Below, piece after piece: positions 1 to 36,439 of a stretch of 36,439 nucleotides of DNA. Both the position numbers and the translations under genes were made by a program. How positions within the stretch are numbered: the stretch's first letter is position 1; the number at the start of each line of letters is the position of its first letter. The DNA comes from an uncultured Candidatus Saccharibacteria bacterium. GTDB taxonomy: Bacteria; Patescibacteriota; Minisyncoccia; Phycocordibacterales; GWA1-40-21. The stretch covers positions 1 through 36,439 of the forward strand of contig CAYVWL010000002.1 of NCBI GenBank assembly GCA_964455475.1, written 5' to 3'. Under the pieces are notes generated by a model. That model saw nothing but the letters and a program-made list of their open reading frames with translations. It did not search any database and was not told the origin of the DNA.

Positions 1-37
1 TTCGCTCTCGAGCGGATCGCGAACAAGTAGTGGGTCA

Positions 38-89
38 CCCCACCACGCAGAAGCCTCACCAGGCCACTGCTGGTGGGGTTTTCTGTTTT
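38..89 (+). terminator. Intrinsic terminator-like hairpin plus T-run closing a transcription unit that lies mostly upstream of the window
   Basis: CCCCACCACGCAG (38-50) pairs with CTGCTGGTGGGG (67-78): 12 bp with one bulged C. It is followed by TTTTCTGTTTT (79-89). A frame-1 stop (TAG 28-30) lies just upstream. Only 9 codons of that ORF are visible, so it is not called. Confidence 0.6.
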
Positions 90-104
90 AAATTTTTTAT
101 TTTT

Positions 105-146
105 CATGTGTAAATAAGGAAGCTTTAGCTTCCTTATTTACACATG
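105..146. repeat. Perfect 19-bp inverted repeat (hairpin or operator candidate) upstream of pheS
   Basis: CATGTGTAAATAAGGAAGC (105-123), loop TTTA, GCTTCCTTATTTACACATG (128-146). No mismatches. Confidence 0.9.
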
Positions 147-160
147 GTATATATTATGGA

Positions 161-189
161 TTGTGATGTTTAAAAAAGATTATTAATAT
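161..189 (+). promoter_or_regulatory. Candidate sigma70-type promoter of pheS
   Basis: TTGTGA (161-166), 17-nt spacer, TAATAT (184-189). The ATG at 204 would leave a leader of under 10 nt. Confidence 0.4.
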
Positions 190-203
190 GCTAATATCTA
201 GGA

Positions 204-968
204 ATGGAACCAAAGGTGGAAAAGGGGCATATACACCCCATGACACAGTTTATTACGAGGGCCAACGCCATTTTTTATGAGCTGGGTTTTACCCTGGTAG
301 ACGGGCCGGAGTTGGAAACGGAGCATTATAACTTTGATGCCCTAAATGTGCCAAAGGATCACCCCGCCCGAGATATGCAGGACACTTTTTGGCTAAAACA
401 AAAACCCGAGGAAAAAGTGAGGAAGCTGATGCGCACACAGACCAGCCCAGTGCAGATCCGCTACATGGAAGAAAATAAACCACCATACAAAATGATTTGT
501 TTTGGTAAGGTGTATAGGAATGAAGCCACAGATGCTACCCATGAAATGGTTTTTCATCAGTTGGAAGGACTGTTTATTGACAAGGCCGTGACCATGGCTG
601 ATTTGAAATCCACCCTCAATACTTTTTTTGATAAATTTTTTGAAAGGGATGTAGAAATTCGTTTTCGCCCCAGCTTTTTTCCGTTTGTGGAGCCGGGCCT
701 GGAGGTGGATATTTCTTGTTTTATTTGCGGTAGAGGAAAAAAGTCTTCCCAAGAAAATTGTTCAGTGTGCAAAGGGACGGGCTGGGTAGAGGTGGCCGGG
801 GCGGGTATGGTGCATCCAAAAGTCCTGTCTGAAGTAAATCTGGATTCACGCGAGTGGCAGGGTTTTGCCTTTGGTATGGGGGTAGACCGGATTGTCATGC
901 TCAAATATGGTATTGATGATATTCGGCTGATCTATTCTGGTGATTTGAGATTAGTAAATCAATTTTAG
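204..968 (+). CDS. pheS: Phenylalanine--tRNA ligase alpha subunit, catalytic core only (254 aa)
   Basis: Class II aaRS core motifs are readable: HPARDMQDTFW, FRPSFFPFVEPG, GWVEVAGAGMVHP, GFAFGMGVDRIVMLKYGIDDIRL. A CxxC...CxxC knuckle (CFICG...CSVCKG) resembles that of Bacillus-type PheS. The usual N-terminal coiled-coil of about 90 aa is absent. Confidence 0.93.
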   Translation: MEPKVEKGHIHPMTQFITRANAIFYELGFTLVDGPELETEHYNFDALNVPKDHPARDMQDTFWLKQKPEEKVRKLMRTQTSPVQIRYMEENKPPYKMICFGKVYRNEATDATHEMVFHQLEGLFIDKAVTMADLKSTLNTFFDKFFERDVEIRFRPSFFPFVEPGLEVDISCFICGRGKKSSQENCSVCKGTGWVEVAGAGMVHPKVLSEVNLDSREWQGFAFGMGVDRIVMLKYGIDDIRLIYSGDLRLVNQF

Positions 969-1028
969 CCGATTAACGAAAACCGCTCTGCGAATATTAT
1001 AAATATCTACAAAAATTTAAGAAGATAG

Positions 1029-1883
1029 ATGAATCACAAGACTGATACACAAAAGAATATTGCTTTGTTTGAAAGACAGGAAATTAGAAGGGCCTGGCAT
1101 AATGAACAGTGGTATTTTTCTGTTATTGATGTGATAGCTGTATTATCAGAAAGTGAAAGACCTAGAAAATATTGGGACGATTTAAAGAGAAAATTAAATG
1201 AAGAAGGAAGTGAGTTGTCCGAAAAAATCGGACAACTGAAAATGGAATCCTCTGATGGTAAAAAATATCTCACGGATGTGGCTAATTTAGAGGAAATATT
1301 CAGGATAATTCAATCCATACCATCACCAAAAGCTGAACCGTTTAAGGTTTGGCTGGCAAAAGTGGGCCAGGAGAGAATTGAGGAAATCCAGAATCCGGAA
1401 CTAGCCATGGATCGAGCCAAGAGGACTTTTGAGCGTAAGGGCTATCCAGATGGTTGGATTGCCAAAAGAATGAGAGGAATAAATGTTCGGCACACCTTGA
1501 CTGACGAGTGGAAAAACCGGGGCGTAGAAAAAGGAAGTGAGTTTGCTATTTTGACGGACGAGATATATAAAGGCACTTTTGGCCTGACCGCCCAGGATTA
1601 TAAAAAATATAAAAATTTGGAAGTGGATAATAATCTACGAGATCATATGGATGATATGGAACTTATTTTAACCATGCTCGGTGAAGCCACGACAACCAAA
1701 ATTACTCAGGATAAAAATTCAAAAGGTTTTCCTAATCTTCGTGGTGATGCGGTGATTGGTGGGGCAGTAGCCAGGAGAACTAGATTGGATATAGAACAGC
1801 AGACCGGCACAAAAGTAGTAAATAAGGGTAATTATTTAAATCAGAAAAAACCGAAGATTTTAATAAATAAAAAGAAGAAATAA
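1029..1883 (+). CDS. BRO-N domain / DinD-like (DNA-damage-inducible protein D-like) protein
   Basis: The N-terminus FERQEIRRAWHNEQWYFSVIDVIAVL fits the BRO-N pattern. The C-terminal half (LRDHMDDMELILTMLGEATTTKIT...GGAVARRTRLDIEQQTG) resembles my recollection of the E. coli DinD C-terminus (ILDHMGSTELAANLFRATQTEE...VGRKVRQTIQELGG). The stop TAA (1881-1883) directly abuts the pheT ATG. Confidence 0.65.
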   Translation: MNHKTDTQKNIALFERQEIRRAWHNEQWYFSVIDVIAVLSESERPRKYWDDLKRKLNEEGSELSEKIGQLKMESSDGKKYLTDVANLEEIFRIIQSIPSPKAEPFKVWLAKVGQERIEEIQNPELAMDRAKRTFERKGYPDGWIAKRMRGINVRHTLTDEWKNRGVEKGSEFAILTDEIYKGTFGLTAQDYKKYKNLEVDNNLRDHMDDMELILTMLGEATTTKITQDKNSKGFPNLRGDAVIGGAVARRTRLDIEQQTGTKVVNKGNYLNQKKPKILINKKKK

Positions 1884-3845
1884 ATGAAAGTTTCTTACAA
1901 ATGGTTACAGCAATATTTTGACGGGAAATTACCGGCCGTGGCGGAGGCAGTAAATGTTTTGACCATGAATTCTAGCGAAGTGGATGGTGTGGAAAAAGTG
2001 AAAGAAGACTACGTTTTGGACGTCAAGATTTTGCCAAATATGGCGCACAGCTGTCTCTGCCACCGGGGTATTGCTCGGGAATTTTCCGCCTTGCTGAATC
2101 TGCCGATGAAAAAATATTCTCGAGAATTTGTCCTGCCAGAATATCGTGAATTGGGACATATAAAAGAACTTGGAATAAGTAAGTTGAATTTGCAAATTAA
2201 GATTCAAAATTCCGGTGCCTGCCGGCGCTATATTGGCCGGGTAGTGGAAAATATAAAGATTGCCCCTTCGCCAGACTGGCTTCGTAATCGGCTTGAGGTT
2301 CTCGGCCAGCGGTCTATTAATAATCTGGTGGACGCGACAAACTTTGTGATGCTGGAGCTCGGTCAGCCTATGCATGTCTTTGATGCGGATAAAATAATGG
2401 GCAATACTATTGAGATAAAAATGGCCGGGGCGGGGGATGAGATAAAAACTTTGGATGGCAAGCATGTCGTATTAGACGACGGTGTTCTGACAATTTCCAA
2501 TAATAATAAAGCCCTGGCTATTGCTGGTATTAAAGGCGGGACCTTGGCGGAAATAGATGGAAAAACTAAAAATATTATTTTAGAATCGGCCAACTTTGAT
2601 CCGGTTTTAATCAGAAAGACGGCCCAGCGGATAAAAATCCAGACAGACGCTTCTAAGCGTTATGAAAATGAATTAACACCAGAATTGTGTGCTGAGGCGA
2701 TGGAGCTTTTAACCAAATTAATTTTAGAGATTGCCAGCACAGAAAATACCAAGTTGGGCAAAATGGTGGATATTTATCCAAATCCGGTGGGTCAAAATAT
2801 TCTTACCCTCTCCGTCAAAGAAGTAGAGAAACTGTTAGGGCTTAAGATAAAAGCTGGTGAGATAGCTGAGATATTCAAACGTTTTGATTTTATCTTTGAT
2901 AGGACAGGGGATGATTTTTCGGTGACGGTGCCGGTAGAACGTCTAGATCTGCGAATCAAGGAGGATCTGATAGAGGAGATCGGGCGAGTCTATGGTTATG
3001 AAAAGCTGGTTGATAATAAGGTAGAAAGTGGTAAGGAAAAAGGAAAAATAAATAAGACTTTTTATTATGCCAACAAAGTGCGTGAGATTTTAGTGAATCA
3101 AGGTTTTTCGGAAATATACGGTTATGCTTTTGCGGAAAAAGGCGATATTGAATTGGCCAATTCCGTGGCGCCAGAGAAAAAGTGGCTAAGGAATAATTTA
3201 TCCTCTGGAATTATGGATTATTTGGAATTCAACGCCCGTTATTCCGAACTTATAAATATGCCCCAGATAAAAATATTTGAGATCGGTAAGGTATTTAAAA
3301 TTGATGACGAGCATAACAATCTGGTCCTTGGTGTTAAAACGCCGAGTGGTAATAAAGGCTTGCCAAAGGATGAGGAAGTAATAAATAAAATGATTGAGAT
3401 TTTGGAGAAGGAATTGGATGCAAAATTAGTCAGAATAAATAAGGAGAAGGAGATAGCGGAGTTTAATTTTGACGAGCTCACCGCCAAATTGCCGGAAGCC
3501 AAGGCTTATGATACTGATTTGCCCCTGGCGGATAAAGACATGCGATTGAAAAAGATTTCCGTTTATCCTTTCTCTGTCCGTGATGTGGCGGTCTTTGTGC
3601 CAGAGGGTGTGGATCAGAAAACGGTGCAGGATATTATAGAGAAAGAGGCCGGTAATTTGCTCGTAAGGATCCGTCTTTTTGATGTCTTTACCAAAAAGTT
3701 CGGAACGGGCGGGGCCAAAACCTCTTATGCCTTTCGGCTGGTCTTGCAATCATATGAACATACTTTATCTGAAGAAGAGATCAATACTGCTATGGCCAAA
3801 ATCACGTCCAAGCTAAACGCCCAAACCGACTGGCAGGTACGCTAA
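1884..3845 (+). CDS. pheT: Phenylalanine--tRNA ligase beta subunit, short form (653 aa)
   Basis: Typical start MKVSYKWLQQYF. B3/4-like region (RRYIGRVVENIKIAPSPDWLRNRLEVLGQRSINNLVDATNFVMLELGQPMHVFD). B5-like region (VERLDLRIKEDLIEEIGRVYGYE). C-terminal FDX-ACB-like region (SVRDVAVFVPEG...LFDVF...SYAFRLVLQS). The OB-fold (tRNA_bind/EMAP-like) insert normally found after about residue 40 seems to be missing. Confidence 0.9.
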   Translation: MKVSYKWLQQYFDGKLPAVAEAVNVLTMNSSEVDGVEKVKEDYVLDVKILPNMAHSCLCHRGIAREFSALLNLPMKKYSREFVLPEYRELGHIKELGISKLNLQIKIQNSGACRRYIGRVVENIKIAPSPDWLRNRLEVLGQRSINNLVDATNFVMLELGQPMHVFDADKIMGNTIEIKMAGAGDEIKTLDGKHVVLDDGVLTISNNNKALAIAGIKGGTLAEIDGKTKNIILESANFDPVLIRKTAQRIKIQTDASKRYENELTPELCAEAMELLTKLILEIASTENTKLGKMVDIYPNPVGQNILTLSVKEVEKLLGLKIKAGEIAEIFKRFDFIFDRTGDDFSVTVPVERLDLRIKEDLIEEIGRVYGYEKLVDNKVESGKEKGKINKTFYYANKVREILVNQGFSEIYGYAFAEKGDIELANSVAPEKKWLRNNLSSGIMDYLEFNARYSELINMPQIKIFEIGKVFKIDDEHNNLVLGVKTPSGNKGLPKDEEVINKMIEILEKELDAKLVRINKEKEIAEFNFDELTAKLPEAKAYDTDLPLADKDMRLKKISVYPFSVRDVAVFVPEGVDQKTVQDIIEKEAGNLLVRIRLFDVFTKKFGTGGAKTSYAFRLVLQSYEHTLSEEEINTAMAKITSKLNAQTDWQVR

Positions 3846-3871
3846 TTTGGCTTTCTTTTTACCCTAGGATT

Positions 3872-5976
<2,105 letters not shown>

Positions 5977-5986
5977 TCCTTATTTA

Positions 5987-5995
5987 TGTTATAAT
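5987..5995 (+). promoter_or_regulatory. Extended -10 box immediately upstream of the giant ORF (leaderless-type arrangement)
   Basis: TGtTATAAT at 5987-5995, 7 nt before GTG 6003 (ATG at 6006). Confidence 0.45.
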
Positions 5996-6002
5996 TGTCG
6001 GA

Positions 6003-9000
6003 GTGATGAAAAGGTTTCGACAATATAAAAATCTATTTATTTTTCTAGGAATATTTATATTCTTCTTTTTTATTTCAACCACGGACACTTTTGCTGCGAA
6101 CCGGTATTGGGTGGGGCCAAATAATGGTGATTTCAAGACAAATGCCAATTGGTCAACCTTATCTGGCGGTACTGGTGGCGCAAGTTATCCTCAGTCAGCA
6201 GATACGGCTATCTTTGACTCGGGAAGTAATAATTGTATTATTGCTGGTACAAATTTTACTATTGGTGTTGTTTCAATAACCAGTGGTTATTCTGGAACCA
6301 TAACAAACAATGTGACAACATTGACCGTCCCGAGCTTTTCTCAAGCGGGTGGCACATTTACAAATAACGTCAATTTGTCTTTGAGCACCACTTTTTCTTT
6401 ATCGGGAGGGGTATTTAACGCTGGGCCAGGTGTTAATGTTGGTGTTGGCACCTGGACACAGTCTGGAGGAACCTATAATCATAATAATGGAACCATTTCA
6501 TTTTGGGGGGCTAATACAATAAATGTACCGACTAGTATTACATTTTATAATTTAAATCTTGGAGCCGCTTCAGGTATTACTATAACCACTACTGCCGGCG
6601 ATACGCTGATCGTGGAGGGAACCCTTACCATGTGCACATACTCTGTGGCGACGGTCTTTACCGGGGGGACAATTGAAGCTAGAGGAAATATAAATATTCT
6701 CGCTAATACTAGTGGAACTACGGCTATCAAGGTTGGCGGAGGAGTAGCTACTACCACCTGGACGGGAAATACAAAAACCGTGAGTAATTCGGTAGAAATT
6801 GCCAAGACCGCCGGTACAGTAATAGATTTTGGTAGCGCACAAGCTTTTTTTGGGGGTAATTTTACCATCACCTCGGGAACTGTTTTAGCCCCTAGCACCA
6901 GAATGCATTTTTCTGGAGCTGGTTGGACACAAAATGGTGGAGTATTTACCCCTAATACTGGTGGTTATGTAAGTATGAATGGAAATATTACCTTGAATGT
7001 GCCAACGAATATTACTTTTTATAATTTCTATTATGGTGGTAGCACACTCAATCTTAGCGGTGATACAGTGATAGTTACCAACGCCTTTGACCCAGCTTGG
7101 TGGGGAACAGCTGGTGGAAGTACTATTAACAACGGAACAATTGAGGTGCAGGGAAATATGGTCTTGAGTGGTAATACCACCAACGGAGCAACTGGCGTCT
7201 TTAAATTTACTGGCACAGCTGATCAATCTATTTCCGGCAGTTTTACCTCTTACAATCCGGTGAATATAGCCAAGACCGGTGGGACTCTGACTGTGACTGG
7301 CATGGCCATGTATAATACTTTGACCTTTACTTCCGGTACAACAACCTTTTCTACCTTGACCAATTATTCTGCAACCGTCTTTAACGGTGGAGTGGTAAGC
7401 GGAACCTTTACAGCTTATTCTGGAAATGTAACCTATAATGGTGGTACTTTGACGGGCTTGTCCTTATCACTTGGTGGTAGTAATGCTTATATTTTAGGTA
7501 CGTTTTTTACGGTGGCAAATCTGACCGTCAGTAAGTCGAACGGGGCGTTTATAAATCCCGCCAACGCTGTTTATATTACCGTCACCGGTACCACCACCCT
7601 GTCGGACGGAGTAATTAGTAGTGACGCTGGGACATATAATGGCTATATCCTTGCGCAAGGGAATGTGGTAATCGGCTCGGGCTGGGATGCTGGTAGTTGT
7701 AGTGGAAGTCTACGCTTTGGCGGTACAAATGATCAAACGGTTTCAGCTAGTGCGGGTTTCTGTTCTGCTGTTTATATAAATAAAACTGGCGGTACCCTAA
7801 ATGTCGGTACCTGGACTGTTTCTTCAAGTCCTCTATATTTTCAGGCCGGGACGACGACTGGTTCATTGACAGCTTCTGCTAACAATATTACATATACGGC
7901 TGGTAATATATCTGGATTATCACTCACATTGTCTGGCGGAACCAAGTATATTTATGGTTCGCCGTTTACCGTGGCAAACTTGACCGTGAGTAAGACGAGC
8001 GGAAACGCTATAAATCTCGCCAACGCTGTTACTATTACCGTCACCGGTACCACCAACCTGTCGGACGGAGTGATAAGTACTGATGACGGAACTTTCAATG
8101 GTTATATTATCGCTCAAGGTAATGTAACCGTTGGAGCTAATTGGGACGCTGGTAGTTGCTATGGTAGTTTGCGTTTTACTGGCTCGGCTGATCAAACAGT
8201 CACCTCTAGCGCAGTTTTCTGTTCACCTATCTATGTGAATAAAAGTAGTGGCACTTTAAATATTGGTAACTGGACTAGCTCTGGAGCCATGTATTTCCAG
8301 GCGGGGACAGTCACTGGAAATATTACATCAGCTGGTGGAAATACTATTACATATAATGCTGGCGATATCAGTGCAGTAAATCTTACGGTCACTGGTATAG
8401 CTAGTGTGTTTGATGTCTCACCAAATGGTTCAGCCACGATTAATAGTTTGAATATGAACAAGGCCGGATCCACAGGATTTTATATTGGGTCAAGTGACAC
8501 CCTGATAGTGACCAGTACTACCACTCTTACTGACGGTTATTTCAATAGTAGTGCTTCATATACTGGTATTTTACAGGCACAAGGTGATGTGACTATTGCG
8601 TCCACTTTTGATAGCACTACTGCCTATGGAGGTTTACGATTTGCTGGCACTGCTAATCAAAATTTTTCATCTGCTATCTCCTGGACGGGCAATGTGTCGG
8701 TGACCAAGACAGCGGGGACAATCACTAATACCACTAATATTGTTCTGACCTCTTCTGCTATCACAGTACCAAGTGGGGCCACCTGGGATTTAAATGGTTT
8801 CAATTTTTCGCCAAGCGGTGGCTATACCATGGCTAGTGGTTCAACCCTGCGTTTAAAGGGAAGTGAAGTGACAGTGACTTCTCCAACATTAAGTTCTGGT
8901 AGTACGGTGGAGTATTATGGGACAGCTGTTTCGCAAACAATTAAGGCTTTCAACTACGCAAATAGTAGCTTGATTATCAATACCGGTGCCACGTCGGTGA

Positions 9001-11585
9001 ATTCACTGGCTGGAAATATCTCTGTTGCCACCACCACTATTACTTCTGGTATTTTATATTTGGCAGGATACAATCTCTCATCCACTGTCATTTCTAACAG
9101 CGGAACATTGCGATTAAAAGGTTCTGAAACTATCGCCTCTACTAATTATGGTGCCAATATTGGAGTAGTAGAATATATCGGTGATGGAGATGGCGCCTCG
9201 GATATTTATGGTATTAGCAATTTACCTTATCTTACTCTAAATCTAAACTCCACCGACAGTGCTGATATTTACAGTGATGCTGTTCCTCTGTCTATAACAA
9301 AATATAACAATGCTATTCCAAATACTTCGGACGGAGCCTCTACAGCAGGTAGGATACCGATTGGTACTTCAGGCAAGGGTGATGACGTGCAGATATATGG
9401 CTCGACAATTATTAAGGATGGAAGTATTTATAAGGCCTGGTATTCTGGATATGACGGTGCAACCTATAGAATATATTATGCCACCTCACCAGATGGCTTG
9501 GTTTGGACAAAGTATAATAATACTATACCTGCCAATTCAGACACCACTTCTACCGATGGCCGAATCCCTTTGGGTTCAAATGCCAGGGGAGATGATCTTC
9601 ATGTCTATGGACCAAATGTCATCAAGGATGGATCGACTTACAAAATGTGGTATAGCGGTCATGATGGAGCAAGTGTTAGGATTTTCTATGCTACTTCGCC
9701 AGACGGACTAACCTGGACAAAGTATAACAATGCCACTCCGAATGCCTCTGATACTACTTCAACCGATGGCCGAGTTCCGCTTGGTACTAATACTAAAGGT
9801 GATGATGCGAATACTTATTTCCCGTCAGTTATTTTAGAGGGCGGAACCTATAAGATGTGGTATGCCGGCAACGATGGTACGAATATTCGTATCTACTACG
9901 CCACCTCACCCGATGGCCTGGTCTGGACAAAGTATGATAATACTTCGCCAGCAAATTCCAATACCTCTTCCACAAACGGCCGAGTTCCGCTAGGGACAGA
10001 CACTTATGGTGATGATCTACATACTTATCAGCCGTCAGTCATTAAAGATATAAGTGGTCTGTATTTTATTCTATACACAGGCAATGATGGTACAAATGCG
10101 AGAATTTATTTAGCTTCTTCACCCGATGGTCTGGTGTGGACCAAGTATGGCAACACTACTCCGTCTGATTCTAATACAAATTCAACCGCTGGTCGCATAC
10201 CCATTGGTTCAAACACCAATGGTGACGATGTTGGCACTTATTGCCCCGTAATAATAAAGGATACAGATAATTATAAGATATGGTATTCAGGAAATGATGG
10301 GACAAATCTCTCACTATATTATGCCACTTCTCCATTTGGTCTAAATATTAATAATGATTTAAATGTTTCTGGTGGTGGTAATAGGCCGAGCGGACCAATA
10401 AATCTCGGCGGTAGTCTGGTTCAAACTGGCGGAACACTTTCAATGAATTATGTGGATTTAATTCTAAATGGTAGTAATCAGGCTCTCACTATCCTCGCCA
10501 CCACCACCCTCGCTAGTTTGAATAAATCTGTTATTTCGGCCGATACTTTAACCTTTACCGCTGGCGTGCCACTCGTCGTGACGGGAACCACCACCTTAAA
10601 TGGAATAGCTGATAATATTTTATCTCTCGTCTCATCCAGTCCAGAAACACAATGGCAATTTGATCCACAAGGTGGGAGAGATTTCTCTTACATAGATGTT
10701 ACGGACTCTTGGAATATAAATGCTGTGGAAATAGATTCTAGTGCTATCACTGGTTTTAATGATGGTGGAAATAATACCGGCTGGGGTTCTTCACAAGCTG
10801 TGGTAACTGTCGGTAAATCTGGCACACAAATCGCCACCACCACCATGCCAGTGACAAATCTTGACCTAGGTGGTGCCTTTACCTTAAACGCTACGGATGG
10901 TGATGCGGATATCACCTCCATCAAGATCAAACAAATCGGCTCTCTCGCTACCACCTCCATCACCAATGTGGAATTGTTCTACAAGGAAGAAGTGACATGT
11001 TCCACTAGTAGTTTGCCTGGAGGTGCTGTTTCCTTTGGTGTCGCTGACGCCTTTGATGAAAAGGGTATTGCCACCACTACCGGTAGTCTCACTCTGACGG
11101 ACGGTGTGCAAACCTGCCTTTATATTCAATATGATTTGCCGGACACCTACAGCACCTCCACCCTCGGGCGCAGTATTGATTTTGAAATTACCAATCCAGC
11201 CACCGATCTCACTGTCGATGGGGGAGCGGTCACCACCTCCGCCAAAGTAAATATCTCTGGCCGCACTATTGTCAGTACCACCGATATTACCTCCTTGCTT
11301 TCCTTAAAGTCTGGTGTAAATGCCGAGGATGTCACCGTCTTCTTCCTCCAAAATGATGCCGTCTGGAAAATGGTCAATGGTGGCACACCAATTCGTCTAA
11401 CAAACACTAATCTAAAAGTCCACTCCCTAACCTTCTCAGACTTTACGGCTGGTAGCAGTGGGGGCACAGTGAAAATCACCATGGTTATTTCCAATATTGA
11501 TGCTGGTACAGACCCTAATTTCCTCAGCGTCACCCGCACCTATACTACCACCGCTACGGTCAAGGCGTGGGGAGGGAATGATTAA
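6003..11585 (+). CDS. Giant secreted/surface repeat protein (1860 aa): signal anchor, beta-helix-like repeat modules, five propeller-like Asp-box repeats, C-terminal beta-rich region
   Basis: Uninterrupted 5.6-kb ORF. N-terminal hydrophobic segment LFIFLGIFIFFFFISTTDTFA, followed by RYWVGPNNGDFKTNANWS...GGTGGASYPQSADTAIF, a motif common at the start of large bacterial surface proteins. T/G/S/N-rich composition. Internal tandem repeats are listed separately. Confidence 0.85.
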   Translation: MMKRFRQYKNLFIFLGIFIFFFFISTTDTFAANRYWVGPNNGDFKTNANWSTLSGGTGGASYPQSADTAIFDSGSNNCIIAGTNFTIGVVSITSGYSGTITNNVTTLTVPSFSQAGGTFTNNVNLSLSTTFSLSGGVFNAGPGVNVGVGTWTQSGGTYNHNNGTISFWGANTINVPTSITFYNLNLGAASGITITTTAGDTLIVEGTLTMCTYSVATVFTGGTIEARGNINILANTSGTTAIKVGGGVATTTWTGNTKTVSNSVEIAKTAGTVIDFGSAQAFFGGNFTITSGTVLAPSTRMHFSGAGWTQNGGVFTPNTGGYVSMNGNITLNVPTNITFYNFYYGGSTLNLSGDTVIVTNAFDPAWWGTAGGSTINNGTIEVQGNMVLSGNTTNGATGVFKFTGTADQSISGSFTSYNPVNIAKTGGTLTVTGMAMYNTLTFTSGTTTFSTLTNYSATVFNGGVVSGTFTAYSGNVTYNGGTLTGLSLSLGGSNAYILGTFFTVANLTVSKSNGAFINPANAVYITVTGTTTLSDGVISSDAGTYNGYILAQGNVVIGSGWDAGSCSGSLRFGGTNDQTVSASAGFCSAVYINKTGGTLNVGTWTVSSSPLYFQAGTTTGSLTASANNITYTAGNISGLSLTLSGGTKYIYGSPFTVANLTVSKTSGNAINLANAVTITVTGTTNLSDGVISTDDGTFNGYIIAQGNVTVGANWDAGSCYGSLRFTGSADQTVTSSAVFCSPIYVNKSSGTLNIGNWTSSGAMYFQAGTVTGNITSAGGNTITYNAGDISAVNLTVTGIASVFDVSPNGSATINSLNMNKAGSTGFYIGSSDTLIVTSTTTLTDGYFNSSASYTGILQAQGDVTIASTFDSTTAYGGLRFAGTANQNFSSAISWTGNVSVTKTAGTITNTTNIVLTSSAITVPSGATWDLNGFNFSPSGGYTMASGSTLRLKGSEVTVTSPTLSSGSTVEYYGTAVSQTIKAFNYANSSLIINTGATSVNSLAGNISVATTTITSGILYLAGYNLSSTVISNSGTLRLKGSETIASTNYGANIGVVEYIGDGDGASDIYGISNLPYLTLNLNSTDSADIYSDAVPLSITKYNNAIPNTSDGASTAGRIPIGTSGKGDDVQIYGSTIIKDGSIYKAWYSGYDGATYRIYYATSPDGLVWTKYNNTIPANSDTTSTDGRIPLGSNARGDDLHVYGPNVIKDGSTYKMWYSGHDGASVRIFYATSPDGLTWTKYNNATPNASDTTSTDGRVPLGTNTKGDDANTYFPSVILEGGTYKMWYAGNDGTNIRIYYATSPDGLVWTKYDNTSPANSNTSSTNGRVPLGTDTYGDDLHTYQPSVIKDISGLYFILYTGNDGTNARIYLASSPDGLVWTKYGNTTPSDSNTNSTAGRIPIGSNTNGDDVGTYCPVIIKDTDNYKIWYSGNDGTNLSLYYATSPFGLNINNDLNVSGGGNRPSGPINLGGSLVQTGGTLSMNYVDLILNGSNQALTILATTTLASLNKSVISADTLTFTAGVPLVVTGTTTLNGIADNILSLVSSSPETQWQFDPQGGRDFSYIDVTDSWNINAVEIDSSAITGFNDGGNNTGWGSSQAVVTVGKSGTQIATTTMPVTNLDLGGAFTLNATDGDADITSIKIKQIGSLATTSITNVELFYKEEVTCSTSSLPGGAVSFGVADAFDEKGIATTTGSLTLTDGVQTCLYIQYDLPDTYSTSTLGRSIDFEITNPATDLTVDGGAVTTSAKVNISGRTIVSTTDITSLLSLKSGVNAEDVTVFFLQNDAVWKMVNGGTPIRLTNTNLKVHSLTFSDFTAGSSGGTVKITMVISNIDAGTDPNFLSVTRTYTTTATVKAWGGND
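7434..8810 (+). repeat. Three tandem 459-bp (153-aa) coding repeats inside the giant ORF
   Basis: Units start at 7434, 7893 and 8352, each beginning Y-N/T-G/A-G. Units 1 and 2 are highly similar (FTVANLTVSK..G.AIN.ANAV.ITVTGTT.LSDGVIS.D.GT.NGYI.AQGNV..G..WDAGSC.GSLRF.G..DQTV). Unit 3 has diverged. Earlier modules at similar spacing are marked by NVPT.ITFYN. Confidence 0.85.
9300..10349 (+). repeat. Five tandem 210-bp (70-aa) coding repeats with Asp-box-like SPDGLxWTK motifs (5-bladed beta-propeller candidate)
   Basis: Units start at 9300, 9510, 9720, 9930 and 10140. Consensus KYNN..P..SDT.ST.GR.PLG....GDD...Y.P.VIKDG..YKMWYSG.DG...RIYYATSPDGLVWT. Confidence 0.85.
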
Positions 11586-11607
11586 AATCACAACCGCCCC
11601 GTCCATC

Positions 11608-11629
11608 GGAATGTCCACCCCGCCTTAAC
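11608..11629. terminator. Perfect 9-bp GC-rich hairpin between the convergent giant ORF and rpsA
   Basis: CCCCGCCTT-AACC-AAGGCGGGG. It starts 23 nt after the giant ORF stop. No clean T-run, so terminator function is inferred from position only. Confidence 0.45.
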
Positions 11630-11656
11630 CAAGGCGGGGAAAGGGGACTCTAGTTT

Positions 11657-11718
11657 CGCCACTCCGCTTTCTCCGCCTTTTCTAAGGAGGAGTACCGAGT
11701 CTGCGAGGGGAGGTGGTG
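11657..11718 (-). repeat. Non-coding copy of the element found inside gyrB and the cysteine desulfurase gene, directly abutting the rpsA stop codon
   Basis: The reverse complement reads CACCACCTCCCCTCGCAGACTCGGTACTCCTCCTTAGAAAAGGCGGAGAAAGCGGAGTGGCG. It matches 28800-28846 at 42 of 47 positions without gaps (CCACCTC, TCGCAGACTCG, ACTCCTCCTTAGAAAAGG, GGAGA). Confidence 0.8.
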
Positions 11719-12858
11719 TTATTTCTTCACTGAATCGACAAATGACAACCCCATCTTTTGATTCTTAGCTTCAAAGAGTAAGATTTTGAAAGTATAGTTT
11801 TTGCCCAATTCCAATTTTTCCTTCATTTTTAATTCGGAACCAAATTCGGAAATATGCACCAAGCCAGAAATACCTTCCTCAATTGAGGCCAAGGCACCGT
11901 GCTTGTTAAACTTGATCACCACACCCTGCACCTCATCACCTTTCTTATATTTCTTATCGGCTTCCACCCAAGGATTTTCCTTTAAGGCTTTGATAGAGAG
12001 GGAAATCTTGCCGTCTTTTACTTCTATCACCTTCACCTGCACTTTCTCACCTACTTTATAGAAAGCGCGAGGGTTTTCCACCAGTGTCCAATCAATTTCA
12101 GAAATATGCACCAAGCCTTCCATCCCATCCTCAATCTTTACAAAGATACCAAAGTCTACAATACCGGTGATCTCACCTGCACAGATATCACCCAACTTGT
12201 ATTTCTCCGTCATCTTTTGCTTACCTTTCTTTTCAATATTTTTCTCAGAGAAAATCAGCTTGCCCTCTTTTGGTAGAGCAGTGATGATAGCCACCGATAT
12301 TTTCTGGCCGACTAATTTTTTCAATTCATCCAATATTTTATCCTTATCACCATCGTTGATTCTTGGATAATGCTCGGTCTTGAGCTGGGAGGCGGGGAGA
12401 AAGCCCTTGATTCCTTGCCAATTGATAATCAAACCACCCTTGTTGGCTTCTTCTACTGGTAATTCCAAAACGGTCTTTTCCTTGATGGCCTTCTCGGCTT
12501 CATCCCAGATCAGGGCTTGGCGCGCTTCCTTTAATGACAATTCAATATAACCTTCCTTGTTGCCATTGCCACTGTCCACCACCTTGGCGGCCACTTTGTC
12601 ACCAATATTTATTTTCTTGATAATATCGCGGGCATTGATAAATTCCTTACCAAAAATAATACCTGTCCCATATGGGAAGAGGTTTATATAAACGCAGGAT
12701 TTTTCCACCCCAATCACATCGCCTTCTACCACATCCCCAATAGAGGGTGGGTTAGCGCTCTTGTCCACAATCTTGGTCATCAAACTATCCTTCTTGAGCT
12801 TGATTGCCTTTTCCTCGGCTGTTGACTCATCCACAATTACTTTTGCTTTTTTTGCCAT
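11719..12858 (-). CDS. rpsA: 30S ribosomal protein S1 (four S1 domains, 379 aa)
   Basis: Repeated S1 OB-fold signatures, for example GDVVEGDVIGVEKSCVYINL, GDICAGEITGIVDFGIFVKIEDGMEGLVHISEI, GDEVQGVVIKFNKHGALASIEEGISGLVHISEF. Confidence 0.88.
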   Translation of the reverse strand: MAKKAKVIVDESTAEEKAIKLKKDSLMTKIVDKSANPPSIGDVVEGDVIGVEKSCVYINLFPYGTGIIFGKEFINARDIIKKINIGDKVAAKVVDSGNGNKEGYIELSLKEARQALIWDEAEKAIKEKTVLELPVEEANKGGLIINWQGIKGFLPASQLKTEHYPRINDGDKDKILDELKKLVGQKISVAIITALPKEGKLIFSEKNIEKKGKQKMTEKYKLGDICAGEITGIVDFGIFVKIEDGMEGLVHISEIDWTLVENPRAFYKVGEKVQVKVIEVKDGKISLSIKALKENPWVEADKKYKKGDEVQGVVIKFNKHGALASIEEGISGLVHISEFGSELKMKEKLELGKNYTFKILLFEAKNQKMGLSFVDSVKK

Positions 12859-13030
12859 AATTTTGCTTGTCCCGCTTAGCTATTATATTAGCGTCGTGGG
12901 AAATAAAAATCGCGCACATATTTGGCGCGAACTTCGCCAAAAAGGTCCATCGGCCACAGGCACCAAGGGTGTTACTTCTTGTGATTGTTAATAACCCAGC
13001 TAGTATACATTATATTAGGAAAATTAAAAG

Positions 13031-13059
13031 CTTGACTTTTAGATTCAATTATTTTATTA
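13031..13059 (+). promoter_or_regulatory. Candidate promoter of the 88-aa ORF
   Basis: TTGACT (13031-13036), 17-nt spacer, TATTAT (13054-13059). It is followed by the SD-like GGAAAGGAG 5 nt before ATG 13088. Confidence 0.45.
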
Positions 13060-13087
13060 TTAATGGTAGAAAAGGAAAGGAGTACAT

Positions 13088-13354
13088 ATGAATATCTTTC
13101 GACAGTGGATCAAGCGACGGCGGGCTAAAAGGGAACAGGAATTGGACAGTCTAGACAAAAACATTGACTTGGTGTCCAGGGGGATTGCGTTTTTAACAGA
13201 CTATGTAAGTCCTTTCCATAATTTTTCAGATAATTATGGAAGTGAGTGTAGAGATGATGAGGCTAGGCTTAATAAGCTTCAGCATTATAAATCTCAATTA
13301 CATTCACTCTGTGAAAAACGTGATATGCTTTGTAGGAAGCTTGGTCGTGTATGA
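13088..13354 (+). CDS. Hypothetical small protein (88 aa, basic N-terminus, probably helical)
   Basis: ORF with a strong SD (AAAGGAG) and its own promoter-like signal. No family recognised. Confidence 0.5.
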   Translation: MNIFRQWIKRRRAKREQELDSLDKNIDLVSRGIAFLTDYVSPFHNFSDNYGSECRDDEARLNKLQHYKSQLHSLCEKRDMLCRKLGRV

Positions 13355-13356
13355 TG

Positions 13357-13560
13357 TACAAGGCGGGGGAAGGCAGGACCTCTCCTCGCCTTTTCTCGTG
13401 CCCAAAAAATCAACTGCCCCCAGCCCCTCCTCATTTGAGGAGGGGAGGAGAAACCCCTCCCACCTCCCCTTGTCAGGGGAGGCCGTTCCGAGTTTCCCCC
13501 TGACAAGGGGGTAAGGGGGTTTCTTTCACCTTCCCTTCTTAGTTAAGAAGGGATTGAGGG
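13357..13560. repeat. Cluster of at least four perfect GC-rich pyrimidine-arm/purine-arm mini-hairpins
   Basis: H1 CCCCTCCTCA-TT-TGAGGAGGGG (13424-13445). H2 CCTCCCCT-TGTC-AGGGGAGG (13463-13482). H3 CCCCCT-GACA-AGGGGG (13496-13511). H4 CCCTTCTTA-GT-TAAGAAGGG (13533-13552). The H2 core CCCCTTGTCAGGGG is the exact reverse complement of the H3 core CCCCTGACAAGGGG. The 5' part (AAGGCGGGGGAAGG...CTCCTCGCCTTTTCT) resembles 11620-11685. Confidence 0.85.
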
Positions 13561-13563
13561 AAG

Positions 13564-13592
13564 TTGTATTTGACCTCTGAATTTGATATAAT
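13564..13592 (+). promoter_or_regulatory. Promoter with extended -10 close to the start codon of the MBL-fold gene
   Basis: TTGTAT (13564-13569), 17-nt spacer, TGaTATAAT (13584-13592). ATG at 13602, a 9-nt gap. Confidence 0.5.
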
Positions 13593-13601
13593 AGTAGGGT
13601 C

Positions 13602-14240
13602 ATGATCATCACTTATCAAGGAGTGGAGTTTTTCAAAGTTCAATTTGGGGATACTATCCTCGCTTTCAACCCTATTTCCAAGGAGAGTAAGTTCAAGCCC
13701 ACTCGTTTCTTTGCGGACGTGGCACTCGTTTCTGCCAACCATCCTGATTTTAATGGTGTGGAAAATTTGTCCTATAACGGCAAGGATCCCTTGGTCATTT
13801 CCGGCCCCGGCGAATATGAGACCAAGGGTGTTTTTATTAAAGGTTTCCAGTCCAAGACCTTGTATGATAAAAAAGAGAAAATAAATACGGTCTATACTGT
13901 GGTGCTCGAGGGTATGACCTTGTGTTTTTTGGGTGCGCTGTCTGACGAAAAACTGTCACCGGAATTTATGGAGGCCATAGAGGATATTGATATTTTATTT
14001 TTACCGATTGGGGATGATGGTGTGCTGGATGTGGCCAAGGCCAATAAATTGGCGGTCACCTTGGAGCCGAAAATAATTATTCCAATGCATTATGGCGAGG
14101 TGGGGATGGAGAATGCGTTGAAAAAGTTTTTGAAAGAAGCGGGGGAGGAAGGGGTCAAGCCAGTGGATAAGCTGACCATCAAGAAGAAAGATTTGGAGGG
14201 CAAGGAAGGCGAGGTGGTAGTACTAGAGGCACAAAAATAA
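13602..14240 (+). CDS. MBL-fold (UPF0173/YtkL-like) protein with a degenerate metal-binding motif
   Basis: Overall pattern MIITYQGVEFFKV...FNP, DILFLPIGDDGVLDV and IIIPMHYG resembles UPF0173 metal-dependent hydrolases. The HxHxDH position reads SANHPDF. Confidence 0.6.
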   Translation: MIITYQGVEFFKVQFGDTILAFNPISKESKFKPTRFFADVALVSANHPDFNGVENLSYNGKDPLVISGPGEYETKGVFIKGFQSKTLYDKKEKINTVYTVVLEGMTLCFLGALSDEKLSPEFMEAIEDIDILFLPIGDDGVLDVAKANKLAVTLEPKIIIPMHYGEVGMENALKKFLKEAGEEGVKPVDKLTIKKKDLEGKEGEVVVLEAQK

Positions 14241-14248
14241 ATAATAAA

Positions 14249-14614
14249 ATGGGGATTTTAAATTCAATGCGAGAGAGGCCGGATAATCAGAAGAAGATTT
14301 TTTCGTTAATTACGGCAGTTATTTTGACCCTAATTATTGTGGTGGTGTGGTTTTCTTTTGGTGAAAACAAGGCGGATAATGATTTGGCAGGAGCAGAGCC
14401 GGCCAAACTTTCTTCCCTTAGCCCGATTCAGGTGATAAAAGATGAATTTTCCAAAGCTTTTTCAAATTTTAAAGAAACCATGCCCGACCTTGCCAGTACG
14501 ACCGATATTACAGACAGCACTTCTACCATTCCAGTGCAAACAGAAGAGGCGAGCAGTACCCCCCTTCGCTCAGAAGCTACGGGTGGGCAAGCCGCCAGTA
14601 GTACGGATGAGTAG
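14249..14614 (+). CDS. Hypothetical membrane-anchored protein with an S/T-rich tail
   Basis: ORF with one N-terminal TM (IFSLITAVILTLIIVVVWFSF) and a low-complexity C-terminus. No family recognised. Confidence 0.5.
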   Translation: MGILNSMRERPDNQKKIFSLITAVILTLIIVVVWFSFGENKADNDLAGAEPAKLSSLSPIQVIKDEFSKAFSNFKETMPDLASTTDITDSTSTIPVQTEEASSTPLRSEATGGQAASSTDE

Positions 14615-14653
14615 ATTAGTATAAGTATGGGTATGAGTATAAAATTTAAATAA

Positions 14654-17113
14654 ATGGCAAAAAAAGAAAATGAAATAAAGGAGGTGGTGGCAGAGCGTGG
14701 TATTTCTCAGAGAAATATTACGACCGAGATGAAGGAGTCATTTATTGACTATGCCATGACCGTGATTACAGACCGTGCTTTGCCGGATGTACGTGATGGT
14801 TTAAAGCCGGTACATAGGAGAATTTTGTATGCCATGCATGAGATGGGCCTGACCGCCGGCGCCAAGACCAGAAAGTCCGCCGCTGTCGTGGGAGAGGTGC
14901 TGGGAAATTATCATCCGCACGGTGATGCGTCCGTGTATGAAGCCATGGTGAAAATGGCGCAAGATTTTTCTCACCGCTATCCACTGATTATTGGTCAAGG
15001 AAACTTTGGAAACATTGATGGGGACTCGGCCGCCGCTATGAGGTATACCGAGGCCAAGATGTCCAAGATTTCCGGCGAGCTTTTGAAAGATTTGGAAAAG
15101 GAAACAGTAGAGTGGCGCCCAAACTATGATAATACGCGCAAGGAGCCCGAGGTCTTGCCGGCGGCCCTGCCAAACTTACTATTAAACGGCACCCTGGGTA
15201 TCGCTGTGGGTATGGCCACCAATATTCCACCACACAATTTGAAAGAGGTGGTGGAGGCGACCGTGCATTTGATAGATAATCCAGAGGCGACGACTGAAGA
15301 TTTGCTAGGTTTTATCAAGGGCCCGGATTTTCCCACTGCTGGTGTGGCTTATAATCAGACCGATATAAATCATGCTTATGCCACCGGACGAGGTGGAGTG
15401 GTGGTGCGCGGTGTCGCGGAAATAGTGGAAGACAAGAAGGGTACTTACCAAATAATTATCACTTCTATCCCTTATCGTGTGAACAAAGCCGAGCTGATCA
15501 TGGCGATTGCGGATTTGGTTCGGGAGAAAAAGGTGGAAGGTATAAAAGGCTTGCGGGATGAGAGTGCCAAGGATATTCGTATTGTGATAGACCTAAAATC
15601 CGGCGCCCAGCCACAAAAGGTTCTTAACTTTATTTACAAACATACCCAGCTAGAGGAATCATTTCATTACAACCTGGTGGCGCTCGTGGATGGCGTACCT
15701 CAGACTTTGTCCCTGAAATCATTCCTGGATGAATTTGTAGATCATCGCAAGATTGTGGTGAAGAGACGAACGGAATTTGATTTAAGAAAGGCAGAGGCCC
15801 GAGAGCATATTTTGTTTGGCTTGAAAAAGGCACTGGATCATATTGATGAGATTATAAAACTCATTAAAAAATCCAAGGATATTGAAGATGCCAAGAGGAA
15901 TCTGATGAAGGAATTCAAATTCTCCGAGATCCAGGCCCAAACGATTGTGGATATGAAGATTGGTCGCCTCACTGGCCTGGAAAGGCAAAAGATTGAAGAT
16001 GAATTAAAGGAAGTGCAAGCCTTGATAAAATATTTAAAAGATTTATTGTCTAGTGCCAAGAAGATTTTGGCGGTGGTGAAAAGCGAATTGCAGGAGACCG
16101 CGTTGAAATATGCGGATGATCGGCGCACCCGAATTGTGAAGCAGGGCGTGGGCTCCATGTCTGATGAGGATTTGATTCCGGATGAGGAAAATGTGCTCGT
16201 GCTCACCACTGGTGGTTATGTGAAGAGGACCAGTCCGGATGATTATAAAAAGCAAAAGCGTGGGGGAGTGGGGGTGGTGGATTTGGACACCAAGGACGAA
16301 GACTTTGTCGTGAATTTCCTCATTGCCACGACGCACAATGATATTCTTTTCTTTAGTGATAAAGGTAAGGCTTATCAGATCAAGATGCATGAATTGCCAG
16401 AGGGCAAGCGCGCTACCAAGGGCAAGGCGCTAGTGAACTATCTGTCCATCTCTCCAGAGGAAAAAGTGACCTCGGTTTTGGCGATGCCAAAAGAACTTAA
16501 AAATTCCAAATTAGCGCTCATGATGGTGACCAAGCAAGGCGTGGCCAAAAAGGTGGATGCCTCGGCTTTCCATGATGTACGCCGAAGTGGCCTGATTGCT
16601 ATCAGTCTGCATGATGGGGATGAGCTGACTTCCGTGCAGTTTGTAGCGCCAACAGATGAAGTGATACTGGCAACCGCCAAGGGTCAATCCATTCGCTTTA
16701 AAGAAAGTGATATCAGGGAGATGGGGCGGGGGGCAGCGGGAGTGCGTGCGGTCAAGCTTTCCAAGAATGATGCCGTGGTCAGTACGGATGTGGTGAAGAA
16801 GACTATGGTGAACCCAACTTTCTTTGTGATTAGCTCAAACGGTTATGGCAAGAAAACGGCGCTCAAGGAATATAAAGTGCAAAACCGTGGGGGTTCTGGT
16901 ATTAAAACGATGAAGGTGACGGGGAAGACCGGGGATATCATGTCGGCTCGAGTGATGACGGATGAACAGGATGAAATAGCGGCTATTTCCAAGAAGAGCC
17001 AAGTTATCCGCGTGGAGACCAAAGAAATTCCTACTCTCGGCCGGCAAACCCAAGGGGTGCGCATCATGAAATTACGTGATGGAGATTTCTTGGCGTCGGT
17101 TACTTGTCTATAA
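14654..17113 (+). CDS. gyrA: DNA gyrase subunit A
   Basis: [61 protein letters not shown] and [11 protein letters not shown] (catalytic Tyr context). C-terminal beta-pinwheel repeats include a GyrA-box-like [11 protein letters not shown]. Confidence 0.97.
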
Positions 17114-17138
17114 AAACTATTCGCGTTATAATATACGC

Positions 17139-17669
17139 ATGTTCTCGGATCCGGAAAATAATATAAAACAATTTGCCTTGGCCTCGGGGATGCAGGTGGC
17201 GGATTTTGGATCGGGGTCCGGATTTTATTCCATGGCCGCCGCCAAAGAGGTGGCTCCGTCTGGACGGGTTTTTGCCGTAGATATTCAGAAAGATTTACTG
17301 GAGAAATTAAAAAACGGCGCCCGACAAAATCATTTAAATAATATTGATATTATCTGGGGGGATCTGGAGCATTTGGGTGGCACCAAATTACGAGAGAACT
17401 CTATGGATGCGGTGATTGCATGCAATCTATTTTTCCAGATAGAGAATAAGGATGGTCTGTGTCTGGAGGCCAAGCGTATTTTACGTCCTAATGGCCGGGT
17501 AATGGTAGTGGATTGGGCTGGGTCATTTGGCGGTCTTGGTCCCACAGAAAAAGATGTGGTTAGTAAGGATAGCCTGACACATATTTTCGAGGAGCACGGC
17601 TTTGTCCTGGATAGGGAAATTAGCGCCGGGGCACATCATTATGGTCTTATTTTTAGAAAAACAAAATAA
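17139..17669 (+). CDS. Class I SAM-dependent methyltransferase
   Basis: Motif I VADFGSGSGFYS; later DAVIACNLFFQ and LRPNGRVMVVDW. Start moved to ATG 17139 because the longer ORF (17076) overlaps the gyrA end. TATAAT at 17127-17132 lies 6 nt upstream. Confidence 0.75.
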   Translation: MFSDPENNIKQFALASGMQVADFGSGSGFYSMAAAKEVAPSGRVFAVDIQKDLLEKLKNGARQNHLNNIDIIWGDLEHLGGTKLRENSMDAVIACNLFFQIENKDGLCLEAKRILRPNGRVMVVDWAGSFGGLGPTEKDVVSKDSLTHIFEEHGFVLDREISAGAHHYGLIFRKTK

Positions 17670-18968
17670 ATGAAAAACAGTAAATTATTTCAATACATTG
17701 TCTTTGGCCTCTTTATCTTTTTTATTATCGTTGGTGCTATCCTCTTTTCCACCTATCGCTCGACAGATAAAAATGCCGTCGCCGTAGATATTACCATGTG
17801 GGGCACTCTGCCGTCAGAGAACTTTAGTCCTTTTGCTACCGATTACTTTAACAAAGCGGGGTTAAAATATTATGTAAAATATGAACAGCGGGATCCAGCC
17901 ACTTTTGATGCCGATTTGGTGGAAGCCCTCGCCTCCGGTACTGGCCCAGACGCCATTATTTTGCCAGATGACTTGATTGTCCGCTATAGCAATAAGATTT
18001 ACCCTATTCCTTATACTATTCTGCCCGAGCTAAATTTCAAACAGACCTTTATTCAAGAAGGTGAATTATATCTGACTAATAGTGGAGTCTTAGCCCTGCC
18101 GTTTATGGTGGATCCACTGGTCATGTATTGGAATAGGGATATGTTTAACAATGTGAGCGTGACCAAGCCCCCGGCCACCTGGGCCGATATTTTGGCCCTA
18201 GTGCCAAAGATGACCAAGAAGGATCAGAATCAAAATATTTTAGCCAGCACCGTGGCCCTGGGTGAATTCCGCAATGTAAATAATGCCAAGGATATTTTAA
18301 GTGCCTTGATGATTCAGTCCGGTAATCCACTCGTCAAATCAAATTCTGACGGTTCATTTCAGAGTACTTTAAATTATGATTTTGGCCTGAGTACTTCACC
18401 GGCAGTCCTGTCCCTACAATTCTTTACTAATTTTTCCAATCCCACCAAGGCTAATTATTCCTGGAACCGCTCTCTACCAAGCTCTATAGACGCTTTTGCC
18501 AATGGTGATTTAGCACTATATTTTGGTTATGCCTCCGAGTATCTGAAAATAAAAAATAAAAATCCAAATCTGAATTTTGATGTGGCTCTTCTCCCACAGA
18601 TTGCCGGTGCCAAGATACTGAATACCTTTGGGAAAATATCCGCTTTTGCTATCATGAAAAATTCAGCGGATCCAGCCGGTACCTTTACGGTCCTATCCGC
18701 CTTGACCAGCGCTTCGGCTTTTCCGTTCTGGAATCCTGTTTTCAATTTACCATCAGCTAGGCGAGATATTTTAAGCCAGGTGGACCAGAGTCCCGCTAAA
18801 ACCATCTTTAACAAGAGTGCTGTTATGAGCAAAGGCTGGCTGGATCCAAACCGGGCCCAAACCAGCAGTATTTTCCAGGATATGGTAGAATCATTTACGA
18901 CCGGGCGGGAAAGCCTGGACTCTGCGGTTAGTACCGCGTCAGATAGATTGGATGGTTTGTTAAAATAA
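17670..18968 (+). CDS. Membrane-anchored extracellular solute-binding protein (family 1 SBP-like), with no transporter partners nearby
   Basis: N-terminal TM (FQYIVFGLFIFFIIVGAILF). SBP-like stretches GTGPDAIILPDD, ALPFMVDPLVMYWNRDMF and KPPATWADIL. The ATG directly follows the TAA of the methyltransferase. The stop overlaps the next ATG (TAATG at 18966-18970). Confidence 0.65.
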   Translation: MKNSKLFQYIVFGLFIFFIIVGAILFSTYRSTDKNAVAVDITMWGTLPSENFSPFATDYFNKAGLKYYVKYEQRDPATFDADLVEALASGTGPDAIILPDDLIVRYSNKIYPIPYTILPELNFKQTFIQEGELYLTNSGVLALPFMVDPLVMYWNRDMFNNVSVTKPPATWADILALVPKMTKKDQNQNILASTVALGEFRNVNNAKDILSALMIQSGNPLVKSNSDGSFQSTLNYDFGLSTSPAVLSLQFFTNFSNPTKANYSWNRSLPSSIDAFANGDLALYFGYASEYLKIKNKNPNLNFDVALLPQIAGAKILNTFGKISAFAIMKNSADPAGTFTVLSALTSASAFPFWNPVFNLPSARRDILSQVDQSPAKTIFNKSAVMSKGWLDPNRAQTSSIFQDMVESFTTGRESLDSAVSTASDRLDGLLK

Positions 18969-19393
18969 TGTATTTGATTAATAATAAAAAATTTTTTGCT
19001 GGCATATTTTCTCTTCTGTTTTTAATTTTGCCTTTATTGTCTTATTCAGCACTTATTGATTGTAATATTGCTACAACAACCCCTACCGCAACAAATCCAT
19101 CTGGCTTTGTAAAACCCTGCAATTTTTCTACTTTTGTAGAAACAATAAACCGAATTATTAATTGGATTATTAGTATTGCTGGGGTAATATTCACCATCTC
19201 TGCTATTTGGGGCGGTTTTCTCTATATGACTTCGGGGGAGAAGCCGGCTAACAAGGAAAAGGCTAAAAGTATACTCTGGAATACTTTATTGGGATTTGTT
19301 ATAATATTGGTAGCCTGGCTCATCGTATATACAATACTAGTTAATTTGGTAAAAGATGGAGGTGCAAATTCGATTTTTAGATTCTTACAATAA
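18968..19393 (+). CDS. VirB2/TrbC-like (T4SS-pilin-type) small membrane protein, paralog 1
   Basis: Signal peptide, a Cys pair (IDC...KPC), then TM1 (IISIAGVIFTISAIWGGFLYM), a charged loop (TSGEKPANKEKAKS) and TM2 (LLGFVIILVAWLIVYTIL). This architecture is typical of proteins annotated as pilin in CPR and Gram-positive T4SS loci. Confidence 0.65.
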   Translation: MYLINNKKFFAGIFSLLFLILPLLSYSALIDCNIATTTPTATNPSGFVKPCNFSTFVETINRIINWIISIAGVIFTISAIWGGFLYMTSGEKPANKEKAKSILWNTLLGFVIILVAWLIVYTILVNLVKDGGANSIFRFLQ

Positions 19394-19394
19394 A

Positions 19395-19748
19395 ATGAAA
19401 AAATTCTTACCACATATAATAGCTTCATTTGCAATAATGTTTCCATTGTTCTTGTTTGCCGGGCCTAGTGGTTACACTATAGATAATCCACTAAAATCAA
19501 ATGATGTGAAGGGTATTTTGATGGATGTTATGAAGCTGGTAGCTACTGTCGGTGCGATAATTGTGGTTTTCTTTATAATTTATTCTGGTTATAAGTTTGT
19601 GACTGCTAGAGGTGATCCAGGCAAGATTGAAGAGGCTAAGAAAACCTTTTATGCCACTGTCATCGGGGGAGCTATTCTACTTGGGGCGGATATTATTGCT
19701 AATATCGTGGTAAATACGGTTAAGACCACAACTGGTACCACTTTTTAA
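19395..19748 (+). CDS. VirB2/TrbC-like small membrane protein, paralog 2
   Basis: Start taken at MKKFLPHII (ATG 19395, 1 nt after the preceding stop). Signal peptide, TM1 (LVATVGAIIVVFFIIYSGYKFV), loop ARGDPGKIEEAKKT, TM2. Confidence 0.65.
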   Translation: MKKFLPHIIASFAIMFPLFLFAGPSGYTIDNPLKSNDVKGILMDVMKLVATVGAIIVVFFIIYSGYKFVTARGDPGKIEEAKKTFYATVIGGAILLGADIIANIVVNTVKTTTGTTF

Positions 19749-19770
19749 TTATTATTTAATCTTCATTTGA

Positions 19771-20124
19771 ATGAAAAAAATTATATACATTTTCTACTCA
19801 TTCGTTCTTCTGGCCCTAGCTATTCCCGTATTTGGAGCTCCAGCTACCACTTTTAGAAGTTTAATTGACAATACTATAATAGGAGGAATATTGAAGCCTC
19901 TCGTGCCCCTTCTTATTGGGCTTGCAGTAATAGTCTTTATATACGGAGTACTCTTACTTATGTTTTCCGAGGGAGGAGAGAAGAAGGAAGAGGGCAAGCA
20001 ATATATGCTCTGGGGAATTATTGGTATTTTTGTGATGGTATCAGTCTGGGGTCTGGTGGCCATACTTAGTAATACTCTTCAGTTGGATAACGCCCCAAAA
20101 ACCGTCAAAATCGAATTGAAGTAA
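19771..20124 (+). CDS. VirB2/TrbC-like small membrane protein, paralog 3
   Basis: Signal peptide MKKIIYIFYSFVLLALAIPVFG, TM1, loop SEGGEKKEEGKQ, TM2 (MLWGIIGIFVMVSVWGLVAIL). Confidence 0.6.
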   Translation: MKKIIYIFYSFVLLALAIPVFGAPATTFRSLIDNTIIGGILKPLVPLLIGLAVIVFIYGVLLLMFSEGGEKKEEGKQYMLWGIIGIFVMVSVWGLVAILSNTLQLDNAPKTVKIELK

Positions 20125-20150
20125 GTACAGACTCCCTGTGGATACCTTGT

Positions 20151-20179
20151 TTGCTGATTTAATGATAAAAAGTTATAAT
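20151..20179 (+). promoter_or_regulatory. Internal promoter within the pilin-like array
   Basis: TTGCTG (20151-20156), 17-nt spacer, TATAAT (20174-20179), in the only long (110-bp) gap of the array. Confidence 0.5.
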
Positions 20180-20234
20180 TATCAGGTAAAAATAATCAAA
20201 GGTCGTAAATTTATTAATCGCTTAGGATAAAATT

Positions 20235-20624
20235 GTGAAAAAAATTATAATCAGTCTGGGTTTAACTATAATAGTAGGGTTACCTATGCTGGTTTTAGCT
20301 CAGACTAGTATAAATTCACTTTTTGTTAGTGCCAGGACCATTCTAAACAGCGCAATTATATTCCTGATCTCCCTTGCTGTCTGTTGGTTTATCTGGAATG
20401 TGATTCAGTATGCTATCGCCCAGGATGAAGAAAAAAAGGGAGACGCAAAAGGTCAAATGGTCTGGGGGATAATTGCTATCGCTGTTATCGTATCAATCTG
20501 GGGTTTGGTGAATATCTTGCAGGTACTTTTTGGAACCAAGACTGATAAAGCCAAGACCAATTCAGAACTAGAGAATATGATACCCGGGGTAGTCTTGCAA
20601 ATAGAAAATATAGCAGAAGTTTAA
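20235..20624 (+). CDS. VirB2/TrbC-like small membrane protein, paralog 4 (GTG start)
   Basis: Signal peptide, TM1 (FLISLAVCWFIWNVIQY), loop AQDEEKKGDAKGQ, TM2 (MVWGIIAIAVIVSIWGLVNIL). Shares a 30-nt identical block (20376-20405) with paralog 5 (20831-20860). Confidence 0.6.
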   Translation: MKKIIISLGLTIIVGLPMLVLAQTSINSLFVSARTILNSAIIFLISLAVCWFIWNVIQYAIAQDEEKKGDAKGQMVWGIIAIAVIVSIWGLVNILQVLFGTKTDKAKTNSELENMIPGVVLQIENIAEV

Positions 20625-20659
20625 AAATATTTATTAGTTTATTAATTTATTAAAATAAT

Positions 20660-21028
20660 ATGAAAAAAATTGTCAAAATTGGAGTGGGATCACTTTGGGC
20701 TTTGCCTTTTATGGCACTAGCAGCGGGTGCGGCAGGTACTGTCGATGGTAGTTATTTAACTGGCTTATTTGATAATGCAAAATGGATATTGGATAAAGTA
20801 GTTGTCTTTCTTATTTCCTTGGCTGTCTGTTGGTTTATCTGGAATGTGATTAGTTATACCATATCAGAGGATGAGGAAAAGAAGGGTGCGGCCAAGAGCC
20901 AGATGATCTGGGGTATTGTGGCTATCGCTGTCATCGTTTCCATTTGGGGTATAGTGGCTATCCTTCAAAATCTGTTTGGAGCGGGTGGTGGAACGGCTAT
21001 AACTCCAGCAGATCTTCTCCCACAATAA
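20660..21028 (+). CDS. VirB2/TrbC-like small membrane protein, paralog 5
   Basis: Signal peptide, TM1 (FLISLAVCWFIWNVISY), loop SEDEEKKGAAKSQ, TM2 (MIWGIVAIAVIVSIWGIVAIL). Looks like a recent duplicate of paralog 4. Confidence 0.6.
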   Translation: MKKIVKIGVGSLWALPFMALAAGAAGTVDGSYLTGLFDNAKWILDKVVVFLISLAVCWFIWNVISYTISEDEEKKGAAKSQMIWGIVAIAVIVSIWGIVAILQNLFGAGGGTAITPADLLPQ

Positions 21029-21034
21029 TATCAA

Positions 21035-21295
21035 ATGCACGGTACACCTATAGCTACAAATACGTTAATACAAAATATATTAGATAATATTGTAAATCCA
21101 ATAGTCACTTTGATGCTGGCTGTTGCACTGATAGTCTTTCTCTGGGGTGTTTTCCAGTTTGTTCGTAATGCGGAGAGTTCGGAAGAAAGAAGGACTGGCG
21201 GGTTTCATATGATGTGGGGTGCTATAGGTCTATTTATCATGGTGACAGCATATGGAATATTGAATTTGATTTTAGGGACGATAGGGAAGCAATAA
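21035..21295 (+). CDS. VirB2/TrbC-like small membrane protein, paralog 6 (no obvious signal peptide)
   Basis: Two TM segments flank the loop NAESSEERRTGG. Same core layout as paralogs 1-5. Confidence 0.5.
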   Translation: MHGTPIATNTLIQNILDNIVNPIVTLMLAVALIVFLWGVFQFVRNAESSEERRTGGFHMMWGAIGLFIMVTAYGILNLILGTIGKQ

Positions 21296-21325
21296 TTATT
21301 TTGGTTGCCTTCAAATATTAATCAG

Positions 21326-21364
21326 CAAAAAACACCCCTCGCCAAACAGCTCAGGGTGCTTTTT
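21326..21364. terminator. Possible bidirectional terminator at the left edge of the G+C-rich island
   Basis: A-run, CACCCC (21333-21338) ... AGGGTG (21353-21358), T-run. The stem is short and the loop large, so the call is weak. Confidence 0.35.
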
Positions 21365-21412
21365 GATGCCGTTCATCACGGCACCAACTCTACTAGGTTT
21401 GGAAACCTCCTC

Positions 21413-22039
21413 TTACTCCATCGTCCCAATCAGGCTGCAGATCGCCACTGGTCCATCTGGTAGCCAGGTAATTGTCCCTGACCAGGCATTTGTCCCCGTC
21501 TCACGCATATCTACCCGACTGTGTTCCTTTGGCCTGTCCTGGTCCCTATCTCCGGACCAAGTTTTGCCTGCCTTCAGTCCGACCCTGCCCAGACGTATCC
21601 TTTCCCTTTCTGGCCTACCAAATTCGATGTAGGGAACATCGAAATACAGGGATTCGGTGCTGTTTTCAATCATCTCAGCCACCGTTACTTCATCGGCGTT
21701 TCTGTTTCGTCCGTGGATGTACTCCCCAGACGGAACGTACCATGTCCACCGGTACACCATCTTTTGGGTACGGGCAACTGGTATCTGACTGACACTGAGA
21801 GGAGCTGGCAACGCAGGATTATTCAGTCTGCTCTCCTCCTGGGCCTTCTGCTCACGTTGCCGATTCTGAGTCATCTCCCGAAAGAGAGGCACGAGAATCA
21901 GTGCGATAATAAGCGCCGACACTGTGATCAGCCAAGGCTTCTTCCTCCCCGCCGTCCCTTTCATCGCTTTCCAGGCCCACACGATCAGGACGATAATGAG
22001 TAGGCTAACGAGCAGAAATTCTACATGTACAACGGTCAT
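21413..22039 (-). CDS. Hypothetical membrane protein (two N-terminal TM segments plus an unrecognised soluble domain)
   Basis: ORF with a strong SD (AAAGGAGAGACTC-ATG). TM1 FLLVSLLIIVLIVWAW, TM2 WLITVSALIIALILVPLF. Composition is G+C-rich relative to the flanks. No family recognised. Confidence 0.6.
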   Translation of the reverse strand: MTVVHVEFLLVSLLIIVLIVWAWKAMKGTAGRKKPWLITVSALIIALILVPLFREMTQNRQREQKAQEESRLNNPALPAPLSVSQIPVARTQKMVYRWTWYVPSGEYIHGRNRNADEVTVAEMIENSTESLYFDVPYIEFGRPERERIRLGRVGLKAGKTWSGDRDQDRPKEHSRVDMRETGTNAWSGTITWLPDGPVAICSLIGTME

Positions 22040-22052
22040 GAGTCTCTCCTTT

Positions 22053-22079
22053 GGGTGGCGAGGACATTCCTCGCCACCC
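22053..22079 (-). promoter_or_regulatory. Perfect 11-bp intercistronic stem-loop between the two island genes
   Basis: GGGTGGCGAGG-ACATT-CCTCGCCACCC. It lies between the stop of the SPFH-like gene (22088) and the SD/start of the downstream gene (22039). Confidence 0.7.
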
Positions 22080-22087
22080 GGTGTTGA

Positions 22088-23245
22088 TTACTTCGGTTCC
22101 GGCTTCTTGCTTCCAGCTTGATCAAGATTGATTAGGGAGTTACCCCCAATCACTTGAGGCTTTGCAATCTCAATCGCCAGCGCCATTGCTTGCTCGGGAG
22201 TGAGATCTCTCTGTGCCACGAGTCGGCGAAGCACCTGATTTACCATGAGACTGGCAGCTTCGGCTGTTCCTTGGCCTTCCAGTATACGCTTCTCTCTCTC
22301 AGCCCTCGCCGTTACTACCAGGTTGTCTGCAGCAATTGCTGTAGTCTTGGTTGAGGCATAGGCTGCCGCTATGGCTTCCGCGCCACCTCCAGAGAGCTCG
22401 ATTCCGATTATGTCGATCGAGATCAGGGTGTAGCCGGTAGCCTCACTCAATGTGCCGAAACCGCAGTCCTTACTGTTGAGCTCTTTTGTGAGCCCCATCA
22501 GGTAGGCCGGCCCTCTAGCATTCTTGAGTTTTAAGGCCTCAGCGTAATCCATATCTCCGGCTGTCTCCCTCAACCCTTGCATGACATGAGCCTTCAGGAT
22601 CTTGATACTGCCACGATTCTTTATCTTGGCGATATAGGCATTGGTCATCTTGAAAGTAATGACCACATCCCAGTCGATCTTCGACGCCAGATCCGCAAGC
22701 TCTAGTCCTGGCACTAACAACCTTTCTGTGGATTGGATCGGAAGGTATATGACATCAGAGTATGGTGTCACCTTCATGCCAACCGAGCCATTCGGCTCAT
22801 TGACAAGCTTGACCTGTTCAGTATCGAAAGTCATGGCACCATGAAGGGGCCACAAGCCGATCCAGGTAAATCCCAGCCCAGCACTAGAAGTACTGTCAGA
22901 GTCCTCCGTAATCTCCCCACCTGGATGAATGGTGTGACCTCTCATCGCTCCGATAGCTCGGTCGAACTCGCCATTCTCAATGCCGTAATAGAGTAGGGAT
23001 ACAAACCCTTCTCTCTTAGCATAGATAAATAAGGCCTTCTTCCCGAGAATGTACAGAGCCATCATCATGCCGGCAAGGACCGTCAGGGCGAAAAATCCGT
23101 ACACCAGGACATCCACCCAGCCCAATTTGATTGTCAGAATAGTCTCCTTGTTTACAGAATAAGCCCAAAACGAAAGGGCCAAAACTGTGAGAACCCGGAG
23201 TATCATTGCCAGAACCTTCATTGTCTCTTCTCCTCTGCGCATCAT
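22088..23245 (-). CDS. SPFH/band-7 (stomatin/prohibitin/flotillin-like) membrane protein
   Basis: Two N-terminal TM segments. The central beta/alpha region ends in ISIDIIGIELS, followed by an Ala/Glu-rich helix (AAAYASTKTTAIAADNLVVTARAEREKRILEGQGTAEAA), as in SPFH proteins. The assignment is from memory of family patterns. The likely true start is ATG 23221 (MKVLAMIL), preceded by GAGGAGAAG. Confidence 0.5.
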   Translation of the reverse strand: MMRRGEETMKVLAMILRVLTVLALSFWAYSVNKETILTIKLGWVDVLVYGFFALTVLAGMMMALYILGKKALFIYAKREGFVSLLYYGIENGEFDRAIGAMRGHTIHPGGEITEDSDSTSSAGLGFTWIGLWPLHGAMTFDTEQVKLVNEPNGSVGMKVTPYSDVIYLPIQSTERLLVPGLELADLASKIDWDVVITFKMTNAYIAKIKNRGSIKILKAHVMQGLRETAGDMDYAEALKLKNARGPAYLMGLTKELNSKDCGFGTLSEATGYTLISIDIIGIELSGGGAEAIAAAYASTKTTAIAADNLVVTARAEREKRILEGQGTAEAASLMVNQVLRRLVAQRDLTPEQAMALAIEIAKPQVIGGNSLINLDQAGSKKPEPK

Positions 23246-23404
23246 GCGCGTCGTACGTTACTACACTAAGCTAGTTTCCAAACCTGTCAAAGAACAGGCA
23301 GTAGGACGGGCTTTTGCCCTCCTCTGCAAGCCTTTAGGCAGGTCAGAGAAGGGAACACCCCTCCTTGTAATCTATCTATAATACTAGCATATTTGAATCA
23401 AAAA

Positions 23405-24400
23405 GTCAAGGAAAATGTTATGGTTCAATAGCTTGGAAACACTTCCCCATATATACTATGAAAATGTCATACACAAAGAATCCGTATCTCCCCAAGGTCC
23501 GTCAGGACGCCGCCGACTTGGTCCGTCGCGGTTGGGGCGTGAGAAAAGTCGCCAGATATGTCGGGGTCAGTCCGGGGACGATCACCAAGTGGGTTAAGAG
23601 AGCTAAGGTAATTGGCTACCACCCCATCCCCACCCTGTCCTCACGACCAAAACATCATCCGCGACAACTGAGCAGTGAATTGGTTTGGAAAATATATCAT
23701 AAACGAGTTCAGATTAAACGGAGCGCCGAGGTGGTCAGACAGGAATTGATCAACGAAGGAATACCGGTGTCCCTGTCTTCGGTCAAACGAACTTTAGACC
23801 GGATGGGTTTGCTAAACAAGAGAAGTCCGTGGAAACGATATCATTTGCCAATCCAGCGACCAGACGTCCAAAAACAAGGTGATTTGGTGCAAATTGACAC
23901 TGTTCACCTTCTGAACGAACATGGGAAAAGAGTGTACGTTTTCACTTTGCTTGATGTGTATTCACGATATGCTTTTGCTCGCGCCTACGAACGAGCGACT
24001 TCAGCCACCGCTTTTCGTTTTCTGAATTGGTGTCAGAAGCAAGTAGATTTCAAATTCCAAACCGTCCAAAGTGACAACGGTTCCGAGTTCGCTGGTTGGT
24101 TCAGTGATCATATTAAATCCGTCCACCGACATACCAGAGTGCGAAGACCAAATGACAATGGACACCTGGAGAGATTCAACCGCACGGTGCAAGAGGAATG
24201 TTTGGACAAGGTGGAAAAGAAAGTTTCGAAGATCAATCAAGCCCTGACAAAATACATGAAATATTACAACGAAAAACGTCTGCATTTTGGGTTGAATTTG
24301 CAGACACCTTTACAAGCTTTAACTAACAAGTGTTTCCAAGGTATTGATTAGAATACGGGAAAATAAGGAGAGAGCAAAAGCGAGCGACTATATTTTCCTA
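23405..24400 (+). mobile_element. IS481-family-like insertion sequence (boundaries approximate)
   Basis: Single DDE transposase ORF. An imperfect terminal inverted repeat is possible: AAGGAAAATGTTATGG near 23411 against the reverse complement of CGACTATATTTTCCTAT near 24385-24401 (an AGGAAAAT core plus scattered matches). No direct repeats seen. Confidence 0.5.
23458..24351 (+). CDS. IS481-family DDE transposase (HTH + rve integrase core)
   Basis: N-terminal HTH (RRGWGVRKVARYVGVSPGTITKWVKR). DDE candidates in LVQIDTVHL, VQSDNGSEF and NGHLERFNRTVQEE, with retroviral-integrase-like spacing. Confidence 0.8.
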   Translation: MKMSYTKNPYLPKVRQDAADLVRRGWGVRKVARYVGVSPGTITKWVKRAKVIGYHPIPTLSSRPKHHPRQLSSELVWKIYHKRVQIKRSAEVVRQELINEGIPVSLSSVKRTLDRMGLLNKRSPWKRYHLPIQRPDVQKQGDLVQIDTVHLLNEHGKRVYVFTLLDVYSRYAFARAYERATSATAFRFLNWCQKQVDFKFQTVQSDNGSEFAGWFSDHIKSVHRHTRVRRPNDNGHLERFNRTVQEECLDKVEKKVSKINQALTKYMKYYNEKRLHFGLNLQTPLQALTNKCFQGID

Positions 24401-24515
24401 TGATCCTGCACCATTTTCGCAAAATATCCTTGATCTACAACATAAAATATAGCTTCAACCTAGGAAAGGTAAAGATAAAAAGACCTCCCCAAAAATGGTT
24501 TGGGGATCAAGATAC

Positions 24516-24590
24516 TGTGGGCGAGGGGAGACTTGGTCACCAATATTTTTCTGCTGAAAAATTTGGCTACCCCGCCTCATACCGTCGTAT
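24516..24590 (-). pseudogene. Internally deleted copy of the tRNA-Leu(TAG) locus: 3'-terminal 20 nt fused to upstream spacer
   Basis: TGTGGGCGAGGGGAGACTTG (24516-24535) is identical to 24671-24690, the tRNA-Leu 3' end. The following roughly 52 nt match the spacer upstream of the intact gene (24779-24829) at about 41 of 52 positions. The junction shares ACTTG microhomology. Confidence 0.7.
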
Positions 24591-24620
24591 TCCGGCCTTC
24601 AAGATCTTCCCCCCATCCTC

Positions 24621-24664
24621 ACAAAACAAAAAAATCAAATATTTCCAGAAGTCATATTTGATTT
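24621..24664 (-). terminator. Intrinsic terminator of the minus-strand tRNA operon
   Basis: Perfect 11-bp stem AAATCAAATAT / ATATTTGATTT (24632-24642 / 24654-24664) with an 11-nt loop. On the minus strand it is followed by TTTTTTTGTTTTG. Confidence 0.65.
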
Positions 24665-24672
24665 AAGTTTTG

Positions 24673-24753
24673 TGGGCGAGGGGAGACTTGAACTCCCATG
24701 CCTTGCGGCACTAGCTCCTAAGGCTAGCGTGTCTACCGTTTCACCACTCGCCC
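24673..24753 (-). tRNA. tRNA-Leu (anticodon TAG), type II with long variable arm
   Basis: Hand-folded: GGGCGAG TG GTG AAACGGTAGA CAC G CTAGC CTTAGGA GCTAG TGCCGCAAGGCAT GGGAG TTCAAGT CTCCC CTCGCCC A. 81 nt, CCA not encoded. Confidence 0.9.
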
Positions 24754-24840
24754 GATAAAATAATATATTACACTTGTCGTCACAAGTATTTTTCTGTTGA
24801 AAAATCTCGCGACCCCGCCTCGGCACGTCTGCCTCCGGCT

Positions 24841-24893
24841 CGGACAGTGTAAAACAAAATTATGTGAAAAATTTTTTATGTTTACACTGTCCG
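24841..24893 (-). repeat. 13-bp perfect inverted repeat pairing the 3' end of tRNA-Lys with its trailer
   Basis: CGGACAGTGTAAA (24841-24853) and TTTACACTGTCCG (24881-24893). The latter includes the discriminator and the last 3 acceptor nucleotides of tRNA-Lys. Confidence 0.8.
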
Positions 24894-24962
24894 CCCAGTA
24901 GGGATCGAACCTACGACCTTATCCTTAAGAGGGATCTGCTCTACCAGCTGAGCTATGGGCGG
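24890..24962 (-). tRNA. tRNA-Lys (anticodon CTT)
   Basis: Hand-folded: CCGCCCA TA GCTC AGCTGGTA GAGC A GATCC CTCTTAA GGATA AGGTC GTAGG TTCGATC CCTAC TGGGCGG A. 73 nt, with a C1-G72 first pair and one mismatch at the top of the anticodon stem. Confidence 0.85.
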
Positions 24963-25023
24963 ATATTATTAAAATAAACCTTCGTTGATATAAAATAACA
25001 GAAATTAACAATTAAATCAACTG

Positions 25024-25107
25024 TGCCCGGAATCGGAATCGAACCGATATGGTGTTGCCACCGAGAGATTTTAAGTCTCTTGCGTCTACCTATTTCGCCA
25101 CCCGGGC
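25024..25107 (-). tRNA. tRNA-Leu (anticodon TAA), type II
   Basis: Hand-folded: GCCCGGG TG GCG AAATAGGTAGA CGC A AGAGA CTTAAAA TCTCT CGGTGGCAACACCAT ATCGG TTCGATT CCGAT TCCGGGC A. 84 nt. Confidence 0.9.
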
Positions 25108-25142
25108 ATATTATATTTTCTGATAGTTGTCCACTACCATTG

Positions 25143-25215
25143 AGGCTCAGGCCGGGGTTGAACCGGCGCATAACAGTTTTGCAGACTGTCGCGTTAACCA
25201 CTTCGCCACTGAGCC
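25143..25215 (-). tRNA. tRNA-Cys (anticodon GCA)
   Basis: Hand-folded: GGCTCAG TG GCGA AGTGGTTA ACGC G ACAGT CTGCAAA ACTGT TATGC GCCGG TTCAACC CCGGC CTGAGCC T. 73 nt, with discriminator U73 as expected for Cys. Confidence 0.9.
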
Positions 25216-25218
25216 GTA

Positions 25219-25938
25219 TTATCTATGCTTCTTCAATATATCCTTAATTTTACTAGTGAATCTCTCTGATCTTAAATACAAATATTCCTTAAATGTGTTG
25301 TATTTTCTTCTCATAAATAAGTCACTATCCACATTATTATACATAAATTCAAATAATTTCATAGTGTCTGTAGTGTTGTAACGTAGTTGATATGATCTAT
25401 GGCTAGTATATATTTTGAAGTTCTTCTTATTTGTAATATGGTTAATTGATGTCCCTAAACCTGTAAGGAAGTCAGTACTTCCACTAGTGAAAGCGATTAG
25501 TAATCTTTTCAAAATAGATTGACCATTTATTCCAATTGATTTCTCTAAATAAACGCATCCATCTCCATCAAAATATCCTCTGATAAAATGCCTAAGTTGG
25601 GTATTTGGTACTTTTGGAAATTTCACGTTAAGTGATTTATTTGGGTATAAACCTATCTCACCCAATCTGGCATATAGTCTGTGACTACCAATTCTCAGAG
25701 TATACCTAGTCTGTCTAGTTTCAACTAATTGTGCCTCAACCTTTATCTTATGCTCAGATTTCAATAGCTTTTTAAACAATATGATCCGATCCTTATCTAT
25801 ACTAGTTACAGATATGTATCTTGCTCTTATATAACTGCAGTCAGATAGGCTACCATCTGCATAGAGATATCCAAGAACGTAGGCCATTTCTGGTCCCCAT
25901 TTGTGGAAGAATTCCTCATTTATTTTATGTTTGAACAC
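25219..25938 (-). CDS. LAGLIDADG homing endonuclease, free-standing, two-motif (monomeric type)
   Basis: Motifs LGYLYADGS and IRGYFDGDGCV, about 100 aa apart. Very AT-rich. GTG start 6 nt downstream of a TATAAT box. The stop lies 3 nt from the 5' end of tRNA-Cys. Confidence 0.85.
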   Translation of the reverse strand: MFKHKINEEFFHKWGPEMAYVLGYLYADGSLSDCSYIRARYISVTSIDKDRIILFKKLLKSEHKIKVEAQLVETRQTRYTLRIGSHRLYARLGEIGLYPNKSLNVKFPKVPNTQLRHFIRGYFDGDGCVYLEKSIGINGQSILKRLLIAFTSGSTDFLTGLGTSINHITNKKNFKIYTSHRSYQLRYNTTDTMKLFEFMYNNVDSDLFMRRKYNTFKEYLYLRSERFTSKIKDILKKHR

Positions 25939-25986
25939 CCTACAATTATAAGTGGTAAGGATATATACTGCAAGTAAAAAAGCAGT

Positions 25987-26316
25987 CTAATTCTTAATTG
26001 TGATTTCGTCAATTCGCTGGCGATGCTTTTCCCCGCGGTCGATGTCAAAGTGAAAATAGGGCATCCGGCCGGTTTTTATCTTCTCTGTCATGTAAGCGCG
26101 AAATTCGCTTAACTGTCGGCGGGCAAATTCTAGGGCCACCTCCTGTTTATCCTCTGGTAGGACGGTGAAAAGCACCGTGGCCTCCTTGGCTTCACCGGAT
26201 AACTTTACATCCGTGACGGTGATGAGCGAGGTGCCATTTGATTCACGTTGCAAAAATTCCGCCGCCCATTTGTGGATTTGTTCTCTCAACTTTTCGTCTT
26301 TGAATGTTGTTATCAT
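25987..26316 (-). CDS. rbfA: Ribosome-binding factor A
   Basis: Size (109 aa) and position directly downstream of infB. RbfA-like pattern (SLITVTDVKLSGEAKEATVLFTV ... MPYFHFDIDRGE). Confidence 0.75.
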   Translation of the reverse strand: MITTFKDEKLREQIHKWAAEFLQRESNGTSLITVTDVKLSGEAKEATVLFTVLPEDKQEVALEFARRQLSEFRAYMTEKIKTGRMPYFHFDIDRGEKHRQRIDEITIKN

Positions 26317-26419
26317 GATTTTGTTTGAGGAAGTATGATGATTGATTTTAAAATGTCTGGCCGAAGTTCTGACGAGGAGATCCGAGGACTTTTAAAATTA
26401 ATTATTATGCTTCCGATAT

Positions 26420-27913
26420 TTATTTTTGACTTATTTTAAATGCTTCAATCTTGTCGCCCGGGGCGGGGACAATGACAGATTGTAATTGGCAACCAAATTC
26501 CACGCCAGACCGCACCTCGCTTACCTTCTCCTTCATCTGCTGTAGCTCGCGAATCTTGCCTCGTCCCACATCTACGTCTCGGCGCATTATTTTTACTTCA
26601 TCACCCACCTTTATCTCACCCTCTTCCACCCGCGCACCAATAATATTTTTATCTTTTACTGCACTGAAGAATTTCAATATCTTGGCTCGACCGGTCATCT
26701 CTTCCACCGCTATCTTTGGCGTCTTGCTCTCGGCCATCTCGGAGAGCCACTCGGTCAACTTGTAAATAATATCAAAAGTCTTGACCGGGATATTGGCTTT
26801 TTCCGCCGAGGCGGTGGCTTGAGCATCAATTTTGACATTAAAGCCGAGCACCAGGGAGTCTGGCCGGCCCGCCAGCATATTGATATCATTGTCTGTAATA
26901 TCTCCCACGCCAAAATGGACAATCTTGACTCGCATGCGCTCATTTTTTATTTTTTCCAATTCATGCTCAATCCCTTCTATGGAGCCGGTGACATCGGCCT
27001 TGATAATCACATTAATAATACCGGTATTGTCACCACAGTCCTCGAGCGCCTGACATTTTTTTAATATGGGCTCCTGATAATTCATAATAGCCATCAGGGC
27101 TTCCTCTTTATCTTCATAAGTAGAAAACCTGGTACCCACTTTTGGTAAGCTATCAAAGCCAATAATACGGATAGGGGAGGAGAAGGTGGCGCTATCAATT
27201 TTCTTACCCATAAAATCTTCCATGATTCTGGTAGGAGCAAAAGCCTTGCCACAAGCCACAAACATCCCACTCTTTATCGTCCCATCTTTGATAATCATGG
27301 TGGCGGAAATACCTTTTTTCTTATCCATATTGGCCTCTATCACCACACCCTCGGCCATCTTTTTATGATCACCGGTCAGCTCGGCCATCTCGGAAACCAA
27401 AAGCATCAGGTCTAGTAGCTCGTCCACGCCCTGTCCCGTCTTGGCGGAAATAGGCATAAAAGGCACCTCACCACCAAAGCCTTCCAAATATATTTCATTC
27501 TCGGCTAAATTTACTTTGGTCTTTTCAATATCCGCGCCTGGCTTGTCTATTTTATTTATCGCCACGATCATCGGGGTCTGACTCTCCTGAATACAGTGTA
27601 GGGCTTCCACCGTCTGCTTCTTCACACCATCCTCAGCGGACACTACAAGGACGGCAATATCCGCCACCGAGGCTCCGCGTTGACGGATCTTGGCAAAGCT
27701 TTCATGTCCTGGTGTATCCAAAAAAGTGATTTTCTTTCCATTGTGCACCACCTCATAAGCGGAAATCTTTTGGGTGATTCCGCCAGCTTCTTTATCTACA
27801 ATATTGGTCTTTCTAATATAATCTAGGAGAGTACTTTTGCCATGGTCAATATGCCCCATGATACAAATCACGGGCGGACGTTCGGTTTGCTTTTGTGCAG
27901 TATTGTTTGGCAT
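26420..27913 (-). CDS. infB: Translation initiation factor IF-2, short form (497 aa, G domain onward)
   Basis: RPPVICIMGHIDHGKSTLLD, GGITQKISAY, FLDTPGHESF, VAINKID. C-terminal beta-barrel domains (VIIKADVTGSIEGI ... VGDITDNDI). Confidence 0.93.
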   Translation of the reverse strand: MPNNTAQKQTERPPVICIMGHIDHGKSTLLDYIRKTNIVDKEAGGITQKISAYEVVHNGKKITFLDTPGHESFAKIRQRGASVADIAVLVVSAEDGVKKQTVEALHCIQESQTPMIVAINKIDKPGADIEKTKVNLAENEIYLEGFGGEVPFMPISAKTGQGVDELLDLMLLVSEMAELTGDHKKMAEGVVIEANMDKKKGISATMIIKDGTIKSGMFVACGKAFAPTRIMEDFMGKKIDSATFSSPIRIIGFDSLPKVGTRFSTYEDKEEALMAIMNYQEPILKKCQALEDCGDNTGIINVIIKADVTGSIEGIEHELEKIKNERMRVKIVHFGVGDITDNDINMLAGRPDSLVLGFNVKIDAQATASAEKANIPVKTFDIIYKLTEWLSEMAESKTPKIAVEEMTGRAKILKFFSAVKDKNIIGARVEEGEIKVGDEVKIMRRDVDVGRGKIRELQQMKEKVSEVRSGVEFGCQLQSVIVPAPGDKIEAFKISQK

Positions 27914-28006
27914 CCCAGTACAAAATTATCCTACAGTTATTACTCTTTGTTCTTAATTTTTCCAACTCAATTATTTTATTCATATTTTTGTCACTCGCTG
28001 AATTTT

Positions 28007-28477
28007 TTACGGGACAAGTATAGAATTTTTTGCCTTGGTCATGGCCTCGCGCTCTTCATTTGTCAATTCACCTTGCTCGGAAATTAAATTCTTGATTGGT
28101 TTGGAAAAGACACTGATATGGTCCCGAGAATACATGCTGGAAATAATCACGCCATTTTTCTCTTCGTTTAGGAAAGCCGTGGCAAAGCTTTGATTACCGC
28201 CGGAACCGTCACCTTTGAACGGATTAAAGCGGACAGTCTCCACACCGGAAACGGTTTTCTTTAGACGGGCATCAGTCACTTTGAAAGTCTCTTCTGCCTT
28301 ACCTTGAAACTTTTTCAGGTCCGTAATCTCCTTGGTCAAAATTGCCAATGATTCATCTAGGTTTTTTGCTTTGCCTACGAGGAGTTTCCCCAGCTTGTTT
28401 TGTAGCCAAAGAACCCAGATAAACAAGATAATTATGACGAGAGCCAAAGCTCCCAAGATGTATATTTCAAATGTCAT
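28007..28477 (-). CDS. DUF4446-like membrane-anchored protein
   Basis: N-terminal TM, a coiled segment, then VRFNPFKGDGSGGNQSFATAFLNEEKNGVIISSMYSRD...SKPI...LTNEE. This matches my memory of the DUF4446 pattern (RYDAF..GG..SFS.ALLD..G.G.V.SS...R...YAKP...LS.EE). Confidence 0.6.
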   Translation of the reverse strand: MTFEIYILGALALVIIILFIWVLWLQNKLGKLLVGKAKNLDESLAILTKEITDLKKFQGKAEETFKVTDARLKKTVSGVETVRFNPFKGDGSGGNQSFATAFLNEEKNGVIISSMYSRDHISVFSKPIKNLISEQGELTNEEREAMTKAKNSILVP

Positions 28478-28510
28478 ACAGTTAGGGATTATACCTTATA
28501 ATCCAAACAT

Positions 28511-28539
28511 TTGCAAAGCGTCGGGCTTTTGGGTAGTAT
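28511..28539 (+). promoter_or_regulatory. Promoter placed for a leaderless cysteine desulfurase mRNA
   Basis: TTGCAA (28511-28516), 17-nt spacer, TAGTAT (28534-28539), a 6-nt gap, then ATG 28546. Confidence 0.5.
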
Positions 28540-28545
28540 GACCAC

Positions 28546-29841
28546 ATGAGAAAGGTGATTTATTTGGACCATTCAGCCACCACGCCGGTGAGAAAGGAGG
28601 TGCTGACCGCGATGAAGCCGTTTTGGACGGAGAACTTTGGTAATCCTGGATCCATTACTAAAATTGGGGTGAGGGCCAGGCAGGCCGTGGAAGCTTCACG
28701 CAGGAAAATTGCAGAAATATTGAAAGCCCGAGCGCAGGAAATTATTTTTACTTCTGGTGGCACCGAGTCCAATAATCTGGCGATTTTTGGTTTGGTGAAC
28801 CACCTCGTCTCGCAGACTCGCCACTCCTCCTTAGAAAAGGAGGAGAGACCGAAGATTTCAGACTTGCATTTCATTACTACCAATATCGAACACAGTTCCG
28901 TCACGGAATGTTTCAAGGAATTGGAGAGAAGGGGAGCCGGGGTGGATTATTTGGCCGTCAATGAAAAGGGACTAGTAGAGCCTAAGGATTTGCGAAAAAT
29001 TATTAAGCCTAACACCGTTCTTATTTCCGTGGGTTATGCCAACAATGAAATTGGCACCATTCAGCCGATCAAGGAAATCGCCAAAGAAATCCGTCATGCC
29101 AGGAAGAGTCACAAAAGCTTGGCCTTTGGTATGTCCAAAAGCCAAGCCTTTGTGTCAAATATTTTTCCTCTTTTTCATACCGATGCCAGTCAGGCGGGTC
29201 TGTATTGTAATTTGAATTTAAATGAACTGGGTGTGGACTTGCTCACCCTAGATGCGCAGAAAATTTACGGACCAAAAGGGGTTGGTCTTTTATATAAAAG
29301 AGCGGGGGTGGAAATAGCACCAACTATTTTTGGTGGGGGACAGGAGAGTGGTTTGCGTTCGGGCACAGAAAATGTGCCTGGCGTTGTCGGCTTCTCCATA
29401 GCACTCGAATTGTGTCGCCAATCTCTTCTCTTCCCCTCATTAGATAAGGAGGGGCTAGGGGCGGTTGAGAAACTCCGTAATTATTTCTGGCAGAAAATTC
29501 AAAAAGAAATTCCTAGTGCAATTTTAAATGGTGATTTGGAAAATCGCCTGCCGAATAATTTAAATATTTCCATTCCCGGTATTGATTCCGAATTTACTGT
29601 TTTATGTTTGGATGAGGCTGGTATCATTTGCTCCACGCGCAGTGCTTGTGGCCACGGCACGGACGGCTCCCTTGTCATCCGCGCCCTCTATTCCGGACAA
29701 GGACAGTCCTTGTCCGAGATTGATATTCGAGCAAAGTCCAGCCTACGTTTTTCTCTAGGTCCGGAAATTACTAAAAAAGAGATAGACTTTGTGGTTACCA
29801 CTCTAAAAAACCTTATTTCTAGGGTTAAAATTGGGTCTTAA
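28546..29841 (+). CDS. Cysteine desulfurase (NifS/IscS family, class V aminotransferase), lengthened by hairpin-encoded segments
   Basis: IYLDHSATTP, FTSGGTESNNLAI, LFHTDASQA, PLP-lysine context LDAQKIYGPKGVGLLY, catalytic Cys context STRSACGHG. At 431 aa it is longer than the roughly 380-405 aa I recall for the family. Confidence 0.9.
   Translation: MRKVIYLDHSATTPVRKEVLTAMKPFWTENFGNPGSITKIGVRARQAVEASRRKIAEILKARAQEIIFTSGGTESNNLAIFGLVNHLVSQTRHSSLEKEERPKISDLHFITTNIEHSSVTECFKELERRGAGVDYLAVNEKGLVEPKDLRKIIKPNTVLISVGYANNEIGTIQPIKEIAKEIRHARKSHKSLAFGMSKSQAFVSNIFPLFHTDASQAGLYCNLNLNELGVDLLTLDAQKIYGPKGVGLLYKRAGVEIAPTIFGGGQESGLRSGTENVPGVVGFSIALELCRQSLLFPSLDKEGLGAVEKLRNYFWQKIQKEIPSAILNGDLENRLPNNLNISIPGIDSEFTVLCLDEAGIICSTRSACGHGTDGSLVIRALYSGQGQSLSEIDIRAKSSLRFSLGPEITKKEIDFVVTTLKNLISRVKIGS
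28800..28847 (+). repeat. Hairpin-forming repeat element in frame inside the cysteine desulfurase gene
   Basis: CCACCTCGTCTCGCAGACTCGCCACTCCTCCTTAGAAAAGGAGGAGA. Hairpin at 28824-28845. The 27-mer is identical to gyrB 5726-5752. 42 of 47 positions match the reverse complement of 11657-11718. Encodes ...[14 protein letters not shown]... Confidence 0.85.
29117..29147 (+). repeat. Second in-frame inverted repeat inside the cysteine desulfurase gene
   Basis: GCTTGGC (29117-29123) and GCCAAGC (29141-29147), embedded in near-duplicate 15-mers AAAAGCTTGGCCTTT / AAAAGCCAAGCCTTT. Encodes KSLAFGMSKSQAF just before the conserved LFHTDA. Confidence 0.6.
29433..29454 (+). repeat. Third in-frame mini-hairpin inside the cysteine desulfurase gene
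   Basis: CCCCTCATT-AGAT-AAGGAGGGG (8 of 9 pairs). Same arm/loop layout and same reading frame (FPSLDKEG) as the CTCCTCCTT-AGAA-AAGGAGGAG element (SSLEKEE). Confidence 0.6.
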
Positions 29842-29860
29842 GCCAAATACTCAAAAACTC

Positions 29861-29889
29861 TTGACAAAAAAGATGAATGGTGCTATACT
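29861..29889 (+). promoter_or_regulatory. Near-consensus sigma70 promoter with extended -10
   Basis: TTGACA (29861-29866), 17-nt spacer, TGcTATACT (29881-29889). Confidence 0.7.
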
Positions 29890-29957
29890 TGTTAAAGCTA
29901 GAAATACAGCAACGAAACAGCACACACAGAGTAATCTGCAAACAAGGAGAACGCGGT

Positions 29958-30260
29958 ATGATAACCGTGAAGTTGGTTAGCCAAGACAAGGCGTCGGAGA
30001 TGAGATTCGGTACCCCACTCGAAGCGTTCGTGCATTTCAGAATATGTCAGAGCAATCCGTGTGGCCACATCAAGATCACGGTGACGTCTGTGACGCGGGA
30101 CAGTGTTTCTCTTCATGAAGAGCGCCCCCTTCTTGGTCCGGAGGATATTACCTATACCGGTCCGGAGGAGGAGATGGCCATTCTTCAGTACGCAGCGATG
30201 CACATGTTCCAGGCCGAACTGCAGCCTGCGATTGAGCGACTTACTGCCGGTGCGGCGTAG
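29958..30260 (+). CDS. Hypothetical small protein (100 aa) of G+C-rich, foreign-looking composition
   Basis: ATG 29958 is preceded by AAGGAGA at about 8 nt and lies downstream of the predicted TSS. The longer ORF start (29877) sits inside the promoter spacer. No family recognised. Confidence 0.5.
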   Translation: MITVKLVSQDKASEMRFGTPLEAFVHFRICQSNPCGHIKITVTSVTRDSVSLHEERPLLGPEDITYTGPEEEMAILQYAAMHMFQAELQPAIERLTAGAA

Positions 30261-30307
30261 GGTCATCTACCGCGAATTGGTTGGCTCGGGAAGGTACTGA
30301 GCAACAA

Positions 30308-30361
30308 GTCCACTTTGTGGGCGGGGGAAAGTCCCGTCTGCACAGGTGGGCTTTTTCTTTT
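30308..30361 (+). terminator. GC-rich structured region ending in a T-run (putative terminator of the small G+C-rich gene)
   Basis: GTCCAC-TTT-GTGGGC, then a GGGCGGG...CCCGTCT stem with G-U pairs, then GGTGGGCTTTTTCTTTT. The fold is not a clean single hairpin. Confidence 0.45.
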
Positions 30362-30420
30362 GAATAATATTTTAATTTTCCTTGCAAGTTGTAACTGGAA
30401 TTATATAATTAGATGTAGAT

Positions 30421-30726
30421 ATGTTTTATACCTATGTTTTACGAAGTCTAAAAAATGCCAGTCTGTATACTGGTTATACAAATGATTTGCGAGCAAGGGT
30501 CCATGAGCATAACAGTGGACTTTCTGAATATACAAAGAAATATTTACCATACGAGTTAATCTATTATGAATCGTGTTTAGATGAGGGTGATGCTAGGGCG
30601 AGAGAAAAACAGTTAAAGACGGGGTTGGGGAAAAGGTATTTAAAATTAAGGTTAAGGAGGTTTTTTAGAAAAAGCATTGTGGGCATGGATCCCGTTCGAT
30701 GTTCAGGGAGGAAAGAGTCTATATAA
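30421..30726 (+). CDS. Small GIY-YIG (URI-domain) nuclease family protein
   Basis: FYTYVLRS...LYTGYTNDLRARVHEHNSG ... YYESC...ARAREKQLK. This is the classic layout of stand-alone GIY-YIG proteins of about 90 aa. Confidence 0.8.
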   Translation: MFYTYVLRSLKNASLYTGYTNDLRARVHEHNSGLSEYTKKYLPYELIYYESCLDEGDARAREKQLKTGLGKRYLKLRLRRFFRKSIVGMDPVRCSGRKESI

Positions 30727-30794
30727 GTTGTAAATTTATCAAGTTAGTAGTACAATTGTTGTTAAGGTTAATAATTAAAACATCAAACGGGATG
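30689..30794 (+). promoter_or_regulatory. Leader element copy A: 15-bp arms enclosing a promoter and overlapping the start codon of the HtrA-like gene
   Basis: ATCCCGTTCGATGTT (30689-30703) pairs with AACATCAAACGGGAT (30779-30793) at 14 of 15 positions. The loop holds TTGTAA-17-TACAAT (30728-30756). The 3' 27 nt are nearly identical to copy B. Confidence 0.7.
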
Positions 30795-31670
30795 GATATG
30801 GAGAAACTCACAAAACAACAGATAGTTTTGGTCACGCTTTTGGTGAGCTTTGTGACTTCTATTGCCACAGGGATTGTGACGGTGGCCCTGATGGACCAGG
30901 CACCAGCGGGCGTGACACAAACGATAAACCGCGTGGTGGAGAGGACGATTGAAAAGGTAGTCACCGAGCCAGCTAAAAATAATAATACTGCCGCAGTGGT
31001 GACGCGCGAGACTATTGTGGTGAAAGAGGACGACAAAATCGTGGAGTCCGTGGATAAAAATAAAAATAGCATTGTTCGTATTTATACTAAAATGGATAAT
31101 GCCGGAGACGTGGCCGGGAATACTTTTATTGGTCTTGGTACCATCGTCTCCAAGGAGGGCCTGATTGTGACCGGTGATGTGTTTGCGGATCAGAGTGGTA
31201 AATATTTAGTGACCGTGGATAATAATAAATTCTATTCCGTAAAAGTTCTACCTAGAAAAGGCAATAGTCAATTTTATTTCTTGAAAGTTATTCAGGATGA
31301 AAAAGCTCCTGTCATTTTTTCACCGGTTAGCTTTTCTGATTCTAGTGGTTTAAAGCTGGGCCAAACCGTGATTGCTTGGGGTGGGCAAATTCAGAATTCG
31401 GTTTCTACTGGTATTGTTTCCAGCCTCGTGGATGTGGAGGGTAAGGTAGAGCAAGCCAGCACCACGGCCTCTACCACCAAGGTGGTCACCAGAGAAATTA
31501 TTGCTATCAATACCAATATTAATCTGGCAGACAGCCTCTCCGGTGGGCCACTCCTAAACCTTTATGGTGAAGTGGTGGGGATCCGCGTCAGCTCGGGCAT
31601 TTCCGAAAAATATAATTTTCTCCCCTCAAATCTCTTAAAGTCTGAAGTTTTGGCCGTGACTGCCCTTTAG
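30792..31670 (+). CDS. Membrane-anchored trypsin-fold HtrA/DegP-like protein without PDZ, with catalytic His and Asp apparently replaced
   Basis: Start taken at ATG 30792 (MDMEKL..., followed by the TM LVTLLVSFVTSIATGIVTVAL). S1C-like blocks GLGTIVSKEGLIVTGDVF, LKLGQTVIAWGG, STGIVSS and SLSGGPLLNLYGEVVGI. Where HtrA has TNNHV this protein has TGDVF. Where HtrA has D(I/L)ALLK it has QFYFLKV. Confidence 0.7.
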   Translation: MDMEKLTKQQIVLVTLLVSFVTSIATGIVTVALMDQAPAGVTQTINRVVERTIEKVVTEPAKNNNTAAVVTRETIVVKEDDKIVESVDKNKNSIVRIYTKMDNAGDVAGNTFIGLGTIVSKEGLIVTGDVFADQSGKYLVTVDNNKFYSVKVLPRKGNSQFYFLKVIQDEKAPVIFSPVSFSDSSGLKLGQTVIAWGGQIQNSVSTGIVSSLVDVEGKVEQASTTASTTKVVTREIIAINTNINLADSLSGGPLLNLYGEVVGIRVSSGISEKYNFLPSNLLKSEVLAVTAL

Positions 31671-31725
31671 TTTGAATTATTCTCACTTTCTGCTATTATA
31701 AATTTATCAGTCTTTTTGCATTTTG

Positions 31726-31830
31726 ATCCCGTTTGAAGTTCTGGGATGGTGATTTTGTGATGATGTTGAATTTAATAAGAAATTGTTATAATGTGTATTA
31801 GCGTTAATAATTAAAACTTCAAACGGGATG
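31726..31830 (+). promoter_or_regulatory. Leader element copy B: 15-bp perfect arms enclosing a promoter and overlapping the clpB start codon
   Basis: ATCCCGTTTGAAGTT (31726-31740) pairs perfectly with AACTTCAAACGGGAT (31815-31829). The loop holds TGtTATAAT (31784-31792). The distance from the -10 box to the ATG is the same as in copy A. Confidence 0.7.
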
Positions 31831-34467
31831 CCCCCATTTAATAATTTTACAACCAAAGCCAAGGAGGTGATACGCCGAGCCCACGAGCTGGCTATTGAGC
31901 GTGGCCAAAATCATGTAAACCCCACTCATTTATTGATGGCCTTGATTATGCAGGAGGAGAGTATGGTGTCCTCAATTTTAGACAGACTGGAGATAGATGT
32001 GATGTCTCTCACGGATACCTTGCTAGAAGTAATTGACAGCATTTCCGCTGGTACCAATATCTCTTCACCCGCCATGCAAATATATCTGACGCCGGATTTG
32101 GCATTGGTGATAGAATCCTCGGGCAAGATTGCCAAGGAGCTGAAGGATGATTTTATTTCCACTGAGCATTTATTTATTAGTACTATGGATACACCCAGCC
32201 AAGCACGAGATATTTTAGCGCGTTATAAAATTGACCGGCTAAAAGTAGTAAAAATCTTAGAGGAATTTAAAAACAATAATATTACAGAAGTTCCCACCAC
32301 AAAAAAGTTCAAAGCAATTTTAAAATATACCCGAAATCTGACCAAGCTGGCCAAGGAAAATAAGCTGGACCCCGTGATCGGCCGTGATGTGGAGATTAGC
32401 CGTATCATTCAGATCTTGTCACGACGCACGAAAAATAATCCTATCCTGATTGGTGAGGCGGGGGTGGGCAAGACGGCGATAGTAGAGGGTCTGGCTATCC
32501 GGATGTCCACGGGGGATGTGCCAGAGTCTTTGAAGGATAAAGAACTGGTGTCCTTGGATATGGGTATGCTCATTGCTGGGACCAAATATCGTGGAGAGTT
32601 TGAAGAGCGTCTAAAAAATATAATAAAAGAGATTGAAAAGTCTGAAGGGAAAATAATTGTTTTCATTGATGAAATACATACTATTGTTGGGGCCGGTTCG
32701 GCGGAAGGCTCGCTTGATGCCTCAAATATGCTCAAGCCAGCTTTGTCCCGTGGTGAATTCCGCACCATTGGTGCCACCACCACCAAGGAATATCAGAAGA
32801 TAGAAAAGGATCCGGCGCTCACTCGGCGCTTTCAGTCTGTCTATGTAAATGAACCGTCCATTGAAGATGCTATTGCTATCATGCGTGGGCTAAAAGATAA
32901 ATATGAGTTGTATCACGGAGTGCGTATTACAGACGATGCTATTATTGCTTCGGTAAATCTAAGCTCGCGCTATATTACTGATAGATTTCTACCAGACAAA
33001 GCGGTAGACCTGATAGATGAAGCGGCCTCGTCCTTAAAAATTTCTTTGGAGAATATGCCACCGATTTTAGAGGAGACACATAGGCGAGTCCTGCGTCTAG
33101 AGATCGAACGTGAGGCCTTGCGTAAGGAGGCGGAGAGTGGGGACATGAAAGCCAAAACTCGCACCAAAATAATTGAAAAAGAAATTGCCGATCTGAAAGA
33201 AAAGACTGCGGAGATAGAATTGAAATGGAAAAATGAAAAGGAAACTATCACGGATATTAAAGCGTTGAAAAAAGGCTTGGAGCAGGCCAGAATAGAAGCG
33301 GAATCAGCGGAAGCACGGGTAGACTTGGCCAAGGCTGCGGAAATCCGTTATGGCACAATTCCCCAGATGGAAAAAGATTTGGCGACAAAAGTAAAGAGAC
33401 TGAAAACTTTGCAAAGCTCGCGCCAAATGCTCAAGGAAGAAATTGGTGAGGAAGATATTGCAGACATTGTGTCAAAATGGACCGGTGTGCCGGTGATGAG
33501 GATGCTCGAGGCTGAGGCGGAAAAATTGAATCGGATGGAAGAGGAATTGAAGAAAAGGATAATCGGTCAGGATGAAGCGGTGAAAAAAATAGCAGATACG
33601 GTAAAGCGTTCTCGGGCCGGCATCTCGGATCCAAATAGGCCTATCGGCTCGTTTATTTTCCTTGGCCCCACCGGTGTGGGAAAGACAGAGCTGACCAAGG
33701 CTCTGGCAGAATTTATGTTTGATGATGAGAAAGCCTTGATCCGTGTGGATATGTCTGAATTTATGGAGCGCCATTCTGTGTCAAAGCTGATTGGCTCACC
33801 GCCGGGTTATGTGGGTTATGAGGAGGGGGGCAATCTGACGGAGATGGTGCGTCACCGCCCTTATTCCGTAATCCTCTTTGATGAGATAGAAAAAGCTCAT
33901 CCGGAGGTGTTTAATATTTTACTGCAGGTGCTGGATAATGGCCGGCTGACGGATGCCAAGGGGCGTACGGTGAACTTTAAAAATACCGTCATCATTCTCA
34001 CCTCCAATATCGGCGCACAATACATTGATAAGATGGAAGAGATTGGCTTTAGTATGGAGAAGAGTAAGCATAATGAATATGAAGATGTGAAAGGCAAAGT
34101 CACCAAGGCCCTGAAGGATCATTTCCGTCCGGAATTTTTAAATCGTTTGGATGATGTGATCATCTTTGATATCTTGAGTGAGAAGGCGGTATCACAGATT
34201 GTGGATATTCAGTTGGAGATTGTCCGTAAGAGATTGGAAGAAAAAGAAATAAAATTAGTGATCAGTAAGGAAGTGATTTCGTATCTCGCGCGTGAAGGTT
34301 ATAATCCGCAGTATGGGGCCAGGCCCTTAAAGCGCTTGATTCAGGAAAAGATTTTGAATCCGGTGGCCGGCCTTATGATTTCCCGTGGCGTGCTCGCCGG
34401 TGGGGTAGTCACCGTTGGTTTTAAGAATAAAGAGTTCACCTTTGAGGTGAAGGGGAAGAAGAAATAA
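31828..34467 (+). CDS. clpB: ATP-dependent chaperone/disaggregase ClpB
   Basis: Clp N domain. Two AAA+ modules ([15 protein letters not shown]; [15 protein letters not shown]). A long coiled-coil M-domain lies between them ([11 protein letters not shown]...[10 protein letters not shown]). [19 protein letters not shown]. Confidence 0.96.
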
Positions 34468-34521
34468 CAACCTCCCCCGGCCTTGGTTTTCAATTTAAAA
34501 TCTGCTAGACTATGCTGTATT

Positions 34522-34608
34522 GCGTAGGTGGCGGAGTGGTCAATCGCATCACACTGTAAATGTGACGCCCTATGGGCTACGTAGGTTCAAATCCTACCCT
34601 ACGCACCA
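34522..34608 (+). tRNA. tRNA-Tyr (anticodon GTA), type II, CCA encoded
   Basis: Hand-folded: GCGTAGG TG GCG GAGTGGTCAAT CGC A TCACA CTGTAAA TGTGA CGCCCTATGGGCTAC GTAGG TTCAAAT CCTAC CCTACGC A CCA. Confidence 0.9.
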
Positions 34609-34615
34609 TCAAATA

Positions 34616-34642
34616 AACAGCTCTATGTAAGGGCTGTTTTTT
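34616..34642 (+). terminator. Intrinsic terminator after tRNA-Tyr
   Basis: AACAGCTC-TATGTAA-GGGCTGTT (8 bp including one G-U pair), followed by TTTT. Confidence 0.7.
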
Positions 34643-34662
34643 GGGTGGGTAGATACTGGGAC

Positions 34663-35154
34663 CTAATTAAATTTTCTATTCATAAGCATCTGAGTCTGGA
34701 TATTATTCTCCTGAATATATTTTTTCATCATGCCTCTCATTGGGCCCTTTTGAGACATAACATCATTTGCACCGGTAATATCAATAATATAGCCACCTAT
34801 TATTATAGCTAGGACAAAGCCAGCTATTACTAACCACGGTTTTAGCTTGTATGAAAAATCATATTGACGAATGAGCCAAATACCTAGAGCCAGGCCCAGG
34901 ATAGCAAGCAGTAGCGTCCACCAAGGGAAACTAGATAGGATTTGATCAAATTTATACTGACCCATAGGCCCATGTGAACGAAGGGAAAACCTTATGAGAC
35001 CAACAGAGAAGGTGGAAACAATTACAGTAGAAACTAAACCAATAAAGGTAATAATAGAGCCAAGTATAAAATAGCCCTTAGGTTTCATTTTTAATTTACC
35101 CTGGTTTATCTGCTCCATAATATTTTCAGTGATGTTTTTTAATTCTTTTGGCAT
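34663..35154 (-). CDS. Multi-pass membrane protein, candidate anti-sigma factor
   Basis: The ORF overlaps the 3' end of the ECF sigma gene by 16 nt. About four TM segments. The function is inferred from gene context only. Confidence 0.4.
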   Translation of the reverse strand: MPKELKNITENIMEQINQGKLKMKPKGYFILGSIITFIGLVSTVIVSTFSVGLIRFSLRSHGPMGQYKFDQILSSFPWWTLLLAILGLALGIWLIRQYDFSYKLKPWLVIAGFVLAIIIGGYIIDITGANDVMSQKGPMRGMMKKYIQENNIQTQMLMNRKFN

Positions 35155-35681
35155 ATATTTTTCATTAATTTCTTTGCTCTATTAATTCTCACCGCTACTG
35201 TCCCCATGGGTATTCTCAATATATCACTTATTTCCTCATATGTTTTGCCTTCTAAATAATATAGGGAAAGTGGCTCGGAGTAGAGTAGGGGAATTTCCTT
35301 TAGGCATTTTTCTACCTGTAATTTTGTTTCTCCTTGAATAAAATTTTCTTCAATATTTTCGTCGCTCTTGAAATCAATATCATCTAAGAGGGGGGTCTCG
35401 CCGGGGTATTTTTTTAATAAATTAAGGGCTTCATTGTGCACTATCCGGTAAATCCAGCTCCCAAATTTATGCTTAATATTAAAACTATTTAAATTGATGA
35501 AAGCTTTGATAAAGGAATTTTGCACAATATCCACCGCTTTATCCTCATCCTTGATCAAACTGTTAGCATAATGCAACAACTTCTTCTGATAGCGCTCTAT
35601 GATTATAGCAAAAAGATTTGTATCAGTTGTCCTGACCTTCTCTACCACTTTTTCATCGGATAATTCAACTCTTTCAGTCAT
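35139..35681 (-). CDS. ECF-type RNA polymerase sigma-70 family factor
   Basis: Region 2 (DIVQNSFIKAF...FGSWIYRIVHNEALN). Region 4 HTH (YEEISDILRIPMGTVAVRINRAKKLM). 180 aa. Confidence 0.85.
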   Translation of the reverse strand: MTERVELSDEKVVEKVRTTDTNLFAIIIERYQKKLLHYANSLIKDEDKAVDIVQNSFIKAFINLNSFNIKHKFGSWIYRIVHNEALNLLKKYPGETPLLDDIDFKSDENIEENFIQGETKLQVEKCLKEIPLLYSEPLSLYYLEGKTYEEISDILRIPMGTVAVRINRAKKLMKNICQKN

Positions 35682-35713
35682 GTGTATATTCTAACAGTCT
35701 TTTATCAACAATA

Positions 35714-35744
35714 CATCAAACCCCGAAATTACTCGGGGATGATG
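35714..35744 (-). terminator. Intrinsic terminator between the 134-aa secreted-protein gene and the sigma gene
   Basis: Minus strand: CATCA-T-CCCCGA-GTAATT-TCGGGG-TT-TGATG, followed by a T-rich tract (TATTGTTG). Confidence 0.6.
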
Positions 35745-35764
35745 CATTATCTGAATACTGGTTA

Positions 35765-36169
35765 TTAATTATTTACACAATTACCTCTACCCATACCCCT
35801 GCCCGCTCCATTCCCTTTACCTTGACCTGAACCATCTTTTAGGCCTAGACCAAGTTCAGCGCGAATTTTAGCCGCCCCTGCCTTGTCTCCCTTCTCGGCC
35901 AGCTCATGAGCCTCAGCAAATTTGGCAAAGTTGTCTTTATTTATTACCTGGGTCACCCTACCTTTACCGTTCATCAGTTTGCTCCAAGCTGTGTAATCAC
36001 CAGTCTCAAAAGCTTTCTCCATGGCTATATGGCGTTCCTGGCTATAATTTGGGCCCTTTACAGCTGGGTCACCCATATAAGCCCCGGCTGATGTGGCCAT
36101 CATTCCACCTACACCCAAGATCAACGCTAACACTCCTAATCCCAACACTATATTTCTTTTATTATTCAT
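35765..36169 (-). CDS. Hypothetical secreted/anchored small protein with a Gly-rich C-terminus
   Basis: N-terminal hydrophobic segment IVLGLGVLALILGVGGMMATSAGA, a helical middle and a GSGQGKGNGAGRGMGRG tail. No family recognised with confidence. Confidence 0.55.
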   Translation of the reverse strand: MNNKRNIVLGLGVLALILGVGGMMATSAGAYMGDPAVKGPNYSQERHIAMEKAFETGDYTAWSKLMNGKGRVTQVINKDNFAKFAEAHELAEKGDKAGAAKIRAELGLGLKDGSGQGKGNGAGRGMGRGNCVNN

Positions 36170-36292
36170 TTTATTTTAATTGTTACTATTTATTAAACTG
36201 TTACGACCTCTATACTATTAATACAACATGGCAGACCCTTTTCTTTCATTGTTCCACTTTATCTGTTAATATGGCTAAATAAATAAAAATAT

Positions 36293-36439
36293 ATGTCATC
36301 ACTAACTGTGTTAGAGCTGAAAAAAATTATAGAGACAAACCCAGACTTGGTTCTGATAGATATTAGAACAGAGAGGGAAGTGGAGGGCGGTAAAATTCCT
36401 GGGGCTATTTGGATGGATGTCTCCAGTCGAGAATTTATG
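36293..36439 (+). CDS. Rhodanese-like domain protein, 5' part only (runs off the window)
   Basis: My own translation: MSSLTVLELKKIIETNPDLVLIDIRTEREVEGGKIPGAIWMDV. The LIDIRT.EE...G.IPGAI pattern is typical of rhodanese domains. Not in the ORF track because it is truncated. Confidence 0.5.
   Translation, partial: MSSLTVLELKKIIETNPDLVLIDIRTEREVEGGKIPGAIWMDVSSREFM

Follow-up and report, generated by a model that had tools for sequence, protein, structure and literature searches.

In Proteobacteria, short G+C-rich imperfect palindromes of the REP, BIME and REPIN type occur in tens to hundreds of copies, mostly extragenically at the 3' ends of genes, and roles in termination, in the stabilisation of mRNA and in the control of translation have been proposed for them (PMC3733652; PMC12306157). 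The GTAG-type REPs are mobilised by RAYT Y1 transposases. They carry an unpaired GTAG tetranucleotide at one end, and REP termini that overlap stop codons are reported (PMC3733652); REPs less than 16 nt from a stop codon down-regulate translation (PMC12306157). The CGTC-tagged REPs (Di Nocera et al. 2013) are characterized by an unpaired CGTC, TGTC or CCTC tag, an 8–9-bp stem that opens with two A–T pairs, a 4–5-nt loop and a CCA tail, and include RPE-4/RPE-6 and dRS3/NTS (PMC3733652). Furthermore, dispersed repeats with terminator-like hairpin transcripts have been proposed to supply terminators (PMC10969869), and NTS/SRM hairpin repeats are recognised by Ssn GIY-YIG ssDNA nucleases (PMC11893778).

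Here, we describe a dispersed hairpin repeat from a member of the Patescibacteria, starting from a window of 36,439 nucleotides (the whole stretch that was analysed), which is contig C2 of a 60-contig genome (654 kb, 42% G+C, 95% complete). DNA of the host was found in freshwater metagenomes, and the nearest relatives of its GyrB protein are from MAGs labelled Candidatus Paceibacterota, Taylorbacteria, Zambryskibacteria or Parcubacteria. Within the window, a 133-nt gap separates a giant ORF (6003–11585, +) from the convergent rpsA gene (11719–12858, −), whose product is an S1-domain protein with four S1 domains.

The repeat shares with REP, BIME and REPIN elements that it consists of dispersed palindromes, which frequently form inverted doublets that fold into long hairpins and which lie near stop codons. 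It differs from the GTAG-type REPs in that its consensus holds no GTAG and has AACCRCCYC at its 5' end, that one unit comprises two hairpins plus this C-rich motif, and that about 20% of the units are in frame inside genes; unlike for REPs and REPINs, no cognate RAYT gene flanked by units was detected. Like the Rickettsia palindromic elements (RPEs), it comprises palindromes in a reduced genome that occur intergenically as well as in frame in housekeeping genes and have no known dedicated transposase, and the ~130-nt doublet resembles an RPE in size; this likeness is one of behaviour only, as the sequences look unrelated, and membership is not claimed. The CGTC-tagged REPs and RPEs have alphaproteobacterial hosts, whereas the present family is from Patescibacteria, and its second hairpin (9 bp, 4-nt loop) has C–G pairs at its base, farthest from the loop, and is preceded by (C)CA and not by CGTC. 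In an alignment read by eye, CGTC was seen only at the base of the first hairpin, in ~30% of the units. The terminator-supplying repeats (PMC10969869) resemble it as dispersed repeats with a terminator-like hairpin in the transcript; in comparison to them, there is no hairpin-plus-U-tract in the unit, only some doublet flanks are U-rich, and no parent IS was found. With the NTS/SRM repeats the family has in common an oriented hairpin repeat, a conserved single-stranded upstream motif and clustering around genes; however, the motif differs from CGTCATTCCC..., and the small GIY-YIG gene of the host has no flanking units. The terminal inverted repeats (CACAACCGCCCC, GGGGAGGTGGTG) on a small non-coding element are MITE-like, but no parent IS with matching ends was found in the genome. 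Since the defining tags (GTAG, CGTC) and the enzyme associations are lacking, we did not file the family as a REP or as an RPE/CGTC member. Its most fitting description is a new Patescibacteria variant within the REP/RPE/MITE kind, and the literature searched gave no account of comparable repeats from CPR bacteria. The family offers a tractable case for the spread of REP/RPE-like repeats without RAYT and for the co-option of such repeats.

Two repeat units between the giant ORF and rpsA

An earlier note on this DNA had described the sequence next to rpsA as a non-coding copy of an element inside the cysteine desulfurase gene, and this was borne out. The reverse complement of 11657–11718 matches the desulfurase element (28795–28860) at exactly 42 of 47 ungapped positions, or at 48 of 56 if extended, and an independent repeat search recovered the same pair (11662–11717 with 28799–28854; 56 nt, 86%). 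A chance match is excluded by the nhmmer E-value of the intergenic copy against the family profile (6.7e-19) and by its covariance-model score (Table 1). As claimed, the copy begins directly after the rpsA stop codon, and its continuation GGAGAAAGCGGAG resembles GGAGAAAGGGAAC of the gyrB copy. The perfect hairpin that had been reported alongside it exists as well; it lies at 11618–11639, however, and not at 11608–11629, which reads GGAATGTCCACCCCGCCTTAAC.

The "copy" and the "related hairpin" belong together, each being one half of an inverted doublet that occupies the entire gap. Including the CAC in front of each motif, the doublet spans 11589–11718 and lies 3 nt from the TAA of the giant ORF and 0 nt from the TAA of rpsA. 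Unit B, which starts 3–6 nt past the giant ORF stop (nhmmer E = 3.6e-11), is of a subfamily in which hairpin 1 is broken (GTCCAT..ATGTCC). Unit A is a member of a subfamily with an unpaired hairpin 1 and a T–C mismatch in hairpin 2, which here reads CTCCTCCTT-AGAA-AAGGCGGAG with this one mismatch; with its degenerate hairpin 1 and mismatched hairpin 2 the unit reaches −11.1 kcal/mol. The centre of the spacer between the units differs among doublet copies.

Table 1. Positions of the doublet, its neighbouring stop codons and the in-frame copies in the window
Feature	Position	Strand	Remark or basis
Giant ORF stop, TAA	11583–11585	+	ancestral position (...AWGGND*); orthologues in G002 and G012 end at same residues
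Left outer inverted repeat, unit B 5' motif CACAACCGCCCC	11589–11600	+	pairs with 11707–11718 in predicted fold
Unit B: 5' motif, degenerate hairpin 1 GTCCATCGGAATGTCC, perfect hairpin 2	about 11592–11642	+	covariance model 66.8 bits, E = 2.5e-16
Unit B hairpin 2: CCCCGCCTT-AACC-AAGGCGGGG, 9 bp, 4-nt loop	11618–11639	+	sequence
25-nt spacer AGGGGACTCTAGTTTCGCCACTCCG	11643–11667		inner partial repeats GGGGAAAGGGGAC / CTCCGCTTTCTCC
Unit A, rpsA sense: CACCACCTCCCC, non-pairing CTCGCAGACTCGG, hairpin 2	11668–11718	−	covariance model 64.2 bits, E = 1.2e-15
Right outer inverted repeat GGGGAGGTGGTG, reverse complement of unit A 5' motif	11707–11718	+	predicted fold
rpsA stop, TAA	11719–11721	−	ancestral position (...VDSVKK*)
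In-frame unit in gyrB	5706–5753	+	hypervariable acidic linker before QRYKGLGEM
In-frame unit in cysteine desulfurase gene	28798–28847	+	common to G011; absent from 13 congeners (L132–L146)

The outer 12-nt inverted repeats close one long predicted hairpin, and folding gave −60.9 kcal/mol (z = −3.8) for the rpsA strand and −56.3 kcal/mol (z = −3.0) for the other strand. A dedicated structured RNA gene or cis-regulatory RNA specific to rpsA (an sRNA, a riboswitch or a leader) would be in line with this stable predicted fold and with the transcription of the region (see below), but such an RNA is highly improbable: an Rfam scan of 11300–13700 with E-values up to 10 returned only noise (best match snoR9, 15 bits, E = 2), the same sequence occurs 57 times beside unrelated genes and in ORFs, and none of the congeners examined has it at the rpsA locus. 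The idea of an rpsA-specific RNA is effectively refuted by the genome census.

The DNA contigs of two metagenome runs (X1, X2) break inside the doublet (11597–11718), where the summed depth rises from ~10 to 126–150. Repeats that break assemblies in this way, with DNA contigs ending at them, can mislead the annotation of gene ends.

Copy number, structure and placement of the units

The genome-wide census yielded one family with intergenic and in-frame coding forms, as the earlier note had supposed. The first profile search gave 11 copies at E<1e-13; iterated nhmmer gave 57 non-overlapping units and the covariance model 52. Of the 57 units, 46 are located between genes and 11 within ORFs of 80 aa or more. 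It is unlikely that the other copies are assembly artefacts, given the independent runs and the 14 congeners in which the doublet occurs. Thus, a tiny streamlined Patescibacteria genome nonetheless carries ~57 copies of a structured repeat. A unit of ~50 nt starts with AACCRCCYC, which is kept across units, followed by a small hairpin with a CAGA loop (hairpin 1), (C)CA and a 9-bp hairpin with a 4–5-nt loop (hairpin 2; consensus arms CYCCKCCTT / AAGGMGGRG). Both helices covary, with a score of 0.354 compared to 0.152 in shuffled alignments (0 of 500 reached 0.354) and at most 0.123 in slid controls. Double changes were counted in 127 cells, 43 being expected, and 85% of the cells are paired compared to 71% in the shuffles; the CAGA loop is common to more than 15 different hairpin-1 stems, all of them perfectly paired.

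The broken hairpin 1 of unit B, GTCCAT-CAGA-ATGTCC, recurs in the host genome so that six copies carry it (C2:11592, C3:97, C3:35543, C14:13516, C24:128 and C26:7818), while a congener copy has the intact form GTCCAT-CAGA-ATGGAC. The same defect at six loci, intact in the congener, points to recent amplification within the host genome, and judging from their sequences the six copies are a genome-specific subfamily that stems from one mutated source copy. Doublet copies within the host genome are up to 90–96% identical; congener doublets are 78–87% identical and lie at non-orthologous loci, away from rpsA and the giant ORF. The family would seem to be non-autonomous, to multiply within a genome, to turn over between close relatives and to tolerate being read in frame.

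Inverted neighbours always lie tail to tail with their 5' motifs outward (17:0, 9 in the host genome and 8 in 397 kb of the congener G010), and therefore the doublet is a defined form of the element. About 40% of the units sit in doublets, which are about 115–135 nt long; full doublets are also present on C14, C3, C26 and elsewhere in the host genome, and one doublet lies inside a 528-aa ORF. With this arrangement, the 5' motifs would act as terminal inverted repeats and the ~130 nt would fold as one hairpin.

With regard to neighbouring genes, 15 of the 46 intergenic units start between −3 and +10 nt from the stop codon of the upstream gene on the same strand, and only 2 show the opposite polarity, with the 3' end abutting a convergent stop. 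Random placement within the same gaps gave 5.35 ± 1.85 such units and a maximum of 14 in 2000 trials. The stop-adjacent units of G010 follow the same trend (4 compared to 1 of opposite polarity), and the gap between rpsA and the giant ORF obeys the rule twice, once per unit. Unit starts were found 0–7 nt past the stops of rpsA, prfA-like, efp, rpoD, secY, rny, metG and adk; from their protein sequences we take the stop-adjacent genes to be housekeeping genes for a release factor, EF-P, RpoD, SecY, RNase Y, MetRS, Adk, PBP2 and PilC. This stop hugging is no artefact of ORF calling, since the 5' part of the unit has no stop codon in any frame. No stop-like or fixed insertion target was seen among the units of the host genome, in which the preceding bases are AC, CA or TC. 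Gaps eroding as part of genome streamlining, or strand-specific insertion, could also account for the placement without a function at the RNA level, and copies occur in divergent (5'/5') gaps as well. As stop-proximal REPs are known in Proteobacteria (PMC3733652; PMC12306157), the proximity to stops is analogous and not unprecedented.

It might be that the units act at the level of translation, whereby a hairpin 0–6 nt past the stop would hinder terminating ribosomes and tune down rpsA and the giant ORF. The position of units 0–7 nt past many stops speaks for this, with the E. coli REPs within 15 nt as a precedent (PMC12306157; PMC3733652). However, the first 9–10 nt of a unit are unpaired, and hairpin 1 is either weak or missing in the two units of the gap, so that there would be little structure for a ribosome at the stop to run into. 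We regard such a regulator as improbable here, although it could coexist with a role at the 3' end.

The rpsA 3' end in relatives and transcription of the gap

In each of the 15 congeners, rpsA terminates at the same residues, and the doublet was found at the rpsA 3' site in none of the congeners examined. Hairpin-plus-T-run terminators, mostly with an upstream A-run, are present 3' of rpsA in eight of them (G005, G010, G006, G013, G012, G008, G009 and G001); these are short, bidirectional and 30–60 nt long. G012 keeps the convergent giant ORF and has a 36-nt terminator gap, and in G002 synteny is kept and different G+C-rich hairpin units start right after the rpsA stop. An exact-protein look-up gave no strain variants of the rpsA locus on record. 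The position of the giant ORF (1860 aa) is kept in G002 and G012; the ORF is absent from several congeners (G005, G004 and G015; loci L012, L014 and L017 compared), in which a gyrB C-terminus-like sequence, judged by eye, is directly convergent to rpsA.

The rpoD locus shows this pattern again. In G005 an intact terminator follows the gene, whereas the host genome (G000:C37:6388–6498) has a doublet, then TTTTTT, and then one decayed arm of the G005-type terminator. All that G002 has of the doublet is its final 12 nt, ACGGGGCGGTTG, directly behind the stop (loci L148 and L150), which by its sequence looks like a deletion or excision footprint. On a wider scale, blastn detected the doublet in 14 of the 15 congeners and in none of 25 genomes from outside the genus but within the family or order, sister genera included. 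Among 120 further genera of the order, the covariance model recovered units in 10, every one from a different family, with up to 39 copies. This patchy distribution fits horizontal spread together with rapid loss.

Transcription was followed in unstranded Logan contigs of metatranscriptomes. One contig of 379 nt (X4), from a metatranscriptome of another study than the best DNA-holding runs, matches 11538–11916 without mismatch and thus comprises the 3' part of rpsA, the whole doublet and 47 nt beyond. The exact match confirms the doublet junctions independently of the assembly and shows that the doublet is transcribed. As the contig runs 47 nt past the doublet, termination there is partial at best, or the contig overlaps the transcript of the giant ORF; since the contigs carry no strand, X4 could merge two convergent transcripts. 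Otherwise, rpsA is almost fully covered, and 10500–11469 is uncovered in three RNA runs.

The earlier note had proposed that the element acts as a terminator or mRNA-end structure for the two convergent genes, which is plausible: the relatives have a terminator at this position, no Rho was detected and the hairpin is flanked by U-rich tracts, but no canonical terminator was called and X4 reads through. In detail, a consensus terminator scan called no canonical terminator in the gap (11586–11718), and no Rho RNA-binding domain was detected in the host genome, which is 95% complete. Of the gene 3' ends in the host genome, 41 have a strict canonical terminator and 29 a unit, and only 2 have both (2/68). 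The closing stem of the doublet is followed by AUUUUAAUC on one side and by UUAUUUCUUC on the other; the outward flanks have 5/10 and 7/10 T and are among the highest of the 17 doublets (mean 0.40; genome base frequency 0.29), while single units mostly have no following U tract. The partner arms of the closing stem lie ~100 nt apart, which is atypical for an intrinsic terminator. The doublet resembles bidirectional intrinsic terminators in occupying the position of the congeners' terminators and in having a hairpin with U-rich tracts on both sides, and differs from them as a 130-nt composite hairpin that is a genome-wide repeat and is not called by the terminator scan.

From the sequence comparisons, we consider it reasonably probable that a REP/BIME/RPE-like repeat doublet has taken over the position of a terminator, where it probably acts as a 3'-end hairpin. 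The doublet has come to occupy the exact space between the ancestral stops of the giant ORF and rpsA, in which relatives have a bidirectional intrinsic terminator, and it is transcribed within RNA contiguous with rpsA; its hairpin with the U-rich flanks would now form the 3'-end structure of both genes, as a terminator and/or an exonuclease barrier. If doublets are 3'-end signals, an expression element has been swapped for a mobile one at orthologous sites.

The doublet might also be selfish or neutral DNA, which inserted harmlessly while the old terminator decayed or was deleted, so that it has no selected role in the rpsA gap and transcription ends by other means or enters the neighbouring gene. 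This would fit the patchy distribution, the fast turnover and the amplification within the genome, as well as the read-through of X4 across the doublet and 47 nt beyond, the lack of a canonical terminator geometry, and the copies in divergent gaps and ORFs, where a terminator would bring no benefit or do harm. Nevertheless, we hold it to be rather unlikely given the strong polarity (15 compared to 2 units at stops; 9 ORF copies in sense and 2 in antisense), the rarity with which units and strict terminators share a gene 3' end, and the independent occurrence of family members exactly at the rpsA stop in two congeners. Moreover, some 3'-end signal is needed at the gap because no Rho was detected.

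In-frame copies and candidate mobilising enzymes

Besides gyrB and the cysteine desulfurase gene (Table 1), in both of which the family has become protein sequence, further in-frame copies lie in ORFs on C5, C30 and C44. The earlier note had suggested that an intergenic repeat occasionally enters ORFs, and the direction fits, as most relatives lack the desulfurase insert and all that were examined lack the element in the rpsA gap. The empty desulfurase site CTA GAA AAG (LEK) corresponds in the alignment to the loop plus the 3' arm of hairpin 2, with a net gain of only 30 nt; from this single case, the overlap may hint at a microhomology-guided insertion. A similar GAA AAG overlap is seen in gyrB.

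Two of the three sense frames of the unit are open. Behind the TAA of rpsA, unit A can be read for 22 codons before a stop (11653–11721, −; HHLPSQTRYSSLEKAEKAEWRN*), in the frame of the desulfurase and C5 coding copies, which would be in accordance with a read-through C-terminal extension or a recently truncated tail of rpsA. This is nonetheless scarcely credible, as all congeners have the rpsA stop at this ancestral position, no fitting genetic code reassigns TAA since long ORFs are intact under table 11, and two of three sense frames are open anyway. The other stop-adjacent units show no consistent frame (9/8/4), and the in-frame reading after rpsA is therefore probably due to chance.

A more far-reaching reading, which we hold to be possible albeit doubtful, is that the doublets are "mobile terminators" that spread horizontally, land or are retained head-first exactly at stops, displace the native intrinsic terminators of housekeeping genes in Paceibacteria with no detected Rho, do so without a known class of transposase, and seed protein loops. 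The seeding of loop segments in essential proteins would be favoured since the unit offers two open, hydrophilic sense frames out of three.

Several candidates for a mobilising enzyme were considered. Y1_Tnp (PF01797) had no match in the host genome, no units flank the Y1 genes of congeners, and among 121 genomes of the order Y1 occurs in 7 of 11 unit-positive and 65 of 110 unit-negative ones. A RAYT/Y1 transposase was thus rejected as mobiliser. The Y1_Tnp (IS200/RAYT-like) genes, present in 72 of the 121 genomes, are mostly frames of 215–260 aa, often 2–10 per genome. The only small single-domain GIY-YIG gene, for 101 aa (PF01541, 55 bits), lies at 30421–30726 (+), with the domain match at 30421–30633; an Ssn-type link was rejected, as the gene has no flanking units and there is no covariance-model match near 30200–30820. 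It lies just upstream of a 105-bp repeated cassette at 30733–30794. A second GIY-YIG match (C3:4283–4513) is in a 467-aa frame that we take to be UvrC-like. A longer autonomous form was likewise rejected, since outward-facing motif pairs 0.5–3.5 kb apart enclose only housekeeping or orphan ORFs, and no homologues of these orphan ORFs were found in G010. No parent IS with matching ends was found; the ends of an rve-type IS (23458–24351) are not matched by the unit model. Nor was a consistent direct repeat seen in the unit flanks that would indicate a target-site duplication, and at the rpsA site, where no empty allele was found, the relatives have unrelated terminator sequence.

A link to the DUF559 endonuclease was discarded as well, as its copy on C35 is flanked by units and the copy on C7 is not. 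The C35 copy (Vsr-like) belongs to a 1.1-kb islet (G000:C35:5173–6306) with six units and an orphan ORF of 94–119 aa, which has the highest RNA contig depth on that contig (9.3). RNA coverage of C35 is sparse, and the one RNA contig that reaches a unit there ends shortly after entering it, possibly because the assembly broke at this repeat. In the 5' gap of rpsA (12859–13601) there is a cluster of other G+C-rich hairpins at 13412–13447 (+) and 13461–13565, among them a short-type unit, CCCCTCCTCAAATGAGGAGGGG...GGGGGCAGTTGA, that matches a second in-frame segment of the desulfurase gene (29426–29468) as well as C4:29334 and C6:585.

Follow-up and report, generated by a model that had tools for sequence, protein, structure and literature searches.

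What six small tandem genes encode, and with which apparatus their products work when secretion machinery is lacking beside them, is the question raised by contig C2 of a member of the Paceibacteria/Parcubacteria. The window, meaning the whole stretch of DNA that was analysed (36,439 nucleotides, or 36 kb), is this entire contig. The array is made up of six consecutive open reading frames on the forward strand (18968–21295) and is preceded by two further genes. The relevant features are as follows:

17076–17669, forward strand: SAM-dependent methyltransferase (Pfam Methyltransf_31/11/25); its stop codon abuts the start of the next gene.
17670–18968, forward strand: membrane-anchored MalE-like solute-binding protein (orphan SBP); SBP_bac_8 and SBP_bac_1, with weak matches to MalE and sugar-type SBPs.
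18968–19393, forward strand: pilin P1, 141 amino acids; leader, Cys32...Cys51 loop and helical hairpin; PF18895 54.6 bits; clade support 98/83.
19395–19748, forward strand: pilin P2, 117 amino acids; PF18895 39.9 bits, PF04956 32.0 bits; clade support 100/99.
19771–20124, forward strand: pilin P3, 117 amino acids; PF18895 37.4 bits; clade support 97/83.
20235–20624, forward strand: pilin P4, 129 amino acids, GTG start; PF18895 33.2 bits; 53% identity to P5.
20376–20405, forward strand: 30-nt identical block, first copy, within P4; encodes AVCWFIWNVI.
20660–21028, forward strand: pilin P5, 122 amino acids; PF18895 32.9 bits; clade support 97/83.
20822–20851, forward strand: 30-nt identical block, second copy, within P5.
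21035–21295, forward strand: pilin P6, 86 amino acids, leaderless; PF18895 45.6 bits over profile positions 3–71.

From P1 to P6, the genes are separated by 1, 22, 110, 35 and 6 nt, with the start of P2 set at the MKKFL motif and not at the overlapping ATG at position 19356. The pairwise identity of their products is 20–53%. In a hydropathy scan, P1 to P5 each contain an amino-terminal hydrophobic leader, the cleavage of which is predicted, followed by two hydrophobic helices; P6 consists of two hydrophobic helices only. Glu/Lys-rich loops between the helices are visible in the alignment, and P1 contains cysteine residues at positions 32 and 51. The layout shared by six small tandem frames, the extra Cys-Cys loop of P1 and the lack of a signal peptide in P6, all described in the original prediction, are confirmed, and the latter two features are kept in relatives. 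All 13 P1 orthologs of the genus, and most of those in the order, have the Cys pair behind the leader, while the last gene encodes only two hydrophobic segments, and no leader, in 60 of 65 arrays.

All six proteins score above the gathering cut-off of the Pfam T4SS_pilin family (PF18895; 32.9–54.6 bits against 26.6), and a scan of the whole genome with this profile returns the same six proteins plus one more, on contig C16. The cut-off of the TrbC/VirB2 family (PF04956, 27.9 bits) is passed by P2 with 32.0 bits; P1 (15.2 bits) and P6 (10.8 bits) are below it and P3 to P5 are unlisted. Among members of arrays from across the phylum, 36 of 100 match PF04956 at E ≤ 0.001. In NCBIfam, all six score best against Mbov_0395, a family of pilin-like conjugal transfer proteins (NF045849), at 27.9–36.4 bits and below its 40-bit cut-off. 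When the family profile is compared with the PDB, the top match is the pKM101 VirB2 pilin TraM (PDB entry 8cw4, E = 0.017). AlphaFold2 models P6 as a helix-loop-helix (residues 6–44 and 49–84, pLDDT 86.8). A Foldseek search of the PDB with this model returns nothing at E ≤ 0.001; the best pilin match is the Aeropyrum conjugation pilin (PDB entry 8dfu) at rank 4, with an E-value of 1.3 and a TM-score of 0.50, the hairpin fold being poorly discriminating. The identification as VirB2/TrbC-like pilin paralogs holds up in the profile searches, with six out of six passing PF18895 and P2 also passing PF04956.

Domain scans of the window proteins (long open reading frames without extensive overlap by a longer frame) reveal no T4SS ATPase or channel domains, as had been proposed for the window. 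A conventional locus, with the T4SS cluster adjacent to the array, was rejected: these scans show none in contig C2, and in relatives virB4 and the array are on separate contigs or, in the complete genome G019, about 250 kb apart. The further suggestion of an array unconnected with any T4SS is not supported, as a locus with VirB4, TrsD and PrgI is present near dnaA in this lineage. In our genome (G000), TrsD-like and PrgI-like genes are located at the end of contig C21 and the side with the seventh pilin is located at the end of contig C16; two VirD4-like coupling ATPases are also present. A search of the assembly does not find virB4. In G010 and G015, two genomes of the same genus, genes for proteins of 703 and 247 amino acids are followed by PrgI, TrsD, VirB4, a 245-residue protein, a pilin and a 421-residue protein, and then by yidC, rnpA and dnaA; the two halves of this locus match C21 and C16 at their contig ends. 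Judged from this synteny, virB4 of our genome would fall in the assembly gap between these contigs. Contigs of the source metagenome extend beyond both contig ends, and several virB4-like sequences are present in that metagenome. Among 31 relatives, 28 have VirB4 (NF045971, 372.7 bits), 14 of the 15 genomes of the same genus being among them, and 29 carry four to nine pilin genes. The VirB4 locus itself holds only the seventh, solitary pilin. The array genes probably encode VirB2-like pilin subunits of a Patescibacteria-type type IV secretion system, the motor of which is located at a separate locus near dnaA.

The surroundings of the array are conserved as well. The stop codon of the SBP gene overlaps the start codon of P1 (TAATG), and from these overlapping and abutting stop and start codons the methyltransferase, the SBP and the array appear to be transcribed as one operon. 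Upstream of the SBP, a methyltransferase homolog is present in 66 of 67 related loci, the pilin array follows the SBP in 61 of 62 loci of related species, and the order gyrA, methyltransferase, SBP, pilins is likewise kept in 61 of 62 species loci. In genomes sampled across the phylum, the SBP and the pilins are linked at 27 of 40 loci, and 99 of the 100 downstream open reading frames tested at phylum-wide loci contain PF18895. The SBP link in related species and across the phylum, together with the leaderless last pilin, goes beyond the published findings located; solute, substrate-binding, SBP and gyrA are all terms that do not occur in the text of the T4SS survey (PMC12102498). The BPD_transp_1 permease domain (PF00528) is not found in our genome, with 14 of 14 control genomes positive, and it is absent from 23 of 31 relatives, including genomes that are 100% complete. 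More speculatively, a partnership of the SBP with the filament is probable, adhesion or substrate capture being examples of its role. It is possible, although rather doubtful, that the SBP and the pilin array constitute a distinct, phylum-wide Patescibacteria module, in which the SBP would be part of the T4SS filament (an adhesin at its tip or base, or a catcher of host sugars) and six fixed pilin types, among them the first with its Cys loop and the last without a leader, would build an ordered heteromeric structure. Such a module, if real, would link the essential and unexplained T4SS of epibionts to the capture of nutrients or host glycans.

The missing permease, together with the SBP-P1 overlap, the conserved SBP-array link and the separation of the array from virB4, would also fit a membrane assembly independent of the T4SS. 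In such an assembly, the hairpins would form the membrane partner of the orphan SBP, such as a channel or docking ring, and would stand in for a lost ABC permease in a new device for uptake or host sensing. This is unlikely, however, since the array proteins are members of the T4SS pilin family, VirB4 accompanies the array in almost all relatives, with a seventh pilin within the VirB4 locus, and the equivalent six-gene array of Southlakia is located inside a T4SS cluster without such an SBP beside it.

Phylogenetic analysis bears on how pilins of a T4SS would be used. In the tree, each of the six genes falls into a positional ortholog group of its own, all six groups being common to 13 genomes of the genus, and the clades of P1 to P3 having 97–100% bootstrap support (13 species). 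The P4 ortholog is absent from the three five-gene arrays of the genus; array size is five to six genes in the genus, three to eight in the order and three to nine across the phylum. Identity between orthologs of different species is about 49–76%, generally higher than the identity between paralogs of one genome (20–53%). The pilin set is fixed and ancient, made up of six non-redundant paralogs and not of fresh copies. The identical 30-nt block of P4 and P5, reported earlier at 20376–20405 and 20831–20860, is real, but its second copy lies at 20822–20851. It sits within a 179-nt repeat of 74% identity. Identical runs of 25–98 nt between P4 and P5, of differing sequence, also occur within genomes G008, G013 and G014, while identical runs between orthologs of different genomes span 9–24 nt. 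Because the identical blocks differ between genomes, they are better explained by gene conversion than by new copies, and the block looks like sporadic short-tract conversion between the old neighbours P4 and P5. The ongoing duplication read from this block in the original prediction is not supported, given the six old ortholog groups. Antigenic variation by recent duplication is unlikely, and a heteromeric assembly is plausible.

The block, the strong divergence of the paralogs and the variable array length across the phylum could also be taken as signs of a variation cassette, the main idea of the original prediction, in which recently duplicated, fast-diverging and interchangeable pilins would let one filament vary in its antigens or host range; Quinonero-Coronel et al. 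(PMC12102498) suggest that arrays adapt cells to differing host strains. With each paralog in an ortholog clade of its own, orthologs more alike than paralogs, subtype features tied to position (the P1 Cys loop and the last gene without leader), blocks pointing to gene conversion and all six Southlakia pilins individually essential (PMC10633639), this is very improbable. It is barely credible that the products are other small membrane or secreted proteins (holins, proteins of bacteriocin immunity, or toxin subunits secreted by Sec as in pertussis toxin, an analogy drawn for TM7x in 2020; PMC7427843): they are small, with leaders and two hydrophobic helices, and tandem arrays of four to six such genes adjoin T4SS genes in Saccharibacteria (PMC7427843), but the array proteins have no PHROG match at E ≤ 0.01, their only Pfam matches above cut-off are to two pilin families, and two membrane-spanning helices, which make up most of the mature protein, do not suit a soluble toxin subunit.

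The expanded array had been considered unusual, but VirB2-like pilin arrays of 2–11 genes are already in print for Patescibacteria (PMC7427843, PMC10633639, PMC12102498). They include the 'Sec-secreted array' of Nanosynbacter lyticus TM7x (McLean et al. 2020, PMC7427843) and that of Southlakia epibionticum ML1, with six PF18895 genes as here (SEML1_0014–0019), each scored as essential by Tn-seq (Wang et al. 2023, PMC10633639 and supplement). In the one species tested, the Patescibacteria T4SS is essential for epibiotic growth. Quinonero-Coronel et al. 2025 list 441 arrays of 2–11 genes; by their definition, the pilin genes follow one another or have one non-pilin gene between them, and paralog identity is low, with a mean of 25% and a maximum of 54% (PMC12102498). 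Our array, with six genes, gaps of 1–110 nt and 20–53% identity, falls within these bounds. The definition further includes a genome with a Patescibacteria-clade VirB4 (MPF-FATA-like), TrsD and PrgI, of which TrsD-like and PrgI-like genes are seen here and virB4 is placed by synteny. The resemblance extends to the PF18895 domain (sometimes with PF04956), the tandem order, the low paralog identity and, in this lineage too, a monoderm-type T4SS (VirB4, TrsD, PrgI) near dnaA. However, the published arrays, richest in Microgenomatia and Saccharimonadia, were scored near virB4 (legend to Fig. S9 of PMC12102498), whereas the array described here is outside the virB4 neighbourhood and is tied to an orphan SBP and a methyltransferase beside gyrA, which SBP the Southlakia array lacks.

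When compared with Agrobacterium VirB2, RP4 TrbC, F TraA and pKM101 TraM, the array proteins have the same leader, two hydrophobic helices, short charged loop and predicted helical hairpin; P2 passes the TrbC cut-off and the profile finds TraM as its top PDB match. Those are Gram-negative systems with one pilin, while the host here is a monoderm with six or seven paralogs, one of them leaderless, the array is not beside virB3/virB4 and five of its six members are below the TrbC cut-off. The presence of pilins in the Patescibacteria T4SS is unusual for a monoderm. The tandem virB2 genes of Bartonella and Anaplasma phagocytophilum are similar in that several divergent copies lie in a row in a host-dependent bacterium. 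Antigenic variation is the role proposed for those copies; here, instead, every paralog has a conserved ortholog group of its own, and its features go with its place in the array. Mbov_0395, from Mycoplasma ICEs and the top NCBIfam match, likewise belongs to a wall-reduced monoderm with an MPF-FATA-type system, but the Mycoplasma gene is single and within an ICE, and the scores of our array are below the family cut-off.

A path of assembly can be proposed from the pilus biology of Agrobacterium, F and pKM101 and from the Southlakia Tn-seq results. P1 to P5 would be Sec-dependent precursors from which the leader is removed, while the leaderless P6 may insert directly into the membrane. The mature helical hairpins, of roughly 70–110 amino acids, would pool in the cell membrane, and the VirB4/TrsD/PrgI machine would extract and polymerise them into a mixed-subunit pilus or conduit for use on the host cell. 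Going by the literature, the role of this structure is probably not conjugation. To our knowledge, the Patescibacteria T4SS has no relaxase, and we know of no pilus seen in any Paceibacteria. Metatranscriptome contigs with zero differences cover parts of the SBP, P4, P5 and P6 genes (contig depth 2–5; DNA carry-over is possible), and contigs from the RNA run span the P4-P5 and P5-P6 junctions. In cultured Paceibacteria, the expression of T4SS pilins ranks with the highest seen for genes of unknown function (PMC10936435).

The locus is not a system of a new kind, but it gives a clearer view of the Paceibacteria in three respects. As the pilin set is old, with its types fixed in position, a structured multi-subunit filament is favoured over antigenic variation. 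As the array can be located far from the motor genes, surveys restricted to virB4 neighbourhoods will undercount such arrays. Finally, the near-constant pairing with a permease-less, sugar-type binding protein provides a concrete lead, open to testing, on the ligands or cargo of the apparatus.

The array and the two genes preceding it have the following layout:
17076–17669, plus strand: SAM methyltransferase gene
17670–18968, plus strand: gene for a MalE-like solute-binding protein (SBP)
18968–21295, plus strand: six tandem pilin genes, P1 (first) to P6 (last)

The six consecutive reading frames encode small proteins of 141, 117, 117, 129, 122 and 86 residues (P1 to P6), with intergenic gaps of 1, 22, 110, 35 and 6 nt, and the start codon of P1 is overlapped by the stop codon of the upstream gene (TAATG at 18966–18970). 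A search with pilin profiles bears out the family assignment of the original prediction: all six proteins match Pfam PF18895 (T4SS_pilin) with 32.9–54.6 bits, against a curated cut-off of 26.6, and P2 also passes the cut-off of TrbC/VirB2 PF04956. The top NCBIfam match of each is a Mycoplasma ICE family, "pilin-like conjugal transfer protein", with scores under the cut-off of that family. P1 to P5 contain an N-terminal hydrophobic leader and two hydrophobic helices, with two cysteines shortly past the leader in P1; P6 consists of the two helices only and has no leader. Pairwise identities range from 20 to 53%, P4 and P5 being the most similar. The AlphaFold2 model of P6, calculated with 146 family members as input, is a confident helix-loop-helix (pLDDT 86.8). 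Foldseek comparison with the PDB does not separate such a hairpin from other hairpins; when the family sequence profile is compared with the PDB, the best match is the VirB2 pilin TraM of pKM101, a weak one (E = 0.017).

Co-transcription of P4 to P6 is seen at low depth. Contigs from four freshwater metatranscriptome runs are identical to parts of the SBP gene, P4, P5 and P6 and include pieces across the P4–P5 and P5–P6 junctions; their depth is low, contigs show presence, not absence, and DNA carry-over is possible. Scanning the surroundings of the operon for promoter and terminator consensus sequences yielded no usable result. T4SS pilins of cultured Paceibacteria rank among the genes of unknown function with the highest expression (PMC10936435).

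Judged from comparison with relatives, the array is an old, fixed set rather than a product of fresh duplication. Of the 15 other genomes of the genus, 13 have 6–7 PF18895 genes each and two have 1 and 0; order-level relatives with any such gene have 4–9. The array itself contains six genes in ten genus genomes and five in three, and 3–8 across the order. The genes fall into six positional ortholog groups. These groups emerge from a maximum-likelihood tree built with 76 pilins of 13 genus genomes, in which P1, P2 and P3 are each monophyletic (97–100% bootstrap), the last genes form a single clade and the P5 clade is nested among P4 sequences. It is the P4 type that is missing from the three five-gene arrays of the genus. 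Orthologs of different species are about 49–76% identical, generally more than paralogs within a genome (20–53%). All 13 genus orthologs of P1, and most in the order, keep its cysteine pair, and in 60 of 65 arrays the protein encoded last has no leader.

A 30-nt block shared by P4 and P5 had been taken as a sign of ongoing duplication. The block is real, located at 20376–20405 and 20822–20851 (the second copy had been placed 9 nt off), inside a 179-nt repeat of 74% identity. Identical P4/P5 runs within one genome measure 30 nt here and 31, 25 and 98 nt in the relatives G008, G013 and G014, all with different sequences, while those between orthologs of different genomes measure just 9–24 nt. 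This pattern fits gene conversion that has occasionally affected short tracts of P4 and P5, the youngest two neighbours; ongoing duplication is not supported.

The SBP encoded directly upstream of the array has 432 residues, with a membrane anchor at the N-terminus and SBP_bac_1/8 domains, and is weakly similar to MalE and sugar-binding SBPs. One genome per species was searched; among the loci that extend 3 kb or more downstream, 61 of 62 had 3–9 pilin genes (mode 5, then 6) right past the SBP stop codon, typically within about 40 nt; at the lone exception five pilin genes are also present, though not immediately behind the SBP gene. Upstream, the methyltransferase gene is present at 66 of 67 loci and gyrA at 48 of 53. 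An even sample of 151 genomes across the phylum includes 125 with an SBP homolog, nearly always in single copy, and at 27 of 40 fetched phylum-wide loci it is followed by 1–9 pilin genes on the same strand; 99 of 100 downstream reading frames tested at such loci match PF18895. The link is not mentioned in the T4SS survey, from which the words solute, substrate-binding, SBP and gyrA are absent.

Some genomes encode the T4SS_pilin domain within a far larger reading frame of about 620–1240 residues (G024:C4:23423-23620, G020:C32:29333-29527, G028:C4:45895-46095, L162:2441-6157, L176:1901-3760 and L182:1961-3907, in relatives' contigs and fetched loci). Within the phylum-wide set, one member also matched PKD domains and one a Y_Y_Y domain; these proteins could be pilins bearing adhesin-like domains.

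The main rival to a T4SS pilus is a complex formed by the SBP with the pilins and independent of any T4SS. A classical ABC importer served by the SBP is unlikely from gene content, because a BPD_transp_1 permease was found neither in our genome nor in 23 of 31 relatives, some of them complete genomes retaining the SBP–pilin module; all 14 control genomes were positive. A holin or other phage protein is not indicated, as a PHROGs search matched none of the six.

The window is contig C2 in full length, part of a 654-kb genome in 60 contigs, 95% complete, the relatives of which carry names within Paceibacterota/Parcubacteria, including Taylor-, Nomura-, Adler-, Kaiser- and Lloydbacteria. Around the array are housekeeping genes: pheS, pheT, gyrB, the S1 protein gene, gyrA, infB, rbfA, clpB and a sigma factor gene. 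The statement that the window lacks secretion ATPase and channel genes is correct, because domain scans of its proteins (long reading frames not largely overlapped by a longer one) found no T4SS ATPase or channel domain. Other features of the window are:
1029–1883: BRO-N domain protein gene, between pheS and pheT
6003–11585: giant reading frame of 1860 residues, between gyrB and the S1 protein gene, with only a weak partial GH130-like match
21296–24400: G+C-rich stretch (48–52%, against 36–38% in the array) adjoining a four-tRNA-gene cluster
23458–24351: rve-type integrase gene
25219–25938: LAGLIDADG-type reading frame beside tRNA-Cys, with a homolog of 63% identity in the same place in G013

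Besides the integrase gene, the G+C-rich stretch contains two minus-strand genes without a Pfam match (385 and 208 residues). It is not syntenic with G013; the 208-residue protein has two homologs beside the array of G003, another relative, and 21406–21556 and 21854–22004 are matched by RNA-run contigs.

The reading of P1 to P6 as T4SS pilins is accompanied by a T4SS core in the lineage. A seventh pilin gene is located on contig C16, near dnaA, dnaN and yidC. Two paralogous VirD4/TraG-like coupling ATPases (phmmer between the two, E = 1e-101) are encoded at C51:649-2346 (565 residues) and C35:1-2765 (921 residues), away from any pilin and from the VirB4 locus; the longer has an N-terminal extension of about 500 residues. 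VirB4 was not found in the assembly, and TrbL/VirB6 (PF04610) had no match in the genome. A 722-residue protein upstream of PrgI is a VirB6 candidate. Because Pfam CagE_TrbE_VirB (PF03135) is too insensitive for VirB4 of this clade (sub-threshold matches only, in 5 of 31 relatives), a protein from another genus of the family was used as query, and 28 of 31 relatives, among them 14 of the 15 same-genus genomes, proved to have a 605-residue VirB4, with copies 72–85% identical to the query. It matches NCBIfam "VirB4-like, CD1110 family" (372.7 bits, cut-off 325). A Walker-A regular expression that misses VirB4-type P-loops (AxxGxGKS) flagged three large P-loop reading frames (C7, C29 and C36) as possible candidates. 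Neither coupling ATPase matched them with phmmer, and their sequences resembled those of a Clp-type AAA+ ATPase, a VWA-type protein and a MoxR-type ATPase, respectively, so that they were rejected.

Two same-genus genomes share the gene order 703aa-247aa-PrgI-TrsD-VirB4-245aa-pilin-421aa, with yidC, rnpA and dnaA next. In our genome, the left half of this order stops 40 nt short of the end of contig C21 (10781), and the right half begins inside the 245-residue gene at the end of C16 (14379). In related genomes the sequences at these two ends adjoin virB4 on either side, so that by synteny virB4 of our genome would lie in an assembly gap. Within the final 40 nt of C21 there are four codons (MNYV), too few to judge as a VirB4 N-terminus. 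Source-metagenome contigs extend beyond both ends, and the many virB4-like pieces from co-occurring relatives in that metagenome probably broke the assembly there. A T4SS locus near dnaA is the published pattern for Paceibacteria, with which this lineage agrees (PMC12102498). Directly after the solitary pilin lies a conserved protein of about 420 residues (C16:12077-13327; L041:7049-8311 in relatives) with a weak match to DUF5050 (beta-propeller-like); it is a possible additional component of the T4SS or pilus.

The array belongs to an already described kind. A 2020 paper describes an array of 4–6 small Sec-targeted proteins beside VirB4 and VirB6 in Saccharibacteria and mentions it for other CPR as well (PMC7427843), and Quinonero-Coronel et al. 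list 441 arrays of 2–11 pilins, scored near virB4 (legend of their Fig. S9), with a mean identity of 25% and a maximum of 54%. Southlakia has six PF18895 genes in its T4SS cluster (SEML1_0014-0019), each scored essential (PMC10633639); unlike ours, its array has no such SBP gene beside it. Our array differs from those described in lying apart from virB4, in its coupling to the SBP and methyltransferase genes and in the evidence for six fixed subtypes. A 2025 review describes the potential of such systems to form conjugative-type pili as unique among monoderms (PMC12857230).

We propose that P1 to P5 would be exported by Sec and their leaders cleaved, that P6 would be inserted directly, and that VirB4 would extract the pilins into a pilus or conduit of mixed subunits that acts on a host cell; more speculatively, the SBP may be part of the filament. 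The original prediction is confirmed as an observation and supported in part as an interpretation. The importance of the finding is moderate, and rests mostly on the linkage to the SBP and on the fixed six-subunit design.

Follow-up and report, generated by a model that had tools for sequence, protein, structure and literature searches.

A divergent SPFH-fold protein and a predicted β-barrel partner encoded as a two-gene operon beside a VirB2-like pilin array in Patescibacteria

Patescibacteria have a lifestyle of attachment to other microbes, their hosts, on which they presumably rely for lipids, and arrays of VirB2-like pilin genes are among the few loci tied to this lifestyle. The window analyzed here, the whole 36,439-nt stretch of DNA, comes from an ultra-small freshwater bacterium of the Paceibacteria/Parcubacteria (Patescibacteria) with a genome of ∼0.65 Mb (654 kb). 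Next to a pilin array it carries two adjacent minus-strand genes, A and B, with an insertion sequence (IS) on their promoter side. What do these genes encode, did the IS bring them, and what do they have to do with the pilins? A reading made from the sequence alone had described the cargo of a mobile island, in which an SPFH-like membrane protein is linked to an unrecognized partner with two TM helices, and had speculated on phage defense.

Results

A and B form one transcription unit

Genes A and B constitute a real two-gene operon, transcribed as one unit (Table 1). The two tightly linked genes of the sequence-only reading, given there as about 380 and 208 aa, correspond to minus-strand ORFs of 385 aa for A (from 23245; 377 aa from the ATG at 23221) and 208 aa for B. 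Translation of A probably starts at 23221, because a GAGGAG Shine–Dalgarno sequence lies at 23230 to 23235 and the database gene call P0001 is also 377 aa long; B has an AAGGAG Shine–Dalgarno sequence 7 nt upstream of its ATG. A consensus scan found a near-consensus promoter, nearly identical at the orthologous loci L003, L006, G006, G008, G010, G012, G002, G004, and G003. Of metatranscriptome contigs, two perfect 151-nt ones fell inside B and none in A.

Table 1 Features of the A–B locus, in coordinates of the window
Feature	Coordinates	Strand	Description
SBP gene	17670-18968		Precedes the pilin array
Array of six VirB2-like (PF18895) pilin genes	18968..21295	+	Conserved convergent neighbor of A–B
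3′ UTR hairpins	21329..21387	-	Include a putative A-tract/U-tract terminator
3′ box	21395..21406	-	GTTTCCAAACCT (coding strand); exact reverse complement of the 5′ box
A–B operon	A 22088-23245, B 21413-22039	-	Perfect 11-bp hairpin between the genes
Gene B	21413..22039	-	208 aa; two TM helices, charged/Pro-rich linker, predicted C-terminal barrel (residues about 94-207)
Intercistronic stem-loop	22053..22079	-	11-12 bp; GGGTGGCGAGG-ACATT-CCTCGCCACCC
Gene A	22088..23245	-	Divergent membrane protein of predicted SPFH/Band-7 fold (ORF, AF2 model, Foldseek, remote homologs)
5′ leader	23222..23374	-	∼150 nt; variable G/C hairpin(s), then conserved 20-nt box TCTTTGACAGGTTTGGAAAC (leader alignment)
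5′ box	23274..23285	-	AGGTTTGGAAAC (coding strand); 12 nt, in the 5′ UTR
A–B promoter	23381..23409	-	-35 TTGACT (23404-23409), 17-nt spacer, extended -10 TGcTAGTAT (hexamer 23381-23386)
IS481-like insertion sequence	23425..24347	+	Transposase 23458-24351; 20-bp terminal inverted repeats
tRNA-Leu(TAG)	24672..24753	-	Conserved; anchors the slot at its promoter end

The putative transcription start, placed from the −10 box, opens a leader whose fold (23225 to 23374) has a free energy of −54.1 kcal/mol (z = −2.8); no Rfam family matched the leader. A local 5′ hairpin, CCTGT...ACAGG, was considered as a switch and set aside, as it is unconserved in L001, G006, and G003a. At the other end of the transcript, the minus-strand fold of 21296 to 21412 has a free energy of −42.2 kcal/mol (z = −4.7), and the putative A-tract/U-tract terminator within it is probably common to A–B and the convergent pilin operon.

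Structure prediction and remote homology identify A as a divergent SPFH protein

Sequence profiles do not detect the SPFH character of A. The Band_7 family (PF01145) is not found in the A protein of the window, which has no Pfam match at E ≤ 0.1 and nothing above the gathering score, and the four closest A-family representatives are likewise unmatched by the Band_7 profile; direct searches of Pfam, NCBIfam, PHROGs, PADLOC, and PDB sequences with A returned TM-segment noise only. In the AF2 model, core residues 170 to 300 reach a pLDDT of ∼70 to 88 (whole chain 52.8, pTM 0.38) and, within a chain of that overall confidence, an SPFH α/β fold with long C-terminal helices is present: four strands, helices, another strand, and then helices 289 to 324 and 328 to 346. 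When the model was compared with the PDB by Foldseek, the best 50 matches were all SPFH proteins, the best being HflK/C–FtsH and other SPFH cages (PDB 7vhq, 7wi3, 9paw), and isolated stomatin SPFH domains gave TM-scores of 0.6 to 0.75 at an rmsd of ∼3 Å. A profile of the A family reaches ∼50 remote proteins, and Band_7 matched 20 of the 30 that were tested. Judged by its model and by this transitive homology, A is a very divergent, stomatin-like membrane protein of the SPFH fold, as the sequence-only reading had suspected.

Hydropathy and models place two hydrophobic segments, an N-terminal membrane anchor, before the SPFH part; the A proteins of L001, L003, and G008 have one such segment. The positive-inside rule predicts a cytoplasmic SPFH domain. 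A search of the genome contigs with the A profile found no related loci. The genome also holds, elsewhere, a canonical Band_7 gene (C28, 149 bits).

B is modeled as a transmembrane hairpin carrying an eight-stranded barrel

Hydropathy and the AF2 model agree on two N-terminal TM segments in B, so that the two helices previously proposed for each protein are recovered in both. The model of B has a pLDDT of 75 overall and 80 to 92 in the C-terminal domain, which DSSP describes as an eight-stranded antiparallel up-and-down β-barrel of ∼115 residues. The best Foldseek matches of this barrel were designed β-barrels (E 4e-4, TM 0.71 on target); lipocalins matched weakly (E about 1e-2 to 1e-1, TM about 0.4), and no lipocalin Pfam domain was matched in B. 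Searches of Pfam, NCBIfam, PADLOC, and PHROG gave no assignment. On its modeled structure, B is a new family that joins a TM hairpin to a calycin-like eight-stranded barrel.

It had been suggested that B is not the NfeD partner usual in SPFH operons, and this proved correct. The NfeD profile PF01957 matched 0 of 13 B-family members and nothing across the whole genome, with a match in 13 of 14 control genomes; no NfeD, YuaF, or YbbJ chains and no OB match occurred among the 50 best PDB matches of B. An assignment of B to NfeD was rejected on these grounds and on the contrast between an eight-stranded barrel and a five-stranded OB fold. B does have an NfeD-like layout, with N-terminal TM segments, a soluble all-β domain, and an operon shared with an SPFH gene, a likeness that points to the way in which B may work but is no proof of membership.

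Charge counts indicate that the barrel probably lies outside the cell: the loop before the last TM segment of B carries three to five positive charges and no negative ones. One B variant, G003a, speaks against this placement, as it has a single TM segment with positive charges after it. A word-indexed homology search for B returned only B itself, and a 13-sequence profile retrieved no more than three proteins, since words from TM segments fill up the list of candidates; B relatives were located via the neighbors of A and by six-frame genome searches.

The pair keeps its place beside a pilin array

Within the genus, A–B always sits between tRNA-Leu(TAG) and a VirB2-like pilin array, in the slot order tRNA-Leu(TAG), A–B, pilin array, SBP. 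The gene order of L001 is that of the window: GyrA, methyltransferase, SBP, six pilins, B, A, tRNA-Leu(TAG), further tRNAs, RbfA, and IF-2. A–B is convergent with the pilins and is not cotranscribed with them. B occurs in 9 of the 16 species, and its immediate upstream neighbor is in every case an A-like gene. That the two genes belong together, as first proposed, is borne out by their pairing at every A-homolog locus, with the other SPFH subtypes of the genus, and at all eight distant loci.

Across the order, all 61 genomes examined, each from a different genus, have the SBP gene. In a census of 40 sampled families with our own HMM and Pfam, 19 had a recognizable SPFH gene immediately past the pilin array and on the opposite strand; no SPFH gene was found at that place in half of the sample. 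For 18 of the 19, the next gene on the same strand codes for a membrane protein with zero to six predicted TM segments and is usually tightly coupled. Positional equivalents of A in other families exceed the Pfam Band_7 cut-off (L065, 83.7 bits; also L064, L063, L068, L102, L105, L113, L127, and L136). The partner proteins of nine other families matched no Pfam domain except for one sub-threshold SLT match; one other-family partner bears an SLT-like ES...GIMQIN motif and would act outside the cell, in line with an outside-facing partner.

From this conserved neighborhood, we infer a functional link between A–B and the pilins. It is unlikely, in our estimation, that the pair instead serves general membrane quality or stress in the manner of SPFH and NfeD, with no specific tie to pilins and an adjacency that reflects inherited order in very small stable genomes. 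SPFH–NfeD pairs elsewhere do stabilize membrane proteins (PMC13086221, PMC2636767), the layout of B (TM segments, hydrophilic linker, all-β domain) resembles that of NfeD, the pair runs convergent to the pilin genes and shares no transcript with them, and the flanking order of GyrA, IF-2, and RbfA is conserved too. However, a canonical Band_7 protein is already encoded elsewhere in the genome, and the pair remains at the pilin array where its other flank differs, being made up of tRNAs in some families and of a response regulator or ribosomal protein genes in others. The pair of L135 even lies inside the array, and a housekeeping role is ill matched to the replacement of subtypes among species of one genus.

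The coding region shows cassette-like exchange

At least four mutually BLAST-unrecognizable A subtypes exist within the genus, all paired with one B family. The histories of A and B are incongruent, and the B tree contains a split at 98/96 support that runs across A subtypes. In one genome, G003, two cassettes stand in tandem, and a separate promoter, set of boxes, and terminator accompany each of them; in G005, four fragments of B lie at the ends of contigs. The coding part thus behaves as a cassette: recombination between species has reshuffled A subtypes and B lineages, and promoter, boxes, and position do not change with them.

A conserved hairpin separates A from B

The hairpin that the sequence-only reading had noticed upstream of the B Shine–Dalgarno sequence lies exactly where it was placed and is conserved in relatives. 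A single nucleotide separates its end from the purine-rich stretch AAAGGAGAG, in which this Shine–Dalgarno sequence is located. Folded as minus-strand RNA, it has a free energy of −25.8 kcal/mol (z = −4.9), and none of 200 shuffles was equally stable. Perfect stems of at least 11 bp are not rare here (∼60 distinct ones in 654 kb); the hairpin sequence is unique in the genome. An equivalent A–B hairpin is found in seven of eight loci of the same A subtype, with double compensatory changes in 6 of 11 pairs; it is kept with compensatory changes in L001, L003, L006, L007, G006, and G008. It is missing in other A subtypes, where A and B overlap or stand 1 to 14 nt apart. The hairpin was rejected as a dispersed palindromic repeat element, its arm being unique in the genome, and as an intrinsic terminator, since the coding strand has no U-tract and the terminator call of the scan fell on the wrong strand.

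Complementary boxes bound the coding part of the operon

The 12-nt box in the 5′ UTR has its exact reverse complement in the 3′ box, which begins 6 nt past the B stop codon. The 654-kb genome has no copies of this sequence other than these two at the A–B operon, and 0 of 300 shuffles contained an inverted repeat of this length; the predicted RNA duplex of the two boxes has a free energy of −20.8 kcal/mol. The 5′ box lies just downstream of a conserved TTGACA and 64 nt upstream of the A start codon (40 nt from the ATG at 23245; up to ∼80 nt in other loci), with no overlap of the Shine–Dalgarno sequence. A copy of it is present in 14 of 16 genus-type cassettes (exact in 10), and both boxes in 11 of 16, whatever the A subtype. 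Nine loci outside the genus showed no significant flanking inverted repeats, and the boxes are confined to the genus. Pairing persists at all 10 internal positions (110 of 110 locus-cells), and the only three internal substitutions each give a G·U pair. The boxes are almost invariant, offer no clean double compensatory change, and have slipped in L003. The box is a near-palindrome, AGGTTTnnAAACCT, and at most loci the near-palindrome of the 3′ copy measures 14 nt. At every locus, the central GG/CC has strictly opposite orientations at the two ends. Both boxes lie within the transcript, between promoter and terminator.

Identical short inverted repeats that bound a coding part whose A subtypes get replaced could also be DNA sites. 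The operon would then be a hypervariable surface-recognition or phage-receptor cassette swapped by site-specific recombination, its boxes being terminal repeats or phase-variation inversion sites and not RNA elements. We regard this as rather improbable, even though it would suit the tandem cassettes of G003, the four B fragments at contig ends in G005, the incongruent A and B histories, a GC3 that looks foreign in every host genome, and the 8-mer TTGGAAAC common to the IS481-like inverted repeats and the box. No recombinase is conserved at the locus, and the IS is confined to this genome in one copy. All assemblies examined have one orientation, and the contigs of three DNA runs, which hide rare variants, contain no inversion joint. 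Both boxes are, moreover, inside the transcript, and the three internal substitutions are all compatible with G·U pairing, an outcome that we estimate at ∼1 in 60 to 1 in 200 by chance; such changes favor RNA pairing and are unexpected for a DNA repeat.

We give very little weight to the boxes being twin operators of a dimeric DNA-binding regulator that loops or represses the operon. The 14-nt near-palindromic 3′ copy of most loci and the position of the 5′ copy just past the conserved TTGACA would fit. Against this, two box copies genome-wide, both at A–B, would call for a regulator devoted to this operon in a genome that has very few regulators, and a symmetric operator does not require the strict GG/CC inversion between the ends.

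The insertion sequence is a later, unrelated arrival

The IS481-like element encodes a transposase with rve and HTH domains, and its inverted repeats (23425 to 23444 and 24328 to 24347) enclose the transposase gene only. It is single copy in the genome and absent from all orthologous loci. The A–B promoter is intact because the left end of the IS stops 16 nt upstream of it. The element is an unrelated, secondary insertion. It was rejected as a carrier or composite transposon of A–B, since its ends do not take in the genes, no second copy exists, and none is found at the orthologs. A–B was not delivered by the IS, because the pair is this genome's form of a rapidly changing cassette that stands beside the pilin array in many relatives. 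The description of A–B as island cargo, mobile by way of the IS, consequently falls: relatives that lack the IS hold the pair in the same slot, and the single-copy IS has repeats of its own.

The idea of phage defense fares no better, and an abortive-infection or other defense system on a mobile island is a most improbable identity for this two-gene membrane module of unassigned function, despite its atypical G+C, the adjoining IS and tRNA gene, and the fast divergence of the pair: PADLOC and PHROG gave no match (PADLOC-DB none at E ≤ 1 for either protein), the neighbors are pilins, tRNAs, and housekeeping genes with no defense genes nearby, the locus keeps one position throughout the genus and is seen again in about half of the families sampled from the order, unlike defense islands, and the IS does not enclose A–B.

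Discussion

The explanation that we favor, with a probability of roughly 0.55 for the whole, is that A and B are an SPFH cage and its membrane client, tied to the pilin apparatus, controlled in expression by hairpin and boxes, and exchanged as a cassette. A would assemble at the cytoplasmic face of the membrane into a ring or cage like those of QmcA, HflK/C, and stomatin, and this ring would enclose a membrane patch holding the TM hairpins of B, which would show its barrel on the cell exterior. The ring is extrapolated from the SPFH family, because the whole-chain model of A is poor (pLDDT 52.8, pTM 0.38). Together, A and B may form a membrane platform that works with the adjoining pilin/SBP apparatus in host contact or in the uptake of hydrophobic ligands; the presumed dependence on host lipids makes lipid capture by the B barrel a testable idea. 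The strong promoter would drive the operon, the intercistronic hairpin would uncouple the two genes, with A probably made in excess of B, and the 12-nt box of the 5′ UTR would pair with its 3′ UTR complement, closing the mRNA.

A bolder version of this cage-and-client model can be put forward only tentatively. The locus might be a dedicated, exchangeable envelope-interface cassette of Paceibacteria, in which an inner-face SPFH cage organizes a surface ligand-binding barrel (elsewhere a wall-cutting or other partner) for VirB2-like pilins and species swap versions of scaffold and partner at one site. Its messenger would have a previously undescribed architecture, with a conserved leader and UTR boxes that pair across ∼1.9 kb.

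In S. aureus icaR and B. subtilis hbs, bacterial examples of pairing between 5′ and 3′ UTRs, a motif in the 3′ UTR complements the 5′ UTR of its own mRNA. The A–B operon has the same arrangement of short complementary 3′ and 5′ UTR motifs in one mRNA, with a pairing that is here predicted. It differs from icaR and hbs in that its 5′ box is 64 nt from the start codon and leaves the Shine–Dalgarno sequence uncovered. Box pair and hairpin are compact cis elements.

Among the closest known systems are the SPFH–NfeD operons (E. coli QmcA–YbbJ, PDB 8z5g; P. horikoshii PH1511–PH1510; B. subtilis FloT–YuaF), which likewise encode a membrane-anchored SPFH protein and a small partner. NfeD proteins consist of TM segments, a hydrophilic linker, and an all-β domain (PMC2636767), and the partner here shares this plan of N-terminal TM segments, hydrophilic linker, and C-terminal all-β domain; the SPFH domain of A is, like that of QmcA, predicted to be cytoplasmic. 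In contrast to these operons, B lacks the NfeD signature and has a predicted domain of eight strands and ∼115 residues, probably outside the cell, where NfeD has a five-stranded OB fold; A goes undetected by Pfam Band_7; and A–B is tied to a pilin array and swapped as a cassette. The model of a ring that corrals client TM helices comes from HflK/C–FtsH and related SPFH cages (PDB 7vhq, 7wi3, 9paw). HflK/C, however, faces the periplasm and holds a protease, whereas the SPFH domain of A is predicted to be cytoplasmic and B has no catalytic signature.

A survey covering the type IV secretion system of Patescibacteria described 441 VirB2-like arrays of 2 to 11 divergent pilin genes (PMC12102498, Microb Genom 2025), and the six-gene PF18895 array of the window is of the kind surveyed there. 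The words SPFH, Band 7, and stomatin are absent from that paper, and the convergent SPFH–partner pair and the universal SBP gene before the array are not in its published description. An order-wide SPFH scaffold with a membrane client would, if true, be a missing component of the pilin apparatus, and B as a client would give SPFH biology a new client class, a small lipocalin-like barrel.

The base composition of the locus stands apart. GC is 0.48 to 0.52 in A–B versus 0.36 to 0.44 in the flanks, and the GC3 of the two genes lies at the 96th to 97th percentile among 490 ORFs of the genome, looking foreign at A–B in every host genome. The model of an SPFH cage and client does not account for this. 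High GC3 as a mark of high expression was rejected in a shallow test, in which the top-GC3 ORFs of the genome resembled accessory or hypothetical proteins and not ribosomal ones. A steady GC3 excess at a fixed yet recombining locus provides a clean case for the study of composition bias in tiny genomes.

A divergent SPFH protein and a new partner family

The tightly linked pair described in the sequence-only reading was confirmed: both ORFs, A (SPFH-like scaffold) and B (transmembrane [TM] and β-barrel partner), were located on the minus strand in one operon. Translation of A more probably begins at the ATG at 23221 (377 aa), because GAGGAG lies 8 nt upstream and the public gene call uses it. 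G+C over A-B is 0.48–0.52 versus 0.36–0.44 in the surroundings, and the GC3 of each gene falls in the 96th–97th percentile of the genome. The pair exceeded its flanks in GC3 in every genome compared (0.62–0.64 versus 0.31–0.37 at the related locus L001; 0.64–0.77 versus 0.35–0.41 in genome G006). The top-GC3 ORFs (0.65–0.73) of this 42% G+C genome, among them contig positions C17:5652-6404, C9:3113-4153, and C14:2543-3184, resemble hypothetical, accessory, or secreted proteins; GC-rich patches are thus not confined to the SPFH cassette.

Features of the A-B locus and its surroundings
Feature	Position	Strand	Remarks
SBP gene	17670-18968		family-1 solute-binding protein; before pilin array
Fifth pilin gene	20660-21028
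Hairpin with flanking A-tract and U-tract	21329-21362		between convergent pilin and A-B operons
3′ box	21395-21406		reverse complement of 5′ box
ORF B	21413-22039	minus	208 aa; AAGGAG precedes ATG
Intercistronic hairpin	22053-22079		between A and B; 11-bp stem, 5-nt loop
ORF A	22088-23245	minus	385 aa
5′ box	23274-23285		last 12 nt of 20-nt leader box
IS481-like element	23425-24347		own 20-bp inverted repeats (23425-23444, 24328-24347); single copy in genome
Second tRNA-Leu(TAG) copy	24516-24596		truncated/deleted; between IS and intact tRNA
LAGLIDADG endonuclease gene	25219-25938		free-standing, AT-rich; between rbfA and tRNA-Cys

A matched nothing in Pfam, NCBIfam, PHROGs, PADLOC, or PDB sequences, and a search of 5.8 billion proteins returned only five clusters of relatives, at 45–66% identity. 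The profile built from these clusters recovered seven close and about 50 remote proteins from 1.84 billion representatives; Band_7 was matched by 20 of 30 remote homologues tested. The AlphaFold model of A is poor overall (pLDDT 52.8), with residues 170–300 at 70–88. Its best 50 PDB structure matches are all SPFH proteins, including HflK/C, stomatin, prohibitin, erlin, the vault shoulder, and QmcA, with TM-scores of 0.6–0.75 against isolated SPFH domains. The model and the Band_7 matches of the remote homologues together support the earlier view that A is SPFH-like: it is an SPFH protein that escapes sequence profiles. An ordinary Band_7 gene is present on a different contig of the genome.

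The model of B is confident (pLDDT 75; C-terminal domain 80–92) and predicts a pair of TM helices, then a disordered linker and a domain of eight antiparallel strands. Its PDB matches are designed β-barrels and lipocalins, at modest scores, with no NfeD or OB-fold chain among them; in 13 B-family members there was no match to NfeD or to a lipocalin family, and no NfeD was found in the genome. B is a new family, and the suggestion that it is not the usual NfeD partner holds. NfeD partners are described as having a hydrophobic N-terminus, a hydrophilic stretch, and an all-β domain (PMC2636767). Because B shares this layout, although it lacks an NfeD family match, we treat it as acting in the manner of an NfeD-type client while lying outside the NfeD family.

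A native pair in a fixed slot beside a pilin array

A B homologue, 28–32% identical to the window's B, lies directly downstream of every A homologue, so the pair does co-occur in other genomes. L001 has the gene order of the window (GyrA, methyltransferase, SBP, six pilins, B, A, tRNA-Leu(TAG), further tRNAs, RbfA, IF-2) but lacks the IS. The pair had been read as cargo of a mobile island, and only 16 nt separate the −35 box of the operon from the IS481-like element upstream. With the same slot occupied at L001 without an IS, and a single-copy IS bounded by its own inverted repeats, that reading is unsupported: the A-B pair belongs natively to its fixed position. A phage-defence role fared no better, given the lack of a PADLOC match for A.

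Several smaller features were noted nearby. The two IS ends are apparently joined in one contig. The truncated tRNA copy joins the final 20 nt of the tRNA to a version, 77% identical, of the intact gene's upstream spacer. At L001, rbfA ends 12 nt before tRNA-Cys with no LAGLIDADG gene at the junction; gaps of roughly 500 nt between tRNA-Cys and tRNA-Leu(TAA) in genomes G010 and G012 may hold something of this kind.

The link of an SPFH-partner pair with the VirB2-like (PF18895) pilin array extends across the order. The relatives are named as Paceibacterota, Parcubacteria, Taylorbacteria, Nomurabacteria, Adlerbacteria, and Kaiserbacteria. Exactly one copy of the SBP gene precedes the array in each of the 61 genomes sampled, which represent one genus apiece across the order. 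At all eight distant loci found with the B profile, the B-like gene comes after an A-like one, and the two genes lie tail-to-tail with the pilins. Band_7 is matched by six of these eight A-like proteins, with four scoring above the Pfam cut-off. In an SBP-anchored census of 40 families, SPFH genes were sought within three genes past the array on the opposite strand. Fourteen families have an HMM-recognisable SPFH gene there and five more reach the Pfam cut-off. At 18 of these 19 loci the next same-strand gene, usually tightly coupled, encodes a protein with 0–6 predicted TM segments. SPFH goes unmentioned in a published survey of Patescibacteria pilin arrays (PMC12102498).

Across the sampled genomes, with the window's own excluded, SBP identity is 29–47%; the pilin genes always follow the SBP gene, and no ABC permease was seen near it in the 61 genomes. 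The downstream partners at L102, L106, L114, L123, L130, and L138, loci of other families, have no Pfam domains and share a similar β-rich tail that approximates F-[RK]-S-[LI]-x-G...V-x-V. In addition, an SLT-like motif, ES...GIMQIN, is present in the partner at L138 (E = 0.0046, under the Pfam cut-off).

The slot holds exchangeable A-B versions

When genomes of the genus were searched in six frames with the B profile, 9 of 16 species proved to have B. The A genes upstream of it are of at least four kinds, with no BLAST connection to one another; a further kind, in G016, weakly bridges two of them. The B of L001, partner of a type I A, is 56% identical to that of G010, partner of a type II A, and only 35% identical to the window's B, which also accompanies a type I A. 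The B tree is split across A types at 98/96 support. G003 has two complete cassettes in tandem (L045, G003:C54, 3300–6900; A subtypes IV and III), each equipped with a separate promoter-like sequence, a 5′ and a 3′ box, and a terminator. The slot holds exchangeable versions of the pair. Four B fragments in G005 lie at contig ends.

A box pair and hairpins at the A-B operon

The promoter upstream of A is near-consensus (TTGACT, 17 nt, TGcTAGTAT) and conserved across the genus. The leader contains a G/C hairpin of variable sequence followed by an invariant 20-nt box, TCTTTGACAGGTTTGGAAAC, whose last 12 nt recur as an exact reverse complement 0–10 nt past the B stop codon. The genome has no other copy of this box pair, and none is present in about 430 kb covering loci of other families. 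Both boxes are present at 11 of 16 genus-type cassettes, across A subtypes and including both tandem cassettes of G003. The other five comprise L003 (slipped), G008 (insertion in the 5′ copy), L006 and G005 (cut by a contig end), and G016, of a neighbouring genus, without boxes.

The boxes could act at the DNA level, as recombination or inversion sites or as an operator; the contigs of three DNA runs reproduce the window and contain no inversion joints, although contigs can conceal rare variants. We favour base pairing between the 5′ and 3′ UTRs over such a role, because the promoter lies before the two boxes and the terminator after them, the ten internal box pairs are kept throughout (110 of 110 cases), and each of the three internal substitutions yields G·U. 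The predicted RNA duplex has an energy of −20.8 kcal/mol. The 8-mer TTGGAAAC of the cassette box is also present in both terminal inverted repeats of the IS481-like element, which may be a coincidence.

The perfect stem-loop between the genes is present exactly as first described. Its predicted RNA fold (−25.8 kcal/mol) was equalled by none of 200 shuffles, it recurs with compensatory changes at seven of eight type I loci, and it is missing wherever A and B are translationally coupled. No U-tract accompanies it. Most likely, it sets the A:B ratio through partial termination or by stabilizing the 3′ end of the A message. The hairpin between the convergent operons looks like a shared bidirectional terminator.

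Predicted topology and transcripts

Charge counts place the SPFH domain of A, and the very basic loop before the last TM segment of B, in the cytoplasm; the latter would put the B barrel outside the cell, with which the Pro/Ser/Thr-rich linkers are consistent. From this predicted topology and the behaviour of SPFH cages in solved complexes, we propose that A may form a ring around the TM hairpins of B, which would hold the B barrel on the cell surface close to the pilin machinery. Within the SPFH-partner theme, the pair stands out by a new partner family, a conserved link with VirB2-like pilin arrays, and unusual mRNA features. In one lake metatranscriptome, two 151-nt contigs match perfectly inside B, and one contig falls in the fifth pilin gene.

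Follow-up and report, generated by a model that had tools for sequence, protein, structure and literature searches.

Probable in-frame copies of small palindromic repeats in a cysteine desulfurase gene and other genes of CPR bacteria

Palindromic repeats inside and between genes

Short palindromic repeats of several kinds have been described in bacteria. The RPEs of Rickettsia are found between genes and also in frame inside unrelated housekeeping genes; like the elements described here, they add a conserved peptide where the protein structure apparently permits one and have no assigned transposase (PMC10969869). REP sequences and REPINs are short, G+C-rich, imperfect palindromes of high copy number, frequently arranged as inverted doublets that are predicted to form a long hairpin, and the repeats flank a single small gene (PMC3116915). 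Bacterial MITEs (ERIC, BOX, Nezha and similar) are small, non-coding, multicopy elements with inverted ends, at times intragenic with an open frame (PMC10969869; see also PMC2229807 and PMC3184786). A literature search for palindromic, MITE or in-frame elements in CPR, Parcubacteria or Patescibacteria returned nothing relevant.

CPR bacteria have tiny genomes that are thought to be streamlined. In AT-rich mitochondrial genomes, GC-rich mobile hairpins (GC clusters, double-hairpin and 'byp' elements) enter spacers, the variable regions of rRNA and genes for proteins; ribosomes bypass GC-rich hairpin inserts within coding sequences in some mitochondria ('byp' elements) and at T4 gene 60. These organellar elements have no sequence relation to those described below, and byps are untranslated and need not be in frame.

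We analysed a stretch of CPR DNA of 36,439 nucleotides (the window), in which a cysteine desulfurase gene carries four in-frame hairpin segments. These segments are very probably in-frame copies of small, non-coding, palindromic dispersed repeats of Paceibacteria/Parcubacteria (CPR) lineage genomes.

The desulfurase and its four hairpin segments

The host gene (28546..29841, + strand) is an intact ORF of 431 aa in which the catalytic residues are kept. PF00266 (Aminotransferase class-V) spans the whole protein (Pfam, 1.8e-60), its match being divided into two stretches by segment 2, and the best NCBIfam models are TIGR03402 NifS (3.5e-105) and the IscS models (1e-85), all under the equivalog cut-offs. 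The best solved structure is PDB 9wer (4e-75), with which the active-site motifs align, and the AF2 model (pLDDT 84.7, pTM 0.86) gave target-normalised TM values of 0.85-0.91 to NFS1, IscS and NifS in Foldseek. H116, D213, K239 (DAQKIYGPKG), C368 (SAC) and R401 do not vary among 45 orthologs, and Q216 shows conservation of at least 90%. We take K239 to be the PLP lysine, C368 to be the catalytic cysteine in the flexible SxC loop, and H116, D213, Q216 and R401 to hold PLP and substrate. To judge from sequence and model, the protein has the domain, the active-site residues and the IscS-type two-domain fold of a type I (NifS/IscS-like) cysteine desulfurase; its nearest ortholog is ~72% identical.

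A first-pass annotation had described the protein as longer than its family, which agrees with lengths of 387-397 aa in insert-free orthologs; the difference between 431 aa and ~390 aa arises because the four segments together add 35-40 residues. It had also placed three inverted repeats in stretches that seemed extra relative to NifS/IscS. All three were recovered (28824-28845, 29110-29154 and 29433-29454), and profile and ortholog alignments have clean indels at each place, so these are not conserved, gap-free positions of the family. The count of three fell short, since a fourth segment lies at 29687-29723. Each of the four is an alignment gap relative to 9wer, sits in indel columns of the 45-ortholog alignment and is absent from insert-free syntenic orthologs. 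The net lengths of segments 1-4 (30, about 33-48, 18 and 24 nt) are all multiples of three. In the AF2 model the segments form coil or added helices of low to moderate pLDDT; the IscS/NFS1 fold is kept in this model and the catalytic residues are invariant, which suggests that the enzyme tolerates the inserts.

Segment 1 (28797..28852, + strand; net +10 aa in frame) is a full-length half-unit of a repeat that we call family A (nhmmer E 9e-17). It reads AACCACCTC..TCGCAGACTCGCCA, then the hairpin CTCCTCCTT-AGAA-AAGGAGGAG, then AGA. Its inverted repeat, with 9/9-nt arms and a 4-nt loop, encodes HSSLEKEE, and the peptide SQTRHSSLEK belongs to this region, which is modelled as coil (pLDDT about 53). 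The 22-mer hairpin recurs exactly at 5730 and with one mismatch at 11671; the count for the exact 22-mer was 3 in the window vs 0.00 expected. The 10-aa indel is carried by 6 of the 45 orthologs.

Segment 2 (29110..29154, + strand), recognised by its inverted repeat and DNA homology, is a hairpin of a second family, B, and encodes HKSLAFGMSKSQAFV in frame. The 20-nt arms are 90% complementary around a 5-nt loop, with the core GCTTGGC/GCCAAGC, and the predicted fold is strong (MFE -26.2 kcal/mol, z -7.1 vs dinucleotide shuffles). This segment is DNA-homologous to two copies in L003, at ortholog sites 2 and 3, and to copies in the RsmE genes of L033, L045 and L048. It corresponds to a 19-aa gap vs 9wer and is modelled as an added helix-turn-helix (H175-192/H198-206).

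Segment 3 (29428..29466, listed on the + strand) is a truncated family A-type hairpin in reverse copy, recognised with nhmmer, that encodes FPSLDKEGLGAV in frame and reads CCCCTCATT-AGAT-AAGGAGGGG plus CTAGGGGCGGTT. Its 10-nt arms are 90% complementary. With a z of -0.65 vs dinucleotide shuffles it is not significant as structure; as homology it is significant at the sequence level, both by nhmmer (E 6e-4 on the - strand and 5e-3 on the + strand, the hairpin part of the model alone being matched) and by 30/34 identical nt, counted by eye, in a copy from RsmE of L045/L048. At the same site the L001 ortholog bears a full-length, reverse-oriented family A unit (E 1e-9). The segment is a 6-aa gap vs 9wer and vs insert-free orthologs, and residues 294-300 have a pLDDT below 50.

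Segment 4 (29687..29723, + strand), recognised as an inverted repeat and an indel, encodes YSGQGQSLSEI in frame, 14 residues after the catalytic C368. Its 18-nt arms are 83% complementary, with a perfect 10-bp core at about 29694-29716, and the fold z against dinucleotide shuffles is -4.6 (-1.9 for segment 1). It is an 8-aa gap vs 9wer and vs most orthologs, and other orthologs bear family B-like hairpins at this site. No further copy was found in 648 kb with up to 4 mismatches allowed. Further predicted insert peptides of the desulfurase are SLAFGMSK, FPSLDK and SGQGQSLSEIDIR.

The in-frame insertion of hairpin elements suspected by the first-pass annotation was supported for segments 1-3, which are DNA-homologous to copies in gyrB, a spacer, other CPR genomes, RsmE and ClpB. 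On this homology, at least three of the four inserts are copies of small palindromic repeats. Palindromes could also be generated locally, with no mobile element, if template switching or snap-back synthesis made inverted copies of adjacent sequence. This would suit the lack of a second copy of segment 4, the mini palindromes or half palindromes that many orthologs have at site 2 (for example QGxTL = CAAGGnnnACCTTG), the empty site 1 of L004 (TTAGAAAAGAAAGGAG), which is already similar to the loop and right arm of the element, and the half-copy of L093, which has the right arm and lacks the left. A central deletion in longer palindromes, however, would explain the mini-palindromes equally well. 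Moreover, the stretch that segments 1-3 have in common with copies in unrelated genes, spacers and genomes amounts to 30-57 nt and takes in non-palindromic flanks, which local synthesis could not yield; it is therefore contradicted for these three, and we consider it quite improbable as a general explanation.

Two repeat families in genes and spacers

The family A unit of ~57 nt consists of an end sequence, a hairpin and a purine tail. The end sequence is ACAACC[G/A]CC..TCGCAGACTC..CCA (end string also given as ACAACCGCC), and the hairpin has 9-10 bp, with arms that are anti-Shine-Dalgarno-like and Shine-Dalgarno-like (CCTCCTT / AAGGAGG). About 50 nt are common to three copies within the window, and the degenerate arm-loop-arm motif occurs at 7 window sites vs 0.12 expected matches. 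One window copy is a half-unit inside gyrB (3913..5976), at 5705..5759 on the + strand, in frame, with the exact 22-mer (nhmmer E 7e-9) and the reading phase of segment 1; it sits within residues 153-188 of the queried fragment, a stretch unaligned to S. aureus GyrB. Another location is an intergenic inverted doublet of half-units between convergent genes (11590..11720; 11590-11647 on the + strand, E 4e-9, and 11663-11720 on the - strand, E 6e-16), with outer ends ACAACCGCCCC / GGGGAGGTGGTGT and a predicted fold of -56 kcal/mol (MFE; z -3.2).

Searching 185,579 species genomes with a 24-nt family A pattern yielded 19 further loci, all in CPR MAGs and 9 of them in one Taylorbacteria MAG. In 655 kb of loci we counted 38 half-units, of which 14 form 7 convergent doublets, about 29 lie outside long ORFs and 8 are in frame within long ORFs. 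The convergent doublet recurs in 6 other loci, with a weaker partner match in L005; doublets often measure ~115-135 bp, and their outer ends are inverted (ACAACC[G/A]CC[C/T]C..). The in-gene copies lack a second end because they are single half-units. Further in-frame copies were found at the ClpB C-terminus (L005 only) and in a PolA-like 815-aa ORF (L019). Rfam searches of the whole window at the gathering threshold, and of 11500-13700 and 29800-30450 at an E-value threshold, returned five tRNAs and noise; the family A element is no described RNA family in Rfam.

Family A is thus a dispersed palindromic repeat that occurs in spacers and also, open in the host frame, within protein genes that are unrelated to each other. 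This is the behaviour of RPEs, which together with REPINs are its closest known analogues. The likeness is one of mode of working, and membership in a described RPE family is very unlikely, to judge from host phylum and unit size: the hosts are CPR bacteria rather than Alphaproteobacteria, and the units measure 18-57 nt in genes vs ~100-150 bp for RPEs. The locus also differs from the RPE case in that one gene has four inserts and the same loops are struck by different elements across orthologs, and in the SD/anti-SD-like arms and a candidate associated nuclease (DUF559). The doublets match the REP/REPIN arrangement, whereas REPs are extragenic by definition and family A has in-frame units within long ORFs. 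Terminal inverted repeats of the doublets resemble those of MITEs; inside genes, however, half-units or fragments occur in place of elements complete from TIR to TIR.

Family B hairpins are longer, of the CAAGG..CCTTG type. In 244 kb of related loci the family was found inside the desulfurase gene only, and in one gene (P0003) two sites are filled by the same family B element. A metagenome scan with the pattern GGCCTTTGG-N5-CCAAAAGCC gave 67 loci, mostly chance palindromes or terminators from unrelated organisms. Just 8 matches had family B flanks, and all 8 lie within cysteine desulfurase or RsmE ORFs (0 intergenic), the RsmE genes of L033, L045 and L048 bearing in-frame hairpin copies. Placement solely in coding sequence is surprising if the repeat is purely selfish.

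The first-pass annotation had read segments 1 and 3 as H-S-S-L-E-K-E-E and P-S-L-D-K-E-G, in a phase that avoids the TAG/TAA of the loop, and both the phases and their restriction hold. The loop TTAGAAAA leaves two forward phases open; all forward in-gene copies use the same one, avoiding the loop TAA/TAG. These observations bear on whether the inserts could be left untranslated, by ribosomal bypassing or by removal from the RNA. Bypass of GC-rich hairpin inserts at T4 gene 60 and in mitochondria is a precedent, and there is an SD-like string within the hairpin. On the other side, all copies within genes leave the host frame open and have net lengths of 3n, the forward copies keep to the one phase, and no matching take-off and landing codons with a stop after the take-off were found around the segments; we regard the idea as extremely improbable. 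A programmed bypass element does not fit inserts that are all open and multiples of three. Bypassing, inteins or mini-introns and an assembly artefact were rejected on the open frames, the small size of the segments and the agreement of independent assemblies. We infer that the inserts are translated and near-neutral.

Turnover among orthologs and a candidate nuclease

Presence/absence polymorphism, which the first-pass annotation had proposed to look for, exists among syntenic orthologs for the segments. The same desulfurase sites are filled by different, unrelated elements in different orthologs, and the sites have therefore probably been struck repeatedly; P0002, for example, has a forward family A unit at site 1 and a reversed one at site 3. 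An empty target site is exemplified by GTGAATAATTTAGAAAAGAAAGGAG. The DNA-level comparison left out the informative orthologs P0015, P0043 and P0004; no filled/empty allele pair in near-identical genomes occurred among the orthologs compared. No obvious common target-site duplication was seen in the flanks of 25 element copies, and the ortholog comparison yielded neither a target-site duplication nor an exact element boundary because the flanks vary at every site.

For 16 window genes with syntenic comparators, the other window-specific insertions of at least 5 aa were all short (5-16 aa). Those outside the desulfurase are in two pilin genes and a protease gene and have no strong predicted hairpin (MFE -4 to -10 kcal/mol), and IF-2 and ClpB of the window have no window-specific insertion of at least 5 aa vs their syntenic comparators; by this comparison the desulfurase gene looks like a hot spot. 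A window-wide energy scan gave 81 windows at or below -20 kcal/mol vs ~10 in block shuffles; outside gyrB and the desulfurase, most strong coding folds lie away from testable indels.

Carriers of segment 1 are scattered on the neighbour-joining tree of the orthologs, which is star-like and poorly resolved, and the patchy distribution could reflect repeated loss instead of repeated gain. The four segments might also be old parts of the CPR enzyme that most relatives have deleted. The poor resolution of the tree leaves room for this, and the distant orthologs P0097, P0108, P0111 and P0119 have a site 4 segment of the same length that ends in EIDxRAKS, as in the window protein; segment 4 may be partly ancestral on this sequence likeness. 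All four segments, however, are absent from solved IscS/NifS/NFS1 structures, segments 1-3 are absent from outgroup orthologs, segments are homologous to intergenic repeats, and the element DNA looks far younger than the gene. Ancestry of all four is very improbable.

That last contrast comes from segment 1, whose DNA is 92-98% identical to the L001/L002 copies vs 68-72% for the remaining gene; identical third-codon positions number 16/16, 13/15 and 14/16 within the element vs 46-58% outside. Near-invariant synonymous sites in genes saturated elsewhere (16/16 vs 46%) would also be expected if the hairpins were kept for their DNA or RNA structure itself, with in-gene copies selected rather than merely tolerated. 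Examples would be a nuclease or defence recognition site, an uptake-type signal, or an SD/anti-SD stem tuning translation or mRNA stability. Such a function is compatible with a mobile origin, and the exact SD/anti-SD-like strings of the arms, the high similarity of family A units across MAGs of different species, the all-coding placement of family B-like copies and the position of doublets behind convergent genes, at their 3' ends, speak in its favour. However, each segment is absent from most orthologs, unrelated elements fill the same sites, degenerate or truncated copies exist (segment 3 and the L093 half-copy), and no Rfam family is matched. Copies would be just as similar in an active repeat family whose enzyme constrains it, an argument made for REPINs (PMC3116915). 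Selection for a nucleic-acid signal is thus, in our judgement, unlikely.

No mobilising enzyme for the hairpin elements was found in the window: the sole transposase there, an IS481/IS3-like protein (23458..24351), was rejected as mobiliser, its 20-nt terminal repeats being unrelated to the element ends. The comparison with MITEs accordingly lacks a parent IS with matching ends, and no RAYT (Y1 transposase) was noticed in the scanned part of the ORFs of the window and loci. Family A units flank DUF559 nuclease genes in 5/5 loci inspected (one DUF559 subfamily). DUF559 is a large family of unknown function; the flanked product is a PD-(D/E)xK-type DUF559 protein (Vsr-like), which is not known as a transposase. 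The flanking recalls REP/REPIN, where the gene is a RAYT instead.

Tentatively, family A elements may be non-autonomous partners of the DUF559 nuclease, in a REPIN/RAYT-like pairing that would use another enzyme fold and spread in a homing-like manner. The copying would be initiated by the nuclease and assisted by homology, as homing-like gene conversion and not as transposition, which would account for repeated insertion into one and the same codon of independent lineages, for near-identical element DNA within diverged genes and for partial 'co-conversion' alleles such as L093. A table of PMC3424549 places a group I intron homing endonuclease in the PD-(D/E)xK clade with DUF559. The I-Bth0305I type (Vsr-like/DUF559-clade homing endonuclease) has the same fold and offers a precedent for selfish copy-by-repair spread; there is no intron here, and the DUF559-element association is known here from gene neighbourhood alone.

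Consequences for CPR proteins

Under the preferred reading, that the segments are repeat copies, elements would land at many places, and within genes the survivors would be copies that keep the frame, avoid the loop TAA/TAG and add 3n bases, in permissive surface loops or at helix ends. The desulfurase would offer four such sites, struck repeatedly, and the inserts would be translated to short hydrophilic loops or a helical hairpin, leaving PLP and cysteine-loop chemistry untouched. As best we can guess, a nuclease, possibly the element-associated DUF559 one, would initiate insertion, which would then proceed by homology-assisted copying of another element copy.

In-frame insertion of palindromic repeats had been put forward by the first-pass annotation as an unusual route of protein evolution; unusual it is, but also known, with the Rickettsia RPEs as precedent (PMC10969869). 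The present loci extend the RPE phenomenon to an unrelated phylum and to much smaller units, and essential CPR genes (cysteine desulfurase, GyrB, ClpB, RsmE, PolA-like) are seen to bear in-frame, selfish-looking hairpin repeats. To our knowledge, the enzyme behind RPEs has remained unknown. The steady DUF559 flanking suggests a candidate enzyme behind such elements, and the pairing, if true, would be the first enzymatic handle on the making of RPE-type in-frame palindromic inserts. The surface loops, which appear to have been struck repeatedly, amount to a map, drawn by nature, of where a PLP enzyme permits insertion. The inserts are also a source of lineage-specific peptide loops, which will mislead annotation by homology and, for MAG proteins, quality checks based on length.

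Cysteine desulfurase and its hairpin segments

The ORF at 28546..29841 (+) encodes a type I cysteine desulfurase of 431 aa. The protein matched Pfam Aminotran_5 (1.8e-60), the NCBIfam NifS and IscS models were its top matches with scores under the equivalog cut-offs, and its closest solved structure was 9wer (4e-75). The AlphaFold model, for which an alignment of 45 orthologs was the input, had a pLDDT of 84.7 and superposed on NFS1, IscS, and NifS with a TM of 0.85-0.91. H116, D213, K239 (PLP lysine), C368 (catalytic cysteine), and R401 were invariant across these orthologs, and the gene looks functional by prediction. The orthologs come from CPR metagenome bins of the Paceibacteria/Taylorbacteria type, with conserved synteny (RbfA, IF-2, DUF4446, desulfurase, Trypsin_2 protease, ClpB).

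The first-pass annotation described three inverted repeats in this gene, and all three are present: segment 1 at 28824-28845 (9/9 arms, loop of 4), segment 2 at 29110-29154 (20-nt arms, 90%), and segment 3 at 29433-29454 (10-nt arms, 90%). However, the total of three did not hold, as the gene has a further hairpin, segment 4 (29687-29723), with 18-nt arms (83%) and a perfect 10-bp core. Segments 2 and 4 fold far beyond shuffled sequence (z of -7.1 and -4.6), whereas segment 1 is marginal (z of -1.9), its purine/pyrimidine-skewed composition being prone to fold in any case, and segment 3 as a fold has no significance against shuffles (z of -0.65). Taken as sequences, the hairpin segments are far from chance; the window contains the segment 1 22-mer three times (0.00 expected), and the arm-loop-arm motif matched seven sites (0.12 expected).

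The segments had also been regarded as extra relative to the NifS/IscS family, and the alignments agree. Gaps against 9wer coincide with segments 1, 2, 3, and 4 (11+4, 19, 5+1, and 2+3+3 residues, respectively), and all four positions are indel columns among the 45 orthologs. Six of the 45 carry segment 1 as a cleanly delimited 10-aa block, whereas sites 2, 3, and 4 are hypervariable, with differing palindrome-like peptides (for example QGQTLNPQKGLTL, QGSAFGNSKSLAL, FPLLRRGGVPSLRGG, and YKGFAFKGEAF) or no insert. Orthologs without inserts have 387-397 aa, and the 35-40 residues added by the four segments therefore account for the 431-aa length. The AlphaFold model places segment 1 in coil (pLDDT ~53), segment 2 in an extra helix-turn-helix, segment 3 in a low-confidence break separating two helices, and segment 4 in a loop 14 residues past the catalytic cysteine.

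Dispersed repeat families A and B

Segment 1 resembles two other window copies over ~50 nt past the palindrome, which defines a dispersed repeat, family A. One copy lies inside gyrB (5705-5759), in the reading phase of segment 1 (HSSLEKEE) and in a stretch unalignable with S. aureus GyrB; the other is intergenic (11663-11720, minus). A pattern scan with TCGCAGACTCNNNACYCCKCCTTA over 185,579 species, each represented by a single genome, returned 19 loci, all in CPR MAGs and nine of them in a single Taylorbacteria MAG. In the 655 kb searched, the profile made from these loci detected 38 half-units, each ~57 nt long. About 29 lie outside long ORFs, and 14 are paired as convergent doublets that span ~115-135 bp and have inverted outer ends, one of them the intergenic doublet at 11590-11720. 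Eight are in frame within long ORFs: site 1 of three desulfurase orthologs and, reversed, site 3 of one, as well as gyrB, the ClpB C-terminus (in L005 only), RsmE (locus L033), and a PolA-like ORF (L019). No Rfam family matched family A.

Segment 3 is related to the same family. Site 3 of the L001 ortholog holds a reversed, full-length family A unit (E of 1e-9), and window segment 3 aligns with its hairpin part, the remainder being missing. The segment 3 hairpin plus 12 nt of flank also has a reversed copy in the L045/L048 RsmE genes (30/34 nt, counted by hand).

Segment 2 belongs to the longer family B. Its DNA is homologous to a near-identical pair of copies occupying sites 2 and 3 in the L003 ortholog, and a metagenome pattern scan revealed homologous copies in RsmE genes as well. 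In a small, pattern-limited sample, all eight matches with family B flanks (GGCCTTTGG-N5-CCAAAAGCC; L027, L033, L045, L048, L072, and L092) were inside ORFs in one phase (QGSAFGxSKSLAL), and none was intergenic. Several in-frame elements occur in RsmE orthologs (L033 8113-8982; L048 12173-12955; L045 682-1464). The family B peptide N-Q-S/G-SAFGNSKSLALV is present in all three; L033 RsmE harbors family A too, plus another G/P-rich block, and L048/L045 RsmE has the reversed segment 3 copy at the same loop, ahead of VGPEGGW.

Segment 4 had no second copy in the sequence searched; some distant orthologs have a segment of the same length at site 4. The reading of the segments as in-frame hairpin-element insertions is thus supported and extends to two repeat families and other genes. 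Segments 1-3 are very probably in-frame copies of dispersed palindromic repeats, and for segment 4 the chances of such an origin are about even.

Further hairpins were observed. The 1860-aa ORF at 6003..11585 contains two strong ones (6412-6469 and 8089-8140; -22 kcal/mol), the second with a near-perfect 19-bp stem. An intergenic G/C-rich hairpin cluster at 13345-13567 (CCCCTCCTCATTTGAGGAGGGG, CCCCTTGTCAGGGGAGG.., CCCTTCTTAGTTAAGAAGGG; best 46-nt window -32.5 kcal/mol) resembles an accumulation of degenerate family A relatives that score below the nhmmer threshold. A further short palindromic repeat (GTCATTCCCGCGxAGGCGGGAATCC-like) neighbours family A units at several CPR loci (L011 ~2820-2870; L014 ~300-330; L102 ~1340-1370); in these genomes, there are therefore more than two families of hairpin repeats.

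Turnover and the insertion hot spot

Three orthologs share 68-72% DNA identity over the gene but 92-98% over the 51 nt of segment 1. Where the encoded residue is the same, the third codon position matched at 16/16, 13/15, and 14/16 sites inside the segment, against 46-58% outside. The segment 1 carriers are scattered, each beside non-carriers in a star-like NJ tree. Site 1 of ortholog P0025 (L093 2540-2570; AAT AAT TTA GAA AAG GAG GAG AGT AAG) is half-filled, with the family A loop and right arm (TTAGAAAAGGAGGAGAGTAAG) and the left 30 nt missing, through either an incomplete deletion or a conversion tract that covered only part of the unit. The empty site 1 of L004 (TTAGAAAAGAAAGGAG) is already similar to the loop and right arm. 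Together, these observations are consistent with recurrent gain and loss and with conversion from other copies, all assisted by homology. Selection on the DNA or RNA may also be at work.

Among sixteen window genes with syntenic comparators, all four hairpin segments sit in the desulfurase gene. Against these comparators, IF-2 and ClpB showed no window-specific insertion of at least 5 aa, and those in two pilin genes and in the protease gene were short (5-16 aa) and had no strong predicted hairpin. The desulfurase gene is an insertion hot spot, presumably due to its four permissive loops.

Two other candidate insertions were observed. An unannotated spacer of ~580 bp (GC 0.48; 29842-30726 region) follows the desulfurase, with a promoter-like TTGACA-17-TATACT near 29860-29890, a strong hairpin within 30277-30358 (-29 kcal/mol), and no Rfam match. 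Together with the subsequent GIY-YIG nuclease gene (30421..30726), it parts the desulfurase from the protease gene; in six orthologous loci, these two genes are immediate neighbours. A GIY-YIG gene of 75% identity occupies the corresponding position in L093, and the spacer plus gene therefore looks like a mobile cassette. A Bro-N domain gene (1029-1883) lies between pheS (204..968) and pheT (1884..3845), which are normally neighbours, and thus looks like an inserted phage-type gene.

Candidate enzyme and known systems

The only transposase in the window, a DDE (rve) enzyme (23458..24351), belongs to an IS481/IS3-like insertion sequence with 20-nt terminal inverted repeats (23425-23444 and 24328-24347), which adjoins a four-tRNA-gene cluster (24672-25215). 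It was rejected as mobiliser because its terminal repeats are unrelated to the element ends. Three DUF559 (Vsr-like PD-(D/E)xK) genes occur in element-pattern loci, all bracketed by family A units. Two more homologues were chosen blind to their flanks from 2115 relatives in a homology search; in both, a family A unit precedes the gene start by no more than ~35 bp, and in one a second unit overlaps the 3' end. In total, all five inspected genes of the subfamily (L015 4238-4591; L021 4640-4990, minus; L025 1152-1526; L094 1501-1854; L102 1501-1914) have a half-unit within ~50 bp upstream, with the element end sequence toward the gene, and a further unit is found at the 3' end, or overlapping it, in four of the five. 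The final codons and stop of the L025 and L102 genes come from the element. By association, the DUF559 nuclease is a lead on the element's enzyme. PMC3424549 places a known homing endonuclease within the DUF559 clade.

Rickettsia palindromic elements (RPEs), palindromic repeats in frame in housekeeping genes (PMC10969869), are, along with REPINs, the closest known functional counterparts of the present elements; however, they differ from family A in host phylum and unit size. REPINs are likewise close, in their inverted doublets and associated gene, and the DUF559 genes flanked by family A units resemble RAYT genes flanked by REPINs (PMC3116915); however, family A copies are not extragenic throughout, and no RAYT was seen among the ORFs scanned in the window and loci. 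Family A very probably belongs neither to RPEs nor to REPINs. No common target-site duplication was apparent in the flanks compared, no parent IS was found for the elements, and the literature searched contained no account of such elements in CPR/Parcubacteria. The analysis establishes membership in the repeat families, the in-frame indels, their polymorphism, and the excess DNA conservation. From the open frames, lengths in multiples of three, and one shared phase avoiding the loop TAA/TAG, we infer that the inserts would be translated. Selection would filter insertions, leaving those in permissive loops.

Follow-up and report, generated by a model that had tools for sequence, protein, structure and literature searches.

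The closest described counterparts of the sequence unit analyzed here are small mobile elements and mobile promoters. The Correia elements (CREE/NEMIS) of Neisseria are mobile non-coding sequences of ~100-150 bp with terminal inverted repeats that lie near genes; they supply promoter elements, and their hairpin can affect the mRNA when co-transcribed (PMC2649163, PMC2229807), in which case it is sensitive to RNase III (PMC2649163). Mobile promoters were described as highly similar upstream regions located before non-homologous genes, within and between genomes, that rewire transcription (PMC3575422). Rickettsia palindromic elements insert without destroying reading frames, and MITEs associated with start codons or leaderless genes are absent from the same 2024 review of MITEs (PMC10969869). 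Likewise, our literature search found no publication dealing with MITEs of Patescibacteria, nor any dealing with MITEs tied to start codons.

Here, we examined two ~105-bp units with 15-bp inverted ends (copies A and B), each abutting the ATG of a gene, in the window (i.e., the whole 36,439-nt stretch of DNA that was analyzed). We lean toward the reading that each copy is a non-coding, MITE-like mobile promoter cassette of ~105 bp found at gene start codons, with its arms serving as terminal inverted repeats. Like prokaryotic MITEs (RUP, ERIC, Nezha, and RPE), the cassette is small, has no ORF, has inverted ends and an A+T-rich interior, and displays insertion polymorphism; unlike them, it has a flank repeat of 1-2 nt that is not universal and is placed at the first codon rather than in intergenic or in-frame internal positions. 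Correia elements have ~26-bp ends of unrelated sequence with a TA duplication, whereas the cassette has 15-bp arms and GR flanks; furthermore, Correia elements carry promoters at the element ends, number hundreds per genome, and have no tie to start codons, while the cassette has an internal promoter, is present in few copies, and appears to rebuild an ATG. Because the ends, the duplication, and the host (Patescibacteria) differ, the cassette was not assigned to the Correia family. Mobile promoters are defined by upstream similarity alone, to which the cassette adds inverted ends, a flank repeat, and an exact start-codon register. Finally, copies located before clpB and before an HtrA-like gene, with a start codon that can pair, are reminiscent of RNA thermometers (ROSE and fourU) and of the heat-shock operators CIRCE/HrcA, HAIR/HspR, and CtsR box; however, the cassette has a long, stable helix, lacks a Shine-Dalgarno sequence that could be masked, and is not confined to stress genes. 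What is distinctive is the exact start-codon register, with ATG regeneration, in an apparently leaderless lineage.

The features of the two copies and of the flanking DNA are compiled in Table 1. The first-pass annotation had viewed the copies as a conserved leader with arms that sequester the start codon, and both the arm layout and the overlap of the 3′ arm with the ATG were borne out, with 75 nt (copy A) and 74 nt (copy B) between the arms. The exchange that it had reported between T30700/A30782 of copy A and A31737/T31818 of copy B is a true double change. Pairing of the arms extends to only 14 of 15 positions in copy A, where C30697 faces A30785; the 5′ arms of the two copies therefore differ at two positions, only one of which is compensated. 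The identical stretch preceding each ATG had also been overestimated and is 25-26 nt (GTTAATAATTAAAACNTCAAACGGG), not 27 nt. These four arms were the only exact arm matches in the 36-kb window, and when the window was scanned with a degenerate arm 15-mer, the matches without mismatch exceeded chance while those with three mismatches were at chance level. The GG of the left flank of copy A recurs straight after its 3′ arm (30794-30795).

Table 1. Coordinates of copies A and B and of neighboring features in the window
Feature	Position	Strand	Sequence or remark
GIY-YIG ORF directly upstream of copy A	30421-30726	+	frame runs through the copy A 5′ arm
Left-flank ATGG before copy A	30685-30688	+	what is left of the start codon that the HtrA-like gene originally had
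Copy A 5′ arm (left terminal inverted repeat)	30689-30703	+	ATCCCGTTCGATGTT
Copy A internal sigma70-like promoter	30728-30756	+	TTGTAA-17-TACAAT; -10 ends 35 nt before the ATG
Copy A A/U-rich leader block	30767-30781	+	GTTAATAATTAAAAC (CGTTTATTATTAAAAC in other copies); without Shine-Dalgarno
Copy A 3′ arm (right terminal inverted repeat)	30779-30793	+	AACATCAAACGGGAT; last two bases supply the start-codon AT
Trypsin_2 (HtrA-like, S1-C) protease gene served by copy A	30792-31670	+	292 aa; Pfam; identical protein on record from this contig
Native clpB promoter	31672-31699	+	TTGAAT-16-TATTAT with TG; still present before copy B
Native clpB leader remnant abutting copy B	31715-31725	+	TTTGCATTTTG; from comparison with L003, L009, L055, and L101
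Copy B 5′ arm	31726-31740	+	ATCCCGTTTGAAGTT
Copy B internal promoter region	31764-31794	+	TTGAAT ... TGtTATAAT (TGtTATAAT at 31784-31792, TATAAT at 31787-31792); from alignment to copy A
Copy B conserved leader block	31803-31817	+	GTTAATAATTAAAAC
Copy B 3′ arm	31815-31829	+	AACTTCAAACGGGAT; final AT is the AT of the clpB ATG
clpB served by copy B	31828-34467	+	Pfam; N-terminus MPPF as in orthologues

The relatives of clpB place the window, which is a complete NCBI contig, in the Patescibacteria, bacteria with tiny genomes, among Paceibacteria and Taylorbacteria-like MAGs. In the window, most genes start without a Shine-Dalgarno sequence, and many are preceded by a -10 hexamer at a distance of 6-12 nt, including TATAAT-type starts (e.g., 6003, 25938, 28546, and 35681), while a clear GGAG was detected only at the gene 21413-22039. 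The host appears to be mainly leaderless or otherwise Shine-Dalgarno independent in initiation.

The distribution of the unit was examined in related genomes and in metagenomes. Among 80 clpB orthologue loci (72-91% amino acid identity), none had the motif upstream of clpB, nor did L101, and only one of the 80 loci (L007) had the motif anywhere, in this case before the HtrA-like gene. A metagenome scan for paired arms yielded 18 loci; two of these are duplicates, and three (L086, L088, and L096) represent one GC-rich coding stretch with imperfect arms that was counted as chance, with 12-13 distinct AT-rich sites of the same architecture and orientation remaining. This architecture consists of an arm, CAGGGAGG, an A/T-rich interior, the TTATTAAAAC block, and an arm followed by the ATG, with the unit spanning 103-113 bp between the outer ends of the arms and having no conserved ORF. 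The genes located behind the copies encode (i) a TrmB-like regulator (L081), signal peptidase I (lepB), and a DUF4446 protein (L087); (ii) a solute-binding protein (SBP; two orthologous copies, L085 and L089), class II aldolase (fba), and ribosomal protein L9 (rplI); and (iii) GatC (gatC, two copies), phosphoketolase, and LysRS (lysS); one additional copy is positioned 21 nt before fusA and one is beside tuf. The gene set has no stress theme and no functional coherence. The element is real and recurs at further gene starts, whereas the dedicated stress regulon signal proposed for it did not hold, as the motif is missing from clpB in all 80 loci and in L101 as well as from most HtrA-like orthologues, and the other copies precede housekeeping genes. 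The accompanying statement that CIRCE, HAIR, and the CtsR box are not matched is upheld: CIRCE and HAIR were not found in the window, and the sole CtsR-like match (two mismatches) is inside gyrB.

Scanning all fetched loci (~1.03 Mb) with nhmmer revealed no further diverged copies except that of L108, a locus retrieved via its protein and not via the arm pattern, and no single arms were detected in this ~1.03 Mb of related DNA. We counted two copies in the 36-kb window, a single one across 890 kb of relatives, and only about a dozen sites in the entire metagenome scan; such seemingly low numbers are unlike a typical MITE burst. When viral contigs were searched with a looser paired pattern, a single chance match inside GC-rich coding DNA was obtained. 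The sequence AACGGGATG upstream of the HtrA-like gene of L052 was considered as a remnant of the unit and rejected because the 5′ arm is missing.

Four orthologous sites were found in both an empty and a filled state: those of the HtrA-like gene, clpB, the SBP gene, and the DUF4446 gene. The HtrA-like site is empty in L001-L006, L008, L101, and L105-L107, where it reads TATAAT-N6-ATGGATATGG (ATGGAT), and is filled in the window, L007, and L108, with the latter two keeping (T/G)ATGG before the 5′ arm. The window itself is empty at 17670, the SBP site (TAA followed by ATGAAAAAC), which is filled in L085 and L089, and at 28477, the DUF4446 site (GGTATAATCCCTAACTGTATGACA), which is filled in L087; there, GGTATAATTCCTAACTGTATGA precedes the element and GAATCTTGAA follows it, with a left flank (GGTATAATnCCTAACTGTATGA) as in the window. 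The 3′ arm ends in the ATG of the gene in 13 of 15 copies. A 2-nt flank repeat (GA/GA or GG/GG) was observed in 8 of 15 copies compared with a permuted mean of 3.7 (P = 0.002), while the repeat is G only in 3 copies and absent in 4. The old ATG, GTG, or TTG is kept on the left, often together with a -10-like hexamer, as in L084 (TACAAT-7-ATG), L095 (TATAAT-7-ATG), and L091 (TAGAGT-7-ATG); such a stranded start and -10 box fit the leaderless gene starts of the window. Copy B is not a simple insertion, as ~22 nt of native clpB leader were replaced when compared with L101; these ~22 nt follow TTTGCATTTTG in the relatives (L003, L009, L055, and L101 compared) and are absent at copy B. Given the partial flank repeats and the replacement at copy B, a fixed-stagger transposase does not cleanly account for the mechanism.

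Interiors of copies at different genes were found to be similar, with identities of 83% (L007/L087), 77% (L090/L091), and 75% (copy A/L098) relative to a shuffled baseline of 57 ± 5%. These values can exceed that of the same-gene pair formed by copy A and L007 (67%), which fits copying between sites. In L090 (reverse strand), the 20 nt on the left of the element (~645-665), where the upstream gene ends (...GCAAGTTCAGGGGAATAA), repeat the AAGTTCAGGGAG block of the cassette, suggestive of an incomplete tandem duplication or of a leftover from an earlier copy.

A promoter-like site with its -10 ending 33-35 nt before the ATG was identified between the arms in most of the AT-rich copies, including L007, L087, and L108, in which it reads TTGAGT-16-TGaTAGAAT. 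With this placement, the main transcript is predicted to start downstream of the 5′ arm and should be without it. The main mRNA should begin, as predicted from promoter position, ~28 nt before the ATG and carry the 3′ arm only, with an open leader of ~28-29 nt. Because of this conserved sigma70-like promoter, a transcribed leader was not retained as the primary role of the unit. The hexamers of the native clpB promoter are also present upstream of clpB in the element-free L101, and the retention of this promoter upstream of copy B, as well as read-through from the GIY-YIG gene, implies that some transcripts would carry both arms and form the helix. The RNA with the 3′ arm only had predicted folding energies of -7.2 and -4.3 kcal/mol, not different from shuffles and thus unstructured, while with both arms the values were -25.6 (copy A) and -29.0 kcal/mol (copy B), with z of about -3; the 15-bp arm helix was computed at about -20 kcal/mol or stronger. 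The proposal that the helix melts with temperature was not supported, as the in silico fold, with a helix of 14-15 bp, is too stable for an RNA thermometer; in thermometers of the ROSE and fourU types, a weak helix with mismatches masks the SD/AUG in the transcribed 5′ UTR and melts at 37-42 °C. Occlusion of the start codon is physically plausible only for a minority of upstream transcripts, where it would provide insulation and not a stress switch. An SD-like GGGAGG after the 5′ arm was considered as the ribosome site of a small ORF and dismissed, as a suitably spaced ATG is present in few copies only; a leader peptide or uORF was similarly dismissed because the frames and stops behind the upstream ATG, GTG, or TTG differ among copies. 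In the GC-richer organism represented by L084 and L097 (L084 element, 1884-1996), the arms are perfect, an internal promoter is not recognizable, and an internal repeat, TCGAAGTTCAA, is present. Without an internal promoter, the native TACAAT-7-ATG of L084 would be the sole driver of lepB, whose mRNA would then include the two arms.

The arms were compared across 16 copies, in which 97% of the arm cells are paired and 11 of 15 positions are invariant while the interior diverges. The first-pass claim of compensatory change extends to the additional copies at one position and fails at another. Arm position 12 (pair 18-112) covaries, being AU in 10 copies, UA in 4, GC in 1, and unpaired in 1; L108 provides a fifth UA copy, and the orthologous pair L085/L089 differs at this position on both arms. 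There is no covariation at position 9 (the C of a CpG), which is UA in 6 copies, UG in 3, CG in 2, and mismatched in 5, with neither strand favored. Position 10 is otherwise almost never changed, and here L007 and L108 have an A.C mismatch in common. The distant GC-rich copy L083 is complementary at 15 of 15 positions with double changes at three, one of which falls outside the search pattern. In these terms, the compensatory change reflects arm variants (GAWGTT) that differ from one another but are held matched on both ends. When L007 and L108 were compared, the arms were identical at 30 of 30 positions, the promoter and leader were near-identical, and the whole element was 88.6% identical, while the flanks were less alike (GIY-YIG gene, 80%; protease gene, 77%). 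Between copy A and L007, the arms were identical at 28 of 30 positions, whereas identity was 60% for the interior and 42% at third codon positions. Judged by these alignments, the arms and promoter are under constraint in place, unlike a decaying transposon end, which points to a function at the level of the host beyond that of a passive transposon end and keeps models based on an operator or on RNA alive. The mix of specific bases, matched transversions, and tolerated transition mismatches fits sites that are read by a protein on both ends, e.g., terminal inverted repeats, and is compatible with pairing. The arms may therefore have a secondary role, either by pairing within RNA when transcripts read through or by binding protein.

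The constraint on the arms could be explained by an operator pair, in which two sites ~90 bp apart bracket the promoter (at ~-68 and +22), a regulator loops or clamps the DNA between them, and the cassette now acts as a regulon signal. The 11 invariant positions would be expected of such sites, as would the tolerance of C or T at position 9 next to an almost fixed position 10, a pattern typical of base-specific protein contacts; in addition, arms of orthologous copies are identical at 28 to 30 of 30 positions compared with 74-80% for the coding flanks, and the copy before the TrmB-like regulator gene (L081) could represent autoregulation. However, the genes concerned are functionally incoherent and close orthologues of the same genes are without sites, the arm spacing varies from 88 to 94 bp (109 bp in L084) such that helical phasing is not kept, and single arms do not occur in the related DNA; moreover, independent binding sites give no reason for the agreement at position 12 within a unit. 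We regard this operator as unlikely, although it retains some weight. The agreement at position 12 would be required of a crossover core if the arms were recombination sites at which a site-specific recombinase inverts the 75-bp promoter segment and so switches it on or off, and inverted repeats that bracket a promoter, matched to one another, would be explained in this way. Such an inverton is nevertheless highly improbable, as all 17 copies examined have the same orientation (nhmmer scores of 44-79 bits forward versus 15-31 bits reversed) and no recombinase gene is adjacent in any locus. To our knowledge, the 75-bp segment is also far shorter than known invertible segments.

Covariation at position 12 would also fit a transcribed 5′ leader, in which pairing over a long range conceals the start codon until stress opens the helix, as in an RNA thermometer or riboregulator. 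The full complementarity of L083, with its three double changes, is in line with this leader, as are the dominance of the helix in the predicted fold whenever both arms are transcribed and the native clpB promoter and GIY-YIG gene upstream, by which some transcripts contain both arms. Against it, the promoter is inside the putative loop, such that the main mRNA should lack the 5′ arm, the stability of the helix far exceeds that of known thermometers, and there is no link to stress genes. Furthermore, C.A is present at position 9 in 5 of 16 copies without strand bias for G.U-compatible states, and an A.C persists at position 10 in L007 and L108; sequence is conserved and not pairing alone. We consider a stress-responsive leader to be quite unlikely and assign it a small chance.

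Several traits of MITEs were observed in the cassette that we favor: (i) a length of 103-113 bp, inside the ~50-500 bp range of MITEs, without a coding gene of its own, with upstream starts in different frames; and (ii) terminal inverted repeats of 15 bp found at at least 12 distinct sites elsewhere in addition to the two in the window. An autonomous IS with the same ends was not present in the window or in the ~1.03 Mb of fetched loci. The window does include an IS481-like insertion sequence (23425-24347) with a 297-aa HTH and rve transposase (23458-24351); this transposase, the sole one of the window, was rejected as a partner since the 20-bp ends of the insertion sequence (TCAATAGCTTGGAAACACTT and AAGTGTTTCCAAGGTATTGA) are unrelated to the arms. 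The end consensus of the IS982 family is AC(N)6T(N)5TT (PMC7335449), and a link to this family was set aside as the consensus is too loose and its likeness to the arms loose only. No Rfam match was found in 30300-32200 at permissive E-values, only sub-threshold chance hits, and a tRNA-derived origin of the arms was discarded after ARAGORN predicted no tRNA in L082, L083, and L092. Integron attC sites were likewise excluded: the outer ends of the cassette are ATCCCG/CGGGAT and not RYYYAAC/GTTRRRY, the GTT is on the 5′ side and the AAC on the 3′ side in the order opposite to attC, and a promoter and no self-complementarity are found in the interior, while attC is located downstream of cassette ORFs.

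Additional observations were made on the neighborhoods. A GIY-YIG gene precedes the cassette at the HtrA-like gene in the window (30421-30726), L007 (3-293), L108 (4456-4734), and also GCA_041442895.1, with the end of its ORF inside or beyond the 5′ arm. The three or four lineages with both the GIY-YIG gene and the cassette are not each other's closest relatives, and the closer L105 and L101 lack both; based on this distribution, the two may travel together. A motif, (T)TT(G/A)CATTTTGAT(A/T)TTT, was detected ~31 nt upstream of the clpB ATG in relatives without the element, with positions in L003 (2908), L009 (4290 and 5286), and L055 (5970). L009 also has it before the HtrA-like gene, and the leaders that contain it are T-rich and periodic. 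In the window, 31715-31727 keeps only the left half of the CATTTTGAT motif, next to copy B. As a candidate, this motif could be the real control element of clpB and htrA in the lineage. Just downstream of clpB, 34663-35681 (minus strand) encodes an ECF-type sigma factor (Sigma70_r2/r4_2, 180 aa) and an overlapping ORF of 163 aa that is likely an anti-sigma factor, and the same pair is near clpB in GCA_041442895.1. Elsewhere in the window, a BRO-N domain ORF (284 aa, 1029-1883) is positioned between pheS (204-968) and pheT (1884-3845); BRO-N is a typical mobile or phage-associated domain, here inside an otherwise conserved operon. Three tandem small ORFs (117-129 aa) at 19771-21028 have the same start, ATG/GTG AAAAAAATT, and the syntenic neighborhood in relatives (L101) has T4SS_pilin (PF18895) genes. 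A very large ORF (1860 aa, 6003-11585) has a GTG start and a leaderless-type promoter with TATAAT 7 nt upstream.

For the mobile promoter cassette, the following scheme is proposed. The unit has two 15-bp ends (ATCCCGTTYGAWGTT and its complement), which enclose the left subterminal block CAGGGAGG, a promoter of the sigma70 type, and an A/U-rich leader that has no Shine-Dalgarno sequence, and its arms would be the sites of a trans-acting transposase or recombinase. Insertion would take place at the start codon, between AT and G, with duplication of the dinucleotide G+R; the terminal AT of the cassette and the duplicated G would rebuild the ATG, and the original ATG would be stranded on the left, along with the original -10 box where the gene is leaderless. 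The gene would then be transcribed mainly from the internal promoter, presumed to be active, to form an mRNA with the 3′ arm only, and those upstream transcripts that have both arms would fold and bury the AUG, probably insulating the gene. The scheme builds on what was observed directly, namely the recurrence of the unit, the empty and filled states of its sites, the position of the promoter, and the flank repeats. By regenerating the ATG from its own AT, the cassette would allow the promoter and leader of any gene, even a leaderless one, to be replaced with the ORF untouched. The exact placement at start codons could reflect survivorship rather than target choice. A stronger form of this proposal, in which the cassette is a promoter-swapping element with the start codon as its insertion specificity and with arms that were later kept by selection in cis, is possible and on present evidence rather doubtful; the putative role of the arms in cis would be RNA pairing in read-through, which would insulate or process the message, or binding of protein.

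These findings remove a tempting annotation of a heat-shock signal in Patescibacteria and put a compact mobile promoter unit in its place. Conservation of the arms and promoter above that of the flanking coding DNA suggests that the host now depends on the cassette. If the cassette is indeed targeted to start codons and its arms are under selection, it would represent a novel mobile regulatory module and provide a first view of how leaderless Patescibacteria rewire expression. Likewise, if the start-codon register reflects target choice, small genomes would have a way to exchange promoters with the coding sequence undamaged. The cassette offers a testable handle on the initiation of transcription and translation in uncultivated CPR bacteria.

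Follow-up and report, generated by a model that had tools for sequence, protein, structure and literature searches.

A unit on the clpB start codon of a Candidatus Saccharibacteria genome is probably a gene-less miniature of a GIY-YIG nuclease element

The leader of clpB in the window (the whole stretch of 36,439 nucleotides that was analysed) contains a unit of about 105 bp (104 bp) with two perfect 15-bp arms and no ORF. We regard it as quite probable that this unit is a gene-less miniature of a GIY-YIG mobile element that occupies start codons, and that a promoter in its loop drives clpB. The host genome (654 kb, 42% G+C) is of the CPR type, and the element family is common in this order of CPR/Patescibacteria. 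The full-length element is a cassette of ~275-300 bp with a single gene encoding an 86-aa GIY-YIG nuclease, closed by a stem in which the 5′ arm pairs with the last codons of the ORF (the 3′ arm), and the TGA of the ORF overlaps the ATG of the host gene. Such an element is placed exactly on host start codons and always in the orientation of the host gene. At clpB, the unit landed downstream of the native promoter, replaced the end of the leader and came to abut the ATG. Transcripts from the native promoter would carry both arms and bury the AUG in the 15-bp stem, so that clpB would most likely be expressed from the extended −10 promoter in the loop, with a leader of ~28 nt lacking structure and a Shine-Dalgarno sequence. 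The arms would be there to give the element a hairpin that it requires and that probably serves its nuclease as a single-stranded DNA substrate, by analogy with the Ssn family, and the masking of read-through transcripts would be a side effect of that hairpin. The clpB leader would then be neither a stress operator nor a dedicated RNA switch.

The arms of the clpB copy (ATCCCGTTTGAAGTT and AACTTCAAACGGGAT; Table 1) are 100% complementary and have 74 nt between them, and the start codon of clpB consists of the last AT of the 3′ arm plus G31830. In the htrA copy, also located in the window, the arms (30689-30703 and 30779-30793) are 93% complementary, and the loop contains a promoter-like site made up of TTGTAA (30728-30733), a 17-nt spacer and TACAAT (30751-30756). 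A first-pass annotation of this DNA had placed a −10 box inside the loop of both copies at one and the same distance from the ATG. The coordinates confirm both the arms and the boxes, with 36 nt from the last base of the −10 box to the A of the start codon in each case (31792 to A31828 for clpB, 30756 to A30792 for htrA). The long-range stem was the minimum-free-energy fold in 8/8 copies tested. A search with the arm pattern (up to three mismatches) gave 6 matches in the window as compared with a mean of 1.4 in shuffled sequences, none of 100 shuffles reaching 6, and 16 matches genome-wide vs 0-1 for the reversed control. An Rfam search of the unit returned nothing above the gathering score of any family, only sub-threshold chance matches.

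Table 1. Coordinates of the features discussed (positions in the window)
Feature	Position	Strand	Remarks
Only small GIY-YIG nuclease gene of the genome	30421..30726	+	Domain to ~30666; ORF runs into the 5′ arm of the htrA copy
Duplicated ATGGA of the htrA start, 5′ copy	30685..30689	+	3′ copy at 30792-30796
Second copy of the unit, on the start codon of the gene for an HtrA-like protease	30689..30793	+	
Native clpB promoter, TTGAAT-16-TGcTATTAT	31672..31699	+	Upstream of the 5′ arm; conserved in congeners with an htrA-clpB spacer
5′ arm, clpB copy	31726..31740	+	Core TCCCGT invariant across the family
Loop, clpB copy (74 nt)	31741..31814	+	AT-rich, no ORF; putative remainder after loss of the GIY-YIG gene
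P1, extended −10 box TGtTATAAT in the loop	31784..31792	+	Hexamer 31787-31792; same position in the htrA, ABC-ATPase and rpmI copies and in orthologous copies
P2, −10-like hexamer AATAAT inside the conserved GTTAATAATTAAAAC box	31806..31811	+	Beside the 3′ arm
3′ arm, clpB copy	31815..31829	+	Ends in the A and T of the clpB ATG
clpB (879 aa)	31828..34467	+	N-terminus common to 12/13 congeners read; one residue off in the remaining one

The genome-wide count that the first-pass annotation had proposed, carried out here as a structure-aware census, revealed 14 dispersed units, 11 of them located exactly on start codons of unrelated genes. Seven are long copies (~104 bp) at the start codons of htrA, clpB, murA, an ABC-ATPase gene, rpmI, the phosphoketolase gene xfp and topA. 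The remaining seven units are variants, with four of them on start codons (uppP, rpsL, pilC and a membrane-protein gene) and three near, not on, a start codon (thrS, dnaX and rpsE). All copies whose orientation could be read face the same way as the downstream gene; the short C5 hairpin matches both strands. We take the ATG in the 3′ arm as the true start because the N-termini of the downstream proteins look typical of their families and, where they were read (murA, topA, clpB, htrA and rpmI), match those of congeners.

This association with start codons extends across the order. The 12-mer ATCCCGTTAGAR was present in 147 of 401 genomes, with up to ~45 matches per genome and a reversed control near zero. 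When 20 arm pairs were picked from the list of 12-mer matches regardless of their flanks, 20/20 ended in ATG, and 18 of them opened an ORF that could be read for at least 77 codons. In the present genome, ~510 of the ~2300 non-disruptive ATGR sites are start codons. Chance insertion at ATGR sites followed by purifying selection was discarded as an explanation, since start codons make up at most about a quarter of such sites, yet all the sampled copies were found there. The preference for start codons reflects either mechanism or a strong retention bias, as would be the case if copies on essential starts were not removable by imprecise deletion. Targeting of the transcription bubble at leaderless promoters was discarded as well, as operon-internal starts (ABC ATPase, rpmI, pilC) are also occupied.

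Comparison with congeners identified the units as insertions, judged from empty sites in the aligned sequences. In the case of murA, six congeners have the promoter TGcTATACT, 6-7 nt and then ATGAATTTT, with no unit; in this genome the same extended −10 promoter is followed by ATGA, by the unit (ATCCCG...CGGGATGA) and by ATTTTGAG. In the case of topA, 12 congeners show a CATACT-type promoter (AATACT in some of them), 10 nt and ATGAA[AG] with no unit, and two further congeners lack the unit and have other upstream sequence, whereas in this genome the unit is inserted after ATGA. The flanks point in the same direction. The pentamer before TCCCG was identical to the pentamer after CGGG at 23 of 37 loci, the duplicated sequences being ATGAA, ATGGA and ACGAA, and permutation of the 3′ flanks among loci never gave as good a match (0/10000). 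In the genome designated G089, four of the five flanking bases are common (TTTCA vs ATTCA). Among 20 further copies, the repeat was of 4, 5 or 6 bp and always began at the A of ATG. Duplications of the kind that had been suggested as a check on mobility are found at most loci, with a length that varies from 4 to 6 bp, but were seen neither at clpB nor in the short-loop subfamily.

The unit was absent from the clpB leader in 14/14 congeners with a readable junction. In congeners, htrA and clpB overlap in five genomes, are separated by a 9-nt gap in G014, and have a spacer of 42-112 nt between them in seven. Among the spacer-type genomes, the promoter TTGAAT-16-TGcTATTAT was identified in G006, G012 and G011, and also in the retained part of the spacer in the present genome (G000) itself; the leader tail ..CATTTTGATTTTTAAT..ACT, directly followed by ATG, is common to G002 and G009. 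In this genome the native leader runs as far as ..GCATTTTGA (31725), after which the unit stands in place of the final ~24 nt. The clpB copy, with this target deletion and no flank duplication, is therefore atypical in comparison with most copies. These flanks count against the miniature-element explanation. A long duplicated target at clpB was considered and rejected: the spacer has no significant similarity to the clpB start, and the congeners show that it is native leader.

In two long copies from other genomes, the ~280 bp separating the arms contain an intact 86-aa GIY-YIG ORF in the orientation of the host gene. A translated search with the small GIY-YIG gene of the window gave matches in 251 of the 401 genomes of the order. 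Inspection of 29 of these genes across the order revealed a 5′ arm at most 70 nt upstream in 26 of them and a 3′ arm at or just past the end of the ORF in at least 18. Around 15 of the 29 ORFs end in ..RFLSLTG, ..RFLFRTG (..FRTG) or similar, followed by a TGA that overlaps the host ATG, and these last codons (e.g. TCT CTA ACG GGA TGA) are the 3′ arm. Furthermore, arm variants track the C-terminal variants, with TTAGAGAT/ATCTCTAA accompanying SLTG and TACGAAAT/ATTTCGTA accompanying FRTG. Codon remnants can still be recognised in decayed intermediates of ~190 bp. The genus also contains other GIY-YIG paralogues, with the same architecture but quite different arms. The encoded proteins are single-domain, 82-101 aa long, with Pfam GIY-YIG matches of 1e-14 and 1.4e-15, and the nearest solved structures by sequence are those of the UPF0213 proteins 1ZG2 (E = 1e-4) and 1YWL. 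Because the 105-bp units share with these cassettes the core, the type of site and the duplication, and intermediates occur in other genomes, the units are most likely ORF-less miniatures of GIY-YIG cassettes. Among the elements examined, no full-length one had arms exactly matching the subfamily of this genome (TTYGAWG), and the link between the local units and their parent is indirect.

The GIY-YIG gene of the window adjoins the htrA copy on its upstream side. It has no arms of its own and is preceded by its own promoter (TTGCAA-16-TATAAT, 30382-30409), and it is a candidate for the trans-acting enzyme of the gene-less copies. Within the genus, units were present in 7/8 genomes with a strong GIY-YIG match vs 1/8 genomes without one, a difference that is only suggestive as the genomes are related. 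A profile search of the genome gave no match to DDE_Tnp_1 or Y1_Tnp. The IS481-like element, the only IS in the window, was rejected as mobiliser on account of its unrelated terminal repeats. A similarity to integron attC sites, judged by eye, was also set aside, the order of motifs here (GTT...AAC) being the reverse of that in attC (RYYYAAC...GTTRRRY).

Analysis of 32 distinct arm pairs revealed a strong covariation, with 96.3% of cells paired, changes on both sides at 8 of the 15 pair positions and 54 compensatory cells; the observed covariation score was not reached in any of 500 shuffles. Arm positions 2-7 (TCCCGT) were invariant or nearly so, and positions 8-15 covaried. A conserved foot with a free but complementary stem fits an enzyme that recognises structure, not a repressor that reads sequence. 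The arms and the promoter are also conserved in place. Between the rpmI copies of this genome and G015, the first 26 nt were identical (26/26), as were 42 of the last 43 nt, the stretch between the −10 box of P1 and the ATG, both included; identity was ~60% in the middle of the unit and 49% at the third codon positions of rpmI. Likewise, the htrA copies of three species keep the −35 box, the extended −10 box and both arms, as compared with 47-48% identity at third positions. This conservation of the arms is greater than a dead transposon scar predicts and hints at a role at the level of the host or of the RNA; it could equally be explained by nuclease-driven homogenisation among copies.

Promoter-like sites by themselves were not above chance in this AT-rich stretch (6 vs 3.4 ± 1.6 in shuffles), so the case for a loop promoter is built on conserved position and on conservation among orthologues. 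In the htrA, clpB, ABC-ATPase and rpmI copies and in their orthologues, a hexamer resembling a −10 box ends 34-35 nt upstream of the ATG. The distribution of promoters was scored at 11 independent loci of the local subfamily, taking as native a −10 box located 5-11 nt before the 5′ ATG. A native −10 box only was found at six loci (murA, xfp, topA, a dprA-like gene, lepA and grpE), P1 only at four (htrA, clpB, ABC ATPase and rpmI, thus including both window copies), both promoters at one and neither at none (one-sided Fisher exact p = 0.015). These data indicate that the loop promoter is not constant cargo and that, in the local subfamily, P1 is present in copies without a native promoter at the 5′ ATG. 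The clpB copy has no 5′ ATG and carries the best box of the set, TGtTATAAT. As for P2, 10 of the 13 local copies have its hexamer at a distance of 15-16 nt from the ATG, and two more have it at 19 nt; it could be a promoter or part of an unstructured A/U-rich leader.

The transcript predicted from the clpB loop promoter has an unstructured 28-nt leader with no Shine-Dalgarno sequence, and in the one predicted from the native promoter the 15-bp stem takes in the first two bases of the AUG. In this genome, a Shine-Dalgarno 4-mer is absent upstream of 357 of 387 long ORFs, a −10 signal appears at −12 to −7, and the 3′ end of the 16S rRNA lacks CCTCC. Since Shine-Dalgarno sites are barely used and the CCTCC is missing, an open A/U-rich leader is expected as a requirement for translation; for the same two reasons, the conserved CAGGGAGGA box that follows the 5′ arm was discarded as a Shine-Dalgarno site. 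On these grounds, the promoter-like box in the loop probably now drives clpB. The copies at murA, topA and xfp, whose host genes are essential, have no loop promoter, and the miniature-element model leaves the expression of these three genes unaccounted for.

Among the options raised by the first-pass annotation was a MITE-like module delivering a promoter and a start site. The derivation from a mobile element stands, given the empty sites in congeners, the dispersed copies and the flank duplication at most loci. The start codon, on the contrary, is not delivered, the host's own ATG being duplicated or abutted, and the promoter, although present in some copies, is variable cargo; the parent is a GIY-YIG nuclease cassette and no transposase-bearing IS. 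A second option, insulation of translation from read-through transcription, would be a physically plausible consequence of the predicted stem, but it is unneeded to explain the arms.

A host-level role of the stem in the RNA, as insulation or ribosome hand-off, is one possible answer to the expression gap at murA, topA and xfp and to the intact arms. A rival explanation of this kind is a selected RNA device. Under this explanation, which we consider unlikely, the host now keeps the hairpin, whatever its origin, so that the 5′ arm of transcripts coming from upstream masks the AUG, either as insulation or as translational coupling, and translation would proceed from the loop promoter only or through ribosomes that start at a leaderless 5′ AUG and open the stem. 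In its favour, all copies folded have the stem as their minimum-free-energy structure, with the A and U of the start codon inside it, and both arms stay conserved between the orthologues compared (two species for rpmI, three for htrA), in which synonymous sites are saturated. In addition, the 5′ arm is preceded by a start codon in the large majority of the main-subfamily copies sampled, and this codon often follows a native extended −10 box by 5-11 nt, a leaderless layout. The C9 found in the 5′ arm of 5/7 local copies breaks one pair and avoids a TGA in the frame of the 5′ ATG, and the upstream ORF of the ABC-ATPase copy crosses the entire unit and stops at a TGA that overlaps the host ATG. 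However, the upstream ORFs vary in frame and in length, from 4 to 35 codons, and no clear strand signal was detected in the wobble and mismatch types, which subfamily members have in common (17 G.U cells vs 7 of the C.A type on the sense strand). Over the last 60 nt, depletion was no stronger for ATG than for its complement CAT, although the shuffle null is a poor one here, and homogenisation by the nuclease is equally able to conserve arms. The clpB copy itself has no 5′ ATG and is missing from all 14 congeners, so that the conservation across orthologous leaders expected of a cis-regulatory leader RNA, such as one that sequesters the start codon or senses temperature, is not observed (unit absent from 14/14 clpB leaders).

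A joint reading, in which the hairpin is both the single-stranded DNA substrate of an Ssn-like nuclease installing the cassette and an RNA device for ribosome hand-off, rather than a scar, is also doubtful in our judgement. On the DNA side, the nuclease would bring the cassette to start codons through repair or microhomology and not as in classical transposition, which would explain the 4-6 bp duplications at the A of ATG, the deletion at clpB and the homogenised arms. On the RNA side, the stem would set the leaderless 5′ AUG beside the host AUG, and ribosomes without an anti-Shine-Dalgarno tail, loaded at the 5′ end, would be passed to the host gene, a hand-off on which the copies without a loop promoter (murA, topA, xfp) would rely.

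An invertible promoter switch, in which a site-specific recombinase would flip the 74-bp loop and turn the promoter toward or away from clpB, is very improbable. A promoter-like box bracketed by inverted repeats, the same repeats at several loci and the presence in the genome of one tyrosine and one serine recombinase would suit such a switch, and Correia elements have been reported to invert (PMC10969869). Nevertheless, ~57 copies inspected, including orthologues in three species, show a single orientation of the loop relative to the gene, no recombinase gene lies beside any copy, and 74 bp is very short for an inversion.

The DNA-looping operator put forward in the first-pass annotation, here extended to a stress regulon controlled by one repressor whose half-sites, the arms, bracket the promoter, has hardly any chance of being correct: the window copies do precede a protease gene and clpB, with the arms ~89 bp apart from centre to centre, but other copies precede functionally unrelated genes (murA, topA, rpmI, xfp, ABC ATPase, uppP, rpsL, pilC), the arms covary rather than hold one half-site sequence, the unit is missing at the same genes in congeners (14/14 readable leaders in the case of clpB), and the 3′ arm is coding sequence in full-length elements. 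A heat-shock regulon or operator of the HrcA/CIRCE, CtsR, HspR or sigma-32 type was rejected on the same distribution of copies, in front of murA, topA, rpmI, xfp and other unrelated genes.

The miniature-element explanation can be set against known systems. Bacterial MITEs that bear promoters are well known, among them the Correia elements (CREE/NEMIS) of Neisseria (PMC2649163, PMC10969869). The units described here resemble Correia elements in being ~100-150 bp long and non-coding, with terminal inverted repeats and many dispersed copies just upstream of genes, and also in their sigma-70-like promoters, which could drive the neighbouring gene, their co-transcribed hairpins and their insertion polymorphism. 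Correia elements have a TA duplication, 26-bp repeats and sites for IHF and RNase III, whereas the present units have ATGRA flanks, 15-bp arms and a TCCCGT core. Furthermore, unlike Correia elements, they abut the start codon to the nucleotide, always face the gene, duplicate 4-6 bp from the A of ATG and originate from a GIY-YIG cassette and not from a transposase IS. With bacterial MITEs in general they share the short, non-coding sequence, the terminal inverted repeats, the dispersed copies and the empty sites; a same-ended parent exists as well, but it encodes a GIY-YIG nuclease instead of a transposase.

The closest parallel to the parent is found in the Ssn nucleases (Chenal et al. 2025, PMC11893778), which are small GIY-YIG proteins whose genes are flanked by the hairpin repeats NTS/dRS3/SRM. 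These enzymes cut the repeats only as single-stranded DNA, the dRS3 core being ATTCCC-N8-GGGAAT (PMC11893778), and the authors remark that the layout of gene and repeats resembles that of an insertion sequence (PMC11893778). In both systems there is a single-domain GIY-YIG protein (~90-100 aa in Ssn) with repeats on both sides of the gene and many gene-less hairpin copies, and the hairpin cores are of a similar type (ATTCCC..GGGAAT in Ssn, ATCCCG..CGGGAT here). Unlike in Neisseria, where each NTS forms its own short hairpin, the stem here spans the gene, joining the 5′ flank to the 3′ end of the ORF, and the start-codon association and flank duplication seen in this family are not described for Ssn. 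The kinship of the CPR protein with the Ssn family (cd10448) is a likeness by size, Pfam domain and repeat layout. Our literature search found no paper that places a GIY-YIG cassette or miniatures of one on start codons.

The units are also comparable to Rickettsia palindromic elements, as small hairpin-forming selfish repeats tolerated in or at the edge of essential genes in reduced genomes. Those elements are read through in frame inside coding sequences, whereas the present unit, with its protein-coding parent, lies outside the ORF at the start codon. Free-standing GIY-YIG homing endonuclease genes, such as the seg genes of phage T4, are minimal selfish units wedged between intact host genes. 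Homing genes are not known to have a terminal stem, miniature derivatives or a short flank duplication, or to sit on start codons.

For the clpB locus, the analysis adds the native promoter with the deletion of its leader, the complementary pattern of native and loop promoters, the in-place conservation measured against synonymous sites and the missing anti-Shine-Dalgarno tail. The family is among the smallest gene-carrying mobile units, and is apparently mobilised by a GIY-YIG nuclease and not by a transposase. Essential genes stay functional with the element on their first codon, apparently through a rebuilt ATG together with either the leaderless promoter of the host or a promoter of its own, depending on the copy. 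The family provides a natural test bed for translation start at internal AUGs in bacteria without a Shine-Dalgarno system and a possible mobile-element context for the recently described single-stranded DNA nucleases of the Ssn type. Altogether, the inverted-repeat architecture at the starts of CPR/Patescibacteria genes may largely be the footprint of one selfish family rather than of stress regulons, which has consequences for the annotation of these genomes.

The start codon of topA carries copies of the hairpin-armed unit in three genomes, namely that of the window (G000, contig C48), G021 (locus L068) and G053 (loci L053/L066). The arm types differ among these copies, and no copy was found at topA in 14 congeners of G000, which together suggest repeated, independent hits on one gene start. 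Diversity of arms was also observed in the further GIY-YIG paralogues of the genus, which share the same stem-closed layout with wholly different arms, such as the pair CCCGGTAGTAGATTTTCAAT / ATTGAAAATTCACTACCGGG flanked on both sides by TATG. Therefore, several sublineages coexist.

The subfamily with GTCCCG..TGGGAT arms has a short loop in four of its five copies, and its arms contain two G.U pairs on the sense strand. The four copies located at start codons have in common a conserved 5′ flank, ACYTG, and none of them shows a flank duplication, though they are placed exactly on the ATG. This subfamily may insert by another route.

Analysis of the small GIY-YIG ORF of the window revealed no stop of its own ahead of the copy at htrA, the reading frame continuing into the 5′ arm (..RRFFRKSIVGMDPVRCSGRKESI*). 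This ORF is closed in two congeners by a TAA stop that the arm variant GTTTAATG contributes. Elsewhere in the window, the LAGLIDADG-type ORF contains the motifs ..LGYLYADGSL.. and ..GYFDGDGCV.., and the 20-bp terminal repeats of the IS481-like element (TCAATAGCTTGGAAACACTT / AAGTGTTTCCAAGGTATTGA) are unrelated to the arms of the start-codon units.

The 16S rRNA gene 3′ end beyond helix 45 (at about 185-260 of contig C14 in G000, which is not part of the window) reads ..GTAACAAGGCACGGGTAGCGGAAGCTGCTCGTGGAAATTTTCAAATT and lacks the CCTCC anti-Shine-Dalgarno tail, in agreement with Shine-Dalgarno sites being almost absent upstream of genes. Despite this host background, the C(A/T)GGGAGGA box is kept across paralogous and orthologous copies.

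Coordinates of the elements and associated features (C, contig; L, inspected locus)
Feature	Location	Context
C(A/T)GGGAGGA box	window 31741-31752, 30704-30715; equivalent place in other local copies	immediately 3′ of 5′ arm
Small GIY-YIG ORF	window 30421-30726	runs into 5′ arm of htrA copy
Further GIY-YIG paralogues	L152 (G002:C33), L160 (G004:C1), L161 (G011:C4)	stem-closed layout
GTCCCG..TGGGAT copies	G000 C30:3308-3374, C8:20802-20869, C3:28307-28373, C4:10903-11007, C12:1199-1266	
Decayed copy	G000 C14:11006-11110	between rplR and rpsE
LAGLIDADG-type homing endonuclease ORF	window 25219-25938 (-)	flanked by housekeeping genes
IS481-like insertion sequence	window 23425-24347	encodes 297-aa rve-type transposase

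Within the loop of the decayed copy lies the sole ATG in frame with ribosomal protein S5, so rpsE appears to have gained its 5′ end and N-terminal extension from part of the element.
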